Source of the DNA: an uncultured Planctomycetaceae bacterium
Lineage (GTDB): Bacteria; Planctomycetota; Planctomycetia; Isosphaerales; Isosphaeraceae
Direction: 5' to 3'
Assembly: GCA_963833985.1 (NCBI GenBank)
Contig: CAWIAD010000002.1
Coordinates: 5,856,001 to 5,920,000 of the forward strand
DNA: 64,000 nucleotides
Below the pieces are notes generated by a model. That model was not told the origin of the DNA and did not search any database. It saw only the letters and a program-made list of their open reading frames with translations. Of the stretch, positions 1 to 64,000 are shown one piece after another (positions within the stretch are counted from its first letter, which is position 1; each line of letters begins with the position of its first letter). Position numbers and translations under genes: made by a program.

Positions 1-978
1 GACCTTGACGTGATGCTGCTTGGTCACTGGAGGGCTCAACTTCACGGTACTGGTCTGGAATTCTGACAGTGTGAACTGCTGGCAAAACCCCCAGATGAGC
101 TGACTTGCGGGTACGGTCGTGATCAGGTTGCCTGTGCCCAAGCCGGCAGTCACATCCACGCCGCCCGGCCAGGTATGGCCGCCATTGGGCAAAGCGAAGA
201 GCACAACGGGTGCGCCAGTCTTTCCCTTCGCCGGTGCGTAATCGTACTCCGTGTGGTCGGTCTCGACGTCAACCGCCACTGCCGCGGACTGGCAGTGGTC
301 GGCCCGCTTCCACCAGTTGATCGTGTAGGCCACCCACGAGTAAGGTACCATCGGGTCCGCTTCTCCGTGAAAATGGATCACCGGAACTGGTCTCGGAGGG
401 GGGGGTTCCGTGATCGCCAGCAGCCCGGAGACCGTCCCGATCGCCACGATCTCGCTCGAGAGCTCGATGCCGAGCCGGTGGCACATCGAGGCGCCATTGC
501 TCATCCCCGTGGCGTAAATGCGGTTGGTGTCCACCGCCTCGTTTGAGGCCAGAACCCCGATGAGCGCGCGCACGAAGCCAACATCGTCGATCTTGTTGGT
601 CGACGCATAGTTCTTGGCCCCTGGACCCGAGTTCCAGGAAAGCTGGTTGGTGGGCCCCGTGCCGTTGGGATAGACCATGATGAAGCCGTGCTGATCGGCC
701 ACGTTGTTGAAGCCGCTCTGGAGCCGGAAGCTGACCGCACCCGGGCCCTGACCGTGGAAGCCAAGCATCAGCGGCAACTTCGTCGTGCCATAGTAATTCG
801 GTGGCGTGTGCACCAGGTAGGTGCGCTGGCGACCGGCATATGTCAACGTGTACTGGGGATCTTTGTAAGTTTGCGCCTTTGCGCTTGTGCACCAGGAGGC
901 AGTCACCAGAGTGGCCAGAAACCAGGCGGTGGCGTGGTTGGGCCAGGACCTTCTCGATCTCTGTATCATCGCATACAT
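1..978 (-). CDS. Secreted alpha/beta-hydrolase, PHB-depolymerase/LpqC-like esterase (3' end runs off the window)
   Basis: Not in the ORF track because it has no stop in the window. Read manually from ATG 978 (RBS GAGG upstream): signal-peptide-like N-terminus, RTYLVHTP, LGFHG, VYPNG, DDVGFV, nucleophile elbow GMSNG, FHGEAD, GGHTWPG. Confidence 0.85.
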   Translation of the reverse strand, partial: MYAMIQRSRRSWPNHATAWFLATLVTASWCTSAKAQTYKDPQYTLTYAGRQRTYLVHTPPNYYGTTKLPLMLGFHGQGPGAVSFRLQSGFNNVADQHGFIMVYPNGTGPTNQLSWNSGPGAKNYASTNKIDDVGFVRALIGVLASNEAVDTNRIYATGMSNGASMCHRLGIELSSEIVAIGTVSGLLAITEPPPPRPVPVIHFHGEADPMVPYSWVAYTINWWKRADHCQSAAVAVDVETDHTEYDYAPAKGKTGAPVVLFALPNGGHTWPGGVDVTAGLGTGNLITTVPASQLIWGFCQQFTLSEFQTSTVKLSPPVTKQHHVKV

Positions 979-1805
979 TGCGGATTCCTCTTGAAATGCA
1001 ACGAGGTGTGGTTTCCAACACGTGGAAACGTCTGCTGCCTTGGCCCCGTGACCAAGCAACACGGTCATGTGCCAAGCATAGAACATGTCCTACCGGAGTC
1101 TGAGATGAAGTTCAAAGGAATTTAAAAAATGATCGAGTGATTTTACAGTCACCAAGGCATGCGTTGTCGGCTGCGAGGTGTTTTGATTCCATCCAGGCAG
1201 GATTTCAATCCGGTCATTGGGTGGGCCGCCGCCAGAACGGCTTGTTGCGGCCACATGGCGAGCCATTCCCAGGCATCTGGCTCATTGAGCACTCTAGTAC
1301 AATTTCCCATCGCCTCGTGCACTGTGAGTCGATGCATGAAGCTTGCGGGTGGCCTGTGCAGCCACGTGCACCAGCCACGCTTGGGCGGTCGCATCAAAAC
1401 ATCTGCCGCCGGTCGTAGCACCCGGGCCCACGCCGGACTTCCCGGTTGGCCGGGAGAAAGTTCGCAACGCCTGGAATCATCGCTCCATGCTGCCAGACGG
1501 AGGCTCGGTGGCTCAGTGCACGGTGGCCGAGCGACTGCCCCGAGACTCGATGGTTCCTCGACCGCGACGCTGTCAGCGGCGAATGCGCCGGGAAGCCCGT
1601 GCACACGCTCGGCCCTGACGGCAAATCCCAGCCCGGTCTGGATGCGGGTGGCAGCGACCGGTTCTTCCGGAACCTCACGGACGCGCGGACCTTGCGGGCG
1701 GCTCCTGGCCGAACCGCTGAGTGATTGTGGAGAACTCGAGACGCCGTTAGATTGATTGCGGTCCCGGCCTATCGCAGTGGCCCTTTGATTTGTGAGGCAT
1801 CGTCC

Positions 1806-2891
1806 ATGTCCATGAGACTCTTCGTTCGACTTGCCGCGACGAGCTGCGGCCTTGTCTTGCTGGCAGTCATGGCGGCAATTGCGCAAGACGCCGGCAAGCC
1901 TGTGTTCCACTCACTGGCCGAACTGGACGCTCACTACAAGCAGCGGGCGAGTGAACTCGATCGCAGCAAGGTCCTCGATCTGGCAGACCTTGCGGAACGA
2001 TCGGCCGGTCTGGAGGCGGAGGCGGCCTATCGAGAGGTCTTCGACCTGGCCATCACCCGAGGTTTCTTCAAATCGGCCGAGCCGGCCGCACGCGCTTACC
2101 TGTCGCATCACGGGGGGGCGCCACAGTCCCAGGCGCTCGCGGCGATGATCTCGCTGATTGCCCAGGCAGATCGCGGAGAATACGACCAGTCGCTTGCCGA
2201 CCTGGAAGCGTTCCTCAAGAGCCGCGCAGCCGCCCAGATACCGGAGGAACAGAGACTCCCTCCGCAGCTTCTCTTCGCCGTGGGCGAAGCCTATCTTCAA
2301 AGGCTGTTTCAGGGGGGGCGTTACGACATCGCCCGCAAGGTCTGCCGGCTCGCGATTGAGAACCGGTCCCATCCCGCCATCAAGGCTCACTTCGAGGATC
2401 GCCAGGCGCGGCTGGACATGATCGGCAAGCCCGCGCCCGGCATCGACGGGAGCGACGTCGACGGCAGACCGGTCCGCCTCGCCGACCTCAAGGGGAAGGT
2501 CGTCCTGGTCGATTTCTGGGCCACATGGTGCCCTCCCTGCGTCGCTTCCTTTCCGGCCCTGCGGCAGCTTTCCCACGACTTTGGGGATCGGGGTTTCGCC
2601 ATACTCGGGGTGAATCTCGACGACCTGGCCCGACAGGAATCCGGCCAACCGGCGGCCAGGGCCGAGCCCGCCGTCGCCGAGGTCCGGTCGTTCCTCTTGG
2701 CGCAACGAGCAGGCTGGATCAACCTTGTCGGGCCGGGGGCCATTGCCGCGGCCAGGGCATACGCAGTCAAGGACATCCCGGCCAGTTTCCTGGTCGACCG
2801 CGACGGGAAAATCGTCCACATCGAGCTCGAGCAGCCGGCCCTCGCCAGGACGCTTGGCAAGATGCTGGGAGCACCGGCGAGCAACCCCTGA
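1806..2891 (+). CDS. TlpA/redoxin-family thiol-disulfide oxidoreductase with N-terminal helical domain
   Basis: LADLKGKVVLVDFWATWCPPC motif, IPASFLVDRDGKI, hydrophobic signal peptide. Start chosen at ATG 1806. Confidence 0.9.
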   Translation: MSMRLFVRLAATSCGLVLLAVMAAIAQDAGKPVFHSLAELDAHYKQRASELDRSKVLDLADLAERSAGLEAEAAYREVFDLAITRGFFKSAEPAARAYLSHHGGAPQSQALAAMISLIAQADRGEYDQSLADLEAFLKSRAAAQIPEEQRLPPQLLFAVGEAYLQRLFQGGRYDIARKVCRLAIENRSHPAIKAHFEDRQARLDMIGKPAPGIDGSDVDGRPVRLADLKGKVVLVDFWATWCPPCVASFPALRQLSHDFGDRGFAILGVNLDDLARQESGQPAARAEPAVAEVRSFLLAQRAGWINLVGPGAIAAARAYAVKDIPASFLVDRDGKIVHIELEQPALARTLGKMLGAPASNP

Positions 2892-2910
2892 AAGGAAGAG
2901 ACCCTCAGCC

Positions 2911-3651
2911 TCAGACGCCGCCCAGCGAGTCGAGAGAGTGTTCGAGGCTGGAAAGGAACTGGAGCAGCCTCTGGGAGGACTGCCGGCCCTGGCTTGCGGC
3001 CTTGTTCAGAGCCGGGTGCCCGTAGGCGTAGAGCCGTTCCTTGGCCTCGACGACGTTATGGACCGAGGCCTTGCCGCTGTCCTTGAACTCCTGAAAGGCC
3101 ACCTTGATGGCCGACTCGGCAGCCGCTCTCGACTTGCCCAGTTCACCACTCCCGGGAGTATTGACGGGCCAGAGTACCTTGCCCTCGGAGGAAAGGACCT
3201 GGTTGAGGGCCAGCAGCTTGTTCGCCTGTGGCCCCTTCGGCTGCATCGTCCTGGGAGTCTTTTTGCGGACGTCGTACCGCAGCTCCATTCCCGGCATTTG
3301 GTTCTGATTCTGCAACGTATTCATCGCGGCGTCGGGGATGTTCTGGTTCGCTCCCTGGTATACCCCGGCCGCCCCCATGCCGTACACGCCATAGGGCGCG
3401 GGGGCGGTTCCGCCGTTATACTGCGGCTGCATCGTCGGGCCCGACGGTGAGGCCCCGGCGCTTCCCACGCCGTATCGCATGAAGCCATAGTTGTAATTCA
3501 GACTGCCGTAAGGGACGCTCCAGTTGTAGTTGGCCGTGCCATAGCCGGGGAACTGCTGGGCCGCAATCGAAGCTCCTGCCGTGACCGCAAGGACCACCTT
3601 GACGGACCGCAAGGACGCCGATCGGAGAGCTCCACTTTGATTCAGGCGCAT
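2911..3651 (-). CDS. Hypothetical secreted protein (Gly/Tyr/Pro-rich N-terminus, helical C-terminus)
   Basis: 3' part of ORF 2911..4347, with signal-like VVLAVTAGASIAAQ. The upstream part of that ORF overlaps the divergent gene, so the start is uncertain. Confidence 0.65.
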   Translation of the reverse strand: MRLNQSGALRSASLRSVKVVLAVTAGASIAAQQFPGYGTANYNWSVPYGSLNYNYGFMRYGVGSAGASPSGPTMQPQYNGGTAPAPYGVYGMGAAGVYQGANQNIPDAAMNTLQNQNQMPGMELRYDVRKKTPRTMQPKGPQANKLLALNQVLSSEGKVLWPVNTPGSGELGKSRAAAESAIKVAFQEFKDSGKASVHNVVEAKERLYAYGHPALNKAASQGRQSSQRLLQFLSSLEHSLDSLGGV

Positions 3652-4066
3652 GGCAAGCCTCTTCTGCCTTTCATCCATCACGTTGTGGTTCGCTTCATCA
3701 TTCTGCGGATTCGGACCGTGGCAGGCAATAGCCCCGACCATGCTGATGGCCGTTCCACGCGACAGGCAGAAACCAGCCTCGATTTCAGGAGGAGGCCTCC
3801 TCTCATCCCGGGGTGGGGTGACTGATCCTGGTTCGAGAAAAACTTGAAAAGCGGATTGGCGCCCCTTATTCTCCTTGGAATCCGTGTCCACCCCCGCGCT
3901 CCCAGCGGGTGATGAGCATGCCGCATTCACTTCTTCATTCGCCGTCCGGGTCGCCGAGGCAGGGGAACCGGATGCCTCGGGATTCGTGGCTTCGCTCCCT
4001 TCGGGTTCCGGCCGGTAAGGTTGATGAAGCTGACGGTTACGGTTGCGTATCCGATGAGCTTCCCTC

Positions 4067-6112
4067 ATGTCCAGAGCAACGAGGTGGATGATGCTGGTCG
4101 GCTGGCAGCGATTCGATCGGGTTTCACGATGCGAATGGAGCAGGTCCGGGCTCATCGCGAGCGTGGCCCTGGCCGCAGGACTCGGCATCATGTCTCCGGC
4201 ACGCGCGCAGCAGGGCCCTTCCGAGGCGGAGGAACCCGCGCTCTCGAAGCGGCTCAAGAGGATTGACGAAAACGACCTGCTGGAGGGCCGGTACCCCCTC
4301 CGCGAGATCACGGAGGTTGGACGCCATCTCTTCACGACGCCCTTCACGAAGGCAGACGGCTACGGCGAGGGGGGTCGTCCAGACGGCAAGGGAGGATTCG
4401 AGATCGGGCCCCGTGAGGCGATGTTCCGAGAGAAACTCGAGGAGTTCCGGGCCGAGACGAGATCAGGACTGACCGCAGATGAGCTCCGGGCATACTTGAA
4501 TTTCCCGAAACCGGAAGTCAATCCAAACACGAAGGCGATCGTCTTCCCCTACCTCCGGATGAACGGCCTGGACTCGCAGAGCTGTTTCGAGTGTCACGAC
4601 TCGATCGGCTCGGCGCGATTGCCCGACACTCGTACCCACGCACTGACGCGCAAGCAGAGCACGGTTGGCGGCTCGGCCGGGTTCGTGTCGACCGCATTCA
4701 TCAACGAAGACCTTCCAAAACATACCTTCATGTTCGTCAGGAACCCACCACACGTCTTTGGCACCGCCTATGCCCAGGAGCTTGCCGAGGAGATGACCCA
4801 GGACTTGCACGCGCTGCGGGCCCAGGCCGTGAACGATGCTCTCAGCTCCGTCAACCACGACGGGTCCCGACAGTTGATGTCAAAGGGAGTGGATTTCGGC
4901 ACGATCAGCGTCACTTACACGGGGAACCCCGCCCAGAAGCCGGACCTCCAGAGCGTCCTCGATCAGCTGAACGAGAACCCTAACCAGGATCCTCCGGGCT
5001 TCACGATCGACCGGGACAATCTCGCCGGGATCAGTGTCGACCTCGTCGTCCGCCCGTTCCAGTGGAAGGGAATCGCCTCGAACGAGCGGAACTTCGTGCG
5101 TGACGCGTTCCAGTTCCACTTCGGGATGGAGGCTCGGGAGAAGAACCCCGGGTTCAACACCAAGGACGAGGACCATGATCAGGACAAGGACGGGGTCAAG
5201 GACGAGCTGACCCTGGGTGATGTGTCGGCCCTGACCATCTATACCATGACAATCCGCCCCCCGTTCGAGGTCAGCGCCGTCTCCCAGTCCGACCGCGTCA
5301 AGGCCGACCGGGGCCGAACGATCTTCCGCGGCGAGGCGGTGTTCTCCCAAGGAGTCTCGTGCGCGCGTTGCCACACCCCGTCGCTCCCGCTGAACGACCA
5401 GGTTGTTGTCGTCCACGACCCGATCCGCGAGATGGAGAAGTATGGACCGCAGGAACTTGTCGGCAACCGGGCGGGCCTCTCAACGCAGGTCAAGTCCAGC
5501 GCCCAGCTGCCGGCCGTGCGCCGGCTCAAGGACCTGGACATCGCCTCGGTCGTCAAGAAAGGAGGCGCCGTTCTCGACACTCTCCGCAGGGACAGGACTC
5601 GCTACGAACTGGCCGTGATGTCTGCCAAGGATCGCAGGAAGGACGGCTACGCCTTCAACCTGACGACGCTCCAGCCGGCCAACGCCGACCCCGTGGCGAA
5701 CCAGGAGACTTCTGCCCCCATGTCGCAGTCCTTGCCGCGCCTGCCTGCCGGCGATAAGGGGATTGACGTCCCCCTGTTCAGCGACCTGCGCCGTCACAAG
5801 ATGGGCAAGGGCCTCAAGGAAAGGGACGGGTTCCGCCAAAAGACGGACGCGGCCGGGATCGCAGTCCCCGAGGACGAGTTCATGACAAGGCCGCTCTGGG
5901 GGGTGGGGGATACCGGTCCCTGGCTGCACGATGGCCGGGCCCAGTCCTTGAAGGAGGCAATCCTCCTGCACGAGTCCGATGGCAGCGAAGCCAACGACGT
6001 CATCGAGGCGTTTCGCAAGTTGAGCGATGACGACCAGGAGGCGATTGTGGCGTTCCTGCTCACCCTGCGGCTGCCGGTCGACCCCCGTTACGGGTTCGAC
6101 GACTATCGCTGA
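4067..6112 (+). CDS. Di-heme oxidoreductase family (DHOR/DUF1111-like) c-type cytochrome
   Basis: Two CxxCH motifs (CFECH, CARCH), PFQWKG, FSDLRRHKMG, C-terminal TRPLWGVGDTGPWLHDGRA; signal-like segment before AQQ. Confidence 0.85.
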   Translation: MSRATRWMMLVGWQRFDRVSRCEWSRSGLIASVALAAGLGIMSPARAQQGPSEAEEPALSKRLKRIDENDLLEGRYPLREITEVGRHLFTTPFTKADGYGEGGRPDGKGGFEIGPREAMFREKLEEFRAETRSGLTADELRAYLNFPKPEVNPNTKAIVFPYLRMNGLDSQSCFECHDSIGSARLPDTRTHALTRKQSTVGGSAGFVSTAFINEDLPKHTFMFVRNPPHVFGTAYAQELAEEMTQDLHALRAQAVNDALSSVNHDGSRQLMSKGVDFGTISVTYTGNPAQKPDLQSVLDQLNENPNQDPPGFTIDRDNLAGISVDLVVRPFQWKGIASNERNFVRDAFQFHFGMEAREKNPGFNTKDEDHDQDKDGVKDELTLGDVSALTIYTMTIRPPFEVSAVSQSDRVKADRGRTIFRGEAVFSQGVSCARCHTPSLPLNDQVVVVHDPIREMEKYGPQELVGNRAGLSTQVKSSAQLPAVRRLKDLDIASVVKKGGAVLDTLRRDRTRYELAVMSAKDRRKDGYAFNLTTLQPANADPVANQETSAPMSQSLPRLPAGDKGIDVPLFSDLRRHKMGKGLKERDGFRQKTDAAGIAVPEDEFMTRPLWGVGDTGPWLHDGRAQSLKEAILLHESDGSEANDVIEAFRKLSDDDQEAIVAFLLTLRLPVDPRYGFDDYR

Positions 6113-6241
6113 CGTGCGCATGCCTGGCTCAGCCCGCGGATTGATTGGACTACCCCGGACCCGGCACGATCCGACGCGAGACGGCGGAGGGCGCGTGCCA
6201 CGTCACGCGTTGCTTCCGCGGGCTGAGTGTTCTGGACCTTC

Positions 6242-8173
6242 TCAGCCTTTTCTCGATCGCTGCTCTTTGATCGGCGGCCGCTCACACGATGCTTCAGCGG
6301 TCGAATCAATGGACGGGAGGGTGCGTCCGGCCCGGCCGTGGTCCTGCCACCACCGGGCCGCATGATCACGGTCCCAGACGGGTGCGCAGGCGCATTCACC
6401 CAGGGCGCGCTCCAGGCTTGAGGCATCGGCGTAGCGCTCGGCCGGGTCCTTGGCCAGACACCGCAGCACGACCCGCTCGAGGTCCTCCGTGATGCCAGCG
6501 TGGACTTGCGAGGGCGGCACCACGGGATCGCGAGCATGCGTGATCAGCACCGCGATCCCATTCTCACCCTCGAACGGCGCCCGGCCGGTGAGCACGTAGT
6601 AGGCCACTGCGCCCAGAGAGTATATGTCGCTCCGCTCATCCACTTCCCGGCCGCCCATCGCCTGCTCCGGTGACATGAACAGAGGCGTACCGAGGATCTG
6701 GCCTTCGGCACTCAGGTGGGCCGAGCGAGCCGTCGCCGCTGGCCGGACCAGGCCGAAGTCGAGCAGCTTGGCCACGTCGTCTGCACCCCCACGCCGCGCG
6801 GCGAAGATGTTCGCCGGTTTGATGTCGCGGTGGATCAGGCCCGCCGCGTGGGCCTCGCGAAGCGCTCCGCAAACCTGGCGCAGCAGATACACCACCCGCG
6901 CCGGCGCCAGAGGTCCGTATAGCTCCACCATCTCGGCCAGGCTCAGGCCGTCCAGGTATTCCATGACGTAGTAGTAAGTCCCGTCCTCGGCCCGGCCGTA
7001 GTCGAAAATCTCGACGGTGTTCAGGTGGGAGAGAGTCGCGGTGAGCTGGACCTCGCGCTCGAACCGCTCCAGGTTTCTCGGGTCGGTGGCGCTGTCCGGC
7101 CGGATCAGCTTCAGAGCGCAGGGACGCTTCAGGAGCTGATGCTCGGCCAGGTAGACCTCTCCCATCCCCCCGGCGCCAATCCGCCGCAGGAGGCGATACT
7201 GGCCGAGCTGACGGGCCTCGGCCACTTGCCGGCGCAGCCGCGAGATCGTGCGCGTTCCGAAGGTCGCCCCGACGGCCAGGATGAGCAGGATCAACGCGTC
7301 GAAGCCCAGAAGCAGGATCCGCGGGGTCGCCTGATTCTTTCTCCACCCCTGTCCCAGCCATTCCATCGCCTGGGGATACCGCAGGTAGAGGACCAGCAAG
7401 GTGGCGAAGGGCAGTAGCGCCAGCGGCCCGACCACCAGCGCGGCGGAGCGCCAGCTCTTCGGAACGTGCATTCCGGTGGTCAGGATCAGGATGGAAGTCA
7501 ACAGCACGATGTTCTTCATCGTCAACTGCGCCATCATGCGGTCGTCTTGCAGCGAGAAATCGAGCATGAGGCGGTACTGGACGATCGTCAGCCGGCTCGC
7601 CATCATCCCGACCATCGCCAGCTCCAGGGCCCTGAGCCAGTGCAGCGCGATGTGCTGCTGGCTCCAGAGCAGCACGAGGATGCCGCCGAGGCTGGCGATG
7701 ACGATCGCATCAAGGTAATAAAGCGCCAGATCGTGACTTGCCAGGACGTCGCGCCTCCAGAACGTCGCCATGACCAGGATCACGATATAGATGATCGGCA
7801 GGTCGCGCAGCCGGGCCCGCACCACGGACGGGGGCTCGGAGACCGGCTGTTCCCCGTCTTGCGGCGCGATCGCCTGCCTGGGGGTGAACCCACAGGTGCC
7901 GTCGGTGAACACTCCCCTGGCCGGACCAGCCGGCCCCGGCTCCGGCGCTGGGCGGACGGCGGCGCGGGGTGCCCAGCTTCCCGTCTCCTGGGGAGGGGGC
8001 AAGAGCCCATACCTGTCCGCCCGCTCGTCCTGAGCGAGGAGGTGGCAGACACGGGCTCGCAGGTCATCGTCCTGACCGCAGACGGCGCGCAGCCAGGCCT
8101 CCCTTCCGGCGGGGCTGATCTGGACGGCGGCATCGAACAGCTTGCCAATCTGTCGCCAGCGCTCCGGCGTCAC
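6242..8173 (-). CDS. Hanks-type Ser/Thr protein kinase with N-terminal multi-TM region
   Basis: IGAGGMGEVY, ALKLI, HRDIKPAN, DFGLV, GTPLFMSPE, DIYSLG. N-terminus MTPERW...FDAA is typical of ECF-associated kinases. Confidence 0.95.
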   Translation of the reverse strand: MTPERWRQIGKLFDAAVQISPAGREAWLRAVCGQDDDLRARVCHLLAQDERADRYGLLPPPQETGSWAPRAAVRPAPEPGPAGPARGVFTDGTCGFTPRQAIAPQDGEQPVSEPPSVVRARLRDLPIIYIVILVMATFWRRDVLASHDLALYYLDAIVIASLGGILVLLWSQQHIALHWLRALELAMVGMMASRLTIVQYRLMLDFSLQDDRMMAQLTMKNIVLLTSILILTTGMHVPKSWRSAALVVGPLALLPFATLLVLYLRYPQAMEWLGQGWRKNQATPRILLLGFDALILLILAVGATFGTRTISRLRRQVAEARQLGQYRLLRRIGAGGMGEVYLAEHQLLKRPCALKLIRPDSATDPRNLERFEREVQLTATLSHLNTVEIFDYGRAEDGTYYYVMEYLDGLSLAEMVELYGPLAPARVVYLLRQVCGALREAHAAGLIHRDIKPANIFAARRGGADDVAKLLDFGLVRPAATARSAHLSAEGQILGTPLFMSPEQAMGGREVDERSDIYSLGAVAYYVLTGRAPFEGENGIAVLITHARDPVVPPSQVHAGITEDLERVVLRCLAKDPAERYADASSLERALGECACAPVWDRDHAARWWQDHGRAGRTLPSIDSTAEASCERPPIKEQRSRKG

Positions 8174-8751
8174 CCGTCCCCTCCCCCGAGCTGGCCGGCG
8201 AGCCAGGCCCGTGCCAGTCGCCAGTCCCGCTCCACCGTCACCACCGAGACTCCCAGAGCCGCGGCGACCTCCGCGACCGTGAACCCGCCGAAGTACCGCA
8301 GCGTCATGATCTGTGCCTGCCTCCCGTCCAGCTCGGCCAGCCGATCGAGGGCCTCGTGGACCGCAACGACATCCAGCCCCTGCGCCTCGAAGTAGTCCAC
8401 GGCGGAGTCGAGCGGCACGCGCCGTCGGCCCCCTCCGCGGCGATCGGCGGCCCGCCGTCGCGCGTGGTCGATAAGCACCTCCCGCATCACCCGCGCAGCC
8501 GACGCGAACACGTGGCTGCGGTCGGACGCCTTGTCGAAGACGGCCTCACCCAGCAACCGAATCACGGCCTCGTGGACCACCGCGGTGGGCGAGAGGGTGT
8601 GGTCGGGCCGCTCCCTCCGCATCATCCGCGAGGCGACCCGCCGCAGCTCGTCATAAACCAGTGCCACGCGCTCGTCCCGGGCTTGCTCGTCCCCGGCCCA
8701 GGGCTTCCCCAGGATGAGCGTCAGGTCCCGTATTGGTTCAGCATCCATCAT
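8170..8751 (-). CDS. ECF sigma factor, kinase-associated type (TIGR02999/ECF43-like)
   Basis: VYDELRRVA, HTLSPTAVVHEA, MREVLIDHARRR, LRYFGG..EVA..LGVS..TVERDW. Stop overlaps the kinase start (GTGA). Confidence 0.92.
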   Translation of the reverse strand: MMDAEPIRDLTLILGKPWAGDEQARDERVALVYDELRRVASRMMRRERPDHTLSPTAVVHEAVIRLLGEAVFDKASDRSHVFASAARVMREVLIDHARRRAADRRGGGRRRVPLDSAVDYFEAQGLDVVAVHEALDRLAELDGRQAQIMTLRYFGGFTVAEVAAALGVSVVTVERDWRLARAWLAGQLGGGDG

Positions 8752-9420
8752 CCCTCCATCAAGAAAACCATGAAGGGTTATCCCGACATTCTTCGCGGTA
8801 CTGATCAGGAGGACAAGGAGTGGACGGCATTCGAGGCCAGGGCAAGGCGACCTCGACGCTCCGTTGACCCATCACCGTCTTGAGCGGAATCACCCCAATG
8901 CTTGCACCATTGATCCTCGACTTGCTCTTCGCTTCGCTGCTCTTGTTAGTGGCCGGATGGGCGAGCGACGCTTTCCGCGCGATGATCATGGCGGTCTGCG
9001 TTCGGCGGGGACAAGGGACTGGCACCGGCTGAGCCGCCTGCGGACACCGTGACCCTTGGACGACCCAGGCGCGAGGTGGACCACTCGGCTTCCACCGGGA
9101 AGCCACAGCCCCGTGACGACTCCCATCGTGATCATTCTCGCCCGGACGATATTCTCAGGACGTCCGAAACGGCAGGCTGCCGGTGAGATGCCACCGGTGC
9201 AGGAAGGGGTCCGGTAACCGACGCCGTCGGAGAGCCACCCGGCCAGGCGCCGATCGAACTCGATCTGACCCTTGGGGAGCCATAGCGGCCGGAACCGACA
9301 TCCCGAGCTCCCGGGGTGACAAGGTCCCTGATTCGACGGCGTGTGCTGCCGTTCAGACGGAATGAGGAGCCAGACGGGAGACCCGGGCCAGACTGTCAAA
9401 TCCGCTAGAGTACAGGCTAT

Positions 9421-11434
9421 CACGCCCCCAACAATGTTGCAAAATCGTCCCTGATTCCTGACTCTGTCATTTCCAGATCGCGGCTTCGACCGAAGTACGG
9501 GCACGGATGGCAGCCCCGACTCGATCCCGATCCAAGGCAGGCTGGCGGCCGCGCTCTCGGAGAGGAGGAGTCGACATGATCACGTCCCCACGGAGGCCCA
9601 CGTTCAGTCCTCCTGTCACCCGCCACTTCGAGTTCACTCGGCTTCAGGAGCAATTGATCGCGCGTGCATATCAGGTCTTGATCCCGGTCGTTTCGCAGCG
9701 CCTGGATCGGCCGCGACCCAGCCGCAACCACGCGACTGTGGTCCACACTATCCAGTCCAAGGTCGGGGGGGTTTGACAAACCATGATCACGGACAATCTC
9801 CGCGTGGCGCTCTACGCCCGGGTTTCGGGGGAGCAGCAGGAGAAGGAGGACACGATCGCCAGCCAGCTCGAGGCGGTCACTCAGCGGATCGCCACTGATG
9901 GCTTGGAATGCGAGCCCGAACTGCACTTCGTGGACGACGGCGTCAGCGGTTACATCCTGGCCCGACCGGCACTCGAGCGACTTCGGGACCAAGCCGCCGC
10001 TGGAGCCATCGACCGCCTCTATATGCTCGATCCGGATCGACTTTCACGCAAGTATGCCTATCAGGTCTTGATCCTTGAGGAACTTATCCGGTGCGGTGTC
10101 GAGGTCGTCTTCTTGCGCAACCCCGTCGGCCGCAGTCCGGAAGCCGACCTGCTGCTTCAGGTCCAGGGAATGATCGCGGAATACGAGCGCGCCAAGATCA
10201 TGGAGCGTTGCCGCAGGGGCAAGCAACACGCCGCCCGCCGCGGTTCGGTCAACGTCCTCAGCGGCGCGCCGTACGGCTACCGTTACATCGGCAAGCACGA
10301 GGGAGGTGGCGAGGCGCGTTATCAGGTCCTCGCTGAAGAGTCCCGGGTCGTGCGGAAGATCTTCGAATGGGTGGGTCAGGAACGGTGCTCGATCGGCGAG
10401 GTGTGCCGACGCCTCCGGCGCGACAGTATCCCGACGCGGACCGGGAAATCGGCCTGGGATCGCGCGACGGTCTGGTTGATCCTCAAGAACCCTGCCTACA
10501 AGGGGACCGCGGCCTTCGGCAAGACGCGCTCAGGTGAGTTCAAACCTCAACGCCTCCGCCCGCAGCGAGGCCGCCCCGAACACTCCCGGCGACCGGTCTC
10601 ACGGGTTGATACATCCTCGGAAGATCAAATCTTCATTGAAGTCCCCGGGCTGGTGAGCGAAGACCTCTTCCTGGCTGTCCAGGCCCAGCTTGAAGAGAAC
10701 CGGCAACGCCGTCGCGACCGGCCCGGCGGTGGCCGATATCTGCTCCAGGGCCTGGTCGTCTGCAAGCGCTGCGGCTACGGCTGCTACGGCAAGCCGACGA
10801 GCCGAGCCGCGTTCGAGGGCAAGGGTAGGGTCCGCTACGCGTACTACCGTTGCACGGGCTCTGACGCCTATCGTTTCGGCGGGCAGCGCCTCTGCTGGAA
10901 CAAGCAGATCCGCACCGATATCCTTGACGCTGCCGTCTGGGAGGACTTACGAGGTCTCCTGTCCGAGCCGGAGCGGGTCCGGGAGGAGTACGAGCGGCGG
11001 CTGCAGGGTGCCCAGGGCGGGCCGAATCAGGAGGTGGAGCATCTCGGCAAATTGATAAATAATGTGAAAAAGATGATTTCTCGATTAATCGATGCTTACG
11101 GCGACGGGTTGCTCGACAAATCGGAGTTCGAGCCCCGGATCTCGGCGGCAAGGACGCGCCTCTTCGAGATTGGCGGAGGAGCATCGACAACGAATCGGCG
11201 AGGCCGCCCAAGAGGCGGAATTGCGACTGGTGATCGGTCAGTTGGAGGAGTTCGCACGTCGCGTCTCGCAAGGGTTGCAAGAGCCGGACTGGGCCACGCG
11301 ACGGGAGGTGGTTCGGGCCTTGGTGAAGAAGGTCGAGATCGACGAGCAGGAGGTCCGCATCGTGTATCGGGTCAGTCCGTCCCCTTTTGAGAAAGGCCCC
11401 CAACAACGTAGTTCGCAACATTGTTGGGGGCGTG
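9421..11434 (+). mobile_element. IS-like element carrying a large serine recombinase, bounded by perfect 20-bp inverted repeats
   Basis: CACGCCCCCAACAATGTTGC (9421-9440) is the exact reverse complement of GCAACATTGTTGGGGGCGTG (11415-11434). No target-site duplication visible. Confidence 0.8.
9576..9776 (+). CDS. Small hypothetical protein (66 aa) upstream of the recombinase
   Basis: Strong RBS AGGAGGAG before ATG 9576; stops 6 nt before the recombinase start. Confidence 0.6.
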   Translation: MITSPRRPTFSPPVTRHFEFTRLQEQLIARAYQVLIPVVSQRLDRPRPSRNHATVVHTIQSKVGGV

Positions 11435-11511
11435 TTGTCGGCTTCATCTGGCCTCTCCGCCTTATGCTGGCCGTTATCCCAGGTCGAGAGTTCGGCAGAG
11501 GTCATGTCTAG
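9783..11511 (+). pseudogene. Large serine recombinase (resolvase + recombinase + Zn-ribbon + coiled coil), frameshifted at ~11164
   Basis: ALYARVS catalytic Ser, DRLSR, APYGY, CKRCG..YYRC. An extra T in CTCTTCGAGA shifts the coiled-coil C-terminus (SRLAEEHRQ...VRALVKKVEID) into ORF 11092..11511. Confidence 0.88.
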
Positions 11512-11554
11512 TGGAGCGGAAGGGGATCGAATCCTCAACCTCAGCATTGCGAAC
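11510..11554 (-). tRNA. 3' half of tRNA-Ala(CGC); att-like fragment, not a complete tRNA
   Basis: Minus strand reads GTTCGCAATGCTGAGGTTGAGGATTCGATCCCCTTCCGCTCCACT: anticodon loop TTCGCAA, T-arm TTCGAT, acceptor 3' strand. No 5' half adjacent. Confidence 0.8.
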
Positions 11555-11726
11555 GGAGCATCGGGCGAATTCGTAAGTAGCTTATCGGAAAGAACTTAAA
11601 GTCGCGCCTAGGGTCGCTGGCGGTTTCCGGGAATTTACAGGATTTCCTGTGTTTTTCGTTGGCTTCGCGCCGTATCTCTGCAATTGCAGCGTTCACGCCA
11701 CTGCGTTGCAGTGGCAATAGCCATAG

Positions 11727-13236
11727 TTCTACTGTATCTCTACGTTCGTAGTTGGTTCTTCAAAGGGGGTAAGAGTTTGCGTGAGTAATGCTGGAAGAAT
11801 CGGGCGAGCTCGTTGCGTTCCAACCAACGTGTGGTGCACCGGGAGAGCTTCTCGGGGCTGTTGACGTTGAGACGTTCCTCGATGATCCCTGCGATCAGTT
11901 GCCGCAACCGCGGTGACGTCAATGCCGGTGTCTGTATTTTTTCCCCGCCGCGTCTCCTGATTCAGGAACCACGCGGCCACGAGCGACAAGGTTTGATGGT
12001 GATGCCAGGCGATCCAGTTCCGCACCTGGTAATCGGCCAGGCCCGCCTCCCCTTTGCCCCGCTCCAGGCACTCCTCGATCCGATGCGCCAGTTTGGCCAC
12101 CCGGCCAAATTCGATCAACGGAGTTTCGGCTTTACTATTTGATAAATAATAATCATGTTTAACAGTTCCATCGGCCTGTTGCTCACGCGTGATGAAGAGG
12201 ACCTCCTCGAAACCTGCACGATTGCCCGGTCCTCGAGATTGGACGCGCCGCTTGATCGCGTCGACCACCAAAGGTCCCTTCTCGCCATCACGGACGTCGA
12301 GCCTCGTCCACGCCGATTCCGGCAGGGCCGCACGCCAATGATCCACACGCATGAAAGGAGCCTTGGGGGGTTGACCCCGCCCCCCATATTCCGGTGGCGG
12401 TGCCTCCAGATCGCGGATCGTCGTGTTCGACGGAACCGCCAACAGATACTGCTCCCCCCGCTCCCTCAACGCCTGGCGAAAACTCGCGGGACGGCCCATT
12501 TCATCGTCCCCCGCCACCCACGCGTGTGGCAGCAACCCACCTTGCTCATCCAGCATCGCCAGGGCCAACTGATGGCGCGTCTGGAACTTGATGGACTTGG
12601 GAACGCCAGCCTTGTTCCGGCGGTCGCGATCCTTGGCCCATTCCTTGGGCAAGTAAAGCCTTACATTGGTAATCGTATGCTCTTTTCTAGACGCATAAGC
12701 CATGTAGACGCCAACCTGACAGTTCTCAACCTTCCCCAGCCGGCCGCACCACTGCCGCGCGACGCCCACCGACATAGTCCCTTTCTTGGGGAAGCCCGAA
12801 GGGTCGAAGATAATCACCCCATCCTTCTCGCCCAGTTGCTCGCCGACCTGCTGCGCCAGGATCGTGAGCAGGGGTTGATGATCCCATGGCACGTGCCCGA
12901 TGAACTTTTGGATTCCTTGTCGTTCTTGATCGTGGAGATAAGCGATTCCCTCGCCGGTCTTGTGCTCAAGCTTCGACAGCAGACCGGTAACGTACTCGGT
13001 TGCATGTCGATGTTGTTCAGGTTCGCTCAGGGTCGCAGCGAACGGCTCGATGAAGACGTCCAACCGTTCCAGCAGACCATCGATCAAGTCAGGCGACACC
13101 TGCGATTGTGCCAGCATGTCAGCCAACCGTGCTTCGTATCGTCGATCCATGACGCCCTCGCTTCCTTGTAACATCCTTGACGGAAGCGAATATCAGAAAA
13201 AACCTTACAGTTCGTCAACCCCAGGATACAGTAGAA
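11727..13236 (-). mobile_element. IS701-family insertion sequence
   Basis: 12-bp TIR TTCTACTGTATC / GATACAGTAGAA; 4-bp target duplication ATAG (11723-11726, 13237-13240). Confidence 0.92.
11729..13150 (-). CDS. IS701-family DDE transposase
   Basis: DPSGFPKKGTMSVGVARQWCGRLGKVENCQVGV, RLYLPKEW, GDDEMG, IEECLERGKGEAGLADYQVR. Confidence 0.92.
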   Translation of the reverse strand: MDRRYEARLADMLAQSQVSPDLIDGLLERLDVFIEPFAATLSEPEQHRHATEYVTGLLSKLEHKTGEGIAYLHDQERQGIQKFIGHVPWDHQPLLTILAQQVGEQLGEKDGVIIFDPSGFPKKGTMSVGVARQWCGRLGKVENCQVGVYMAYASRKEHTITNVRLYLPKEWAKDRDRRNKAGVPKSIKFQTRHQLALAMLDEQGGLLPHAWVAGDDEMGRPASFRQALRERGEQYLLAVPSNTTIRDLEAPPPEYGGRGQPPKAPFMRVDHWRAALPESAWTRLDVRDGEKGPLVVDAIKRRVQSRGPGNRAGFEEVLFITREQQADGTVKHDYYLSNSKAETPLIEFGRVAKLAHRIEECLERGKGEAGLADYQVRNWIAWHHHQTLSLVAAWFLNQETRRGKNTDTGIDVTAVAATDRRDHRGTSQRQQPREALPVHHTLVGTQRARPILPALLTQTLTPFEEPTTNVEIQ

Positions 13237-13456
13237 ATAGTTACGCTTATGCACAAAGAAGCAGCCGCTGAAGGCGACGATGGCTTCGTCGGTTTTGCCG
13301 CCGGTCTCGACCGAGGCCGTGATCTCATAGTTTGGGTTCGTTGCTTTTGTTGCTCTCGATTGCCGAGGTCGGAGACAGTGAGTGGATAGGGGTCGTTACA
13401 AGCGCCACCAGAAAAGGCGACATCACGGACATTGACGGTTGGCACCCAGTCAGTGC

Positions 13457-16400
13457 TTACGGGCTGGCGATATGGTACGGCTTTTTCTCCTGATAAAGCT
13501 TCAACCGCGTTCGGTATTCATCTTTCTCTTTTTCGTCGGTAAGAAGCTCGAACGCCTTGGATTGCCACTTCGCGGCCGCGTCAAAGTTGCCTGCCTCAGC
13601 GAAGGCAGCGGCGAGGGTATCGAGGTAGGCGGGATTTTTCCATTCAGTGAGTTCGCACACCTTGGTGGCGAATTCGACTGCGGTCTTGCCGTCGCGTAGC
13701 TTCGGATTGTGATCAGTGGCAAGATCCCAGGCGATCGCATTGCACGTTGCCCCTGGGTCCCGCTTGATCGCGAGCCGGAACTGGGCAATGCCTTCTTGAT
13801 GCTTACCTCGTCGAAGATAGGCCGTGCCCAAATGACTATGGATCCCGGCATCCTCCTTCGATCGGAGCTGTTCGTGAAGGAGATCGATCGCCTTGTCGAG
13901 CTCGGCGTTCGATTCGAAGGCCTTACCCTGTTTCTCGAGCAATTCGGCGAGACCTTCATGAAGTTCGACGCTTTCCGGATGAGCCTTGATCGCCTCGCGG
14001 TAAACCGCAATTGACTCCTCGGCCTTCCCTTGCCGCCCGAACATGCCTGCGAGGCCTTGGTGGAGTTCGACGCTTTCCGGATGAGCCTTGATCGCCTCGC
14101 GGTAGGCCGCGATCGCTTCGACGGCCTTCCCCTGTTTCTCGAGCAATTCGGCAAGGCCTTCATGAAGATCAGAACGCTCCGGATGAGCCTTGATCGCCTC
14201 GCGGTAAACCGCAATCGCACCGTCGTAATCTCCAGTAAGCGCTAAAGCATTGCCGAGAGATTTGTAGCGCCAGGGCCGGTCGGGACTCCCACCGTACTGA
14301 CCGATCCTCACACTGACTATAGCCTTGTTCAACCAGTCGAATTCGCCAAAGATTCTTGAGACGATGGATGAGTTGAGGCCTTCGTCTCCTGGCCGCGTGT
14401 TACGCGTTGTTTCTCGCAACTGATGTTCTTCAAGGCGAGTCGCTTCTCTTAATTCCGCGATCTCGCCCTTGTAGTCGTTGGCTTGCCTGAGCGCCGACGC
14501 AAGCACGCTGTGATACTCGGGATTCGAGGGAGAAAGTCTGGTGGCTTCGCGCAACTCGTTGATGGAGTCTTGGAGAGATCCTTTTCGTCGCAGAACCAGG
14601 CCAAGCCAGTATCGGCATTCCGAATCTTTCGGGTCGAGCCGAGAAACCTCTCGGAATGAGGCGAGCAAGCTATCGACGTCGCGACTTGCCGAAAACAGCA
14701 AAAAGACTGCGCACCGTCCATGCGCAAAAACGTCACCAGGAGTGCGACGGACCGCTTCACTCAGGCGCACACTCATGCGTTTCTCAGAGACTTGGGCTTC
14801 CGTCGCCTGTCCGGATTGCTTGAGCAACAACCAAAGCCGAAAGAAATTGTTTAAATTGTCAGGCTCGATCCGCGCTAACTCCCTTCGAACGGCGAGTGCT
14901 TCCTCCTCCCGTTGACTGCAATGAAGCATTTCTACGAGATCGGCTCCCATCTGCGGTTCCAGGGCTCGTGCCGCGGTGAAGTAGCGAATCGCCTCGGTCG
15001 TGTTGTTGTTCTGATATGCCAGATCGAGGTTGGTCCAGAGATCCCCCGGGTAACGGAGCACAGATCTCCTGAGAACGCTGAGCGCGGCTTCGGAGTCGCC
15101 GGCTCGGCTCAAGAGTCGCGAAACCAGCAGGGGCATTTCGGGTCCAGAATCGAGGAGCGACTCATGGCTCGCTGTGTCCCGCAAACTCTGGAGACGAGGT
15201 TTGAGATCCTTTTCCAGGAAGAGAACTCGCATCCGATTTCGCTCGGGATCGGGGTCAAGGCCTTTGATCACGTCGAGGATTCGATGTATTGGGTAGGCGG
15301 CCGTCTTTGAGGTCGATTCCGGGAGGTGGTCATGTCGAATCACGATCCATCGTTCAAGGTTGCTCACCAAACCGCGAACAACCGGCGCAGGAAGCTCCTT
15401 GAGTTCCCGAATTGCATCACCACTGTTGGTGGTATCGAGATCGAGTTTGTATCGCTGGAATGCCAGAGAAAACTTGCGATCCGCTTTCGGTGCCCATTGT
15501 TCCAGTAACCGCGCGCCCCGCGGTCGTATATGTTCAAGTTCCTCTAAGAGATTCTGGCCACGGTCCGCTTGCTCTTGCTCCGCGGACAAATCATCGCGTA
15601 GAGCGGCCAGGCGTTGACCACGATCCGATCGCGCCAGATTGCCGAGCGAAGCCAACGCCAGGTCGGCAGCGACCAACGCCTCGCGACGACGCGGTGATTC
15701 GGGCCCGTCAGAAATGGCCTGTTCTCGAAGCGTCTGAATTCGGGCCAGCGTCGTTTCGAGAGAACTAAGTCGGGACTGGCGCTGCTGGTAAACCCAGAAT
15801 CCGACACTTCCTCCAAGCACCATCAATCCCAGCAACGATGCCGCCAGCGCGACAGTCAACCGCATGCGCTGCCGCTCGACCGCGACTCGCTTGGTCGCCT
15901 CCTCGGCTCGGGCTTTTTCTTCAGCCCGCGCGATCTCAGACTGGCGGAGTCGCTCCTGGACTCGGGAATGATAGAGGCTCATCCGCTCGGCGACGTCACC
16001 GGCAGTTCGAGGCCGGTCGTCACGCTCGGACGCAAGGCACGACTTGGCCAGAGCGATCAATTCCGGATCATGACCGAAGCTGTTCTGGTCGAGCCGGTTG
16101 AAGGCCTCGGCCAATTCGCCGCGGGCGGCCTTGCGCTGGATCTCGCCGGGGCTGCGGCCGGTGAAGGCGGGTTCGCCGGTCAGAATCTCGCAGAAGATCG
16201 AGCCGAGCGCGAAAACGTCGGCACGTTCGTCGATCTGATCGCCTTCGCCACGGGCTTGCTCGGGAGCCATGTAGGAGGGCGTGCCCATGATCGAGCCAGC
16301 TTGCGACAGGTCGGAATCCGAATCGCTGCGTGCCGTGGCGATGACCGTCCCCTGGGCCTTCGTCTGACCAGCCGACGCGTCTTCAACCGCGCCGCCCCGC

Positions 16401-17158
16401 GGCAGCACCTTGGCCAGGCCCCAATCCATTACCTGGACCTCGCCAAAGGAGCCAACCATCACGTTGGACGGTTTCAGGTCGCGGTGGATCACACTCCGGG
16501 CGTGGGCGTAAGCCATCGTCTGACAGATGGATTCGAAGATCGAGAGTAAACGCGGCAAGCCGTCGCTGGGTGATTTTCGAGTCGCGAGGATTTCCGCCAG
16601 GGTGTGGCCCTTGACCAGCTTCATCGCGAAATACGGACGGCGGTCGCCAAAAGCGCCCAGCTCATAAATGGGCACGATGCCCGGATGTTGCAACTGCCCC
16701 GCGATCTGGGCTTCCTCGATGAAGCGATGAATCATCTCGGGCTTGTCTCGATGCGCTGCGAGCAAGATCTTCACCGCCAGGTCGCGTCCCAGGTCGGAAT
16801 CACGGCCCTTGAAGACGGCTCCCATGCCGCCGCGAGCAATCTCACCGAAGAGCTGCAATCGCGCTGAGCGCTCGGAGGGGTCGGGTATTTCGGGAGATGA
16901 CGGTCGGATCACGGCGTCAGGATCGGTGCTTGAGTCGGCGTCCCGGAGCAGGACCGGCGGGATGTTGCCGAAGGCTTCTCCGAACGAGGCCAGCACGCTC
17001 GACGAGGCCGGCCCGAACGTGATCGTTACATCTGGCAATACGGACCCCTCGCCCATGAGTCCCGCCTTCAGCAAACAAGCGGGACACAGACCCGAAGGGG
17101 CATCGGCAGGTCGCTTCGCTCCACAGCCTCGGCAGCAATCCAGTCCATCCATCATCAA
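13457..17158 (-). CDS. Ser/Thr protein kinase with TM helix and C-terminal TPR array
   Basis: N-terminal CRGCG..CPACLL Zn-finger-like segment, [33 protein letters not shown]; many TPR repeats. Confidence 0.95.
13915..14220 (-). repeat. Three near-identical 102-bp (34-aa) TPR-coding tandem repeats
   Basis: [23 protein letters not shown] three times; TCCGGATGAGCCTTGATCGCCTCGCGGTA recurs at 102-bp spacing. Confidence 0.85.
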
Positions 17159-17247
17159 GCCTCCCAGGCGCGCACCATGGTCCCACTATGCTTTCATGAC
17201 GGACGGATCGAGAAAGGTTACAGCGGATTCCTCACGAGGCACTGGAA

Positions 17248-17973
17248 TCAAGACAACGCATTCAGGAGATCGGCGATCTCGGCGTCGATATCAGCCGGAT
17301 CGGCGACGGTCCGGGCGACCTCCTCTCGAAGGATTTGCCGGTAACGACTACGGAAGCGGTGAGCGGCGACCTTGACAGAACCCTCGCTCATTTGCAGCGT
17401 TTCGCCGATCTCTTTGTAGGATTCCACCACGTCGTTTCCCTCTAGCATGGGTCGCAGGTGGTGGAAAAGATCAGCCCTGCCTCCACGGCTTGCCTCTGAT
17501 TCCAGGCGAGCCAGGACATGTCCAAGCAGGACCATCGCCCAGCGCCGCTCAAAGAGACGCTCGGCCGTCAGACAGTGGGCCGGTTCGTTGATGTAACGTC
17601 CTTCGGCGTCTTGCAGATCGATCGAGACCGGAGTACGGCCTCCTCCGCGCTTCAAAGCACGGTCATGATCGCGAGCTTGGGACAGGAAGTGGCTACAGGA
17701 CGTTCTGAGAAACGAGCGGAACCGGCCGCGAGCAGGATCGGCTTTCGCCAGGTCGCCACGCTCAATCAAGTCGGCCAGAAACCCCTGAACGAGGTCGCCG
17801 GCCTCTTCTCGATCAAGTCCCTGGCGGCGGGCAAAGGCATAGAGCGGATACCAGTAATCGCGGCAAAGTCGCTCCAATGCGTCTCGGCCTTCCTGATCGG
17901 TCGGACCACCAGCGCGAAGAACGCGACTCCAGTGAGTCGTCGGGAATCCTGCCGCCGGCAGGAACTCGGACAT
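17248..17973 (-). CDS. ECF sigma factor (kinase-associated, FPTTHWS type)
   Basis: FPTTHWSRV, LCRDYWYPLYAFARR, DLVQGF, RGRFRSFL, FERRWA, C-terminal HTH (YKEIG..SEGSVKVAAHR); directly upstream of the kinase. Confidence 0.9.
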   Translation of the reverse strand: MSEFLPAAGFPTTHWSRVLRAGGPTDQEGRDALERLCRDYWYPLYAFARRQGLDREEAGDLVQGFLADLIERGDLAKADPARGRFRSFLRTSCSHFLSQARDHDRALKRGGGRTPVSIDLQDAEGRYINEPAHCLTAERLFERRWAMVLLGHVLARLESEASRGGRADLFHHLRPMLEGNDVVESYKEIGETLQMSEGSVKVAAHRFRSRYRQILREEVARTVADPADIDAEIADLLNALS

Positions 17974-18347
17974 GGTTTCCTCGTCGCACCCATTGCGATG
18001 ATTGATTGGGCTTTGCCCCACCGAGAATCTGTCTAGCTTACGGCAAGAACACTGGGCATCAAAGTACCGAACGCAGCCGAACAAACGACGGCGGTTTCGC
18101 CGACGAGGTTTGAACTTGCCACCTCACGGTCCCGAAGCCCCTGGTTGAACTGCAAGTGGCAGGTTTGTCAACGTAATGAACAGGCGATCAAGTAACGCGC
18201 AACTCTGCAACCAAAATCCGGCGCAGAGGTGTGTTGAATATAGACTTGGGAGTGTCAGTTCTATGTCAACTCTGCAATATCACACTTTTATATCTAGAAC
18301 TTATGCTGCGATAGATGCCGGAAGTTCTTGCGGCACAGAGACTTGCA

Positions 18348-18392
18348 AGTGGAGCGGAAGGGGATCGAACCCTCAACCTCAGCATTGCGAAC
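18348..18392 (-). tRNA. Second 3' half of tRNA-Ala(CGC); att-like fragment
   Basis: 45-bp direct repeat of 11510-11554 with one mismatch (GAACCC vs GAATCC); no 5' half adjacent. Confidence 0.8.
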
Positions 18393-18650
18393 CATGTAAA
18401 CTCGTCTGCCGAAAAGCTACCGAAGCTACAGGCCAGACATAGCTTACATATTCCTTTGCGTTTCGCAAGATGACGCATGCCGTTCCGTGTTTTCGCGAGG
18501 ATTCGCACTACCTACGGCTGCAGAACGTTACCCAACGTTACCCCGGCGACACATAGCAATGGGCTATCAGTGGGCGAGCACGACTGCGAGTGCTGTGTTG
18601 GTGTCGAACGCGAGCCGCGGGCGAGTTTCTTGTCACCGGGGGAGCCAGTC

Positions 18651-19173
18651 TAGTGTCCTGAGTTACAAATTCGCCAAATAACCTTGACTTATCATGTATT
18701 CGTCATATAATCTCTCAAAGGAGATTTATGATGAATAAAGGTGGTCGCCCCAAGGCTACTCTCACTTTGAATGATGTCGAGCGTCAGAAACTCGAAGCGT
18801 GGTCGCGCCGGCCCAAGACCAGCCAGCGTCTCGCCCTCCGTTCGCGGATCATCTTGGCTTGCGATCAAGGTTTCGATAATCAGGAAGTCGCCGCACAGGT
18901 CCGGGTGAATGTCGTGACGGTCGGGAAATGGCGGAAACGTTTCCTCCTCGATCGTCTCGACGGCCTGTCCGACGAGCCAAGGCCGGGGGCGCCCTGCAAA
19001 ATCACGGACGCAATGGTCGAGGCCGTTGTGACCAAGACTCTGGAGGAGAAACCCAAGGCCGCCACGCATTTGAGCACTCGGGGCATGGCGGAAGCCGTCG
19101 GCTTGTCTCAGACAGCGATCTCGCGTATCTGGCGAGCGTTCGACTTGAAGCCTCACCGCAGCGAGACGTTCAA
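18651..19173 (+). pseudogene. IS630-family element, left end and N-terminal HTH only, truncated at IS1634
   Basis: End TAGTGTCCTGAGTTAC; ORF from 18728 (RSRIILAC, VGKWRKRF, DEPRPGAP, RIWRAFDLKPHRSETF) breaks at the IS1634 TIR. The DDE half is not found in the window. Confidence 0.85.
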
Positions 19174-21417
19174 CCTACTTTCCGCACATCTCCCTTTGAT
19201 TTCCCCGAATTCGACCTGAGGCCATCTTCTCAGACGCGGCCCCAGGGTCGGTAAACATCTACAAGTCGATCGGCACGGGGACCTTGTTCGGTTCAGATGG
19301 TTCGCCAACCGGACCGTTCCTGAACTCGAGCCATTCTTCGCCTTGTCTTATGACTTGGCAATGTCCAGCCGCGCGCCGCGATTCTCGCCGCGACGACTTG
19401 TGACACGGGCTATGAGCGTAAGTTGAGCGGCTCACAACTTACGTCAAGGCAAATTTGCATAAGTGAATCACAAGATTTTTTGTCCTTGACGTCCCGATCT
19501 CCTCCGCCATCATTGCGGCAAGCCCTGCGGCGGTCGGCCTGCTCCCCTCACGGCCCTGGAAGGCCCGGCGGCGGACACCGGCCAACTCGCTGCAAACCCT
19601 CCGGAGATGATCCGCATGAACGAACCTCAACGACCGCGCCAACCCGGCGAGACGGCCCGCTCGAAGGGACGCACGCGCACGCTCAACACGCGGCGGATTG
19701 CCGCCGTGCCCATCCTGGAACACTTCCTGAGTCGGCTCCGCCTTCGCGAGTTTCTCTGCGACCACCTGCCCCATGAGGACGGCCGCACTCGGGTCCCCAC
19801 GGCCACGGCCTTGCTCGTCCTGCTGCGCAACCTGCTGATCTCGCGTGAGCCACTCTATGGTGTCGGTGAGTGGGTGGCCCGCCATGAGCCGAAACTGTTC
19901 GGGTTGTCCGATGTCCAAGTCGCCGCAATGAACGACGATCGAGTTGGCCGGGCCCTCGACCGTCTCTTCGACGCCAATCTCTCGGGGTTGGCCCTGAAGG
20001 TCGCGGCCCATGCCGTACGCGAATTCGACGTCAGCCTCGACCAGTTACACAACGACTCGACCACCATCACTTTCCACGGTGACTACGAGTCGGCGGAGGC
20101 GGAGCGAACCCTGCGGGGACAATTGCGGTTGGCGGTGACCTGGGGTCATAACAAAGACCACCGCCCCGACCTCAAGCAGCTACTCTACATCCTCACCGTG
20201 ACCGGCGACGGTGCCGTCCCGGTGCACTTTCGCGTCGAGAGCGGCAACGCCACCGACGACCGCTCTCACCAGGAGACCTGGGAGTTGCTCTGTCAACTGA
20301 CCGGACGCCGAGACTTTCTCTACATCGCCGACTGCAAGCTGGCCACCACCGAGAACATGGCCTATCTGCATCAGCGCGGCGGTCGGTTCCTCAGCGTGCT
20401 GCCGCGAACTCGCAGTGAGGACGGTGCCTTCCGCGGCGCCGTACTCCGGGGAGAGATCCAGTGGCGATGGACCCACGACAAGTACGACGACAAGGGACAG
20501 TTGACCGACCGCTTCTCGATCTGCAAACCTGCGAGCCAGACCACCGAGGGTTACCGGCTGATCTGGTATCACAGCACACGCAAGGCCGAGTTGGATGCGG
20601 AGGTACGGCTGACCCGGCTGGAGAAGGCGTTGAAACGACTGGACGAACTGCGTGCCAAGCTCGCCTCGTCCCGAACCCGGTACCGCAGTCGAGCCAAGGT
20701 CGCCGAGGCGGTCGAGGAGCTGCTCCGAGACTGTGAGGTCACCGAGTGGATCTCGGTCGAGATCGAGGAGCAGGTCACCGAAAAGTTCCGCCAGGAGCGA
20801 CGCGGCCGGCCTGGACAGGACACGCGGTACGTCCGAGAGGAGAAGCTCCGTTACTCGTTGAAGCATCGGATTGAGTTGGAGCGACTGGATGAGGAGGCCC
20901 GCTGTGATGGCATTTTCCCGCTGGTGAGCAACGAATCGAAGATGACGGAGCAGGATCTGCTCTTGGCCTACAAACAGCAACCGGCCATCGAACGACGGTT
21001 CGAGCACCTGAAGACTGACTTCGTGGTAGCGCCTATGTACCTGAAGGAGGTGAGTCGGATTCAGGCCTTGCTCTGCGTGTACTTCTTCGTGTTGCTGGTC
21101 GAGGCGCTGTTGGAGCGAGAACTCCGCCGCGCGATGGAACGAGCGGGAATCGAGAGCCTGCCACTGTATTCCGAAGGTCGGGCCTGCCGACGCCCGACGG
21201 CTCGAAAAGTGATCGACCTGTACGAGGACGTTCAAGAGCATTCCCTGAAGGCTGGGAAACGCCCTCTTGAGGTGTTCAGCACAGAGTTAACTCGGCTCCA
21301 GAAGAGAATCCTGCGCCTGCTGGGGATACCCAAAGCCTACGAGATTTGAGCCTGACAGGCCGAAAGACGGCACACGGAAATTAGGAGATAGTCAAGGCGA
21401 GATGTGCGGAAAGTAGG
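19174..21417 (+). mobile_element. IS1634-family insertion sequence, copy 1 (2244 bp)
   Basis: 19-bp TIR CCTACTTTCCGCACATCTC / GAGATGTGCGGAAAGTAGG; near-identical to 59050-61293; flanks TTCAA and TTCCA do not form a TSD. Confidence 0.92.
19607..21349 (+). CDS. IS1634-family transposase
   Basis: NDDRVGRALD, HNDSTT, GHNKDHRPDLKQ, GNATD, IADCKL, YKQQPAIERRFEHLK. Confidence 0.93.
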   Translation: MIRMNEPQRPRQPGETARSKGRTRTLNTRRIAAVPILEHFLSRLRLREFLCDHLPHEDGRTRVPTATALLVLLRNLLISREPLYGVGEWVARHEPKLFGLSDVQVAAMNDDRVGRALDRLFDANLSGLALKVAAHAVREFDVSLDQLHNDSTTITFHGDYESAEAERTLRGQLRLAVTWGHNKDHRPDLKQLLYILTVTGDGAVPVHFRVESGNATDDRSHQETWELLCQLTGRRDFLYIADCKLATTENMAYLHQRGGRFLSVLPRTRSEDGAFRGAVLRGEIQWRWTHDKYDDKGQLTDRFSICKPASQTTEGYRLIWYHSTRKAELDAEVRLTRLEKALKRLDELRAKLASSRTRYRSRAKVAEAVEELLRDCEVTEWISVEIEEQVTEKFRQERRGRPGQDTRYVREEKLRYSLKHRIELERLDEEARCDGIFPLVSNESKMTEQDLLLAYKQQPAIERRFEHLKTDFVVAPMYLKEVSRIQALLCVYFFVLLVEALLERELRRAMERAGIESLPLYSEGRACRRPTARKVIDLYEDVQEHSLKAGKRPLEVFSTELTRLQKRILRLLGIPKAYEI

Positions 21418-21801
21418 TTCCAGCTCCCGGCACCTTACATGCTTCCGGCAGCCGACGCAGTAGGATCGATCTACCATGTATGTGTGCGGATTCTCGAGAT
21501 ACGTCCGGATGATCTCCTCCGGCATGACGGTACGTTGGCCGCAACGCCAATGGCGGTAAACGCGCGGCACGCCTTCCAGCGAACCTTGATATCGGTCGTC
21601 GGGAGGCAAAGTGACATACTCGCTGAGCCGGCCGTCGGGGCGAAGCCGGGTGTGCTCAAGCCGATGTGCCTCATCCTGTTCCGGATCGACCCATTCATGA
21701 CAGTAGCGGCAACGTGACCAGGGCCTATCGACCCCGAGGTCACGAATGAGCCATTTCTCCTTGCTGAGCACCTCAGCCTCGACGCTCAGGGCGTCGGACA
21801 T
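21418..21801 (-). pseudogene. Cys/His-rich hypothetical protein, 3'-truncated by IS1634
   Basis: CRYC...H...H and YRHWRCG..TVMPEEI..TY...CVGC..H motifs; the frame runs into the IS1634 TIR after CRELE. Confidence 0.55.
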
Positions 21802-21987
21802 CGCAGGCTGATACACGGGCCAGAGAGCGTCGGCTGTGCGTGAGCAGGCTAAGCGACGCGAAATCAGCGATTCCTGAGCAACATCGCTGAGGGTACCAAC
21901 AAAATTCCCCTCGAAGAGCCTGGTCACTTGATCAAGCTTCCCGAGGGGTGTACTCCGTGGTTTACCACAACAGCGGAGTACTCGACC

Positions 21988-22572
21988 ATGTATCATGATT
22001 TACCCCGGACCGCCAGGCTCTGGTCGTTTCTTTGGGCTGTCGACCAGCATCTCGCAGAGGAAACCCGCAAGCAAGCATGTTCATGTGGCGGCCGCCTGCA
22101 CGCCGCCAACTATCTCCGCAAGCCACGCGGCACTGCCGTCCAGCTACCCGAGCAAGAATGCCTCAGACTGAGCTTCTGCTGCGATCGCGAGGGCTGCAGG
22201 AAGAGAGTCACACCGCCGTCGGTGCGCTTCCTGGGCCGCAAGGTCTACCTGGGCGCGATCGTGATCCTCATCAGCGCCATGCGGCAGGGACCCTCGCCAC
22301 GCCGCGTCCGCGAGCTTTCCACACGCTTCGGCGCCGACCGCCGGACCATCGCCCGCTGGCAGGTCTTCTGGCGCGAACGCTTTCCTCAGACACCATTCTG
22401 GAAGGTTGCAGGCGCCCGGTTGGTGCCGGTCCTGGAGATCCTCTCCCTTCCCTACTCACTTGTCGACGCCTTCCTCTCCCGCCATCGCATCTGCAAAGGG
22501 TGGACGCTCCTGCTGCGGTTTCTCGCACCGATCACGATCCCCGGCGGCCTGCGAATCGAGGTCTCGCGATGA
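21988..22572 (+). CDS. Transposon-associated Cys-rich (putative Zn-binding)/HTH protein
   Basis: CSCGG..H...CC...C motifs, HTH-like RELSTRFGADRRTIARW; same N-terminus in two other partial copies. Confidence 0.75.
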   Translation: MYHDLPRTARLWSFLWAVDQHLAEETRKQACSCGGRLHAANYLRKPRGTAVQLPEQECLRLSFCCDREGCRKRVTPPSVRFLGRKVYLGAIVILISAMRQGPSPRRVRELSTRFGADRRTIARWQVFWRERFPQTPFWKVAGARLVPVLEILSLPYSLVDAFLSRHRICKGWTLLLRFLAPITIPGGLRIEVSR

Positions 22573-22668
22573 TCGCTTTCCACCCGCAGAAGATGCTCGT
22601 CGCCGATTTTGATCCGCCGATTTATAGAGGTTGTCACGGTCCCTTCACCCGACTTGTGAGGAGATGTG

Positions 22669-24142
22669 ATGACTCAAAGACACCCCTGTTCAACCGCTGC
22701 CTTGTGGGCACGGTTTCGGTTCTCCGTGGTGGGCTCGCTCCTGAGCTCTCCCCCTGCGCGGATCGCTTCAGACAGCGATCTGCTCCCTTGCCGAAAAGAC
22801 CTGGTCGCATCCTGTGACGGGGCGCGATGTCCGCGTCGCGGCCGCCACCATCGCGCGCTGGTACTACACGGCGCTCCACCAGCCTGACGACCCGGTCGCC
22901 GCCTTGCGTCGTGCCGTGCGGAAAGACTGCGGAAAGATCTCGCTGGCGGCGACCCTCGCCGAGCGACTCCATCTCCAGTATCGCGATCACACGGACTGGA
23001 GCTATCAACTGCACTACGACAACCTCGCCGCGCTCTTGAAGGCCGATCCCTCACTGGGGCGGCTCCCCTCCTATTCCACGATCAAGCGTTTCATGCAGGC
23101 TCACGGCCTGGTGCGCAGACCGAGGCTCCGGCCCGGCGGACGCCCTGGCGAAGTCCGCGCCCAAGAGAGGCGTCAGACACGGGAAATCCGCAGCTACGAA
23201 GCCACCCATGTCGGAGCGCTCTGGCATCTCGATTTCCACCACGGATCGCTCAAGGTGCTCACTCCCGGCGGCCAGTGGCTGCGGCCAATCGCGCTGGGCA
23301 TCCTCGATGACCACTCACGACTGTGCTGCCACGTTCAGTGGTATCTCTCGGAGACCGCCGAGGACCTGGTGCACGGACTCTCCCAGGCGATCCAGAAACG
23401 GGGCCTGCCGTGCGCGCTGTTGACCGATAACGGCTCCGCGATGGTGGCCGAGGAAGTCACCGAAGGGCTCTTGCGTCTGGGCATCGTCGCAGAGCGAACG
23501 CTCCCTTATAGCCCGTATCAAAACGGCAAGCAGGAGGCGTTCTGGGGCACGCTCGAGGGGCGGCTCATGAAGATGCTCGATGGTGTCAGGGAATTGACCC
23601 TGGAATTGCTCAATGAGGCAACCCAGGCCTGGATGGAAATTGAGTACAACCGCGCCGTGCACCGCGAGACCGGCAGCTCGCCGGTCGACCGCTTCGCCAA
23701 GGCCCCCGATGTGCTTCGCTCGAGCCCTTCGAGTGTAGCGCTGCGTGCGGCATTCCGCCTGGAGACCAAGAGGAGCCAGCGTCAAAGCGACGGCACCATC
23801 TCACTGGAGGGGAGGCGCTTCGAGATTCCGGCAAGGTACCGTCACTTCCGCGCAGTGACCGTCCGTTACGCCCGCTGGGACCTCGGCCGGATCGATCTGG
23901 TCGACGAGCAAAGTGGAACCGTCCTGGCTCCCATTTATCCCCTCGACAAAGCCGCCAACGCCGACGGCCGCCGGGCCGTAACCGGGTCCGGTGGCACCGA
24001 GGTGCCGTCCCCAGAGCAGCGGCGCGACGCCGGCGAACTGCCACCCCTCCTGAAAAGGATCCTCCAGGAGTACTCGGCCACGGGCATGCCGCCGGCCTAT
24101 TTGCCCAGGACATCCCCGAAAGACAACGGAGAACCCTCATGA
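22669..24142 (+). pseudogene. DDE transposase/integrase (rve core + Mu-transposase C-terminal), frameshift at ~22759
   Basis: WHLDFHH, ILDDHSR, LLTDNGS, PYSPYQNGKQE, YNRAVH, DGTISLEG. The N-terminus (WARFRFSVVGSLLSSPPA) is out of frame with the rest, consistent with a 2-nt loss in GCGCGG; ORF 22814..24142 is the in-frame remainder. Confidence 0.85.
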
Positions 24143-24984
24143 ATAGCAAGAAACTGCTGGCACTCTATGGGCTGAAATGGAACCCGTTTTCACCCGAGCT
24201 TCCTCCCGAAGCACTGCTGGCGCCCCCCAGGATCGAGCAATTTGCCTGGCGCGTGGAACAGCTGGTCCAGGAAGGAGGCTTCGCGCTGATCACGGGTGAG
24301 TCGGGCACCGGCAAATCGGTGGCGCTGCGGATTGTGGCCGGGCGGCTGGCGGCGCTGCGGGATGTCACCGTCGGTGTGATCGAGCGACCCCAGTCGAAGA
24401 GCCCCGACTTCTATCGGGAGCTGGGGGACATCTTCGCGGTGAAGCTGGCACCGCACAATCGCTGGTGCGGGTTCAAGGCGCTCCGCGAGCGGTGGAAAGC
24501 CCACGTGGCCTCCTCGCGGATCCGCCCGGTGCTGCTGATCGACGAAGCCCAGGAGATGAGCCCTGAGGTCCTCTGCGAGCTGCGTATTCTCTCCAGCGCC
24601 GACTTCGATGCCACGTCGCTTTTGACCGTGATCCTCTCGGGAGATGAACGACTGCTGGAACTGTTGCGGCACGAAGATCTGGTGCCCCTGGGCACCCGGA
24701 TTCGCACGCGACTGGTCACCGAGCCCGCCACCCGCGAAGAGCTCCTGGAGTTGCTTCAACACGCGCTGGCCAAGGCCGGCAATGCCGCGCTCATGACGCC
24801 CCAGCTCGCAGAGACACTGGTCGACCACAGCGCGGGGAACTACCGTTTGCTCATGATTATGGGAGGTGAGCTCTTGGCCCATGGCATGGCGCACGAAATC
24901 GGGCAGCTTGACGAGAAGTGCTACCTCGAGGTCTATCAGCCGCGAGGCCCGCGCCCTGCGCTGAAGAAGAAAGCGAAGGTGTGA
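24139..24984 (+). CDS. ExeA/TnsC-like AAA+ ATPase
   Basis: YGLKWNPF, Walker A GESGTGKS, Walker B LLIDEAQ; start overlaps the transposase stop (ATGA). Confidence 0.92.
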   Translation: MNSKKLLALYGLKWNPFSPELPPEALLAPPRIEQFAWRVEQLVQEGGFALITGESGTGKSVALRIVAGRLAALRDVTVGVIERPQSKSPDFYRELGDIFAVKLAPHNRWCGFKALRERWKAHVASSRIRPVLLIDEAQEMSPEVLCELRILSSADFDATSLLTVILSGDERLLELLRHEDLVPLGTRIRTRLVTEPATREELLELLQHALAKAGNAALMTPQLAETLVDHSAGNYRLLMIMGGELLAHGMAHEIGQLDEKCYLEVYQPRGPRPALKKKAKV

Positions 24985-24986
24985 CG

Positions 24987-25940
24987 ATGGCGACCAGTGG
25001 CGAGCAAGTGCTTCCGGTGGTGCGTGTGGCCGAGCTTCCCAGCGATGAGCTCGCGGAGCGATGGCTGGTGGAGCAGCTCTGGTGTGCCCACGCGGTGGGC
25101 GTCATCGGCGGCGCTCCGAAGTGCGCCAAGACGTGGCTGGGGCTGGACATGGCCCTCTCCGTAGCCACGGGCACACCATGCCTGGGCAAGTATGCCGTAC
25201 CGGAGCCGGGACCGGTTCTGGTTTACCTGGCTGAGGATGCGCTGCGGGCTGTGCGCGAACGTATCGAGGGAATGGCCCGGCATCGCGGTCTGGATCTCGA
25301 CGAGGTGTCGATCCACGTGATCACGGTCCCGGTGCTCCGGCTCGATCACGATCGAGACCGCACGCGGCTGTGGGAGACAGTGCGGGGGCTTCGGCCTCGG
25401 CTGCTGGTGCTGGATCCCCTGGTGCGACTTCACGGCATCGACGAGAATCATGCTGGCGACGTCGCCGAATTACTCGGGTATCTGCGGTCGTTGCAGCGTC
25501 AGCTTGGCCTGGCGGTTCTGCTGGTGCATCACACGCGGAAGAACGCCGCGGACGGTGTTGCCGCCGGTCAGGGCCTGCGTGGGTCGGGTGACATACATGC
25601 CTTCGGCGACTCGAACCTGTATCTCCAGCGCACGAAGGAGCACCTGATCCTCTCCAGCGAGCACCGGTCGGCGCCGGCAGTAGCGCCTGTTTATCTGGAG
25701 CTGGTCGCCACCGACGCGGGGACAGCTCACCTGGAGGTCATCGCAGCGCCTGATGATCGGAACGGGCGCGACCTCGAAGGGCAAGTGCTGAATCTTCTGG
25801 CTCAAGGCCGAGTGCTTACGCGAGCGAGCCTGCGTGATTCGCTGGCGGTGAAGAACGAGCGTTTAGGGACGGTACTGGAGTCACTGGAGCGCGCCGGCAA
25901 GATCGGCCGCACAACTGGAGGCTGGCGACGTCTCCGCTGA
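24987..25940 (+). CDS. AAA_25 / RepA-RecA-like ATPase (helicase-like) with C-terminal winged-helix-like tail
   Basis: RWLVEQL, Walker A GAPKCAKT, VYLAED, LLVLDPL, DEN, LVHHTRK, LRGSG; ATG 2 nt after the ExeA stop. Confidence 0.85.
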   Translation: MATSGEQVLPVVRVAELPSDELAERWLVEQLWCAHAVGVIGGAPKCAKTWLGLDMALSVATGTPCLGKYAVPEPGPVLVYLAEDALRAVRERIEGMARHRGLDLDEVSIHVITVPVLRLDHDRDRTRLWETVRGLRPRLLVLDPLVRLHGIDENHAGDVAELLGYLRSLQRQLGLAVLLVHHTRKNAADGVAAGQGLRGSGDIHAFGDSNLYLQRTKEHLILSSEHRSAPAVAPVYLELVATDAGTAHLEVIAAPDDRNGRDLEGQVLNLLAQGRVLTRASLRDSLAVKNERLGTVLESLERAGKIGRTTGGWRRLR

Positions 25941-25955
25941 TCATCCGGAGCGGAC

Positions 25956-25990
25956 CGTTCCGTTCCCCTTCCGGAGAGGGGAACGGAACG
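25956..25990. other. Perfect 14-bp stem hairpin downstream of the AAA gene (terminator or origin-like)
   Basis: CGTTCCGTTCCCCT-TCCGGAG-AGGGGAACGGAACG; no U-tract on either side. Confidence 0.7.
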
Positions 25991-26060
25991 ATCCTCCTGC
26001 AGTGAAATACACCACCGATTATCTTGCCCAGATGGCCATCGATTATCGCGGCCACTCTCA

Positions 26061-26077
26061 GATGTGCGGAAAGTAGG
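26061..26077. mobile_element. Orphan outer 17 bp of an IS1634 terminal inverted repeat
   Basis: GATGTGCGGAAAGTAGG, identical to 21401-21417 and 61277-61293. Confidence 0.85.
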
Positions 26078-26098
26078 AGTGCGGGTCCGTAAATGGCA

Positions 26099-26412
26099 AA
26101 ATGGGTGGGAAAATGGGGCCACCCACGGTCTGGGGCGTCAGCAAGTGGGTGGCCCTTCCACCATCTCCTTCTGCCATCCTCCCGCTTTGCCGGGGGCCAC
26201 CAGGTTCGCGGATGGACGCTGCCGACAAGGCGCCGGATGCGACGATCGAGCCGCCCGCGAGCCAGAATATAGGTGACCCAATCTGCTCCCATCTGCTGCC
26301 AGAATATGGGTGGCCCCATCTGCTGGCCCCAGAATATGGGTGGCCCCATCTGCTGCCCCATCTGCTGCCATCTGCTGCCACCATCTCCTGCCAACCTGCT
26401 GCCATCTGCTGT
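26099..26412. repeat. REP-like/low-complexity repeat cluster (ATGGGTGGCCCCAT palindromes and CCATCTGCTG units)
   Basis: 27-bp direct repeat CCAGAATATGGGTGGCCCCATCTGCTG at 26299 and 26329, inverted core at 26113-26125, several CCATCTGCTG-like decamers. Confidence 0.7.
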
Positions 26413-26414
26413 GC

Positions 26415-26637
26415 CTTCGTGCCAGGAGCCGTACTCGGCGAAGAACTCCAGCGCCTTGCAGGCGGCGGGCAGCTCCAAGGTCAAGACCGACTGGGTGATG
26501 GTGTGTTCCTCGACGTTCAGGGCCATGGCGGTGATCCACTCGGCGAAGCGGTGGAAGCCGCGGCGGGTCAAGGCCCAAGCAAAGGCGTTGAGCAAGTCTT
26601 GCCAGATGGACCAGGTGAGTTTAGCCTCAGTTGTCAT
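26415..26637 (-). pseudogene. N-terminal fragment of an IS701-like transposase
   Basis: WQDLLNAFAWALTRRGFHRFAEWITAMALNVEEHTITQS...FAEYGSW; sequence degenerates into the repeat cluster. Confidence 0.6.
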
Positions 26638-26759
26638 GCGTCTCCTGTGTCGGGGCCGGATGGGTTTGTGACCACCTGGCAGGTTCCGACCAAGAGACGC
26701 TGCATTTCAATACGGTACATACGATCAAGTATTGTGCAGTTCTTCGTGGAAATCACTGG

Positions 26760-26956
26760 TTAGAAAAGGTAGGGCGCGATGTCCAGCTCATCGCAAAGAT
26801 CGGAGACGGGAACCATTTCGAGAGGGTAGCGTTTCAGAATGGCGGCTATCTTCTCTGGGCCTGAAAAGTGCCGACGCGTCCGGTTCATGAGAAGCCTCCG
26901 TCCAGGTCATGCTGACCCAAAGGGCAGCTTCTTCCTGATTCAGCAGAGGCAAAACA
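26760..26956 (-). pseudogene. IS3-family left end with truncated OrfA
   Basis: End TGTTTTGCCTC at 26956; manual translation 26888->26760 gives MNRTRRHFSGPEKIAAILKRYPLEMVPVSDLCDELDIAPYLF* (HTH_Tnp_1-like). Confidence 0.65.
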
Positions 26957-26974
26957 GGTTGCGGCTACGCCGCG

Positions 26975-27684
26975 TCAGGATGTCAGCAGCTGCTGAAACG
27001 AGCAGAGTTCGATTCCCTCCGCTTTGAGAAGTGCACGGACAGTGGGATGTGATAGGACGTCTACCTCGATCGACCGCTCGGCGCCGTAGGACAACTCCTT
27101 CGCAGTCACTCGGCCTGGATGACATCCAAGTTCTGTCAATCCGGGAGGTAGATCCTTCAATAGCACGGTGAGCGACTCGACTGAGATCGCATCGGGTAAA
27201 CGAACTCCCATTGCCGTCTGCCCATAGAACCCGCCGCAATACTGGATGCCGGCACTGAAGCGCCTCAGCGGAATACCGAGCCGCGCGCAAGGTCGAGCGC
27301 GGCCGACCGGACCGGCTCGTTCTTGTGGACGTGCTGATGGGAATCGAGGTGGGTCGGATCGCGGCCAACCTGCCGGCGGAAACTCCACAATTGGCGCGCG
27401 AGTTCCTCGGCAACAACCGCGTGATCTTCGAGAGGAACAACCAAATCTCGCTGGATCCAGACTTCGCCGTCGTGGAACCATTCACCGAGATCGAGGTGAA
27501 GACCGAGACTGAGTCGGGGTTCCTTGCGGCCATAGGCGGCGGCGGACGCGGCGGCGGGCTTGAGCACCATCAGGCTGGCGCTCGTGACAATTCCGTGCTC
27601 GTGAGCCTCGATGATCCCCCGGTTGACGCCCTCGCTGAGGCCAAAATCGTCGGCGTTGACGATCAGGAACCGTCTCGAATCCAT
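26975..27684 (-). pseudogene. YdjC/ChbG/HpnK-family carbohydrate deacetylase, frameshift at ~27285
   Basis: LIVNADDFG, GIVTSASLM, LGLHLDL, PTHLDSHQHVH in ORF 27265..27735; TELGCHPG and ERSIE in ORF 26975..27481. Confidence 0.85.
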
Positions 27685-27753
27685 GGCAAGCCTCACGCGG
27701 TAGTGGGTCGCGGTCACGCGATTCCGGATGTACACGAACCTCGATCTGCCCCG

Positions 27754-28800
27754 TCATCGCATGCTCAGCTTCTCGGCCAGTGCGCTCGCCTCTTCCAGCC
27801 AATTGTGAGCGTTCTCCGGCGGAGGCGACCAGTCGGGCGCCCATCCCAGCCATTGGAGCGCGAGATGGAGCCGGCAGTCGTCGAGGGCCAGGAGCAGGTC
27901 TTTGAACGGGAAAGCGGGCCAGCCCAGAGAGAGCAAGGCGTCGTGATAGGCGGCCGCCATTTCCGTCCGCTCGCGCTCGGCCCATGCTCCTGAGCTGAGT
28001 GCGGCCAGGTCGATGAGGCCGGGACCGACGGCCGCCATCTCCCAGTCCACCGGACGAATCCGACAACCATCTCCCGTCTCCTGGACGAGGATATTCGAAG
28101 CGTAGAACTCCCCATGGATCAATGTGGCAGGCAGCCGGTCCAGCCGTTCGATAGCCCGCCCATAGGTTTCGACCAGGGATTCCCGGACGGCCGGCGCCAG
28201 CCCGATGAAAAGACACGTCTCGGCGCGCTCAAGCCACAGCCGGTAGAACGCTGCATCGTAGCGTAGCAGGGGGGCGGACCGGCTGAGAGAGTCGCCTTTT
28301 CCTTTGAAGCGGAAATGCAAGTGTGCAAGCCATCGGGCCGCCTGCAACCAGAGAGTGCCGCCTCCCAGCTGGCTGAGCCTCACGCCCGGGATCTTCTCCA
28401 GGAGAAGCCAGTAGATCTCTTGATCCGGTTTCACGACTGCACCATAGTAATGCGCCGTGTCCAGGCCACCCCGAGCCAGTATCGCTTGATACGTCTGGAT
28501 TTCACGCAGTGGATCGTAAAGGAATCGGGGTTTGACCCGGCGAGCGAGCTCGTGGGCATTCTTCATTCCGAGATCCTTGAGCAGAAGCCGCAGGACCGAT
28601 GCATCGTCGAGCTCGAGCTCGAGTTCGACGAGATGGAAGCTGGTCCGGTCGACGCAAGGACGGCTCTCCAGCCGGATGATCGCCCCGAGATCCGGATGAT
28701 GGCGGTATAACAGGTCATCGAGCATGGACCGCAATTCCATGTCGGAAGCCGCGTGGTTCGCGTCGGGCGTCGGTTCCGGGAGGTGAGTGTCAACCGTCAT
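27754..28800 (-). CDS. APH/choline-kinase-family phosphotransferase
   Basis: LLLKD, REIQTY, WLLLEKIPG, LAHLH, LIHGEFYASNIL, VDWEMA, DLAAL. Confidence 0.85.
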   Translation of the reverse strand: MTVDTHLPEPTPDANHAASDMELRSMLDDLLYRHHPDLGAIIRLESRPCVDRTSFHLVELELELDDASVLRLLLKDLGMKNAHELARRVKPRFLYDPLREIQTYQAILARGGLDTAHYYGAVVKPDQEIYWLLLEKIPGVRLSQLGGGTLWLQAARWLAHLHFRFKGKGDSLSRSAPLLRYDAAFYRLWLERAETCLFIGLAPAVRESLVETYGRAIERLDRLPATLIHGEFYASNILVQETGDGCRIRPVDWEMAAVGPGLIDLAALSSGAWAERERTEMAAAYHDALLSLGWPAFPFKDLLLALDDCRLHLALQWLGWAPDWSPPPENAHNWLEEASALAEKLSMR

Positions 28801-28857
28801 TTCGCGGCCTCGAAAACAACATCCACGCAGCAATGAGGATCGATCCCTCGGAAGGCC

Positions 28858-30027
28858 TCAAGTCGAGTAGAGGCGGTCCAGGAGGCGACCGAGGACCTTT
28901 TTGGAGTCGAAAAACTCTGCGGCGATGTCGCGTGCCGCACGCGCGTGACGGGCGTAGTTCGCCCGGAGCTCCTTGATGGCGGCGAGTATATCCTCGGTCG
29001 ATTCGAATGCGAGCAGCCCCTCTCCGGACGGAACAAACTCGCTGAAGCCTGTCTCCTGGGCGAGGACCGGCCGGCCGGAAGCCAGGTAGCAGAGACTGCG
29101 ATCGCTGATCCAGCCGCAGCGCGAGTCCACGTAGCCGCTCTTGGCGATCCCGAACTCCGCCTTCGAGCCCTGAACGAACCGCCGATAATCGTCGGGCGTA
29201 CCAGCCACCTGCGCGGGGTCGACCAGCTGCCAGCCGTTTGCGGCCAGCGCCGCGAGGTCTTTATCTTCTTTCTGGTGAATGGCCAGTGCGAGCAGGAATT
29301 TCTCAGTGGTCCGCGCTGGCAAGCTGATGAACCGGCGGAGGGAATGGGCTTTCTGGCCGTACAGTCTGCCTGCATGCTCGATCGAGCCGTAACTCCGCCA
29401 GTGACCGACGGTGGTCAGCGCATCGTGAGTCATCCGGTGGGCCACGGGCCAGGATGACAGAACTACTGGTTGCAGGGAGGTGATCCAGGGGATCTCGCAG
29501 GTCGGCACGGGGCAATCCGGTCGGCCGACGCCCAGGCCGATCGTCACGAAATGCGTGTGGCAAAGAAGCGGTATCTCGCGGACGCGCGAGACATGCCACA
29601 GCTGGTTGAAAGCCGGGTCAAGGTCAAGATAAACGCGCCGCGGTATGTCGCCGGTGAGTTCCTCGTCGGTCAGCATGCCCGAGATATTGATGAGCACCTC
29701 GGCGGAGCGAGCGGCACGCTGAAGTTCCTCATAGGCAAGTCCGACTGTCTGCCGGGTTCCCGCGACCAGGAGGGCGGAATCCGCATCGAACCCGAATTGC
29801 TCCATGACCGCGTGGAAGTAGCGAGCGTTTCGTGTCCGATCCGGAGCGACCCCTGCGGGACTCAAGGCAGTCTCCGGGATGCTCTCGACGAAGACCGCCC
29901 TGTATCCCAGCTGTCGGAATCCCAGCAGATACTGAAGCACCGCCCAGGTCGCCCCTCCCTGGTACGGAACCGTGGCGATCATTCCGCTCAGGAGGATGGT
30001 GGGCGAACCCTTGCGGCATCGGTTCAT
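28858..30027 (-). CDS. GT-B-like glycosyltransferase of an uncharacterised family (paralog 4)
   Basis: GGATWAVLQYLLGF, YLDLDPAFNQ, AEFGIAK, GWISDRSLCYLASGRPVLAQETGF; start set to ATG 30027. Confidence 0.8.
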   Translation of the reverse strand: MNRCRKGSPTILLSGMIATVPYQGGATWAVLQYLLGFRQLGYRAVFVESIPETALSPAGVAPDRTRNARYFHAVMEQFGFDADSALLVAGTRQTVGLAYEELQRAARSAEVLINISGMLTDEELTGDIPRRVYLDLDPAFNQLWHVSRVREIPLLCHTHFVTIGLGVGRPDCPVPTCEIPWITSLQPVVLSSWPVAHRMTHDALTTVGHWRSYGSIEHAGRLYGQKAHSLRRFISLPARTTEKFLLALAIHQKEDKDLAALAANGWQLVDPAQVAGTPDDYRRFVQGSKAEFGIAKSGYVDSRCGWISDRSLCYLASGRPVLAQETGFSEFVPSGEGLLAFESTEDILAAIKELRANYARHARAARDIAAEFFDSKKVLGRLLDRLYST

Positions 30028-30031
30028 CTTC

Positions 30032-31188
30032 TCAGGCAACAAGACCTGTCTCCTCGAGTAACCGGCCGAGAACCCGATTCGAGTCGAAATACGTTTCGGC
30101 AATGGCGCGGGCGGCCTGGCTGTGCAGGCTGTAGTCGTGCGCAATTCTGTGGGCGCCGTCGCGAGCTTCCTCCATCGAGCGGAAGGCCAGCAGGCCCTCG
30201 GCCACGGGGTAGTTGTGGCTGAAACCGGTGTCCTGCACAAGCACCGGGCGGCCCGAAGCCAGGTAACGGACAGTGCGGTCGCTGAACCAGCCGCTTTGCG
30301 TCGTGACGTAGATTCCCTGGGCGACCGAGAATTCCGCTCCCGACGCCTGGACATATTCACGGAAGGCGATCGGTCCCGATGCCACGACCTTGGGGTCGAC
30401 GACGTGCCATCCGTGTTCTCGGAGTGCCGTCAGGTCCCGCTCATCGGCCGGATCGATGTCCAGTGCGATTTCGAATTTCAGGTCCACGCATTGAGGAAGC
30501 TTGACGAACCTTCGAAATTCATGGACCTTCAACCCATACGTCGTACCCGCGTACTGGACAGGACCATAGCGACCCCTCCAGCTCGCGATCGTGCTGAACG
30601 AATGGGCCTTCGGGGGGGCACACACGGGCCATTGCTCCAGCACCACCGGCTGCCGGATCGGCCGCCAGGAGATGCCGCCGGTCGGGATGGAGCAACCGGG
30701 CGCCCGATGTTCTCGCCGACGGTGTAATAGAAGTTGTGGCCCTCCAGATGCGGTCCCGAATCACCCATTGCATGCCAGAACTGAGTGTACCCTGGATCAA
30801 GGTCGATATAGATCTTGCAGGGGATCGCCCCCATCCGGGCGTGCGTCCAGTGACCGGTGATGTTCACGAGGGCGCTTGCGGAGCGTATCAGGTCATCCAG
30901 TTCGGTGGTTGTCAAACCCTGGGTTGGCCCGTCGTCGCAGACCAGCGTTGCCAGGTCGGAGAGGCCGAACTGCTCGGTCACTTCGCGGAAGTACTGCCGA
31001 TTGGCCGAGTCCTCGAACCTGCACGGGCGGCCCGTTGCGTCCACGCAGCTCTCCGCCCGGATCTGCTCGACGAACGCGACTTCCAGACCCAGCGACTTCA
31101 GTCCCAGCGCCCAGCTCAGGCGAGTCCAAGCTGCGCCACCGTTGTGCAGCTTGTTTGCCAGAGCACCGCTGACGAGGATGATAGCCAT
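30032..31188 (-). pseudogene. GT-B-like glycosyltransferase (paralog 3), frameshift at ~30696
   Basis: GGAAWTRLSWALG and DLDPGYTQ in ORF 30529..31188; GWFSDRTVRYLASGRPVLVQDTGF in ORF 30032..30646. Adding one G restores GRPGCSIPTG as in the paralogs. Confidence 0.8.
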
Positions 31189-31213
31189 GAAGATGGTGCC
31201 CCACGAAACGGGA

Positions 31214-32371
31214 TCAGGACATGCCCAGCTCTTGCAGGAGCCGAGTCAGAACTTTATCGGAATCGAAGTATGCCTCGGCCAGGGCCCGGGCCGCCCGCGC
31301 ATGCCGGTCGGCATGTCGAGTGATCTCCTCCACGCCCGCGACAGCCTCATCGAGAGTCGAAAAAGTGATCAGCCCCTCGCCCGTCGGGAAGTGTTGCGAA
31401 AAACCGGTCTCCTGAGCCAGCACGGGCTTGCCGCTCGCCAGGTAGCAGAGGCTCCGATCGCTCATCCAACCGCCGCGACTCCGCACGTAGAGATCTTTTG
31501 CGACAGAGAACTCGGCAAGCGAGCGACCAATGTAATTTCGATAGGCGAGCACATCGCCGGCGACGATCCGCGGATCCCTCAGTGTCCATCCGTTGCCGGA
31601 CAGGAGTGCCAGGTCCCTTGTCTCGGCCGGGTGAATGGCGAGCGCAAGCTCGAACGGGCGGCCGGTGAGCCCGGGCAGGGCCACGAACCGGCGGAACTGG
31701 TGCACGCGAAGCCCATAAGAATTCCCCTGGAACTCCACGGGCCCGTAGGCCCCGCGCCAGCTCGCGATCGTGGTGAACGACTCGCCGGCCACCTCGGAGC
31801 GAGGCCACCACTCAAGCACGACCGGCTGGGGGGTGACGATCCAGTCCAGTCCGCAGGTCGGGATCTGGCAGTCCGGCCGGCCGATATTCAGGCCGATGGT
31901 CACGTGGGCATTGTGGCCCGCGAATGGGCGATGCAAACCCAGCGTATCCCAGAACTGGCCGAAGCCCGGGTCGATGTCGAGGAAGACTCGCTTCGAGGCA
32001 TGGCCAAGGATTTCTTCATCCCGGAGATAGCCCATGATATTCAGGAGCGCGGCGGACTGTCCCACGCGCTCGAGGAGCTGTGGTCGGGGAATGCCGATCA
32101 GGCTGTCGCCATCCGGACCGGTCAGGACGTAATCATCCTCCAGCCCGAAGACCCGCACGACGTCCCGCACGTATCGAAGGTTGCCCGAAACATCGAATGC
32201 ACAATTCGCTCCGCTCTCGTCGCCGCACCGGGCAGGTTCAAGAGAATCGATGAAGAGCGTCCTCCAGCCGAGTCGCCGGAAACCGAGCAGATACTGGAGC
32301 AGCGCCCAGGTGTGGCCCGCGATTCCGGGCTTCTGCGCCAGTGCACCGGCAATCACGAGGGAGTGGGGCAT
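31214..32371 (-). CDS. GT-B-like glycosyltransferase (paralog 2)
   Basis: AGHTWALLQYLLGF, DIDPGFGQ, AEFSVAK, GWMSDRSLCYLASGKPVLAQETGF. Confidence 0.82.
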   Translation of the reverse strand: MPHSLVIAGALAQKPGIAGHTWALLQYLLGFRRLGWRTLFIDSLEPARCGDESGANCAFDVSGNLRYVRDVVRVFGLEDDYVLTGPDGDSLIGIPRPQLLERVGQSAALLNIMGYLRDEEILGHASKRVFLDIDPGFGQFWDTLGLHRPFAGHNAHVTIGLNIGRPDCQIPTCGLDWIVTPQPVVLEWWPRSEVAGESFTTIASWRGAYGPVEFQGNSYGLRVHQFRRFVALPGLTGRPFELALAIHPAETRDLALLSGNGWTLRDPRIVAGDVLAYRNYIGRSLAEFSVAKDLYVRSRGGWMSDRSLCYLASGKPVLAQETGFSQHFPTGEGLITFSTLDEAVAGVEEITRHADRHARAARALAEAYFDSDKVLTRLLQELGMS

Positions 32372-33210
32372 TATTCGTCCGACGCCGATGTGAAATCCTC
32401 GATCCCTGGGGCGGGTTGTGTCACCCTGGTGTGATCACCCGCACGAAGGAGCCACGATTCGGGGACTGCGCCGCTGGTCTCGGCCGATTCTTCTGGACGC
32501 ATCTCTTCAGGAGGTTCGCGAGGAGCCACTTTCCTCAGGATGGCGATCACCTCCGAGCCGTTCCGACCAAAACTTTCGATGTGGAACGGTGAGCCCAGGT
32601 AGAGATTGACGTCTTCAAGAAACGACCGCCAATGACTTTCATCCCAGACATGAAAATGAATGCTGTAATTTATGGACATCAAGTGCTGGACACGGTGCTC
32701 AATTGCTTCGGGCTCGGACACCTTGTCCGTCAGGGTCACCCATTCGTAGAAGTGCTCCAGGCGGGATGCCATCGGGCCCTCGCGGTCGTCCCGGACGAGG
32801 TGTTCGAAGGCGGTGATCGGCCGATCACGATCGAAGCAATCCCACTTGTCCGGCACGGCGTAGAAGAGCACGCCGCCGTCCCGAAGCTTGCGGAGGTGGT
32901 TGCGAATGGTCCCGATCGGGTTCTCGGTGTGCTCGAGCAGATGATTGGCGATGATGAAATCCAGCTCGCCATCCTCGATCGAGGCGAGGACCTCGGCGTC
33001 GTCGATCAAGTCGATGGGGACGATTTCGACACCGTCGAGTTCGGGATAATGCCGGCGCAATCCCGCGACATCCATGCGATCGACGTATCGCACCGTGGCC
33101 CTCTCGCTGGTCGAGAGAGGCTCGTGGAGTGCACCAAGTTCAACGCCGGATCCCGCGAGGTATCGTTCGCTCAGTTCGCGCCTCGTGGTCCGCATCTGCT
33201 CCGGTAGCAT
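32371..33210 (-). CDS. Class I SAM-dependent methyltransferase
   Basis: GVELGALHEP, YVD, LDFIIANHLLEH, LRDGGVLFYAVPD; RBS GGAGG before ATG 33210. Confidence 0.8.
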   Translation of the reverse strand: MLPEQMRTTRRELSERYLAGSGVELGALHEPLSTSERATVRYVDRMDVAGLRRHYPELDGVEIVPIDLIDDAEVLASIEDGELDFIIANHLLEHTENPIGTIRNHLRKLRDGGVLFYAVPDKWDCFDRDRPITAFEHLVRDDREGPMASRLEHFYEWVTLTDKVSEPEAIEHRVQHLMSINYSIHFHVWDESHWRSFLEDVNLYLGSPFHIESFGRNGSEVIAILRKVAPREPPEEMRPEESAETSGAVPESWLLRAGDHTRVTQPAPGIEDFTSASDE

Positions 33211-33362
33211 TTCGCCTCCAATCGCTGTGAGAGCGGACACCGCCAGCGAGAGCTCCCGGTTCGCGGGAGGCGACTCGGTCGATCGCCGAGAACCGTCGCT
33301 CCCGGCGGGCGGAACAAGATGCCGTTGATCAACGACCTCGGAACGCGTGCTTATGATTCATT

Positions 33363-34600
33363 CTAGCCGAGATCCTCGAGTTCGAACAAACGCCGGGTAC
33401 CGCTCAGGTCGACGTTGGTACCGGCAATCCGGATCGCGACGAGGTGCTTGCGCCCATCCCTCAATTCCGTGGGGATCGGATAGACGAAGCCGTGTCGCCC
33501 GTCTCCCTTGCCGGCCCGCAGCAGGTCCGGGCGGAGGCGATCGGCTGCCACGGTCGCGAGCGGGCGGTCCCCGTCGAAAATAGTGACCTCGAGGGGAATG
33601 TTGGGCCGGCCGGCATCCCAGGCCCAGCCCATGATCGTCCGGCCATCATCGGGATCGTGGACACCCTCGTAGACCGGCGACGCCGCCGGGCGCAGGCCGG
33701 CTCGATAATACGGGACAGCCACGGAATGAGCTCGTGCAGCAACTTGTAGGATTGGAGGCCGACGGATGTGCGTCGGCCGACGATCCCCAGGCAGCCCCCG
33801 ACGAAAGCGGCCGTGTAATCCGGGTCCTGTTCCCGGAGGATCGAGGCAATGACGCCTGCTGGTCCCTTCCGCTCGACAATCTTCCCGTCCCGGATGTAAC
33901 CCGGCAGGAACTCGTGCGAGAAGATCACCCCTCTGGGATCGAGAAAGGGCAGGCAGGGTTTGAGTAAGTCCTTGCTGGACGACACGAGGTCGACGTCCAT
34001 CCACAACAGCGCCAGTTGGCGGTCCCAACCCCTGAGGGTGTTCGCGTACCAACCTTCGACGAACTCAACGCGGTCCATCTCGCCAAAGGTGCGAAGATTC
34101 TGCTCGACTTCCGGCCGCGAGCCGGCGAAGTCACCGACCTGATAGGACTTCCCCTTGCCCACGTCGTCATCGTCGGGCGGCAGCCCGGCGAAGGAGTCCG
34201 CAATCACGAAGGAGTAGCCCAGTCGTCGGCACGCACGCGACAAGCAGCAGCTCGAGTACCCCTTGAAGCAGCCGCACTCCAGAACGTGACCCTTCACACC
34301 GTGGCTCTGAAGGATGAACAGTTGATTGGCAATCGCCAGCATTTCCTCTGGGGTCGTGGCGACGCAGAGGCTGTCCTTTACGCCCCCCCGCGACGATCTC
34401 ACCCGCGGGAACAGCGAGCGAATCACCCCGAACGCCGCGTATTCGATGGCGAGGAAGGCGAGCCATTCGCGCACGCACTGATGATCCAACCCCTCCGGGG
34501 ACATCAACCAGGCCGCCGTCGCGGCGATGTCCCGCCCCTCCCACCCCGATGATCGTCCGCGGATCACGGCGGCAACAGGTCGAGGAACAAGATCAAGCAT
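33363..34600 (-). pseudogene. TylF/MycF-like O-methyltransferase with C-terminal Ig-like domain, frameshift at ~33690
   Basis: VLECGCFKGYS, DSFAGLP, VEGWY..TL, LLWMDVD in ORF 33461..34600; IMGWAWD...ADRLRPDL..AGKGDGRHGF in ORF 33363..34052. Confidence 0.78.
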
Positions 34601-34792
34601 TCGATCACCTCGTGATGTGAAAACCTTGCCAACATCGACAACCTGGGAGGAGGTCTACGAGTCCAGATTCCTCTTCAGAGCATCGTTCATCGAGATCATC
34701 CCTGGCGATCCGGCGACGACTGTTGCACCACCAACACCGCGGTCTCTGTGCTCTGGAAGGGCGACGCGACCGCGACTGCTCCGTGGCTTGAC

Positions 34793-37700
34793 TCATTCTC
34801 GCCAGGCGTGATCGCCAGGCGTGGTGGAAAGCTGGAAGATCTGGCAACTCGGGTCGCTACAGATGCAAGGGTAGTGCAATTCCAGATACTTTCGGAAATC
34901 TCCGTAGAAGCCCAGCCACCAGAACGCTGTACTGGGGAACAGCAGGTAATCCGCTCCCTTGCGCCGTACGTCCTCGAGGTGGGCAATCGCCTGCCAGCTA
35001 TCGGCCGGATGATAGCCTGCGTAGACACCGGCTATGGTCTGGGGGAAATGCCACCCTTGCCGAGGACCCAGCTCCAGCAACATGTCGTCGCCTCGACTGA
35101 CCACGACGACAACCGAGCCCGTCGGCAGCTCCGCGTCGACGACTTCACGGATCCGGCGGCGGACCTGAGGGTAACTGGTCCGTTTGGGACGATACCCGTT
35201 GACCCGTTCGGGGGCGGTGACGGCGTGCAGCGACGCAGTTGAAAGCGGCCCCGCACGATCGCGGTTCGCGGGCGGGGCGTCCCGCTCAGGGGATGGTCGC
35301 GCGGTCTGTTGTTCAAGCCGGGCGGAGAGGTCATTGAATCGCTCACTTTGTCGCCCTTCCCCATCCTGGATTTGCCTTCCGAGCTGGAAGGTCCTTATCA
35401 CCGATTCAATGTGAGCCTCCGGCGAGATGGCCGGGGGAGAATCAGCGGCCTGTTCCGGAGCGACCTGGCCCTTCGGCCCCAGGGTCGGGGCCACTTCCAT
35501 CTGCGGCACGTTGCGCACGGTGGGAAGTCCGCCTTCGATCAGGCCGAGCCGTTTCGCGATGGTCGGGGCATTGAAGTTCAGCGAGTAGTCTTCGGCATCG
35601 CGGGTCAGGTTGGGGTTGTAGAAGGGGTCGTGGCGGATCACAGCGGCCCAGCGGCGGCGCATGTAGTCCTCCTCGCCGGGATTGGAGTGCATGGTCCGCG
35701 TGGCCGACTCGTGGTGGAAGAGGACGGCGTGCGGCGTGTAGACGACCCAGTAGCCGCGCTCGCGGATCCGCAGGCACATGTCCACGTCGTTGAAGGCGAC
35801 GGCGAGGTTGCGCGTGTCGAGCCCGCCGACCTCGTCGAAGACCGACCGCCTCATCATGGCGCAGGCGAAGGTGACGGCGCTACAGTTGCGGATGCAGCGA
35901 GCGAGAGCGAAGTACCCGGGATCGTCCTCGGAAAGATGCCTGAAGGCGTGCCCGCAGCTCTTGTCAGGCCCCATGATGACGCCGGCGTGCTGGATGCTCC
36001 GGTCGGGGTAGAGGAGCTGGGCGCCGACGACGCCGACCTCGGGCCGCTGGGCATGCTCGAGCATCGCCTCGACCCAATCGGGGGTGATCACGGTGATGTC
36101 GTCGTTGAGCAGGACAACGTACGGGGTGTCGACCTGGGACACGGCGGAGTTGTTGACAGCCGCGTAGTTGAACGGCTTGAGCCGGAAGCGCCGGTACCGC
36201 AACCGCGGGTCCCGCCTGGCCAGGGCGCGGCAATGGTCGGCGACCTCCGTGCCGTCGGAGTCGTCGGTGACCAGGACGCGAAGGTTCGGGTAGGTCGATC
36301 GCTCCAGGACGCTCCCCAGGCACGGCCGGAGGAACTCCATGTTGCCGCCGGTCGGGATCACCAGGGTGACGGCCGGCTGGCCGCGCAGGTCATAGCGAAC
36401 GCGCCAGCGGCCCGGGACGCAGCCGGGTTCGACGTGCCCCGCCACCCCGCGCCTCCGCAGCGCGTCGTCGATGGCGCGGTGCGCGGCGTCCGTGGCATAC
36501 GGCTTCGCCGTGCTGTCACGAGCGGTCGAGCCCGGGATCGCGCGCGAGGAGTAGAGGATGCTGGGGATATGGACGATCCGGTCGGTCTGCTCGGTGATAC
36601 GCAGGACCAGGTCCCAGTCCTGGCTCCCGTCATACTCGGGGCGAAAGCGACCAACGGCCTCGACCAGCGATCGCCGGTAGACGCCGAAGTGGCAGATATA
36701 GTTGCAGGAAAACAGCAGGTCAGGGGACCAATCGGGCTTGAAGAATGGGGCCCATCGATCCCTGCCCGTGTCGTCCACGAAGTCCTCGTCCGAGTAGATG
36801 AGGTCGATCTCCGGAGCGTCGTTGAGGGCACGGGCCACCTCGAAGAGGGCGTGCGGCATCAGGAGATCATCGGAGTCCAGCAGCCCGATGAACTCCCCCG
36901 TGGCGAGGGCCAACGCGGCGTTGCTGTGGCCGGCGATCCCCAGGTTCTGGGCCAGATGAACAACCTTGACGCGCGCGTCTTGCTCGGCCAGCCGGTCGAG
37001 GAAAGGCCGCACGTGGGGGGCCGTGGAACCGCCATTGGCCAGGCAGAGTTCCCACCGGCCGTAGGTCTGGGCCATGACCGAGTTCGCCATCGGGCCCAGA
37101 TAGTCCTCCGGCGTGTTGTAGACGGGGACCACCAGACTGATGACGGGCTGGTAAGGGAGGTCCATTGCAGCGATCCGCATCCTGGCCAGGTCGGATTCGG
37201 TCGGCATCCGCTCGGCCAGCCAGTCCGGGTATTCCGCATTGAGATCCGCTCGATTGGGTCCGGCAAGGGGGTCGAGCCGGAATGAGCGGTTTAGCTCGAG
37301 CTGACCGCCGTCGCGGCCCCGGACGCGGACGACCAGCGAGTGCTCGCCCTCCGCCAGGCCCTCGAGGTCGATCTTGCCGACGAAGCCGGAGCGATCGGCA
37401 TCCGGGAAGTCGGGATGTGACGCCTCGACGTCGAGACGCGTGGCGCCGTAGACGACCCCCTCGCGCGGGAGGCCGTCGACGACGAGCGTGACCTCCGCGA
37501 CGCCAGCCTTCGAGAGGGCCCAGCCCCTGACCCGCAGGTGGCCGGGGCCGACGGTCACCAGGTGTGGCCCGGGCGTGTCGCAAACCGCCAGGATGGAGTC
37601 GGGCTCCGGGTATTCCGCATTGAGATCCGCTCGATTGGGTCCGGCAAGGGGGTCGAGCCGGAAAGAGCGGTTCAGCTCGAGCTGGCCGCCGTCGCGGCCC

Positions 37701-38743
37701 CGGACGCGGACGACCAGCGAATGCTCGCCCTCCGCCAGGCCTTCGAGGTCGACCTTGCCGACGAAGCCGGAGCGATCGGCATCCGGAAAGTCGGGATGTG
37801 ACGCCTCGACGTCGAGGCGCGTGGCGCCGTAGACGACCCCCTCGCGCGGGAGGCCGTCGACGAGGAGCGTGACCTCCGCGACGCCAGCCTTCGAGAGGGC
37901 CCAGCCCCTGACCCGCAGGTGGCCGGGACCGACGGTCACCAGGTGTGGCCCGGGCGTGTCGCAAACCGCCACGATGGAGCCGGGCTCCGGGCCGGGTGGT
38001 TCCGGCACCGCCTCTGTCGGCAGCAAGGCGCCCGGCTCCTGGGGCGACGAGGCAGGCTGCTCGTCGGCCCCGGCCGGCGCCCGATCCAGATCGCGCAGCA
38101 GGTTGGAGATGGGCCGCATCCTCTGGGCCATCGCCTGGATCAATCGCCGATGCCGGTCCAGGCCATGCCGCTCGGCGAGCGAGGCGCGCTCCTCCAGCCG
38201 GGCCAGGGCCGCCTCCCAGGCAGCGCGGTCGGCCTCCAGCGCCCGGTGCAGCTCGGCGCGTAACTCGGCGGCGAGCTGCTCGTGGGCCGCGGCCATCTGA
38301 TCCTGAAGCTCGGCGAGCGGCCCGCGCTGGGGGTTGTGCTCGGCGATCGCCGCAGGTTGCGGGCGATCCGCCGGGGAAGAGCACTTGTCCTGCCCGTCCA
38401 GGGCGGCCCGGAACTCGGCCCGCGCGGCGGTCCGGGCCTCGAGCGGGACCTGGTCGTGGCCACTCGACCGGCGGTCGTCCCGGCTTGGGGGCTGGTCCCA
38501 TCCGGCTGGGGTCAATAGCCTGGGTTCGGCGGCCGGCGGGTCGGACGGCTCGCGTAGACCCGCTCGGGGCGGGCGCGTGCCCTCGCGCCGGGGGTGGCCC
38601 ATAACCATCGACTGGCCACCGACCTCCGGTCGCGGTTCGATCGATGAACGGGGCGCGAGCGGGCCGGTGAGGATACCGTTGTCGTGCCCGGGCGTAACCA
38701 GGACGACAGAGTTTTCCGGGGGGTTGCGAGCTTCATCGGTCAT
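34793..38743 (-). CDS. Multidomain glycosyltransferase: two Ig-like domains + two GT2 domains + C-terminal conserved unknown domain
   Basis: ISLVVPVYNTP, LLDSDD, YSDED, FKPDWSPD, GSQDWD; second GT2 LLNDD, SAVTFAC, NDVDMCLR, DPFYNPNL; RBS GGAGG before ATG 38743. Confidence 0.9.
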   Translation of the reverse strand: MTDEARNPPENSVVLVTPGHDNGILTGPLAPRSSIEPRPEVGGQSMVMGHPRREGTRPPRAGLREPSDPPAAEPRLLTPAGWDQPPSRDDRRSSGHDQVPLEARTAARAEFRAALDGQDKCSSPADRPQPAAIAEHNPQRGPLAELQDQMAAAHEQLAAELRAELHRALEADRAAWEAALARLEERASLAERHGLDRHRRLIQAMAQRMRPISNLLRDLDRAPAGADEQPASSPQEPGALLPTEAVPEPPGPEPGSIVAVCDTPGPHLVTVGPGHLRVRGWALSKAGVAEVTLLVDGLPREGVVYGATRLDVEASHPDFPDADRSGFVGKVDLEGLAEGEHSLVVRVRGRDGGQLELNRSFRLDPLAGPNRADLNAEYPEPDSILAVCDTPGPHLVTVGPGHLRVRGWALSKAGVAEVTLVVDGLPREGVVYGATRLDVEASHPDFPDADRSGFVGKIDLEGLAEGEHSLVVRVRGRDGGQLELNRSFRLDPLAGPNRADLNAEYPDWLAERMPTESDLARMRIAAMDLPYQPVISLVVPVYNTPEDYLGPMANSVMAQTYGRWELCLANGGSTAPHVRPFLDRLAEQDARVKVVHLAQNLGIAGHSNAALALATGEFIGLLDSDDLLMPHALFEVARALNDAPEIDLIYSDEDFVDDTGRDRWAPFFKPDWSPDLLFSCNYICHFGVYRRSLVEAVGRFRPEYDGSQDWDLVLRITEQTDRIVHIPSILYSSRAIPGSTARDSTAKPYATDAAHRAIDDALRRRGVAGHVEPGCVPGRWRVRYDLRGQPAVTLVIPTGGNMEFLRPCLGSVLERSTYPNLRVLVTDDSDGTEVADHCRALARRDPRLRYRRFRLKPFNYAAVNNSAVSQVDTPYVVLLNDDITVITPDWVEAMLEHAQRPEVGVVGAQLLYPDRSIQHAGVIMGPDKSCGHAFRHLSEDDPGYFALARCIRNCSAVTFACAMMRRSVFDEVGGLDTRNLAVAFNDVDMCLRIRERGYWVVYTPHAVLFHHESATRTMHSNPGEEDYMRRRWAAVIRHDPFYNPNLTRDAEDYSLNFNAPTIAKRLGLIEGGLPTVRNVPQMEVAPTLGPKGQVAPEQAADSPPAISPEAHIESVIRTFQLGRQIQDGEGRQSERFNDLSARLEQQTARPSPERDAPPANRDRAGPLSTASLHAVTAPERVNGYRPKRTSYPQVRRRIREVVDAELPTGSVVVVVSRGDDMLLELGPRQGWHFPQTIAGVYAGYHPADSWQAIAHLEDVRRKGADYLLFPSTAFWWLGFYGDFRKYLELHYPCICSDPSCQIFQLSTTPGDHAWRE

Positions 38744-41162
38744 CGCCGAGCCTCCCATTGGATCCAGGCGCCAGGCCAAGCCGTTTCGCGATGGTCGGGG
38801 CATTGAAGTTCAGCGAGTAGTCTTCGGCATCGCGGGTCAGGTTGGGGTTGTAGAAGGGGTCGTGGCGGATCACAGCGGCCCAGCGGCGGCGCATGTAGTC
38901 CTCCTCGCCGGGATTGGAGTGCATGGTGCGCGTGGCCGACTCGTGGTGGAAGAGGACGGCGTGCGGCGTGTAGACGACCCAGTAGCCGCGCTCGCGGATC
39001 CGCAGGCACATGTCCACGTCGTTGAAGGCGACGGCGAGGTTGCGCGTGTCGAGTCCGCCGACCTCGTCGAAGACCGACCGCCTCATCATGGCACAGGCAA
39101 AGGTGACGGCGCTGCAATTGCGGAGGGAACGAGCGAGAGCGAAGTACCCGGGATCGTCCTCGGAGAAATACTTGAAGGCATGTCCACAATTCTCGCACGT
39201 CCCCATGATCACGCCGGCGTGCTGGAGGCTCCGGTCGGGGTAGAGGAGCTGGGCGCCGACGACGCCGACCTCGGGCCGCTGGGCATGTTCGAGCATCGCC
39301 TCGACCCAGTCGGGCGTGATCACCGTGATGTCGTCATTGAGCAGGACGAGGTATGGGGTATCGACCTGGGCCACGGCGGAGTTGTTGACGGCGGCGTAGT
39401 TGAACGGCTTGAGCCGGAATCGCCGGTACCGCAACCGCGGGTCCCGCCTGGCCAGGGCGCGGCAATGGTCGGCGACCTCCGTGCCGTCGGAGTCATCGGT
39501 GACCAGGACACAAAGGTTCGGGTAGGTCGACCGCTCCAGCACGCTCCCCAGGCACGCTCGGAGGCATTTCATGTTGCCGCCGGCGGCGATCACCAGGGTG
39601 ACCGCCGGCTGGCCGCGGAGGTCATAGCGCACGCGCCAGCGTCCCGGGACGCAGCCGGGTTCGACGTGCCCCGCCACCCCGCGCCGCCGCAGCGCGTCGT
39701 CGATGGCGCGGCGCGCGGCGTCCGCGGCATACGGCTTGGCCATGTCGTCGCCCGCGGTCGAGCCCGGGATCACGCGCCAGGAGTAGAGGATGCTGGGGAT
39801 ATGGACGATCCGGTCGGTCTGCTCGGTGACACGCAGGACCAGGTCGTAGTCCTGGCTGCCGTCATACTCGGGACGAAAGCGGCCGATGGCCTCGACCAGC
39901 GATCGCCGGTAGACGCCGAAGTGGCAGATATAGTTCATCGAGAAGAGCAGGTCGGGGGACCAATCCGGCTTGAAGAAGGCGTCCCAGCGGTCGCTTCCTG
40001 TCTCGTCGATCTTATCTTCGTCCGAGTAGACCAGGTCGGTTTGCGGTGCGTCGTTGAGAGCGCGGGCCACCTCGAAGAGGGCGTGCGGCATCAGGAGATC
40101 GTCAGAGTCCAGAAGCCCGATGAACTCACCCGTGGCGAGGGCCAGCGCGGCGTTGCTGTGGCCGGCGATGCCCAGGTTCTGGGGCAGATGGACCACCTTG
40201 ACGCGTGGGTCCTGCTTGGCCAGGCGGTCCAGGAAAGGCCGCACGTGGGGGGCCGTGGAACCGCCATTGGCCAGGCAGAGTTCCCACCGGCCGTAGGTCT
40301 GTGCCATGACCGAGTTCGCCATCGGGCGCAGATAGTCCTCGGGCGTGTTGTGGACGGGGACAACCAGGCTGATGAGGGGCTGGTAAGGGAGGTCCATTGC
40401 AGCGATCCGCATTCTGGCCAGGTCGGACTCGGACGGCATCCGCTCGGCCAGCCAGTCCCGGTATTCCGCATTGAGAAGCCTTCGATCGAGCCTGGCAAAG
40501 GGGTCGAGTCGGAACGAGCGGTTCAGCTCCAGCTCGCCGCCGTCGCGGCCCCGGACGCGGACGACCAGCGAGTGCTCGCCCTCCGTCAGGCCCTCGAGGT
40601 CGATCTTGCCGACGAAGCCGGAGCGATCGGCATCCGGGAAGTCGGGATGCGCCGCCTCGACGTCGAGGCGCACGGCGCCGTACACGACCCCCTCGCGGGG
40701 GAGGCCATCCACGAGGACCACGACCTCCGCGACACCGACCTTCGACAGGGCCCAGCCCCTGACCCGCAGGTGGCCGGGGCCGACGGTCACCGGATACGGC
40801 CCAGGCATGTCGCAAACCGCCAGGATGGAGCCGGGCTCCGGGGCGGGTGGGGCCGCCGCCGTGATTGATCGGCAGGCGCCTGGCTCCAGGAGCGCCGGCG
40901 CCAGCGATTCATCGAGCCCAGTCGATGCTCGATCCAGATCGCGCTGCAGGTCGGCGATCGGTTGCTCCATCTGGGCCATTGCCTGGATCAATTGCCGATG
41001 CCGGTCCAGGCCTTGCCGGTCGGCGAGCGAGGCGCGGTCATCGTGTCGGGCCAGGGCAGTCTCCCAGCTCGCGCGGTTCGCCTCCAGCGCCCGGTGCAAC
41101 TCACTGCGTAACTCGACGGCGAGCTGCTCGTTGGCCCTGGCCATCCGATCCTGAAGTTCGGT
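35540..41162 (-). repeat. Long paralogous duplication: ~35540-38312 vs ~38772-41162
   Basis: Ig + GT2-GT2 module is highly similar at DNA level; stretches near the 3' ends (e.g. 35548-35820 vs 38780-39050) are almost identical. Confidence 0.9.
37224..37991 (-). repeat. In-frame 381-bp tandem duplication of an Ig-like domain
   Basis: Two near-identical 127-aa units; TCCGGG at 37224, 37605 and 37986 marks the junctions. Confidence 0.9.
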
Positions 41163-43680
41163 GTACTGCCCTCTGTGGAAGTGGATGTCGCCGATCGGCG
41201 AGTGCTGGCGGTACTGTTCCAGGAAGAGGGGCTCTTCCTGCTCCGCCAGGAGGGTCTGGAGCATCGGCCTCGCCTCGGTGGTTTCCCGCGGCCCGAGCTC
41301 GGGTTGTCGCGACTGGTCCGTTCCGGCGAGTTCATAGATCTGGCAATCCGCGCTCTTCCAGATCTGCTGATAATGAGTGTCGAGGTGGCGTGCGAGATCC
41401 CCGTAATGTTCGAGCCACCAGAACGCCGTACTGGGGATGACGAAGAAATGGGCTCCTCGGGCCCTGAGCGTTTCGAGATGAGCGATGGCCTCGCCGCTCT
41501 CCGCGGGGTAATGGCCGGCGTAGTGGCCCCGATCGTCCTGCGGGAAATGCCAGACGTCTCGCCCTTCGACATCGAGCAAGTCAGGGTCTCCCTTGCTGAC
41601 CACGATGACCCGGGCGGCCGGCGGGAGGAGACGGCGCATGTCTGCCCGGACCCGTCGAGTCATCCCCTGGTAATCGACGGTCTCGCTCAGGCGAGAGACC
41701 ATGGTCTTGATCTCGTCTTGCCGCGCGGAGAGCTGATCTCGAATCTGGAGCATCGCGGTCTCGCGACTCTCCTCGTGCGATCCCATATGGGCAAACCCGG
41801 CCACGAGCCCGCTCATCTGCCCGGCGAGCCCGCTCATCTGCCCGCCGAACCCGGCCATTCCCGCTTCGAGGCGGCTGCCTGTCTCGTTGATATGCTGGAT
41901 CCCATCGCTGGCGCTTGCCCAGCACGCCGCGAATCGTTCCGTCAACCGGGATTCCAAAGAGGTCACGACGGCCGCGCGCTCGTCCAGCCCGGCACGGGAG
42001 CTCACTTGCCAGGACCTGGGCCCGGTCTCGCTCTTCGGCCAGCCGTCGGTTGTCCACTTCCGATTCATACAATCGGTCCCGAATCGAGTCCATCTCCGCC
42101 TGGCGAGCGGCTCGATCCGTCTCCAGTTGCGGGACCAGGGCCGCGCGCTCCGCCAGCGTGGCGATCTCCGCGTCACGAGCGGCCAGTGCCTGCGCCTGCT
42201 CCTGGCATACCGCCGCGCGCCCCTCCAGCTCAGCGCGGAGCTCGCTCGCCAACGTGGAGGCCCGGTCTCGCTCCTCGGCTAGCCGTCGATAGTCCGCTTC
42301 CGATTCGGCAAAGCGGATCTGAATCGACTCCATTTCGACCTGGCGAGCGGCTCGATCCGTCTCCAGTTGCTGGACCAGGGCCGCGCGCTCGGCCAGCGTG
42401 GCAATCTCCGCGTCGCGCCCTGCGATTGCCTGCGCCTGCTCCTGGCATACCGCGTCGCGCTCAGCCAGCCCGGCGCGGAGTTGACTCACCAACGTCGATG
42501 CCTCGTCCCGCTCCTCAGTCAGCCGTCGGTTGTCGGCCTCCAGCTCTTGCGATCGACCCTGGATCGCCGAGTGCACCGCCTCCCTGGCGTCCGCCTGCAT
42601 TTCCATGTCCGCAAGCCGAACTTGAAGCGCCTGGGCTTCCGCGGAAATCTCGAAGAGCCGCGACTCCAGTCCCGACCGGCTAAGGGCCATCTCATCGCGA
42701 TCCTGCTGGGCCCGACGCGAGGAACGGCTGAAGGTGTCCCAGATCTGCTCACCGACCGGGTCGCGTTCCGGAGTATCGGACAGACCATGGCGCGGATCTC
42801 TGCTCCTGGTCGCGACGCGTAGCGCGAAGTACAGGGCCTTGGCGGGGAAGAGGATGTTCGGGTTATCCAGCGTATTGATCAAGGAGGTCCGCTGGCGATG
42901 GAGTTCGGGCCCGACGAACTCCTCGATCGCCGCCCGGACAGCAGGTTGTTCAAGTGCATCGGAGCGGCCGAGGAATCGCGCGAGCCGTGACACCTCCTCG
43001 CGATGCGAATGAATCACATCCTCATAAAAGAGGAAGTGCCGTGGGAGGCCGGTGGTCTGCTCGATCGCCGCTCCCGTGTAGATCTGCCACAATCGGATCG
43101 ACTTCTCAACCGAGGAACCATCTCGCGTCTCGAGCGACGCCGCGACCTCCGCCGGGCTGCGCATGCAGATCACATACTGAATCGGCGGCAGGATCTGTTT
43201 CCAGAATGGGAGAGTCAAACAGGTGCGTGGGTCCTTCCAGCCCCAATCACCCGAGGCGAATGTGCGAGCAATGAGATCCCTCGCCCTCCGGCGAAGATCG
43301 GCAAGTTCGGCGGCAGTCTCCCACCCGGGCGGCAAGGGCGGGGGTTCGGCGAAGCTGCCGCCCAGCCGTCCGAGGATCTCGTCATTGAGTTCGAGGATCG
43401 GCCGGTACTCCCAGTATCCCGTGGGATTGTCGGGTTGAGGAATCAGGAGCTGTTCCTCGGCCCCCAGACTGATTCCCAGCAGGTTCATCAGGCGAGCCGC
43501 CACCGAAGTTCCGCTACGATGCATCCCGAGTACACAGACGATACACCGTTTCGGCGAATGAATGAATTGATGTGCATCCATTAGATGCGCCAATTCTCCG
43601 TTCGTCGTTTGCGGTACGACCGGCCATCCCGCAAGTTCAGGAGCAGATGATTTCGACACGCTCATGATGTTTGAACTCAA
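38733..43680 (-). pseudogene. Giant sulfotransferase - coiled coil - unknown domain - Ig - GT2 - GT2 protein (~1650 aa), split by a +1 insertion at ~41997
   Basis: PAPS-loop LGMHRSGTS, WGWKDPR, RSPAEVAASL, YED in ORF 41581..43680; GT2 pair in ORF 38733..42176. Removing one C restores ELRAGLDERAAV, matching the repeat units QLRAGLAERDAV and ELRAELEGRAAV. Confidence 0.85.
41975..42545 (-). repeat. 240-bp (80-aa) tandem repeat encoding coiled coil, ~2.4 copies
   Basis: CTCCAGTTGC.GGACCAGGGCCGCGCGCTC at 42121 and 42361; protein unit EADNRRL.EERD.ASTL.S.LRA...VCQEQAQA.A.RDAEIATLAERAALV.QLETDRAARQ. Confidence 0.88.
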
Positions 43681-43692
43681 GGGGTCTTCTGG

Positions 43693-45090
43693 TCAATCGT
43701 CTCGTGAAGGATGCGGCAGGCGGATGATCAGGCATCGATTGCGATCGCGGTGCACCTCCTCGCCGACGTTCGCGAGGTAGTCTCCGAACCCGGCATAGTG
43801 CTCGAGCCACCAGAGCGCAGGGCCGGGAATGAGGAGATATCCAACACCCCGTTGCTGCAACGCCTTCAAGTGATCGATGGCGTCGTCGCTGCCGGCCGGA
43901 TGGTAGCCGGCATAGGAGCCATGTTCGTTCTGAGGGAAGTGCTGAGCGTCCATCCCCTCGATATCGAGCAGGTCGGGATCCCCTTTGCTGATGACGAGCA
44001 CCCTCGCACCGGCGGGGATGACCATCCGGACAGCCTCCTTGATCCCGGTGATCAGCCGACGTTTCGCTGGACCCGGACGATGCCGATGGGGCTGCCACTC
44101 GACGCCCCACTTGCGCTCGAATCGTTCACGATTGGCCTTCAGCAACTCCTGCGCCTCTCCGGATGTCAGCAAGCTTCCCAGCGACACGCCCCCGAAGTGG
44201 TGGACGAAGACATCTTCCGCGCAAATCAGGCGATACCCTCCCGACCGGAGACGCACCGCATAATCGTCATCCTCGAACATGCCGATGAGGTACCGCTCGT
44301 CGAGCGGACCGACTCGCTCGTGGGTTTCGCGCCGGAACGCGAAGCAGAACATGACGAGCATCGGGATTTCGAAACGCTCTCCCGCATGCTCGCGGGTGTA
44401 CTCGCTGGCAAACTGCTCGAACTCGGCGTAAGTGCGATAGGAGGTCGCGATCCAGGCCTCGTTGCTGATCCGGTTCGTCACCGGTCCGACCGCTCCGATC
44501 AGCGGGTCGTCGAGGTGCCGGATCAGCCGCGTGAGCCAACCCTGTGGCACGATCGTGTCATTATTGAGCAGGACGAATCGGTCTCCCGTCGCCAGCGCGA
44601 GCCCCTGGTTATTCGCTGCCGCGAACCCCCGGTTGGTCTGGTTGTGCACGACCCGGATGAACGGGTAGCGATCTGTCAGCTGGTCAAGATAGGACAGCAG
44701 CTTTTCTCCCGAGCCATTGTCAACGACGATCAACTCGAAGTCGGGATAATCGGTGTTCGCGAGCACGCTCTCCAGGCAGAGCTTGGTGAAGAGGAGGTGA
44801 TCTCGAGCGATTACGACGATGCTGACGCGGGGAAATGAATCCCGTGCGGCTGGATCGAGGGGCTCGGGGATCTCGAGCCCAGAGGCCCGCGCCACGCCCG
44901 CCGGGAGATCGAGCACCGTGCGCACCGTCCTTTCCGGCAGCACCGTCGGTTTTCGGGAGATCGGCTCGAGGACCAAGTCGGGCGGCAAGAAGCTCGGACG
45001 CCCGGAACTCGACAGCATGCTGCTGGGCGTCCCGTGAGCCTCGTGCGGCGTCCTCTCCAGGCGGTCGTGTTTCCGCATTCTCACCATCAT
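43693..45090 (-). CDS. GT2 glycosyltransferase with C-terminal conserved unknown domain
   Basis: VSIVVI, IVVDNGS, NRGFAAANNQG, LLNNDT, GMFEDDDY, FVHHFGG. Confidence 0.9.
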   Translation of the reverse strand: MMVRMRKHDRLERTPHEAHGTPSSMLSSSGRPSFLPPDLVLEPISRKPTVLPERTVRTVLDLPAGVARASGLEIPEPLDPAARDSFPRVSIVVIARDHLLFTKLCLESVLANTDYPDFELIVVDNGSGEKLLSYLDQLTDRYPFIRVVHNQTNRGFAAANNQGLALATGDRFVLLNNDTIVPQGWLTRLIRHLDDPLIGAVGPVTNRISNEAWIATSYRTYAEFEQFASEYTREHAGERFEIPMLVMFCFAFRRETHERVGPLDERYLIGMFEDDDYAVRLRSGGYRLICAEDVFVHHFGGVSLGSLLTSGEAQELLKANRERFERKWGVEWQPHRHRPGPAKRRLITGIKEAVRMVIPAGARVLVISKGDPDLLDIEGMDAQHFPQNEHGSYAGYHPAGSDDAIDHLKALQQRGVGYLLIPGPALWWLEHYAGFGDYLANVGEEVHRDRNRCLIIRLPHPSRDD

Positions 45091-45113
45091 GCCATGTGAT
45101 CCCGGGTCCGGCC

Positions 45114-46892
45114 TCAGGCACGCCGGACCGATTTCGAGGTTTGCGTCTCGTAGAGCTGGAAATAGAGGCCGCCTCGCTCGAGGAGTTCCGAATGGGTTCC
45201 GGATTCGACGATCCGCCCATGGTTCATGACCAGGATCTGATCCGCGTTCCGGATGGTGGAGAGGCGGTGTGCCACCATGAAGGTCGTCCGTCCCTCCATG
45301 AGGCGATCGAGCGCATCGAGGATGACGGCTTCGGTCTTCGAATCGATCGAGGAGGTCGGCTCATCCAGAAGCAAGATCGGAGCGTCCTTGAGGAAGGCGC
45401 GGGCGACCGCGATCCGCTGGCGCTCGCCGCCAGACAGCTTGGCCCCGCGCTCGCCAACCACCGTCTCGTACTGCTCGGGGAGGCCCATGATGAAGTCGTG
45501 AGCGTTTGCCGCCCTGGCGGCCTCGACGATCTCGTCCATGGGCGCTTCGAGTCGACCGTAGCGGATATTGTTGGAGATGGTGTCGGAGAACAGCAGGGGC
45601 TCCTGCTGGACGAGGCTGACGTTCTGGCGAAGCGATTTGAGCGTCACCTTGCGAATGTCGATGCCGTCAATCTCGATGCGCCCGCGGCACGGGTCGTAGA
45701 ACCGGGGGATCAGGCTGATCAAGGTCGTCTTGCCGGCTCCGGTGGGGCCGACGAGGGCGATCTGCTGGCCGGGCCGCACATCGAGGTTGATGCCCTTGAG
45801 CGTCTCGGCGCGCCCGGTGTAGGTGAAATGGACGTTCTTGAAGGTGACGCGCCCCCAGGAACGGACGAGGCTGTGCGCCCCCTTCACGTCCTGGATGTCG
45901 GGCTCGTTGTCGAGGAGGTCAAACGTGAACTGGAGGCTGACGATCTGATCCTGGAGCGCACCGATCGTGGTGCTGATTGCCTCGAGTGGTTTGTAGACGG
46001 CCGCCACATAGGTCATCACGACGAGCAACTGGCCGATCGAGAGCCGGCCTTGCAGGGCGTGGTAGGCCCCGTAACCCAGCACGAGCGCAGTGCCGACCGC
46101 GGTCGTCATGTTCACGCCAAGCGAGAACATCGTCTGCTGCACGGTCAGTTTCACACGGGCGTCGACCGCCTGCACGGCCTGCTCGCGGAATCGAAGGTAC
46201 TCATACCCCTCACGGCAGAACGCCACGGTCACTCGGAGCATCGACAACGCTTCGTGGACGATCGCGAGAGATTCACCCTCCAGCCCTTTGACGTGCAGCA
46301 ACCGGGGCTGGATGTACTTGATGTAGTAGCCGACCGACAGGTAGAGCAGTGGGACCACTGACATCGACAGCAGGGCCAGTCGCGCATCGATGAGCAGCGT
46401 GATCCAGAACATCCCGACCAGCGTCAGTGCACTCTGGGCCAACGGCGGGACGGCCATGATCAGCCCCGGGCCCGCGCCGCACTGGTAATTGACCACGTAG
46501 ATCAGCATTCCCGATCGCCGCTGATCGTGGTAGGCCATCGATAGCCGCTGGGCATGCCGGTACAGGTCGCCGCGGAAGTCGAGGCCTATGCCCAGGTTGA
46601 GCTTGGTGTTCACGAAGTTCTCGAGGACATGCAGCGCATTGACCATGAGCGCCACGATCAGGCCGCCAAGGATGACCAGGATCAGCAGGACCGTGCGGTC
46701 GCCCCCACCGCCGTCGAGGCTGGCGAGGAGCGAAGGCATCGGCTGGCCGCCCAGCACGTTATCGACCAGCAACTTGAGCGGCCAGGGCATGAGGAGGCTG
46801 GCCGCGGCGCTGGCAATGGTGATGATCACCGAGCCGATGGCCAGCTTCCAGTACGGTCGCAGGTAAGGCAGCATTCTCCAGAAGTACGTCAT
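45114..46892 (-). CDS. ABC exporter, fused TMD-NBD (MsbA/PglK-like)
   Basis: TM region, Walker A GPTGAGKT, signature LSGGERQR, LLLDEPTSSID, AHRLSTI. Start may lie up to 46997. Confidence 0.93.
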   Translation of the reverse strand: MTYFWRMLPYLRPYWKLAIGSVIITIASAAASLLMPWPLKLLVDNVLGGQPMPSLLASLDGGGGDRTVLLILVILGGLIVALMVNALHVLENFVNTKLNLGIGLDFRGDLYRHAQRLSMAYHDQRRSGMLIYVVNYQCGAGPGLIMAVPPLAQSALTLVGMFWITLLIDARLALLSMSVVPLLYLSVGYYIKYIQPRLLHVKGLEGESLAIVHEALSMLRVTVAFCREGYEYLRFREQAVQAVDARVKLTVQQTMFSLGVNMTTAVGTALVLGYGAYHALQGRLSIGQLLVVMTYVAAVYKPLEAISTTIGALQDQIVSLQFTFDLLDNEPDIQDVKGAHSLVRSWGRVTFKNVHFTYTGRAETLKGINLDVRPGQQIALVGPTGAGKTTLISLIPRFYDPCRGRIEIDGIDIRKVTLKSLRQNVSLVQQEPLLFSDTISNNIRYGRLEAPMDEIVEAARAANAHDFIMGLPEQYETVVGERGAKLSGGERQRIAVARAFLKDAPILLLDEPTSSIDSKTEAVILDALDRLMEGRTTFMVAHRLSTIRNADQILVMNHGRIVESGTHSELLERGGLYFQLYETQTSKSVRRA

Positions 46893-46965
46893 GATCCCTC
46901 GCGGCAAGCGGCCGGGCTCTTTCGTCGCGGGGACGAGATCGTCATGAGGACCGGTCGTACTTCGT

Positions 46966-47415
46966 TCATCGTAAGCCTTTCCTGCGCAGGAGATCACGTG
47001 GCGAATAGACGCCGGCCGGCTTGTCGCGAGTGACCTTGACCGTCGCCAGTTGCGTCACGTGCTCGGTGCCGGCGTAGAGGCGGAACTCGTACTTGTCCTT
47101 GCTGTTGATGGTGGCCTCCTGGTGCGAGGGGTTGGACGAGAACAGCCGTTCCGGCCCGCCACCGACCGAGACATACACCTGACCAGGCGCCCCGTCTCCG
47201 GTGTGCCAGTTCACGATCGTCTTGCCGGGCCCGCGTCCCGCGGGAACTGGATTTGGTATCGCGATGATCCAGGCTTCGGTAGGCCCCTCGTAGGGCACGT
47301 AATCGGTCGGGATCGGCGACTTCCAGGAGCAACCGGCGCCGGCCGAGAGGGCTGCCAGGATGAGGCATCGGAGAATCCCGGCAACGACCGGCTGGTTCTT
47401 GAGCTGCAAGAGCAT
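46966..47415 (-). CDS. Small putative lipoprotein, beta-rich
   Basis: Hydrophobic stretch ending LSAGAGC; PNPVPAG.G.GKT.V.W...YEFRLY. Confidence 0.65.
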   Translation of the reverse strand: MLLQLKNQPVVAGILRCLILAALSAGAGCSWKSPIPTDYVPYEGPTEAWIIAIPNPVPAGRGPGKTIVNWHTGDGAPGQVYVSVGGGPERLFSSNPSHQEATINSKDKYEFRLYAGTEHVTQLATVKVTRDKPAGVYSPRDLLRRKGLR

Positions 47416-47449
47416 GATCCGACCCTCTGGCCGACGCGGTAACCGGTCC

Positions 47450-48565
47450 TCAAAAGGAGTCGGCGGAGACGACCTCGCCCCCCGCCTTCGTCCCGAGCGA
47501 CCACCACACCATGCGATCGATCCCCTCCTTGACGAAGCGTACGCTGCCGTCGGCGAACAGCACGTTGACGCCGCCCGGGTGATTGCTCGAGGCGCCGAAG
47601 ACGAAGCCGTTGTCCATGTTCCAGTCCGGCATGCCGTTGAACCGGCAGCCGCCGAAGGCATACGCGCGATCGTTGGGTACCTGAATGGTGTTGAACATCG
47701 AGAACCCGGTCACCCCCTGACCCCACCTCCAGCCGCGGTGGTCGGCGATGTAATTGGTCGACTGGAACGCGGTGGCACACGCATCGAGCCCGGCCATGAC
47801 GCCAGCCTTGCCCTGGAAGGCGTCGACCCTTTGTGAGCCCGGTGGAGCGCTCACGGCCGCCGACATGAAGACGTTGCCGCGGTACCGGCTCGGGTTCGTG
47901 ATGTTGTGGCCGATGCGCCCATAGCCCATGCCGTCGCCTACCAGCGCCTCGGCGAAGGCAACCGTGCCGGAAGTGCCGTCGCGGCAGCTCGAGATCGTGA
48001 ACGACTGCTGGACGGTGAACAGGCCCGTGCATCCCCCGGTTTGTGGATAGTTGTCATTGGTGGTCGTGCCGTACGATCCGTGGTAGCTGCACGTATTCTG
48101 CTCTCCCGCCCGCGCGTCGGACGGGCAGAGGAACAGGGCGACGACCGCAAGATTCACCGTCAGGTTCATGGGGTGGGACACGCCGTCTCGGATCTCGGGA
48201 GCGAAGTCGAAGTTGATCGCGTTGAACATCGCCGTCTGCTCCAGCCCCGGCAGGATCGCCGCGTGGGCACTCCAGACGGACCATTGATCGTAACTGTCCC
48301 CGTCCAGCTTTCGATTGTTCTTCGAGCCACCCATCGGGAAGACGCTCAAACTCTGTTGATAATTGTGCAGCGCCATCCCGATCTGCTTCAGGTTGTTGGC
48401 GCACTGCAACCTCCTTGCGGCATCGCGTCCCGATTGCACCGCGGGCAGGAGCAGCGCAACCAGGACCCCGATGATCGCGAAGACCGCCAGCAGCTCGATC
48501 AGGGTGAAGCCGCCGGGAGTCCGCGAATGCACTCTTCTGCGGCGCGGAAGTATTCCATGGTTCAT
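47450..48565 (-). CDS. DUF1559 prepilin-like protein (N-terminal methylation site, H-X9-DG motif)
   Basis: GFTLIELL..IIGVLVALLLPAVQ..R.AARR.QC.NNLKQIG.ALHNY, FLCPSD, HPGGVNVLFADGSV. Confidence 0.95.
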   Translation of the reverse strand: MNHGILPRRRRVHSRTPGGFTLIELLAVFAIIGVLVALLLPAVQSGRDAARRLQCANNLKQIGMALHNYQQSLSVFPMGGSKNNRKLDGDSYDQWSVWSAHAAILPGLEQTAMFNAINFDFAPEIRDGVSHPMNLTVNLAVVALFLCPSDARAGEQNTCSYHGSYGTTTNDNYPQTGGCTGLFTVQQSFTISSCRDGTSGTVAFAEALVGDGMGYGRIGHNITNPSRYRGNVFMSAAVSAPPGSQRVDAFQGKAGVMAGLDACATAFQSTNYIADHRGWRWGQGVTGFSMFNTIQVPNDRAYAFGGCRFNGMPDWNMDNGFVFGASSNHPGGVNVLFADGSVRFVKEGIDRMVWWSLGTKAGGEVVSADSF

Positions 48566-48571
48566 GGCTCG

Positions 48572-49750
48572 CTAATGCTCCCCGAGTTCGTCCAGAAGGC
48601 GGGAGAGGACGACGTCCGAATCGAAGTATTCGCGGGCGAGCTCGTCAGCAGCGCGGCTGTGGGCCGCGTAGTCCGAGTTGATCGCCTCGATGGCCTCTAC
48701 GGCCTCCTCAATGTCCGAGAATGCGAACAGCCCCTCCCCCGTCGGAAGAAGGTCGCTGAAGCCGGTATCCTGAGTAACCACCGGACGGCCGGCCGCCAGG
48801 TAGGTCGCGCTGCGATCACTGAACCAGCCACTGCGGAGTCGAACGTTTTGATCCTTGGCGACGGTGAACTCGCCTCGAGACGAGGCGATGTAATCACGAT
48901 ATTCGTCCAGATCCGTGGAAAAGTCCAGCGCGTGTCTCACGTTCCAGCCCTTGCTCTCGAGCATCTGCCGGTCCGACTCATCGTACTTGCTGAGAGCCAG
49001 TTCGAATCGCTGTTCGACGCGGGAAGGGAGATCAAGAAACTTGAGGAACTCCTGGTGCTTGCTCCAGGTGTAACGCTCGCCCCCGAAGACGAGCTCGCGC
49101 TGCCGTTGCCGCCAGTTGCCAATGGTCGTGAACATGGGACCGGGAGGCCTGGCCTCCTCGCGCCAGAATTCGAGCACTACGGGTTGCCGCGTAGGCCGAA
49201 ACTCGTAGCGGTCGGATACCGGCAGGAGGCATCTGGTCCGGCCGTAATTCTCCCCGAAGGTAAAAAAAGCGCAGTGCGAATCCAGAAACTCGATCGTCTG
49301 CGGATTGTCTTCGGACAGCTCGATCTGGACCTGAACGGGATCCGTCTCCAGAAAGACCAGCCGGTTGGTCGCGCAATGCTCTGGCAATGGCAGAGTTCCG
49401 CCATGGAGGTTGATGATCCACCGGGTCGAATCGTACAGATGTGAGAGTTGCGCAGTGCTCAGGCCGTAGCTCCGGTGGTCGGCGTGCAACGCGTGGAACG
49501 CCCAGCGGTCACCGAGATCGAATCGACGCAGGACGCCCGCGAGGAAGGCCGCGACCTTGTCCGAGCCGTCGTGGTCCGTGGAGTCCAGGAACATCGTGGG
49601 CGTGGTCGCGTGCGCCTCGACATAGTAGACCTCGTAGCCGAGCCGCTGGAAGCCCAGCAGGTAATGCACCGTCTGCCAGATGACGCCGGCGACCGGCATC
49701 CTGGCCATCATGCCGAGCAAGACGATCTTCTTCTGGCGGAGGAGGTTCAA
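48572..49750 (-). CDS. GT-B-like glycosyltransferase (paralog 1)
   Basis: AGVIWQTVHYLLGF, LETDPVQVQ, GEFTVAKDQN, GWFSDRSATYLAAGRPVVTQDTGF. Confidence 0.82.
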   Translation of the reverse strand: MNLLRQKKIVLLGMMARMPVAGVIWQTVHYLLGFQRLGYEVYYVEAHATTPTMFLDSTDHDGSDKVAAFLAGVLRRFDLGDRWAFHALHADHRSYGLSTAQLSHLYDSTRWIINLHGGTLPLPEHCATNRLVFLETDPVQVQIELSEDNPQTIEFLDSHCAFFTFGENYGRTRCLLPVSDRYEFRPTRQPVVLEFWREEARPPGPMFTTIGNWRQRQRELVFGGERYTWSKHQEFLKFLDLPSRVEQRFELALSKYDESDRQMLESKGWNVRHALDFSTDLDEYRDYIASSRGEFTVAKDQNVRLRSGWFSDRSATYLAAGRPVVTQDTGFSDLLPTGEGLFAFSDIEEAVEAIEAINSDYAAHSRAADELAREYFDSDVVLSRLLDELGEH

Positions 49751-52533
49751 GCAAATTGCTCCTTGTTCTCCGAAGGCGACGAACCCTCAAGCGCCACGAG
49801 CGACCGGTAGGCAGGTCCGAATGCACCTGGGAGCTCGGCGTCCTCGGGATCCGGAGCGGACCGGGAGCGGTTGCCAGGGTCGGCAGCGGGCCCGGAGTCA
49901 GCGCGCGCCGTCGCACGCTCCGATCGGGGCTGCGTCTTTTCCGGGCATTCGATCATGTTCATCCGGTGCGCCTGGTCGCGGAACAGGGCGATCACGCGGG
50001 TGGCCGCGGCCAGGCCACGCGCCCAGGCCCGGATGCCCAGGCCCAACGCCAGTGCCCCGGCACTTGCCGCCACCCGGGGATATGGCGAGGCAACGGCCCC
50101 AAGCGCGAGCAGGCTGACCGCACCGATGACCTTGAGCCTGGCTGTCGGGCCCAGCTGATATCGGATCCGGATCAGCCGCCTGCCGAGCCCATGCTCCTCC
50201 TGGGCGGTCACGACTTTCAACATCAGCCCCGAAACGCAGTAGACGGCCATGTCCCACTCGAACCAGCCGGTGTCCAGGATCTTGCCCCAGCGGTGTTCGT
50301 CCAGAAACGCCACAGCCCGTCTCAGAACATCGGTTCGATCGGCACCCGACTCAGACCAGAAGGCTGCCGACCGATAGCCGGTCCATGACAACCGCTCCCG
50401 ACCGACGTCAGATGGAGACGGACCTGGCCCGGGTGCGCGCTGCGAACTGAGGTGGGTCCGGTAGCGCGTCCAGGAACGCACAAGCGGCTGCACATAACAG
50501 AGCGCAGCGATCAGCAGCCGGGCACGCCAGCGCCGGTGGGCGGGCACGAAGCGGGTCTGTGCCGCTTGCAAGGCGGCAACCAGAAGCGACAGTCCCAGCA
50601 TCCCCGCACCAGGGACCCACCCGAGGGGAAAGAGGAGCGGACCGGTGAGCCCGATCAGGACGGCGGCCACCTGCCATTCGAGTGTGCTGGGCAACATCGC
50701 CCAGTGGGCGGAGCCCGGCTGGTACAGGCACTGGAACATCCCGGTCCCGAACGTGCCGCGATAGATGATCGGCACGGCGACCTGGAGGCCCTGCGCCGAA
50801 CCACCGTACATCACCCCGCCCCACTTTCCATCGCCGCGGCCGTTGAACTTGTCGGGGTGTTTGAAGTGAAGTAACGCCTCGGCTTCGCCATAGCCGGCCT
50901 GCTGCCGGAGGTACGCGATCGCGTTCTGCCTGCGGTGGTGCCAGACAAACGCGCCCGGGGCGAAGGTGATCGTGAACCCTTCGTGCTGGAGTCGCCAGCA
51001 GATATCCACATCGTCGCCGGCCTTACGGAACTGGGGATCGAAGCCGTTGATCGCCTCCAGCGCGTCACGGCGAAAGGCCATATTGCAGCCGGGGATGTGC
51101 TCCGCAACCTGGTCGGCCATCAAGACGTGCGTCGGCTGACCGGGTGACGCGGCGACGCAGCCGGCCAGCCAGCCATCCTGGGGCGTCAGGTTCGGCCCCC
51201 CCACCGCGGCCGCCCCGCTCCCGATAAGCTGGTGAATCAAATGGATCAGCCAGTTCGGGTCCGCCACGCAGTCGGAGTCCGTGTAGGCGATCACGGAACC
51301 CGTGGCGCACCGGAGCCCGGCGTTTCGCGCCACACTCAAGCCTTGATGGGGCTGATGAATGGCGACCACAACCTCCGGGTATCGCTCCAGGATCTCCCGG
51401 GTATCATCGGTCGAGCCGTCGTCCACGACGATGACCTCGTAGTCCGGATAATCAAGGGCACCGAGCGATCGGAGGCACTCGTCGAGCGTCGCCCCTCCAT
51501 TGTGCGAGCACACGACCACCGATACCCGCGGTGTCTCCGCCAGGAGGCGGGGGAAGGACGCCTTGAAAACCTTCTGCACGGCGTGGTAGGAGACCTTGGG
51601 GGTCCGATCGGCGCGGGTGATTCCGAAGGCCCAGTCCTCGACCGGGAAGCCGCCGGTGTGCCAGTCGTCCGTCCAGGAGAAGACATAAGCACCCGCAAGG
51701 CCCATCAGCTCGGACTCGCGCAGGTGGCCCGCGAGCATGCGGGCCTGCGCTGCCTCGCCATGGCGGAGCGTGTCCAGACCGAGCTCTCCCAGGACCAGCG
51801 GGCGGTCGCCCACCAGGTTCTGCAGGCGGAAGACATAGTCGCGGAACGCTGCGTGGTCGTGAAGATAGACGTTGAATGTCACGAAATCGAGGAACGGCAG
51901 ATCCAGATACTCCGTCGGTGGATAACTGGCGTAGGTCACAAGGCCGTCGGGGGCGGCCTGCTTGACCGTGTCCCGCAGCTCTTCGAGAAATCGGGCGACG
52001 CGGCGCGTGCCATGCCACCGGACGATATCTGTCGGGATCTCATTGCCGATGTTGTAGGCGAGGACGCTCGGGTGTAGTCGACCGGCTTCGGCCGCAAGTC
52101 GCACCTCGCTGCGGGCATCCGCCTGGGCTCGGCCACTCTGGAGGAAGCAGATGTGAGTCGGCCACGGGATGTCCATCAGAATGGAGATCCCGCTTTCGTC
52201 CGCCAGATCGAGTAACCACTCCGGCGGCACATGATACACGCGGATCGAATTGGCGCCGAGTGCACGCAGGCTCGCCATGTCATCACAGAACCGCTTCCGC
52301 GTCGGGAACGGCCGGCCTTCCCGGTCGGGAGCGAACGGACCATATGTCACGCCGCGGAGACTCAGTCGCCTCCCGTTCCGGGCGAACGTCTTGCCGTGGA
52401 CGCGAACACGACCATCGACGACGTGGGATGCCGCGTCGTTCGACGATCTGGCGACGACGTTGACGTCCTCACCGGTTCGGATGGCCATGCGTTGGACCCG
52501 TCTCAAGAAGGAGAACCGACGTGCCACGATCAT
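49747..52533 (-). CDS. Fusion of clan GH-A (GH2-like) TIM barrel + GT2 + membrane domain
   Basis: RGVTYGPF, GANSIRVY, IGNEIP, LGELG, FSWTDDW; then VSVVVC, VDDGSTD, YTDSDC, GCNMAFR, GDDVD; C-terminal TM helices. Confidence 0.88.
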   Translation of the reverse strand: MIVARRFSFLRRVQRMAIRTGEDVNVVARSSNDAASHVVDGRVRVHGKTFARNGRRLSLRGVTYGPFAPDREGRPFPTRKRFCDDMASLRALGANSIRVYHVPPEWLLDLADESGISILMDIPWPTHICFLQSGRAQADARSEVRLAAEAGRLHPSVLAYNIGNEIPTDIVRWHGTRRVARFLEELRDTVKQAAPDGLVTYASYPPTEYLDLPFLDFVTFNVYLHDHAAFRDYVFRLQNLVGDRPLVLGELGLDTLRHGEAAQARMLAGHLRESELMGLAGAYVFSWTDDWHTGGFPVEDWAFGITRADRTPKVSYHAVQKVFKASFPRLLAETPRVSVVVCSHNGGATLDECLRSLGALDYPDYEVIVVDDGSTDDTREILERYPEVVVAIHQPHQGLSVARNAGLRCATGSVIAYTDSDCVADPNWLIHLIHQLIGSGAAAVGGPNLTPQDGWLAGCVAASPGQPTHVLMADQVAEHIPGCNMAFRRDALEAINGFDPQFRKAGDDVDICWRLQHEGFTITFAPGAFVWHHRRQNAIAYLRQQAGYGEAEALLHFKHPDKFNGRGDGKWGGVMYGGSAQGLQVAVPIIYRGTFGTGMFQCLYQPGSAHWAMLPSTLEWQVAAVLIGLTGPLLFPLGWVPGAGMLGLSLLVAALQAAQTRFVPAHRRWRARLLIAALCYVQPLVRSWTRYRTHLSSQRAPGPGPSPSDVGRERLSWTGYRSAAFWSESGADRTDVLRRAVAFLDEHRWGKILDTGWFEWDMAVYCVSGLMLKVVTAQEEHGLGRRLIRIRYQLGPTARLKVIGAVSLLALGAVASPYPRVAASAGALALGLGIRAWARGLAAATRVIALFRDQAHRMNMIECPEKTQPRSERATARADSGPAADPGNRSRSAPDPEDAELPGAFGPAYRSLVALEGSSPSENKEQFA

Positions 52534-53008
52534 CCCAGCTCAAAGCAACGACATATCGAGGTCATCGAGCTCGAACGATCAGCGACGGAGTGCTCAAATG
52601 CGTTTCTTGACATAACGCTATTCTATTACCATGGCCAGGACGTGCTCGAAAGCGGAACGTTCGAATCGAGCCGCTTTCAACATGTCCTCATGAGCCCTTA
52701 TCGACAATTCTGACCGCACTTTGCGGAGGCGGGCCAGAGGCGGCGCTGGCCGTGAGCCGGCAAGCGGCTCCGGGAAACGGGCATCGTGATCAGAACCGTT
52801 CGCCCGCCGGTCTCGGGGCCGCGGCCGGGGCCCACACATCCGACCGAGGGCGAGTGCCGAAGGCAGGCCATGCATCAGAGATCCTTCTCGGTGTGCCTGC
52901 CAGGGTCGATCAAGTTTGAATGGTCCGCCCAGGGAGTGTACCGTCCGGTCGAGATGCCGGCCTGACCTGGGTTGTCCCGGGGCCAAACCGGCTCTCCGTT
53001 GCGGCACA

Positions 53009-54859
53009 TCACACCGTTTCCGAGATGATACCGGCCCTGTTGAAGAGCAACGCGACCGGACCGATCGGCTGACCGCCGATGATGAGCCGGTAGGTCCTGT
53101 GCGGGTTGAGATGAAAGTTCGGGAAGATGCTGACGATGTTCGTGGCGGGGTCAAAATTCACCCGGTGGAAGCGGATCTTCACCACTCTCCCCGCGCGATT
53201 GGGAGCCGTCGTCAGCAGATAGTTGCCCGGGCGAGCGGCCGCGCTCGCATCAGTGCTACTGGCGAGGGCGAGGACGATCGCTTCTGCATGTCGGTTCCGG
53301 TAACCGGTCGGCACGCTTGGCGAGATCACCGAAGTGTACCCGGGGGCGATCGAGGCGAAGGGTTCGACCGTCACGGTCGTCGTGCCCGTGCCGGCCGCCA
53401 CCATGCGAACCGAGCCGCCACCGCTCACGCTTGAACTGGGGCCGTACGTGTCGGCGATGAACAGGTTCCCCGTGGCGTCCACCGCCACGGACCGAGGACT
53501 GGATAACCCCGCTGCCGTCGCCGGCCCGTTATCGCCGGTCGACCCGAAGGTGCCGGTGCCAGCAACGGTGGTGATGACTCCCGTTGTCAGGTTGACCGTT
53601 CGGATGGAGTTGTTATCGCGATCGGCGATGTAAAGGATATTCCCCGCGCTATTCAGCGCCAGCCCCCACGGGGTGGCCAGCTCCGCCGACTTGGCCGGGC
53701 CGTTGTCGCCGGTATAACCGATCGTACCGGTTCCCGCGATCGTGGTGATAACTTGCGTGCTGGCTGTCACCTCGCGGATGACCTCGTTGTCGCTGTCGGC
53801 GATGAAGAGATTCCCGGAGCTGTCGACTGCCACGCCGGAGGGGTCGAACAGCGTGGCTGACGTGGCCGGCCCGCCATCGCCGGTGTAGCCCGCCGTGCCG
53901 GTTCCCGCGACCGTGGTGATGATGCCGGTCGTCAGGTTCACCTCCCGCACCACGTTGTTGAACGTGTCGGCGATGTACAGCGACTGCCCGTTCGGGCCGA
54001 CCGCCACGGCTGTGGGGGATGCGAGCGCGGCGGACGTGGCCGCGATGTTGCTGCCGCCGTTGCCATACGTGCCGGTGCCCGCAACGGTGCTGACCTGGCC
54101 CGTCGCCAGGTTCAGCTCTCGGATGGTGTTGTTGTCGCGGTCGGCGATGAAAAGCGCATTCAACTGAGTGTCGACCGCCAGTCCGCGAGGGGAGAAGAAC
54201 TCGGAGCTCAGGGCCGGGCCATCGACATTGCCGGCGGTGCCGTTACCAGCGATGACGCTGATGAGACCCGTACTGGGGCTGACCGCGTCAATCTCGTTGT
54301 TGAACGTATCGCTGATGTAGACGGTTCCATCCGGGCCTACCCCAACGCCGAAGGGATTGGCTAGCTCGGCGGATGCCGGCGCCACACCGGAGGGCGTGAC
54401 CGTGTTTCCATAGGTGCCGTTGCCCGCCACGTTGAAGATGTAGCCGGCGGATGTCGTGCTCGTGCTGCCGCCGAACGTCGAGGTGCCGCCATAGGTCGCC
54501 GTTACCGAGTACGTCCCGGCCGGCAATACGGTCGACAGCGTCGCCGTGCCATTGGACAGGGTCGCACTGCCGAGCAGGTTGAACCCGTTCTCGAACACCA
54601 CCGTCCCACCGGTTGGAACGATGTTGATGCCAGGTGGATTGGACTGGACCGTGGCTGTGAGGACCTCCGCCTGGCCGTGAACCAGATTGCTCGCAGACGC
54701 GGAGACTGAGGTCAAGGTTGGGGTGGTCAGCAACTGCCGCTCTTCCAGCTGCATCAGAGTCTGGTCCAGGCAACTTCGATGGCGGTCCCTCGCGCGCTGG
54801 CGACTCGGAGAGCGACGCGATCTGGAAGTGAACCAACTCGGCGAGGGCATGAAACGCAT
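53009..54859 (-). CDS. Secreted Ig-like + NHL-repeat beta-propeller surface protein
   Basis: Basic N-terminus then LEERQLL (planctomycete export-like motif); Ig-like group-3 domain; ~6 repeats of I.TVAGTG..G..GD.GPAT.A.L..P..VAVD..GNL.IAD. Confidence 0.9.
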   Translation of the reverse strand: MRFMPSPSWFTSRSRRSPSRQRARDRHRSCLDQTLMQLEERQLLTTPTLTSVSASASNLVHGQAEVLTATVQSNPPGINIVPTGGTVVFENGFNLLGSATLSNGTATLSTVLPAGTYSVTATYGGTSTFGGSTSTTSAGYIFNVAGNGTYGNTVTPSGVAPASAELANPFGVGVGPDGTVYISDTFNNEIDAVSPSTGLISVIAGNGTAGNVDGPALSSEFFSPRGLAVDTQLNALFIADRDNNTIRELNLATGQVSTVAGTGTYGNGGSNIAATSAALASPTAVAVGPNGQSLYIADTFNNVVREVNLTTGIITTVAGTGTAGYTGDGGPATSATLFDPSGVAVDSSGNLFIADSDNEVIREVTASTQVITTIAGTGTIGYTGDNGPAKSAELATPWGLALNSAGNILYIADRDNNSIRTVNLTTGVITTVAGTGTFGSTGDNGPATAAGLSSPRSVAVDATGNLFIADTYGPSSSVSGGGSVRMVAAGTGTTTVTVEPFASIAPGYTSVISPSVPTGYRNRHAEAIVLALASSTDASAAARPGNYLLTTAPNRAGRVVKIRFHRVNFDPATNIVSIFPNFHLNPHRTYRLIIGGQPIGPVALLFNRAGIISETV

Positions 54860-55039
54860 GGTCAGGATTCTCCTTGGGAAAGGGCCTCACGGCAACGACG
54901 ATGGGTGAAGGATCCGATCTGCGAGACGGTGGGACTGACCCCGGCGAGGATCGACACAGGGCAGACCCAGCGATCGGGCATGGTTCGTGTCACCCGCGAT
55001 CAAAAAGTTGACCATTGACCGGTAGACTTGCAACTCAGC

Positions 55040-55340
55040 AGGCGACAGGAAGAGATATGTTCTGCAGCAATTAACATTTGGTATCTAATGTACATAATTA
55101 ACGAGATAGGCATATTTGAGTCTAAGAATTGTGTGAAACATAAGTCAAACCCACCATGTTCATGTGGTTCCTAAAAGCTCGAATGATTCCCAGTTTCGCC
55201 GACCTTGAACTTTCAAAGGCTCATTACCGTATGTGTAATAGTCCTACGCTGAGTTATCAGGTTAGGTCAAGTAGGTAATCCAGGAGATTTAGCCTTTTTC
55301 ACAAACCTTGCGTGCTGGATAAACTGCAATACCCGTTGTA
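55040..55340. promoter_or_regulatory. AT-rich intergenic region, probable promoter/regulatory region of the glycan cluster
   Basis: Sharp AT enrichment directly upstream of the first gene of the minus-strand cluster; no ORF. Confidence 0.45.
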
Positions 55341-55750
55341 TTCGGCCCATCGATGGCTCTCGGGGGCGCGGGCAACCAGGTCCCTACAGGCGACGGCCAC
55401 GCCTCGCCAGGGTTCTTCGGTGAGGCAGTGGATGAACGTATGAGCCTACCAATCGGCACCATCACGCAGCAGCGATCGCCGCGGGCTCGGCCTCGAGCCG
55501 CGATCTTACTTCGCTGCGGGCTTCAATTTCGCAAGGTGCGCCACGTGTTCGTCGAGGCTCGCCAGCCCCGTGAAGTCGTGGCAGTTCATCTCGTAGGTAC
55601 GCACGGCTGGCTTCCTCTCGAGAGGCGGATCGTCAGCATCCGGAATTACCGGGTGGCCGCGTGGGGTGGGCAGGCCGGTGGTGTCTGCCAGGGCTGTGAC
55701 ATCGTCGCCGCGCGTGCAGTCTCGAACCGGTGCCGAGAGTCGGGCCGAAC

Positions 55751-56047
55751 TGTGCGTGAGCAGGCTAACCGACGCGAAATCAGCGATTCCTGCGCAACTT
55801 CGCTGAGGGTACCAAGAAAAATCCCCTCGAAGAGCCTGATCACTTGATCAAACGCCCCGAGGGGTGTACTCCGTGGTTTACCACAACGGCGGAGTACTCG
55901 ACCATGTATCATGAATTGCCTCGAGCTGCCAGCTTCTGGTCGTTCCTTTGGGCTGTCGACCAAGATCTCGCAGAGGAGACCCGCAAGCAAGCATGTCCAT
56001 GTGGCGGCCGCCTCCACGCCGCCAATTACCTCCGCAAGCTACGAGCA
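55751..56047 (+). mobile_element. Truncated, diverged left end of the four-gene transposon family
   Basis: Starts TGTGCGTGAGCAGGCTAA; encodes MYHELPRAASFWSFLWAVDQDLAEETRKQACPCGG; cut at the IS21 left end. Confidence 0.85.
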
Positions 56048-56124
56048 TGTCAGGCGACACTAAAACTGACCCCCCTGACGACACTAAAACTGACCCCCTC
56101 CTATACACATGACGAGGAGGGGCT

Positions 56125-57463
56125 ATGGACAAGTTGGGATCCGATTTGGTCAACCTGCACAGTATGCAGGCGGACCAATCGGACGGAACGAGTGTCCACC
56201 TGCGGGCCACGCAGGAGGACAACAGGATGCTGGAACCGGAACTCGTGGATCGGATCCACGAACTGTCCGGCCAAGGTTTCGGGAGCAAACGGATTGCTCG
56301 TGAGTTGGGGATCTCCCGTAACTCGGTCCGCCGTTATCTCGCTGGAGCCACGGTCGGCTTTCAAGAACGTCCCGCGGCGCGTCGTCTCGACGACGGCACG
56401 CTTCGCGAAGTGCACGATCTCTACGGTACTCTTGCCGAGGGAAACGCCGTCGTCATTCAACAGGAGCTGGCCAGTCGGGGCATCCACGTCGAGTTGCGAA
56501 CCTTGCAACGAGCCGTCGTTCCTCTGAGACAGGAACAGCGCCGAGGCTCTGGCCACAGTCCGGTTCGAGACCCCGCCGGGTCAACAAATGCAAATCGATT
56601 TTGGTGAGAAGACCGTGCGGATCGCAGGTCAGCCCGTGAAGGTGCACTTGATGACCGCGGTCCTGGGGTACTCGCGCCGGATCTATTGCCGGGCATTTCT
56701 CGCCGAACGGCAGGATGATTGGCTCGAGGGAATCGACGGGGCATTCCGACATTTTGGCGGTCTCACAGAACAGATCCTCTGTGACAACGCGTCACCCTTG
56801 GTCGTCTCCCACGACCGCCAGTCCGGTGAGGTCGTGTGGAATCCAGGCTTCGAGGCCTTCTGCCGCGATCGTGGAGTTCTTGCCAAGGCGTGCCGTCCCC
56901 GCCGTGCGCGAACCAAAGGCAAGATCGAACGGGGCGTCGGCTACGTCAAGCATAATGCCCTGGCCGGTCGTTCATTCGTTTCCTTCGCTGAGCTGGAACG
57001 ACACCTGGCAAGGTGGCAGGTTGACGTCGCCGACCAGCGGATTCATGGCACCACCAAGGAGCGTCCGGCTGTGCGCTTCGAGCGCGATGAACGAGAGGCT
57101 CTGGGGCCTCTGCCCACACGCCCTTTGCCGACGCGGACTCGTCGGTTGAAGCGTCGCGTGAGCACAGATTGCTTCGTTGATATCGATACAATTCGATATA
57201 GCGTGCCCTATCAGCATGTTCGAGAGACCGTCGAAGTGGTCGTCAAGGAGGAAGACGTCGAGATCTGGTTGCGTGGGACCTGCATCGCCAAACACATGCG
57301 GAGCCGCGAGCCCCGCGCCTGGGTTCGCAATCCGATGCACTTCGAGGGACTGTTCCGCCGCATGAGCGGAGCACAGGCTTTGCCTCCTCCCACGCCGAGC
57401 GATAACTCCGGAACCCGCCCGTTGTCAATCTATGCCGAACTGGTGGAAGGAGGCCGCCTGTGA
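56125..57463 (+). pseudogene. istA: IS21 transposase IstA, frameshift at ~56540
   Basis: HTH IARELGISRNSVRRYL; ATVRFETPPGQQMQIDFG, LGYSR, CDN, TKGKIERGVGY, RIHGTT lie in a different frame. Start may be 56227. Confidence 0.9.
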
Positions 57464-58166
57464 ACCTCCTTGTTGACCCTGATGACCCGCAAGAGGAGCG
57501 GATCCTCGCGGCGCTGAAGCGGCTCCAGTTGACTCACCTGCGTGAGTCTCTCCCCGCAGTTCTGTCCGAGGCGGCCAAGGGGAGCTGGACCTACCTGGAG
57601 TTCCTCGATCAGATCCTGCGGCGCGAGATGGACGCCAAGCAGGGCAAGCGGATCCGGATGGGGATGCAGATCGCCCACTTCCCCTGTGTCCGGACCATCG
57701 AGGCGTTTGATTTCGCGTTCCAACCGTCCGTCGACGAGCGGTTGATCCGGGAGCTGTCGACCGGCAATTTCATCGCTCATGGTGAGAACGTGTTGATATT
57801 CGGACCTCCTGGAGGTTGATCATCGACGAACTGGGCTACCTGCCCTTCGAGCGTCGGGCAGCGCACCTGTTCTTCCAGTTGGTCAACCGCCGATACGAGA
57901 AAGGGAGCCTGCTGGTCACGACGAACCAGCGGGTTTCCGAATGGGGAATCGTCTTCGGAGACGAAGTGCTGGCGACGGCAATCTTGGATCGGTTACTCCA
58001 TCACAGCCACACACTTTTGATCACGGGAGAAAGTTATCGTCTGCGGGAGAAGCGTAAGAGCGGATTGATCCGATCGCGGTTGGCGAACGCCGACCCGGAG
58101 AAGCCCCACCTGGGGCCGGAGGTGACGATCGAAAAGAGACACGAGAAGGCCAGCAAGAACCGATAA
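57460..58166 (+). pseudogene. istB: IS21 helper ATPase IstB with internal deletion
   Basis: FDFAFQP, then Walker A cut after GPPG and joined out of frame to LIIDELGY; RYEKGS, TTN, AILDRLLHH, GESYR. Confidence 0.9.
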
Positions 58167-58233
58167 CAAGGGAGCATGCTGGAAGTGGGGATCAGTACAC
58201 GTCCGAGGGGGTCAGAATTAGTGTCGCCTGACA

Positions 58234-58770
58234 CCAGAAGACCTGCCAGCGGGCGATGGTCCGGCGGTCGGCGCCGAAGCGTGTGGAAAGCTCGCGGACG
58301 CGGCGTGGCGAGGGTCCCTGCCGCATGGCGCTGATGAGGATCACGATCGCGCCCAGGTAGACCTTGCGGCCCAGGAAGCGCACCGACGGCGGTGTGACTC
58401 TCTTCCTGCAGCCCTCGCGATCGCAGCAGAAGCTCAGTCTGAGGCATTCTTGCTCGGGTAGCTGGACGGCAGTGCCGCGTGGCTTGCGGAGATAGTTGGC
58501 GGCGTGCAGGCGGCCGCCACATGAACATGCTTGCTTGCGGGTTTCCTCTGCGAGATGCTGGTCGACAGCCCAAAGAAACGACCAGAGCCTGGCGGTCCGG
58601 GGTAAATCATGATACATGGTCGAGTACTCCGCTGTTGTGGTAAACCACGGAGTACACCCCTCGGGAAGCTTGATCAAGTGACCAGGCTCTTCGAGGGGAA
58701 TTTTGTTGGTACCCTCAGCGATGTTGCTCAGGAATCGCTGATTTCGCGTCGCTTAGCCTGCTCACGCACA
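58234..58770 (-). mobile_element. Truncated left end (537 bp) of the four-gene transposon, inverted copy of 21835-22371
   Basis: Reverse complement matches copy 1; same protein up to RTIARWQVFW, where the IS21 right end begins. Confidence 0.9.
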
Positions 58771-59049
58771 GCAGTGATTTGAGGGCTCACTGCCCCAGCA
58801 AGTCACACCCAACACGCTAATCGTGATCGTCGGACACACAAGAACAAAAATTGGACGGCGGTCAGCGGCACAGGGGAGGCAGGAATCCTTGCCGCCGTCC
58901 GTTTACAGCGATGGATTGAGCGGGGACGATGAGGTCGGGTCTGCTTCAGACTTGAAATCACAAGATTTCCAGAATTGTTTATAGGCAATCGTACCCAGGG
59001 GGTAGGTGGGTTAAAGACCACCGTCGTTGTCTTCTTGCTTATGTTCGAC

Positions 59050-61293
59050 CCTACTTTCCGCACATCTCGCCTTGACTATCTCCTAATTTCCGTGTGCCGT
59101 CTTTCGGCCAGTCAGGCTCAAATCTCGTAGGCTTTGGGTATCCCCAGCAGTGGCAGGATCCTCTTCTGGAGCCGAGTTAACTCTGTGCTGAAGACCTCAA
59201 GAGGGCGTTTCCCAGCCTTCAGGGAATGCTCTTGAACGTCCTCGTACAGGTCGATCACTTTTCGAGCCGTCGGGCGTCGGCAGGCCCGACCTTCGGAATA
59301 CAGTGGCAGACTCTCGATTCCCGCTCGTTCCATCGCGCGGCGGAGTTCTCGCTCCAACAGCGCCTCGACCAGCAACACGAAGAAGTACACGCAGAGCAAG
59401 GCCTGAATCCGACTTACCTCCTTCAGGTACATAGGCGCTACCACGAAGTCAGTCTTCAGGTGCTCGAACCGTCGTTCGATGGCCGGTTGCTGTTTGTAGG
59501 CCAAGAGCAGATCCTGCTCCGTCATCTTCGATTCGTTGCTCACCAGCGGGAAAATGCCATCACAGCGGGCCTCCTCATCCAGTCGCTCCAACTCAATCCG
59601 ATGCTTCAACGAGTAACGGAGCTTCTCCTCTCGGACGTACCGCGTGTCCTGTCCAGGCCGGCCGCGTCGCTCCTGGCGGAACTTTTCGGTGACCTGCTCC
59701 TCGATCTCGACCGAGATCCACTCGGTGACCTCACAGTCCCGGAGCAGCTCCTCGACCGCCTCGGCGACCTTGGCTCGACTGCGGTACCGGGTTCGGGACG
59801 AGGCGAGCTTGGCACGCAGTTCGTCCAGTCGTTTCAACGCCTTCTCCAGCCGGGTCAGCCGTACCTCCGCATCCAACTCGGCCTTGCGTGTGCTGTGATA
59901 CCAGATCAGCCGGTAACCCTCGGTGGTCTGGCTCGCAGGTTTGCAGATCGAGAAGCGGTCGGTCAACTGTCCCTTGTCGTCGTACTTGTCGTGGGTCCAT
60001 CGCCACTGGATCTCTCCCCGGAGTACGGCGCCGCGGAAGGCACCGTCCTCACTGCGAGTTCGCGGCAGCACGCTGAGGAACCGACCGCCGCGCTGATGCA
60101 GATAGGCCATGTTCTCGGTGGTGGCCAGCTTGCAGTCGGCGATGTAGAGAAAGTCTCGGCGTCCGGTCAGTTGACAGAGCAACTCCCAGGTCTCCTGGTG
60201 AGAGCGGTCGTCGGTGGCGTTGCCGCTCTCGACGCGAAAGTGCACCGGGACGGCACCGTCGCCGGTCACGGTGAGGATGTAGAGTAGCTGCTTGAGGTCG
60301 GGGCGGTGGTCTTTGTTATGACCCCAGGTCACCGCCAACCGCAATTGTCCCCGCAGGGTTCGCTCCGCCTCCGCCGACTCGTAGTCACCGTGGAAAGTGA
60401 TGGTGGTCGAGTCGTTGTGTAACTGGTCGAGGCTGACGTCGAATTCGCGTACGGCATGGGCCGCGACCTTCAGGGCCAACCCCGAGAGATTGGCGTCGAA
60501 GAGACGGTCGAGGGCCCGGCCAACTCGATCGTCGTTCATTGCGGCGACTTGGACATCGGACAACCCGAACAGTTTCGGCTCATGGCGGGCCACCCACTCA
60601 CCGACACCATAGAGTGGCTCACGCGAGATCAGCAGGTTGCGCAGCAGGACGAGCAAGGCCGTGGCCGTGGGGACCCGAGTGCGGCCGTCCTCATGGGGCA
60701 GGTGGTCGCAGAGAAACTCGCGAAGGCGGAGCCGACTCAGGAAGTGTTCCAGGATGGGCACGGCGGCAATCCGCCGCGTGTTGAGCGTGCGCGTGCGTCC
60801 CTTCGAGCGGGCCGTCTCGCCGGGTTGGCGCGGTCGTTGAGGTTCGTTCATGCGGATCATCTCCGGAGGGTTTGCAGCGAGTTGGCCGGTGTCCGCCGCC
60901 GGGCCTTCCAGGGCCGTGAGGGGAGCAGGCCGACCGCCGCAGGGCTTGCCGCAATGATGGCGGAGGAGATCGGGACGTCAAGGACAAAAAATCTTGTGAT
61001 TCACTTATGACAATTTGCCTTGACGTAAGTTGTGAGCCGCTCAACTTACGCTCATAGCCCGTGTCACAAGTCGTCGCGGCGAGAATCGCGGCGCGCGGCT
61101 GGACATTGCCAAGTCATAAGACAAGGCGAAGAATGGCTCGAGTTCAGGAACGGTCCGGTTGGCGAACCATCTGAACCGAACAAGGTCCCCGTGCCGATCG
61201 ACTTGTAGATGTTTACCGACCCTGGGGCCGCGTCTGAGAAGATGGCCTCAGGTCGAATTCGGGGAAATCAAAGGGAGATGTGCGGAAAGTAGG
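59050..61293 (-). mobile_element. IS1634-family insertion sequence, copy 2 (2244 bp, inverted)
   Basis: Same 19-bp TIRs; about ten substitutions vs copy 1 by eye, mostly near the 3' end; no TSD. Confidence 0.92.
59118..60860 (-). CDS. IS1634-family transposase
   Basis: 580 aa, matches copy 1 except ILRLLG->ILPLLG. Confidence 0.93.
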   Translation of the reverse strand: MIRMNEPQRPRQPGETARSKGRTRTLNTRRIAAVPILEHFLSRLRLREFLCDHLPHEDGRTRVPTATALLVLLRNLLISREPLYGVGEWVARHEPKLFGLSDVQVAAMNDDRVGRALDRLFDANLSGLALKVAAHAVREFDVSLDQLHNDSTTITFHGDYESAEAERTLRGQLRLAVTWGHNKDHRPDLKQLLYILTVTGDGAVPVHFRVESGNATDDRSHQETWELLCQLTGRRDFLYIADCKLATTENMAYLHQRGGRFLSVLPRTRSEDGAFRGAVLRGEIQWRWTHDKYDDKGQLTDRFSICKPASQTTEGYRLIWYHSTRKAELDAEVRLTRLEKALKRLDELRAKLASSRTRYRSRAKVAEAVEELLRDCEVTEWISVEIEEQVTEKFRQERRGRPGQDTRYVREEKLRYSLKHRIELERLDEEARCDGIFPLVSNESKMTEQDLLLAYKQQPAIERRFEHLKTDFVVAPMYLKEVSRIQALLCVYFFVLLVEALLERELRRAMERAGIESLPLYSEGRACRRPTARKVIDLYEDVQEHSLKAGKRPLEVFSTELTRLQKRILPLLGIPKAYEI

Positions 61294-61619
61294 TTGTAAC
61301 GCCGGAGAATGGCGAATTTTCGGCCCCTGCTCATCGCGGGCAGTTCTCGTTGCGTTGCATTACTGAAGTCTGACGTCTCAGCAGAAGAGTCGCTCATCGA
61401 ACTCGAGTAACTCTCCTTTTGGCATCGACAGTCGAAATTCCGAGTTTGCCTTCTCAATCCGGTCGCGAACAGAGCGGCTGACGAGATTGGCGATAACTAC
61501 TCATCCAGGCAGACTGATCGTCGTCCACTGGATGATGATGTTCAGCTATCCGCTCGTGTGGCAGGGCGAGGACGCTGTGCGCGACAAGTGACAAGCAGTT
61601 CAGAACTTGCCGCGAGCCG

Positions 61620-62030
61620 CTCGTGCGGCCGGCGCAGGGGTGAGTACGGCAGAACCTGACAGCCGTCTCACCTTTGGCGGCGGCCGAAATGGTGGCCATG
61701 GGCGGCACCTTCGCCGTGCTCGCTCTGAAGACCCAGACCAACGCCGAGCTGAAAGCTGCCGATGCCGATCTGACCTGGTCGCAGGCCACCGTCCTGGCTC
61801 AGGACAACTCATCCCTCGACACAATCAAGACGTTCCACACCAGCGTAGGCGGGAAACCCAGCGGAACGAGCCGCAGTCCAAGGGCTTCGCGATCGGCTGC
61901 TGAAGTCGGCGTCGAACTTTACCGCAAGCTCGGGCCCTTGCTCGGGAAGGAGACCGACCTGGGGTCGCGGCGAGCGCTAGCGCAGGCGGGCTTCGAGGTG
62001 GCCGAGCGTCAAACTAGGACGGCTGGAAGA
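61620..62030 (+). pseudogene. Degraded fragment resembling the TM/TPR part of a planctomycete Ser/Thr kinase
   Basis: AAA...GGTFAVLALKTQTNAELKAA and YRKLGPLLGKETDLGSRRALAQAGFEVAE segments; no kinase core, no clear start. Confidence 0.35.
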
Positions 62031-62509
62031 AGGCACTGGCGGCCGAGCCGGGCGGGTGCCGTGATGACGGTGCTTGGGTTATTCCGCTGCCCAATCTGGA
62101 ATAATGTTATTCCAAACTCCACCGTTCAGAATCAGATCCAGGTTCGACGCGGGGTTCGATCAGGTGGGAACGAGCAACCTTGGGAGCTTCCTGGCGGCCA
62201 CAGCCCCGGGGGGTGACGTTCGCGGCGCCGGGAGCGCGGGGGGCAGAACAAGTTCGGCGCAGGCCCAGTGAACTGGCGGGGCAAGCGCGAGACGGCGTGC
62301 CCGGGCCGTCCGAGCGTCCATTACTGTTGCCCGGGACAGCCCAGCCAGCCGAATCCGAAGACAGCGGGATCTTCTGGCCCCACGAGCCGGGTCGTTCCAT
62401 CGGTCGGCCGGCCCGATCCCTGGGTCTGCTGGAAACCGCAACCGAGAAGCAGGCTCGCGCCCGCGATGCGCAGGATTGCCTGCAAGGCGGCCCCGCGCAC
62501 CGACCACGC

Positions 62510-62836
62510 CTCGTAGGATCGCGTCCGGGCGAGGTTCTTCCCCCACCGGGAGCTCACCTTGGCTAACTCGAACGCGGGGCCAACCTGGGTCCCATCCGGG
62601 TAGCCCTGGCGGAGAGTCGTGCCATCGCGGCTGAATGCTGGCCAGTTGATCTGTACTCTGTTCTCGGTGGGGTCGCGCCGGCCGGTGACGTTCAGCCGGT
62701 AGCGGTGTGGCGGCCGCTCGTCTCGCTTGTTGTGGGAACGCGTTACGAAACGCCCGTCGCGGTGCTCGGTCCAGTTGTAGGTCACATCGAAGGGCGCGAA
62801 CGCCGCGTTTGGCGGCATGCAGCCGACCCTCCGCAA
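62510..62836 (-). pseudogene. Probable fragment of a larger hypothetical secreted protein
   Basis: Protein-like FDVTYNWTEHR..VTRSH..YRLNVTGRRDPT...WGKNLA segment; flanking frames are interrupted. Confidence 0.3.
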
Positions 62837-63073
62837 ATAGGGAAAGCGAATTGTCAGTTCGCGTTGCTGGCCAGCTTACCCCGGAGTTTTGTCATTGCCG
62901 TACGCCTCCGGAATTGAAATCACGGTAGTTCAACCTCGGACTCCCGACACCAGATCGTCCGTCCGCAAACGTAGGCTGCTGGCCTGCTAGCTCGATCCCG
63001 GCCAGTCCAGCCTCGCAGAGGACCGACACGATACCCTGAGGAACTGCAGCGTCACACGCTATTGCCTAGCGCA

Positions 63074-63394
63074 CTAAAGACCGAGTTGGTCGAGGAGCCG
63101 TTCGGTCTCAGCCTCACTGCGCTGTGCGTACTGCCTGGGATTCTCCCTGGAAGCTATGTCGCCGTGGGACGGAGACTGGAGGTTCGACAGCCGCTCGAAA
63201 AACCTTTGCAACGCTTCCCTGGAGGTGCACTTGGTGCCCCCGAGCTGAAGTGTTTCGAGTATCACGCCTCGGCAGCCGACCGCTGCCCAGCGGTAAAGAG
63301 TTGCCGTGTGAACCCGCTTTCCGGATCTCCGTCGCGGCATTCTTCGGGGTGCCTGGCTGAGCGGGAACATCCGTTCCTTCGTGAAGTCAATCAT
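63074..63394 (-). CDS. DUF1580-family HTH (excisionase-like) protein
   Basis: MID...E..FPLSQA...P.RR.GK.VH.ATLYRW...G.RGV.LET..LGG...TS.EAL.RF; start set to ATG 63394. Confidence 0.85.
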   Translation of the reverse strand: MIDFTKERMFPLSQAPRRMPRRRSGKRVHTATLYRWAAVGCRGVILETLQLGGTKCTSREALQRFFERLSNLQSPSHGDIASRENPRQYAQRSEAETERLLDQLGL

Positions 63395-64000
63395 CTGCGA
63401 CCTCTTGCTATGGGACGACACACCGTGTGTCGGCGTGAAGTATGGCGCGAGGCCGCACTTTGGGGCCAACGGTTTGTCTGATCTTATTGCCAGCAGCCTT
63501 GCTTCAGTTGGGACCAGGCGACTGGCAGCTCTATATCGGCACCTGCGCAGGTCGTGATCGAGTCGGGAGTCGTGTGAGGGGCGGGGGTCTCGGTTTCATA
63601 GATGGTCGCGAGGTGACGAGAGGCGGTCGCTGGTACCGTGCGCTCGAGTCACACTGCAACATTGTTTCGACCGGGTAATCATGAGCGACTACTTACCACC
63701 TGCTCCTCTCTCCTTCTTTTGGATGATTTCGGGGATCAGGGGCCGGGGATGTCTTGGCGGGACAACCGGGCAATCGCCAAGTAACCGCGGCGGTTTCTGC
63801 CGCTGGTGATCAGGCCTTCCCATGACCGAGGCACCACCGTGCACTGCCCGGTTGATGCCACTTGGGCCAACCAGAGGCTGCTGAGATTGTCATTTGCCGC
63901 TCAGCCCCGCTACTCCCCTTGAATTTACTTTCTTGCTTTGGATGGCAATGCAATTCTTTATCCGATCGAACGCATGATCTCGACTCCCCGGCTTCGATCT

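Follow-up and report, generated by a model that had tools for sequence, protein, structure and literature searches.

A predicted sulfotransferase joined by a long coiled coil to two GT2 domains in a planctomycete protein, a candidate sulfate-capping glycan polymerase

The cap-ruler-polymerase logic of bacterial glycan assembly is itself already known, and excerpts of PMC11231755 give methyl, methyl-phosphate and Kdo as the caps known in ruler-type systems. The closest prototype of the protein described here is Klebsiella pneumoniae O7 ORF6, which likewise carries an N-terminal modifying enzyme, a coiled coil and two C-terminal GT2 domains in one chain (PMC11231755, in part) and which takes the place of the WbdD/WbdA pair that a preliminary description of this DNA had cited among its models. 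In K. pneumoniae O12 WbbB and Escherichia coli O9a WbdD/WbdA, as is predicted for our protein, the terminator lies at the far end of the coil and the polymerase is at, or recruited to, its base; these systems differ in their Kdo or methyl-phosphate caps, in their GT families and in exporting through a Wzm/Wzt that carries a cap-binding module and has no counterpart in our locus (PMC11231755 and PMC3482155, both in excerpt). Geobacillus stearothermophilus WsaE, likened to our protein by description and not by sequence, also fuses an N-terminal capping enzyme to two rhamnosyltransferase domains, and its cap is a methyl group on an S-layer glycan (excerpted text of PMC2943079).

The window, that is, the whole stretch of DNA analysed, comprises 64,000 nucleotides of contig CAWIAD010000002.1 (GenBank assembly GCA_963833985.1) from an uncultured Planctomycetaceae bacterium. 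Its minus strand, on which all genes and domains discussed here lie, contains a fused gene (38733..43665, ~1643 aa) encoding, in order, a sulfotransferase, a heptad coiled coil, a domain without a Pfam match, a short coil, an Ig-like domain and two GT2 domains. Since bacteria employ this layout for capping the sugar chains of their surface and measuring their length, sulfate would likely serve as a stop cap. The best reading, by analogy, is that the fused protein acts as a polymerase, ruler and terminator and would place a sulfate cap at the end of each glycan chain, a reading to which we assign a probability of roughly 0.55. Eight intact homologues with the same domain order bear out the single-chain architecture, as does the genome G057, where this order is found in one frame within a syntenic operon; the sulfotransferase and GT2 parts are thus not always separate genes, whereas the preliminary description had held that consistently separate genes would speak against its proposal. 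One search returned 278 long fusions of this kind. Of 120 long homologues, 116 had the sulfotransferase within their first 60 residues, and in 96 of the 120 a coil was called directly after it by a caller with a false-call rate of 1.0% inside globular domains. The hosts of the relatives found were uncultured assemblies.

The assembly presents the gene as two overlapping ORFs, 41581-43680 (699 aa) and 38733-42176 (1147 aa), which give a protein of 1648 aa when read through with an X at the break; comparison with homologues suggests that the true start is the ATG at 43665, giving 1643 aa. The frame-shifting extra base was placed in a G run at 41996..41998, where copies 1 and 2 of a 240-nt repeat have one codon and copy 3 has four bases instead and where the codon-position GC pattern switches frame. 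The break is also spanned by a single-frame ORF of another genome, with residues 2-561 in one window frame and 505-1259 in the next. These three observations agree with the initial proposal that one extra base splits a single protein of ~1650 aa, and the homologue P0004 matched residues 27-1648 of the fused protein at 74.8% identity. An assembly error is the probable cause, because relatives have the gene intact and because frame breaks occur in the assembly at a rate of about one per 14 kb, paralogue alignments that cover about 405 kb having needed 29 frame joins; the operon containing the fused gene shows two further breaks. A break that is real in the organism, leaving the fused gene dead or making a truncated head-coil protein while a headless paralogue polymerises, seems unlikely. 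An intact headless paralogue with a 92% identical GT2 pair does lie directly downstream, and the gene of genome G062 is disrupted at nearly the same codon, but the break rate above holds across the genome, apart from the break both halves of the window gene remain open and match intact relatives at 67-75% identity, and the G062 indel, a deletion, has the opposite sign. A programmed frameshift was ruled out: G057 and the eight proteins are intact, other genomes are broken elsewhere, and the opposite sign of the G062 indel means that no programmed shift is shared.

The head domain (42811..43545) contains the GMHRSGTS loop, GYWE, KDPR and an R-x7-S 3'-phosphate motif, and thereby shows what marks PAPS-dependent sulfotransferases: a loop that binds the 5'-phosphosulfate, a catalytic Arg/Lys and an Arg/Ser motif that binds the 3'-phosphate. 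Six residues (R10, S14, E46, K104, R129 and S137) were invariant in 10 of 10 aligned sequences, and among 120 homologues the loop was found in 111, KDPR in 118 and GxWE in 117; a regular-expression count of the 3'-phosphate motif was uninformative and was left out of the evidence. The model of the head (pLDDT 89.5) matched TPST1 with a Z of 14.4 (rmsd 3.4, 170 aligned), the best non-sulfotransferase reaching 10.3. In a profile alignment, the RSGT loop, the KDP lysine and the R-x7-S motif lined up with those of a tick TPST; in the human orthologue of this enzyme the residues used are Arg78, Glu99 and Lys158. Fold and motifs therefore agree with the N-terminal sulfotransferase first recognized by LGMHRSGTS and KDPR, both of which were found, and by these features the head is a predicted PAPS-dependent sulfotransferase. 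An APS kinase encoded in the genome could supply PAPS and is counted in favor of the sulfate cap. It is very improbable that the head is instead a P-loop kinase, or another enzyme with a sulfotransferase-like fold, that makes a phosphate cap: kinases also match the fold (Z 8.5-10.3) and the hit to Pfam PF13469 (E value 1.3e-5) is just below the cut-off, but sulfotransferases made up the top 12 rows of the VIA fold comparison and all listed rows of the Foldseek search (E value 5e-6), and the three motifs align with the tick enzyme. When the head was searched as a single sequence against solved structures, it gave short chance matches to ClpC and nothing meaningful.

The long coiled coil described earlier after the sulfotransferase was confirmed (41952..42717, about 255 aa), with a hydrophobic period of 3.48-3.49 across residues 322-576 and with 80-residue (240-nt) repeat units. 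The rise of a coiled coil is 1.5 A per residue, and the stalk, about 38 nm if straight, would keep the sulfotransferase at a distance that only a sufficiently long chain can bridge. Stalk length ranged from 223 to 456 residues among 14 close relatives, in which 80-residue repeats are present; in relatives with 65-88% identical heads the stalks are kept long and differ by whole repeat units (up to 233 residues). Because close relatives differ in this manner, natural variants allow a test of ruler behavior. As in ruler systems, an extended coiled coil carries the putative modifying enzyme at its distal end, and two predicted polymerase GT2 modules lie at its base in the same chain. A second, short coiled coil (40926..41171) is 71% shared with the headless tandem paralogue.

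Between the two coils lies a Pfam-less alpha/beta domain of ~120 aa (41319..41681), referred to here as the DUF, which is a candidate docking or membrane module and which one search found in 1846 proteins. Its model (pLDDT 90.7) weakly resembles the soluble domain found at the C-terminus of GT-C enzymes, with VIA Z values of 5.4-6.7 to ALG12, DPY19, AglB, ArnT, AftD and PglB, the best of which (6.7) is tied with periplasmic-binding folds at 6.2-6.5; the best Foldseek hit was AglB (E value 5.9e-3). Polymerase-terminator rulers have, behind the coil, an amphipathic helix that anchors them to the membrane. In our protein a basic amphipathic helix (residues 675-692, moment 0.69, charge +5) follows the coil, but in the model it is the first helix of the DUF fold; no transmembrane segment was found (maximum KD19 1.39). 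The Ig-like beta domain (40485..40835) is a weak call and a possible carbohydrate-binding module. Its earlier assignment held in part, since homologues gave Big_7 matches (E values of 6.9e-7 in P0185, 0.0067 in P0201 and 0.13 in L114), whereas the window copy, searched in frame, had no Pfam match.

The C-terminal end consists of two GT2 domains, as had been proposed, the first (39690..40385) with a DXDD motif at residue 1191 and the second (38880..39614) with an NXD motif at residue 1448, a spacing of 257 residues. Tandem GT2 domains with DXDD followed by NXD, together with full-length similarity, characterize the dual-GT2 rhamnosyltransferase module of the NGR234 WbgA and O7 ORF6 type, and the window pair has these features. 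The donor of this module is dTDP-rhamnose. No rml genes were found within the locus; in a genome search rmlB scored over the cut-off, an RmlC-like gene over the Pfam but under the TIGR cut-off, and an RmlD-like gene under the cut-off. The coil-Ig-GT2-GT2 chassis bears a sulfotransferase head in P0194 and P0201 but a PF13578 methyltransferase head in P0193, P0196 and P0218, and PF13578 heads also occur on the dual-GT2 proteins of NGR234 and Azospirillum. Among 111 new proteins with the coil-DUF chassis, 19 combined a methyltransferase Pfam with a coil ahead of their first DUF, and four had a sulfotransferase head. A quick GT2 tree of 71 rows required 11 head-type changes, against a minimum of 4. 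In the excerpted literature, WbdD O5/O8 and WsaE are established examples of such heads making methyl caps. Because methyltransferases, a known cap chemistry, swap with the sulfotransferase head on the same coil-GT2-GT2 chassis, the placement of the sulfotransferase in the terminator slot is supported.

The start of the headless tandem paralogue (34793..38743, 1316 aa; short coil, Ig, Ig, GT2, GT2, DUF) overlaps the stop of the fused gene, and the two copies are sisters in the GT2 tree. On the other side are a GT2 with a C-terminal DUF (43693..45090), a candidate adaptor transferase, and an MsbA-type ABC half-transporter without a C-terminal carbohydrate-binding extension (45114..46997). The upstream operon genes (47450..52533), which encode a DUF1559 protein, a PF13524 GT-like protein and a GH2-like/GT2 fusion, are syntenic in L032, L033, L114, L116, L118, L120 and L121. 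The downstream genes (26940..34600) comprise a TylF-type O-methyltransferase, another methyltransferase, three PF13524 GT-like genes (one frame-broken), an APH-type kinase and a YdjC-like gene (frame-broken). No Wzm/Wzt, whose cap-binding module is a hallmark of the prototypes, was found in the locus, and the two Wzt_C genes of the genome are >1 Mb away. The proposed likeness to terminator-ruler-polymerase prototypes therefore stands for the single-chain layout and the terminator slot and fails for the cap-reading exporter.

Under the sulfate-cap reading, the GT2 pair would extend a lipid-linked, possibly rhamnose-rich glycan at the cytoplasmic face of the membrane, and the DUF, which sits at the coil base, would dock the protein either to the membrane or to its two DUF-bearing neighbor transferases. 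The head would then transfer sulfate from PAPS onto a terminal acceptor hydroxyl, blocking extension, and export might use either the MsbA-type transporter, which has no cap-reading module, or a Wzm/Wzt encoded elsewhere. Only tentatively do we propose the whole combination of a sulfate cap, 80-residue ruler cassettes that set discrete lengths, MsbA-type export without cap reading, and a GT-C-like domain joining headed and headless polymerases.

Several findings weigh against a sulfate cap, among them the CBM-less exporter and the lack of rml genes in the locus, the length-independent methylation by WsaE, the per-repeat sulfation in Cobetia marina and the sulfate-free O-antigen of A. salmonicida. 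The operon of genome G123 lacks the fused gene; the window operon has other candidate cap enzymes in its two methyltransferases and APH kinase; 48 of 80 genome loci had little or no coil after the sulfotransferase domain; and in 8 of the 10 genome loci where a Wzt lies near a sulfotransferase that bears a coil, the Wzt tail was <=21 aa and so too short for a CBM. The absence of a cap-reading CBM from those eight loci and from the window locus, together with the many family members without a coil, would fit a sulfotransferase that decorates internal repeat-unit sugars, the coil being an oligomerisation scaffold or sweeping arm and not a ruler; per-repeat Rha2S is known in an ABC-exported capsule (PMC11766843, in excerpt). 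We regard this as somewhat unlikely, since internal sulfation should not need a 255-residue stalk, the head occupies the slot of methyltransferase heads on two chassis, and an extended coiled coil is, in the excerpted text of PMC11231755, the characteristic marker of the termination strategy. It appears still less likely that the sulfate is terminal without setting length or gating export, or is placed on another cap or acceptor made by the operon kinase or methyltransferases. Capping by WsaE in vitro does not depend on how long the chain is (PMC2943079, in part), some homologues, such as P0133, have both a methyltransferase and a sulfotransferase, and both the extra cap-enzyme candidates and the CBM-less MsbA-type exporter point the same way. 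Against this, the stalk stays long and varies by whole repeat units in close relatives, and the TylF gene and the second methyltransferase gene are missing from most syntenic loci.

If true, a sulfate cap would add a cap chemistry, give a role to a large protein family and imply length control without a Wzt cap-reading checkpoint. The abstract of Mann et al. 2019 reportedly predicts new terminator chemistries, so a sulfotransferase terminator may already have been predicted in a publication. The literature searched, which did not extend to the Mann 2019 census, yielded no paper in which a sulfate terminator is described; the excerpts of PMC13721041 and PMC12595478 contained no relevant passage.

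Among known systems, a dual-GT2 gene that lies next to rml and fixF in Sinorhizobium fredii NGR234, and that by position we take to be WbgA, encodes a protein of 902 aa with a PF13578 methyltransferase head, a GT2 pair 42.6% identical to ours over 99%, and adjoining rml genes. Its locus, a rhamnan locus (PMC3732241, in excerpt), also has an MsbA-like ABC half-transporter, only 32% identical to that of the window. Cobetia marina KMM 1449 resembles the window in that sulfotransferase genes lie in a locus for an ABC-exported glycan, and its product contains rhamnose, as ours possibly does, but there every repeat is sulfated and the exporter is of the Kps type (PMC11766843, in part); the word "coiled" is absent from that paper. 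In A. salmonicida a sulfotransferase gene lies beside wzt, yet the O-antigen structure contains no sulfate (PMC4483657). K. pneumoniae O7 ORF6 also has an Ig-like fold, placed before the coil, and its head is a methyltransferase-kinase that makes a methyl-phosphate cap where ours is a sulfotransferase; unlike O7 ORF6, our protein has a DUF at the coil base and an MsbA-type exporter in its locus. O7 ORF6 is a proven polymerase whose DXDD-NXD spacing is 255 residues, against 257 in our protein, a likeness of spacing and not of directly compared sequence (excerpts of PMC11231755). By analogy, the fused protein would work as K. pneumoniae O7 ORF6 and WbbB do.

Eight intact homologues (P0002-4, P0006-8, P0013 and P0014) carry sulfotransferase, coil, DUF (a domain of ~120 aa at the base of the coil), Ig, GT2 and GT2 in one chain, the order that the preliminary description had proposed for the frame-broken fused gene (38733..43665, minus strand), and P0004 aligns with the fused protein end to end (74.8%). 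The search was restricted to proteins of 1225-3495 aa, a filter that favours fusions, and returned 278 matches; among the 120 listed, the sulfotransferase head lay inside the first 60 residues in 116, and a coil was called directly after it in 96 by a rough caller with 1.0% false calls inside globular domains. Paenibacillus, Effusibacillus and Pseudomonas were among the named sources of the matches listed. When genome loci were retrieved with a single pattern and no length filter, 48 of the best 80 of 176 had little or no coil, and the closest named loci within these 80 were Isosphaeraceae/Planctomycetota assemblies.

In the window the gene appears as two overlapping minus-strand ORFs, 41581-43680 and 38733-42176 (the latter with two GT2 domains by Pfam), which yield a protein of 1648 aa when read across the break with X there. 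A 240-nt direct repeat lies within the coil-coding part; its third copy is one base longer than the other two, the surplus base falling in the G run at 41996-41998, where the codon-position GC pattern also changes frame. The coordinates, length and motifs described earlier were correct. The break is probably an assembly error. When the host genome (10.16 Mb, 2 contigs) was queried with 350 of its 3745 long ORFs, about 405 kb of paralogue alignments showed 29 frame joins, or ~1 per 14 kb, true pseudogenes included, and two more operon genes are broken (a PF13524 gene at about 30690 and a YdjC-like gene at about 27300). The DUF marker occurred in 7 of 121 genomes of the host's family and in none of 13 congeners. 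Among the six DUF-marker genomes besides the host's, G057 has the fused gene in a single frame over residues 1-1636 (70% identity), the copies of G056, G062, G089 and G090 contain breaks, that of G062 at almost the same codon as the window's but via a deletion, and G123 lacks the gene. The family architecture is independent of whether the break is an error.

In ORF 41581-43680 the head matched PF13469 with 26 bits (E 1.3e-5), just short of the 27-bit cut-off. Its predicted structure (pLDDT 89.5) best matched tyrosylprotein sulfotransferases, with Z 14.4 and rmsd 3.4 over 170 aligned residues; sulfotransferases filled the top 12 rows of the fold search, and the first other row had Z 10.3. The RSGT loop, the KDP lysine and the 3'-phosphate Arg/Ser line up with tick TPST. 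The catalytic residues of human TPST2 are given as Arg78, Glu99 and Lys158 (PMC10951654), and we infer that the invariant glutamate in GYWE acts as the catalytic base. That the head is instead a kinase, for which the sub-threshold Pfam score leaves some room, is highly improbable given these fold matches.

The DXDD to NXD spacing of the GT2 pair is 257, versus 255 in ORF6 of K. pneumoniae O7 (PMC11231755), and the pair shares 42.6% identity with the dual GT2 encoded in the Sinorhizobium fredii NGR234 rhamnan locus (PMC3732241). No transmembrane segment was found in the fused protein. In the GT2 tree the fused copy and the adjoining headless paralogue (34793..38743) are sisters, in the host genome as well as in the P0004 contig, and this placement suggests repeated duplication or gene conversion. 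Speculatively, the headless paralogue could adjust the balance between polymerase and terminator, a role that polymerase occupancy has for WbdD (PMC11231755).

The coil occupies residues 322-576 with a period of 3.48-3.49. In 14 of the 15 close relatives measured, head and DUF were separated by 223-456 residues, and the repeat anchors in their stalks were 77-87 apart, mostly 80-81. DUF copies are present in three operon genes (window 41319-41681, 43711-44064 and 34817-35176). The domain had no match in Pfam or NCBIfam, and its model showed only a faint likeness to the C-terminal domain of GT-C enzymes, with no Z above 6.7 and other folds scoring equally well. It was found in 1846 proteins of 222-2000 aa, frequently in 2-6 copies and often directly behind a coiled coil in glycan-assembly enzymes; among the 120 listed, the annotated ones were, with few exceptions, glycosyl-, methyl-, sulfo- or pyruvyltransferases. 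It is a candidate docking module that deserves its own family.

The main comparative support for a capping function comes from head swaps. The coil-Ig-GT2-GT2 body bears an N-terminal sulfotransferase in P0194 and P0201, a PF13578 methyltransferase in P0193, P0196 and P0218, as on the NGR234 and Azospirillum relatives, and a GT2 with a short coil in 21 proteins. A quick IQ-TREE of 71 GT2 pairs (45 sulfotransferase-headed, 9 headless, 5 + 4 methyltransferase-headed and 8 of the 21 GT2-headed; other heads omitted, and the sample skewed to sulfotransferase heads) required 11 changes of head type against a minimum of 4, headless duplicates contributing part of the 11; its starred branches force at least two changes for each methyltransferase class. 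On the coil-DUF body, among the 111 new proteins listed, 19 had a methyltransferase Pfam with at least 50 coil residues right before the first DUF and 4 had a sulfotransferase head; some are head-coil-DUF-DUF proteins without a GT, like the WbdD layout. Methyl caps from methyltransferase heads are established (WsaE, PMC2943079). We favour, at a probability of about 0.55, a reading in which the polymerase would sit at the base of the coil, the coil would act as a ruler and a putative sulfate cap would be added at the tip.

The operon (window 26940-52533, about 26.9-52.5 kb) also encodes a GH2-like/GT2 fusion, four PF13524 GT-like proteins, an MsbA-type ABC protein, a GT2-DUF protein, an APH kinase and YdjC. 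Among the window ORFs scanned there was no gene for an initiating transferase or a ligase, nor any rml gene. A DUF1559 prepilin-like gene inside the operon (window 47450-48565), 83% conserved in G056, may be a target or a passenger, and an Ig + NHL-repeat surface protein is encoded immediately upstream on the same strand (window 53009-54859). The operon is conserved but patchy (7 of 121 family genomes); part of it occurs in an Actinomycetota assembly (L042), and in G123 a DUF-GT2-GT4 gene replaces the fused gene, which makes the module exchangeable. IS and recombinase genes flank it (window 9783-25940 and 56588-60860: serine recombinase, DDE transposases, an integrase-core + AAA pair and an IS21-like pair). 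One 580-aa DDE transposase gene is present in two copies around the operon, and an IstB gene is split in two pieces (window 57460-58166).

Several points of context count against a terminal cap, among them the gene replacement in G123 and the lack of initiating transferase, ligase and rml genes among the ORFs scanned. The MsbA-type half-transporter that serves the operon as exporter bears no carbohydrate-binding extension, and sulfation on every repeat is documented in an ABC-exported capsule (PMC11766843); internal sulfation with the coil as scaffold is accordingly a tentative alternative, less probable than the capping ruler, for which the head swaps speak. Sulfate that is terminal without setting length, or that is placed on another acceptor, is rather unlikely, the stalk being kept in close relatives; also counted against the capping ruler is A. 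salmonicida, which has a sulfotransferase gene yet no sulfate in its known O-antigen (PMC4483657). Both Wzt_C genes of the host genome are situated away from the operon. One adjoins a coil-less sulfotransferase at a second locus (L016 11537-20000; G000:C2 about 2396500-2405000), where wzm, wzt with a Wzt_C module and the 307-aa sulfotransferase of the head's family precede dual-GT2 matches; a third family member, of 374 aa, lies beside glycosyltransferase-like genes (L018 10023-11147; G000:C1). Wzt accompanies a coil-bearing head at 10 of the loci listed; its tail measures <=21 aa in 8 of them and is long and unresolved in 2.

No description of a sulfate terminator was found in the literature searched; Mann 2019 may already predict one. 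In the prototypes (WbdD/WbdA, WbbB and ORF6), only capped chains leave, via a Wzt with a carbohydrate-binding module (PMC11231755, PMC3482155). The capping ruler proposed here would resemble ORF6-O7 and WbbB in its working and differs from these prototypes in lacking their cap-reading exporter; the window locus adds a natural series of stalk lengths, the head-swap evidence and a context free of the carbohydrate-binding module.
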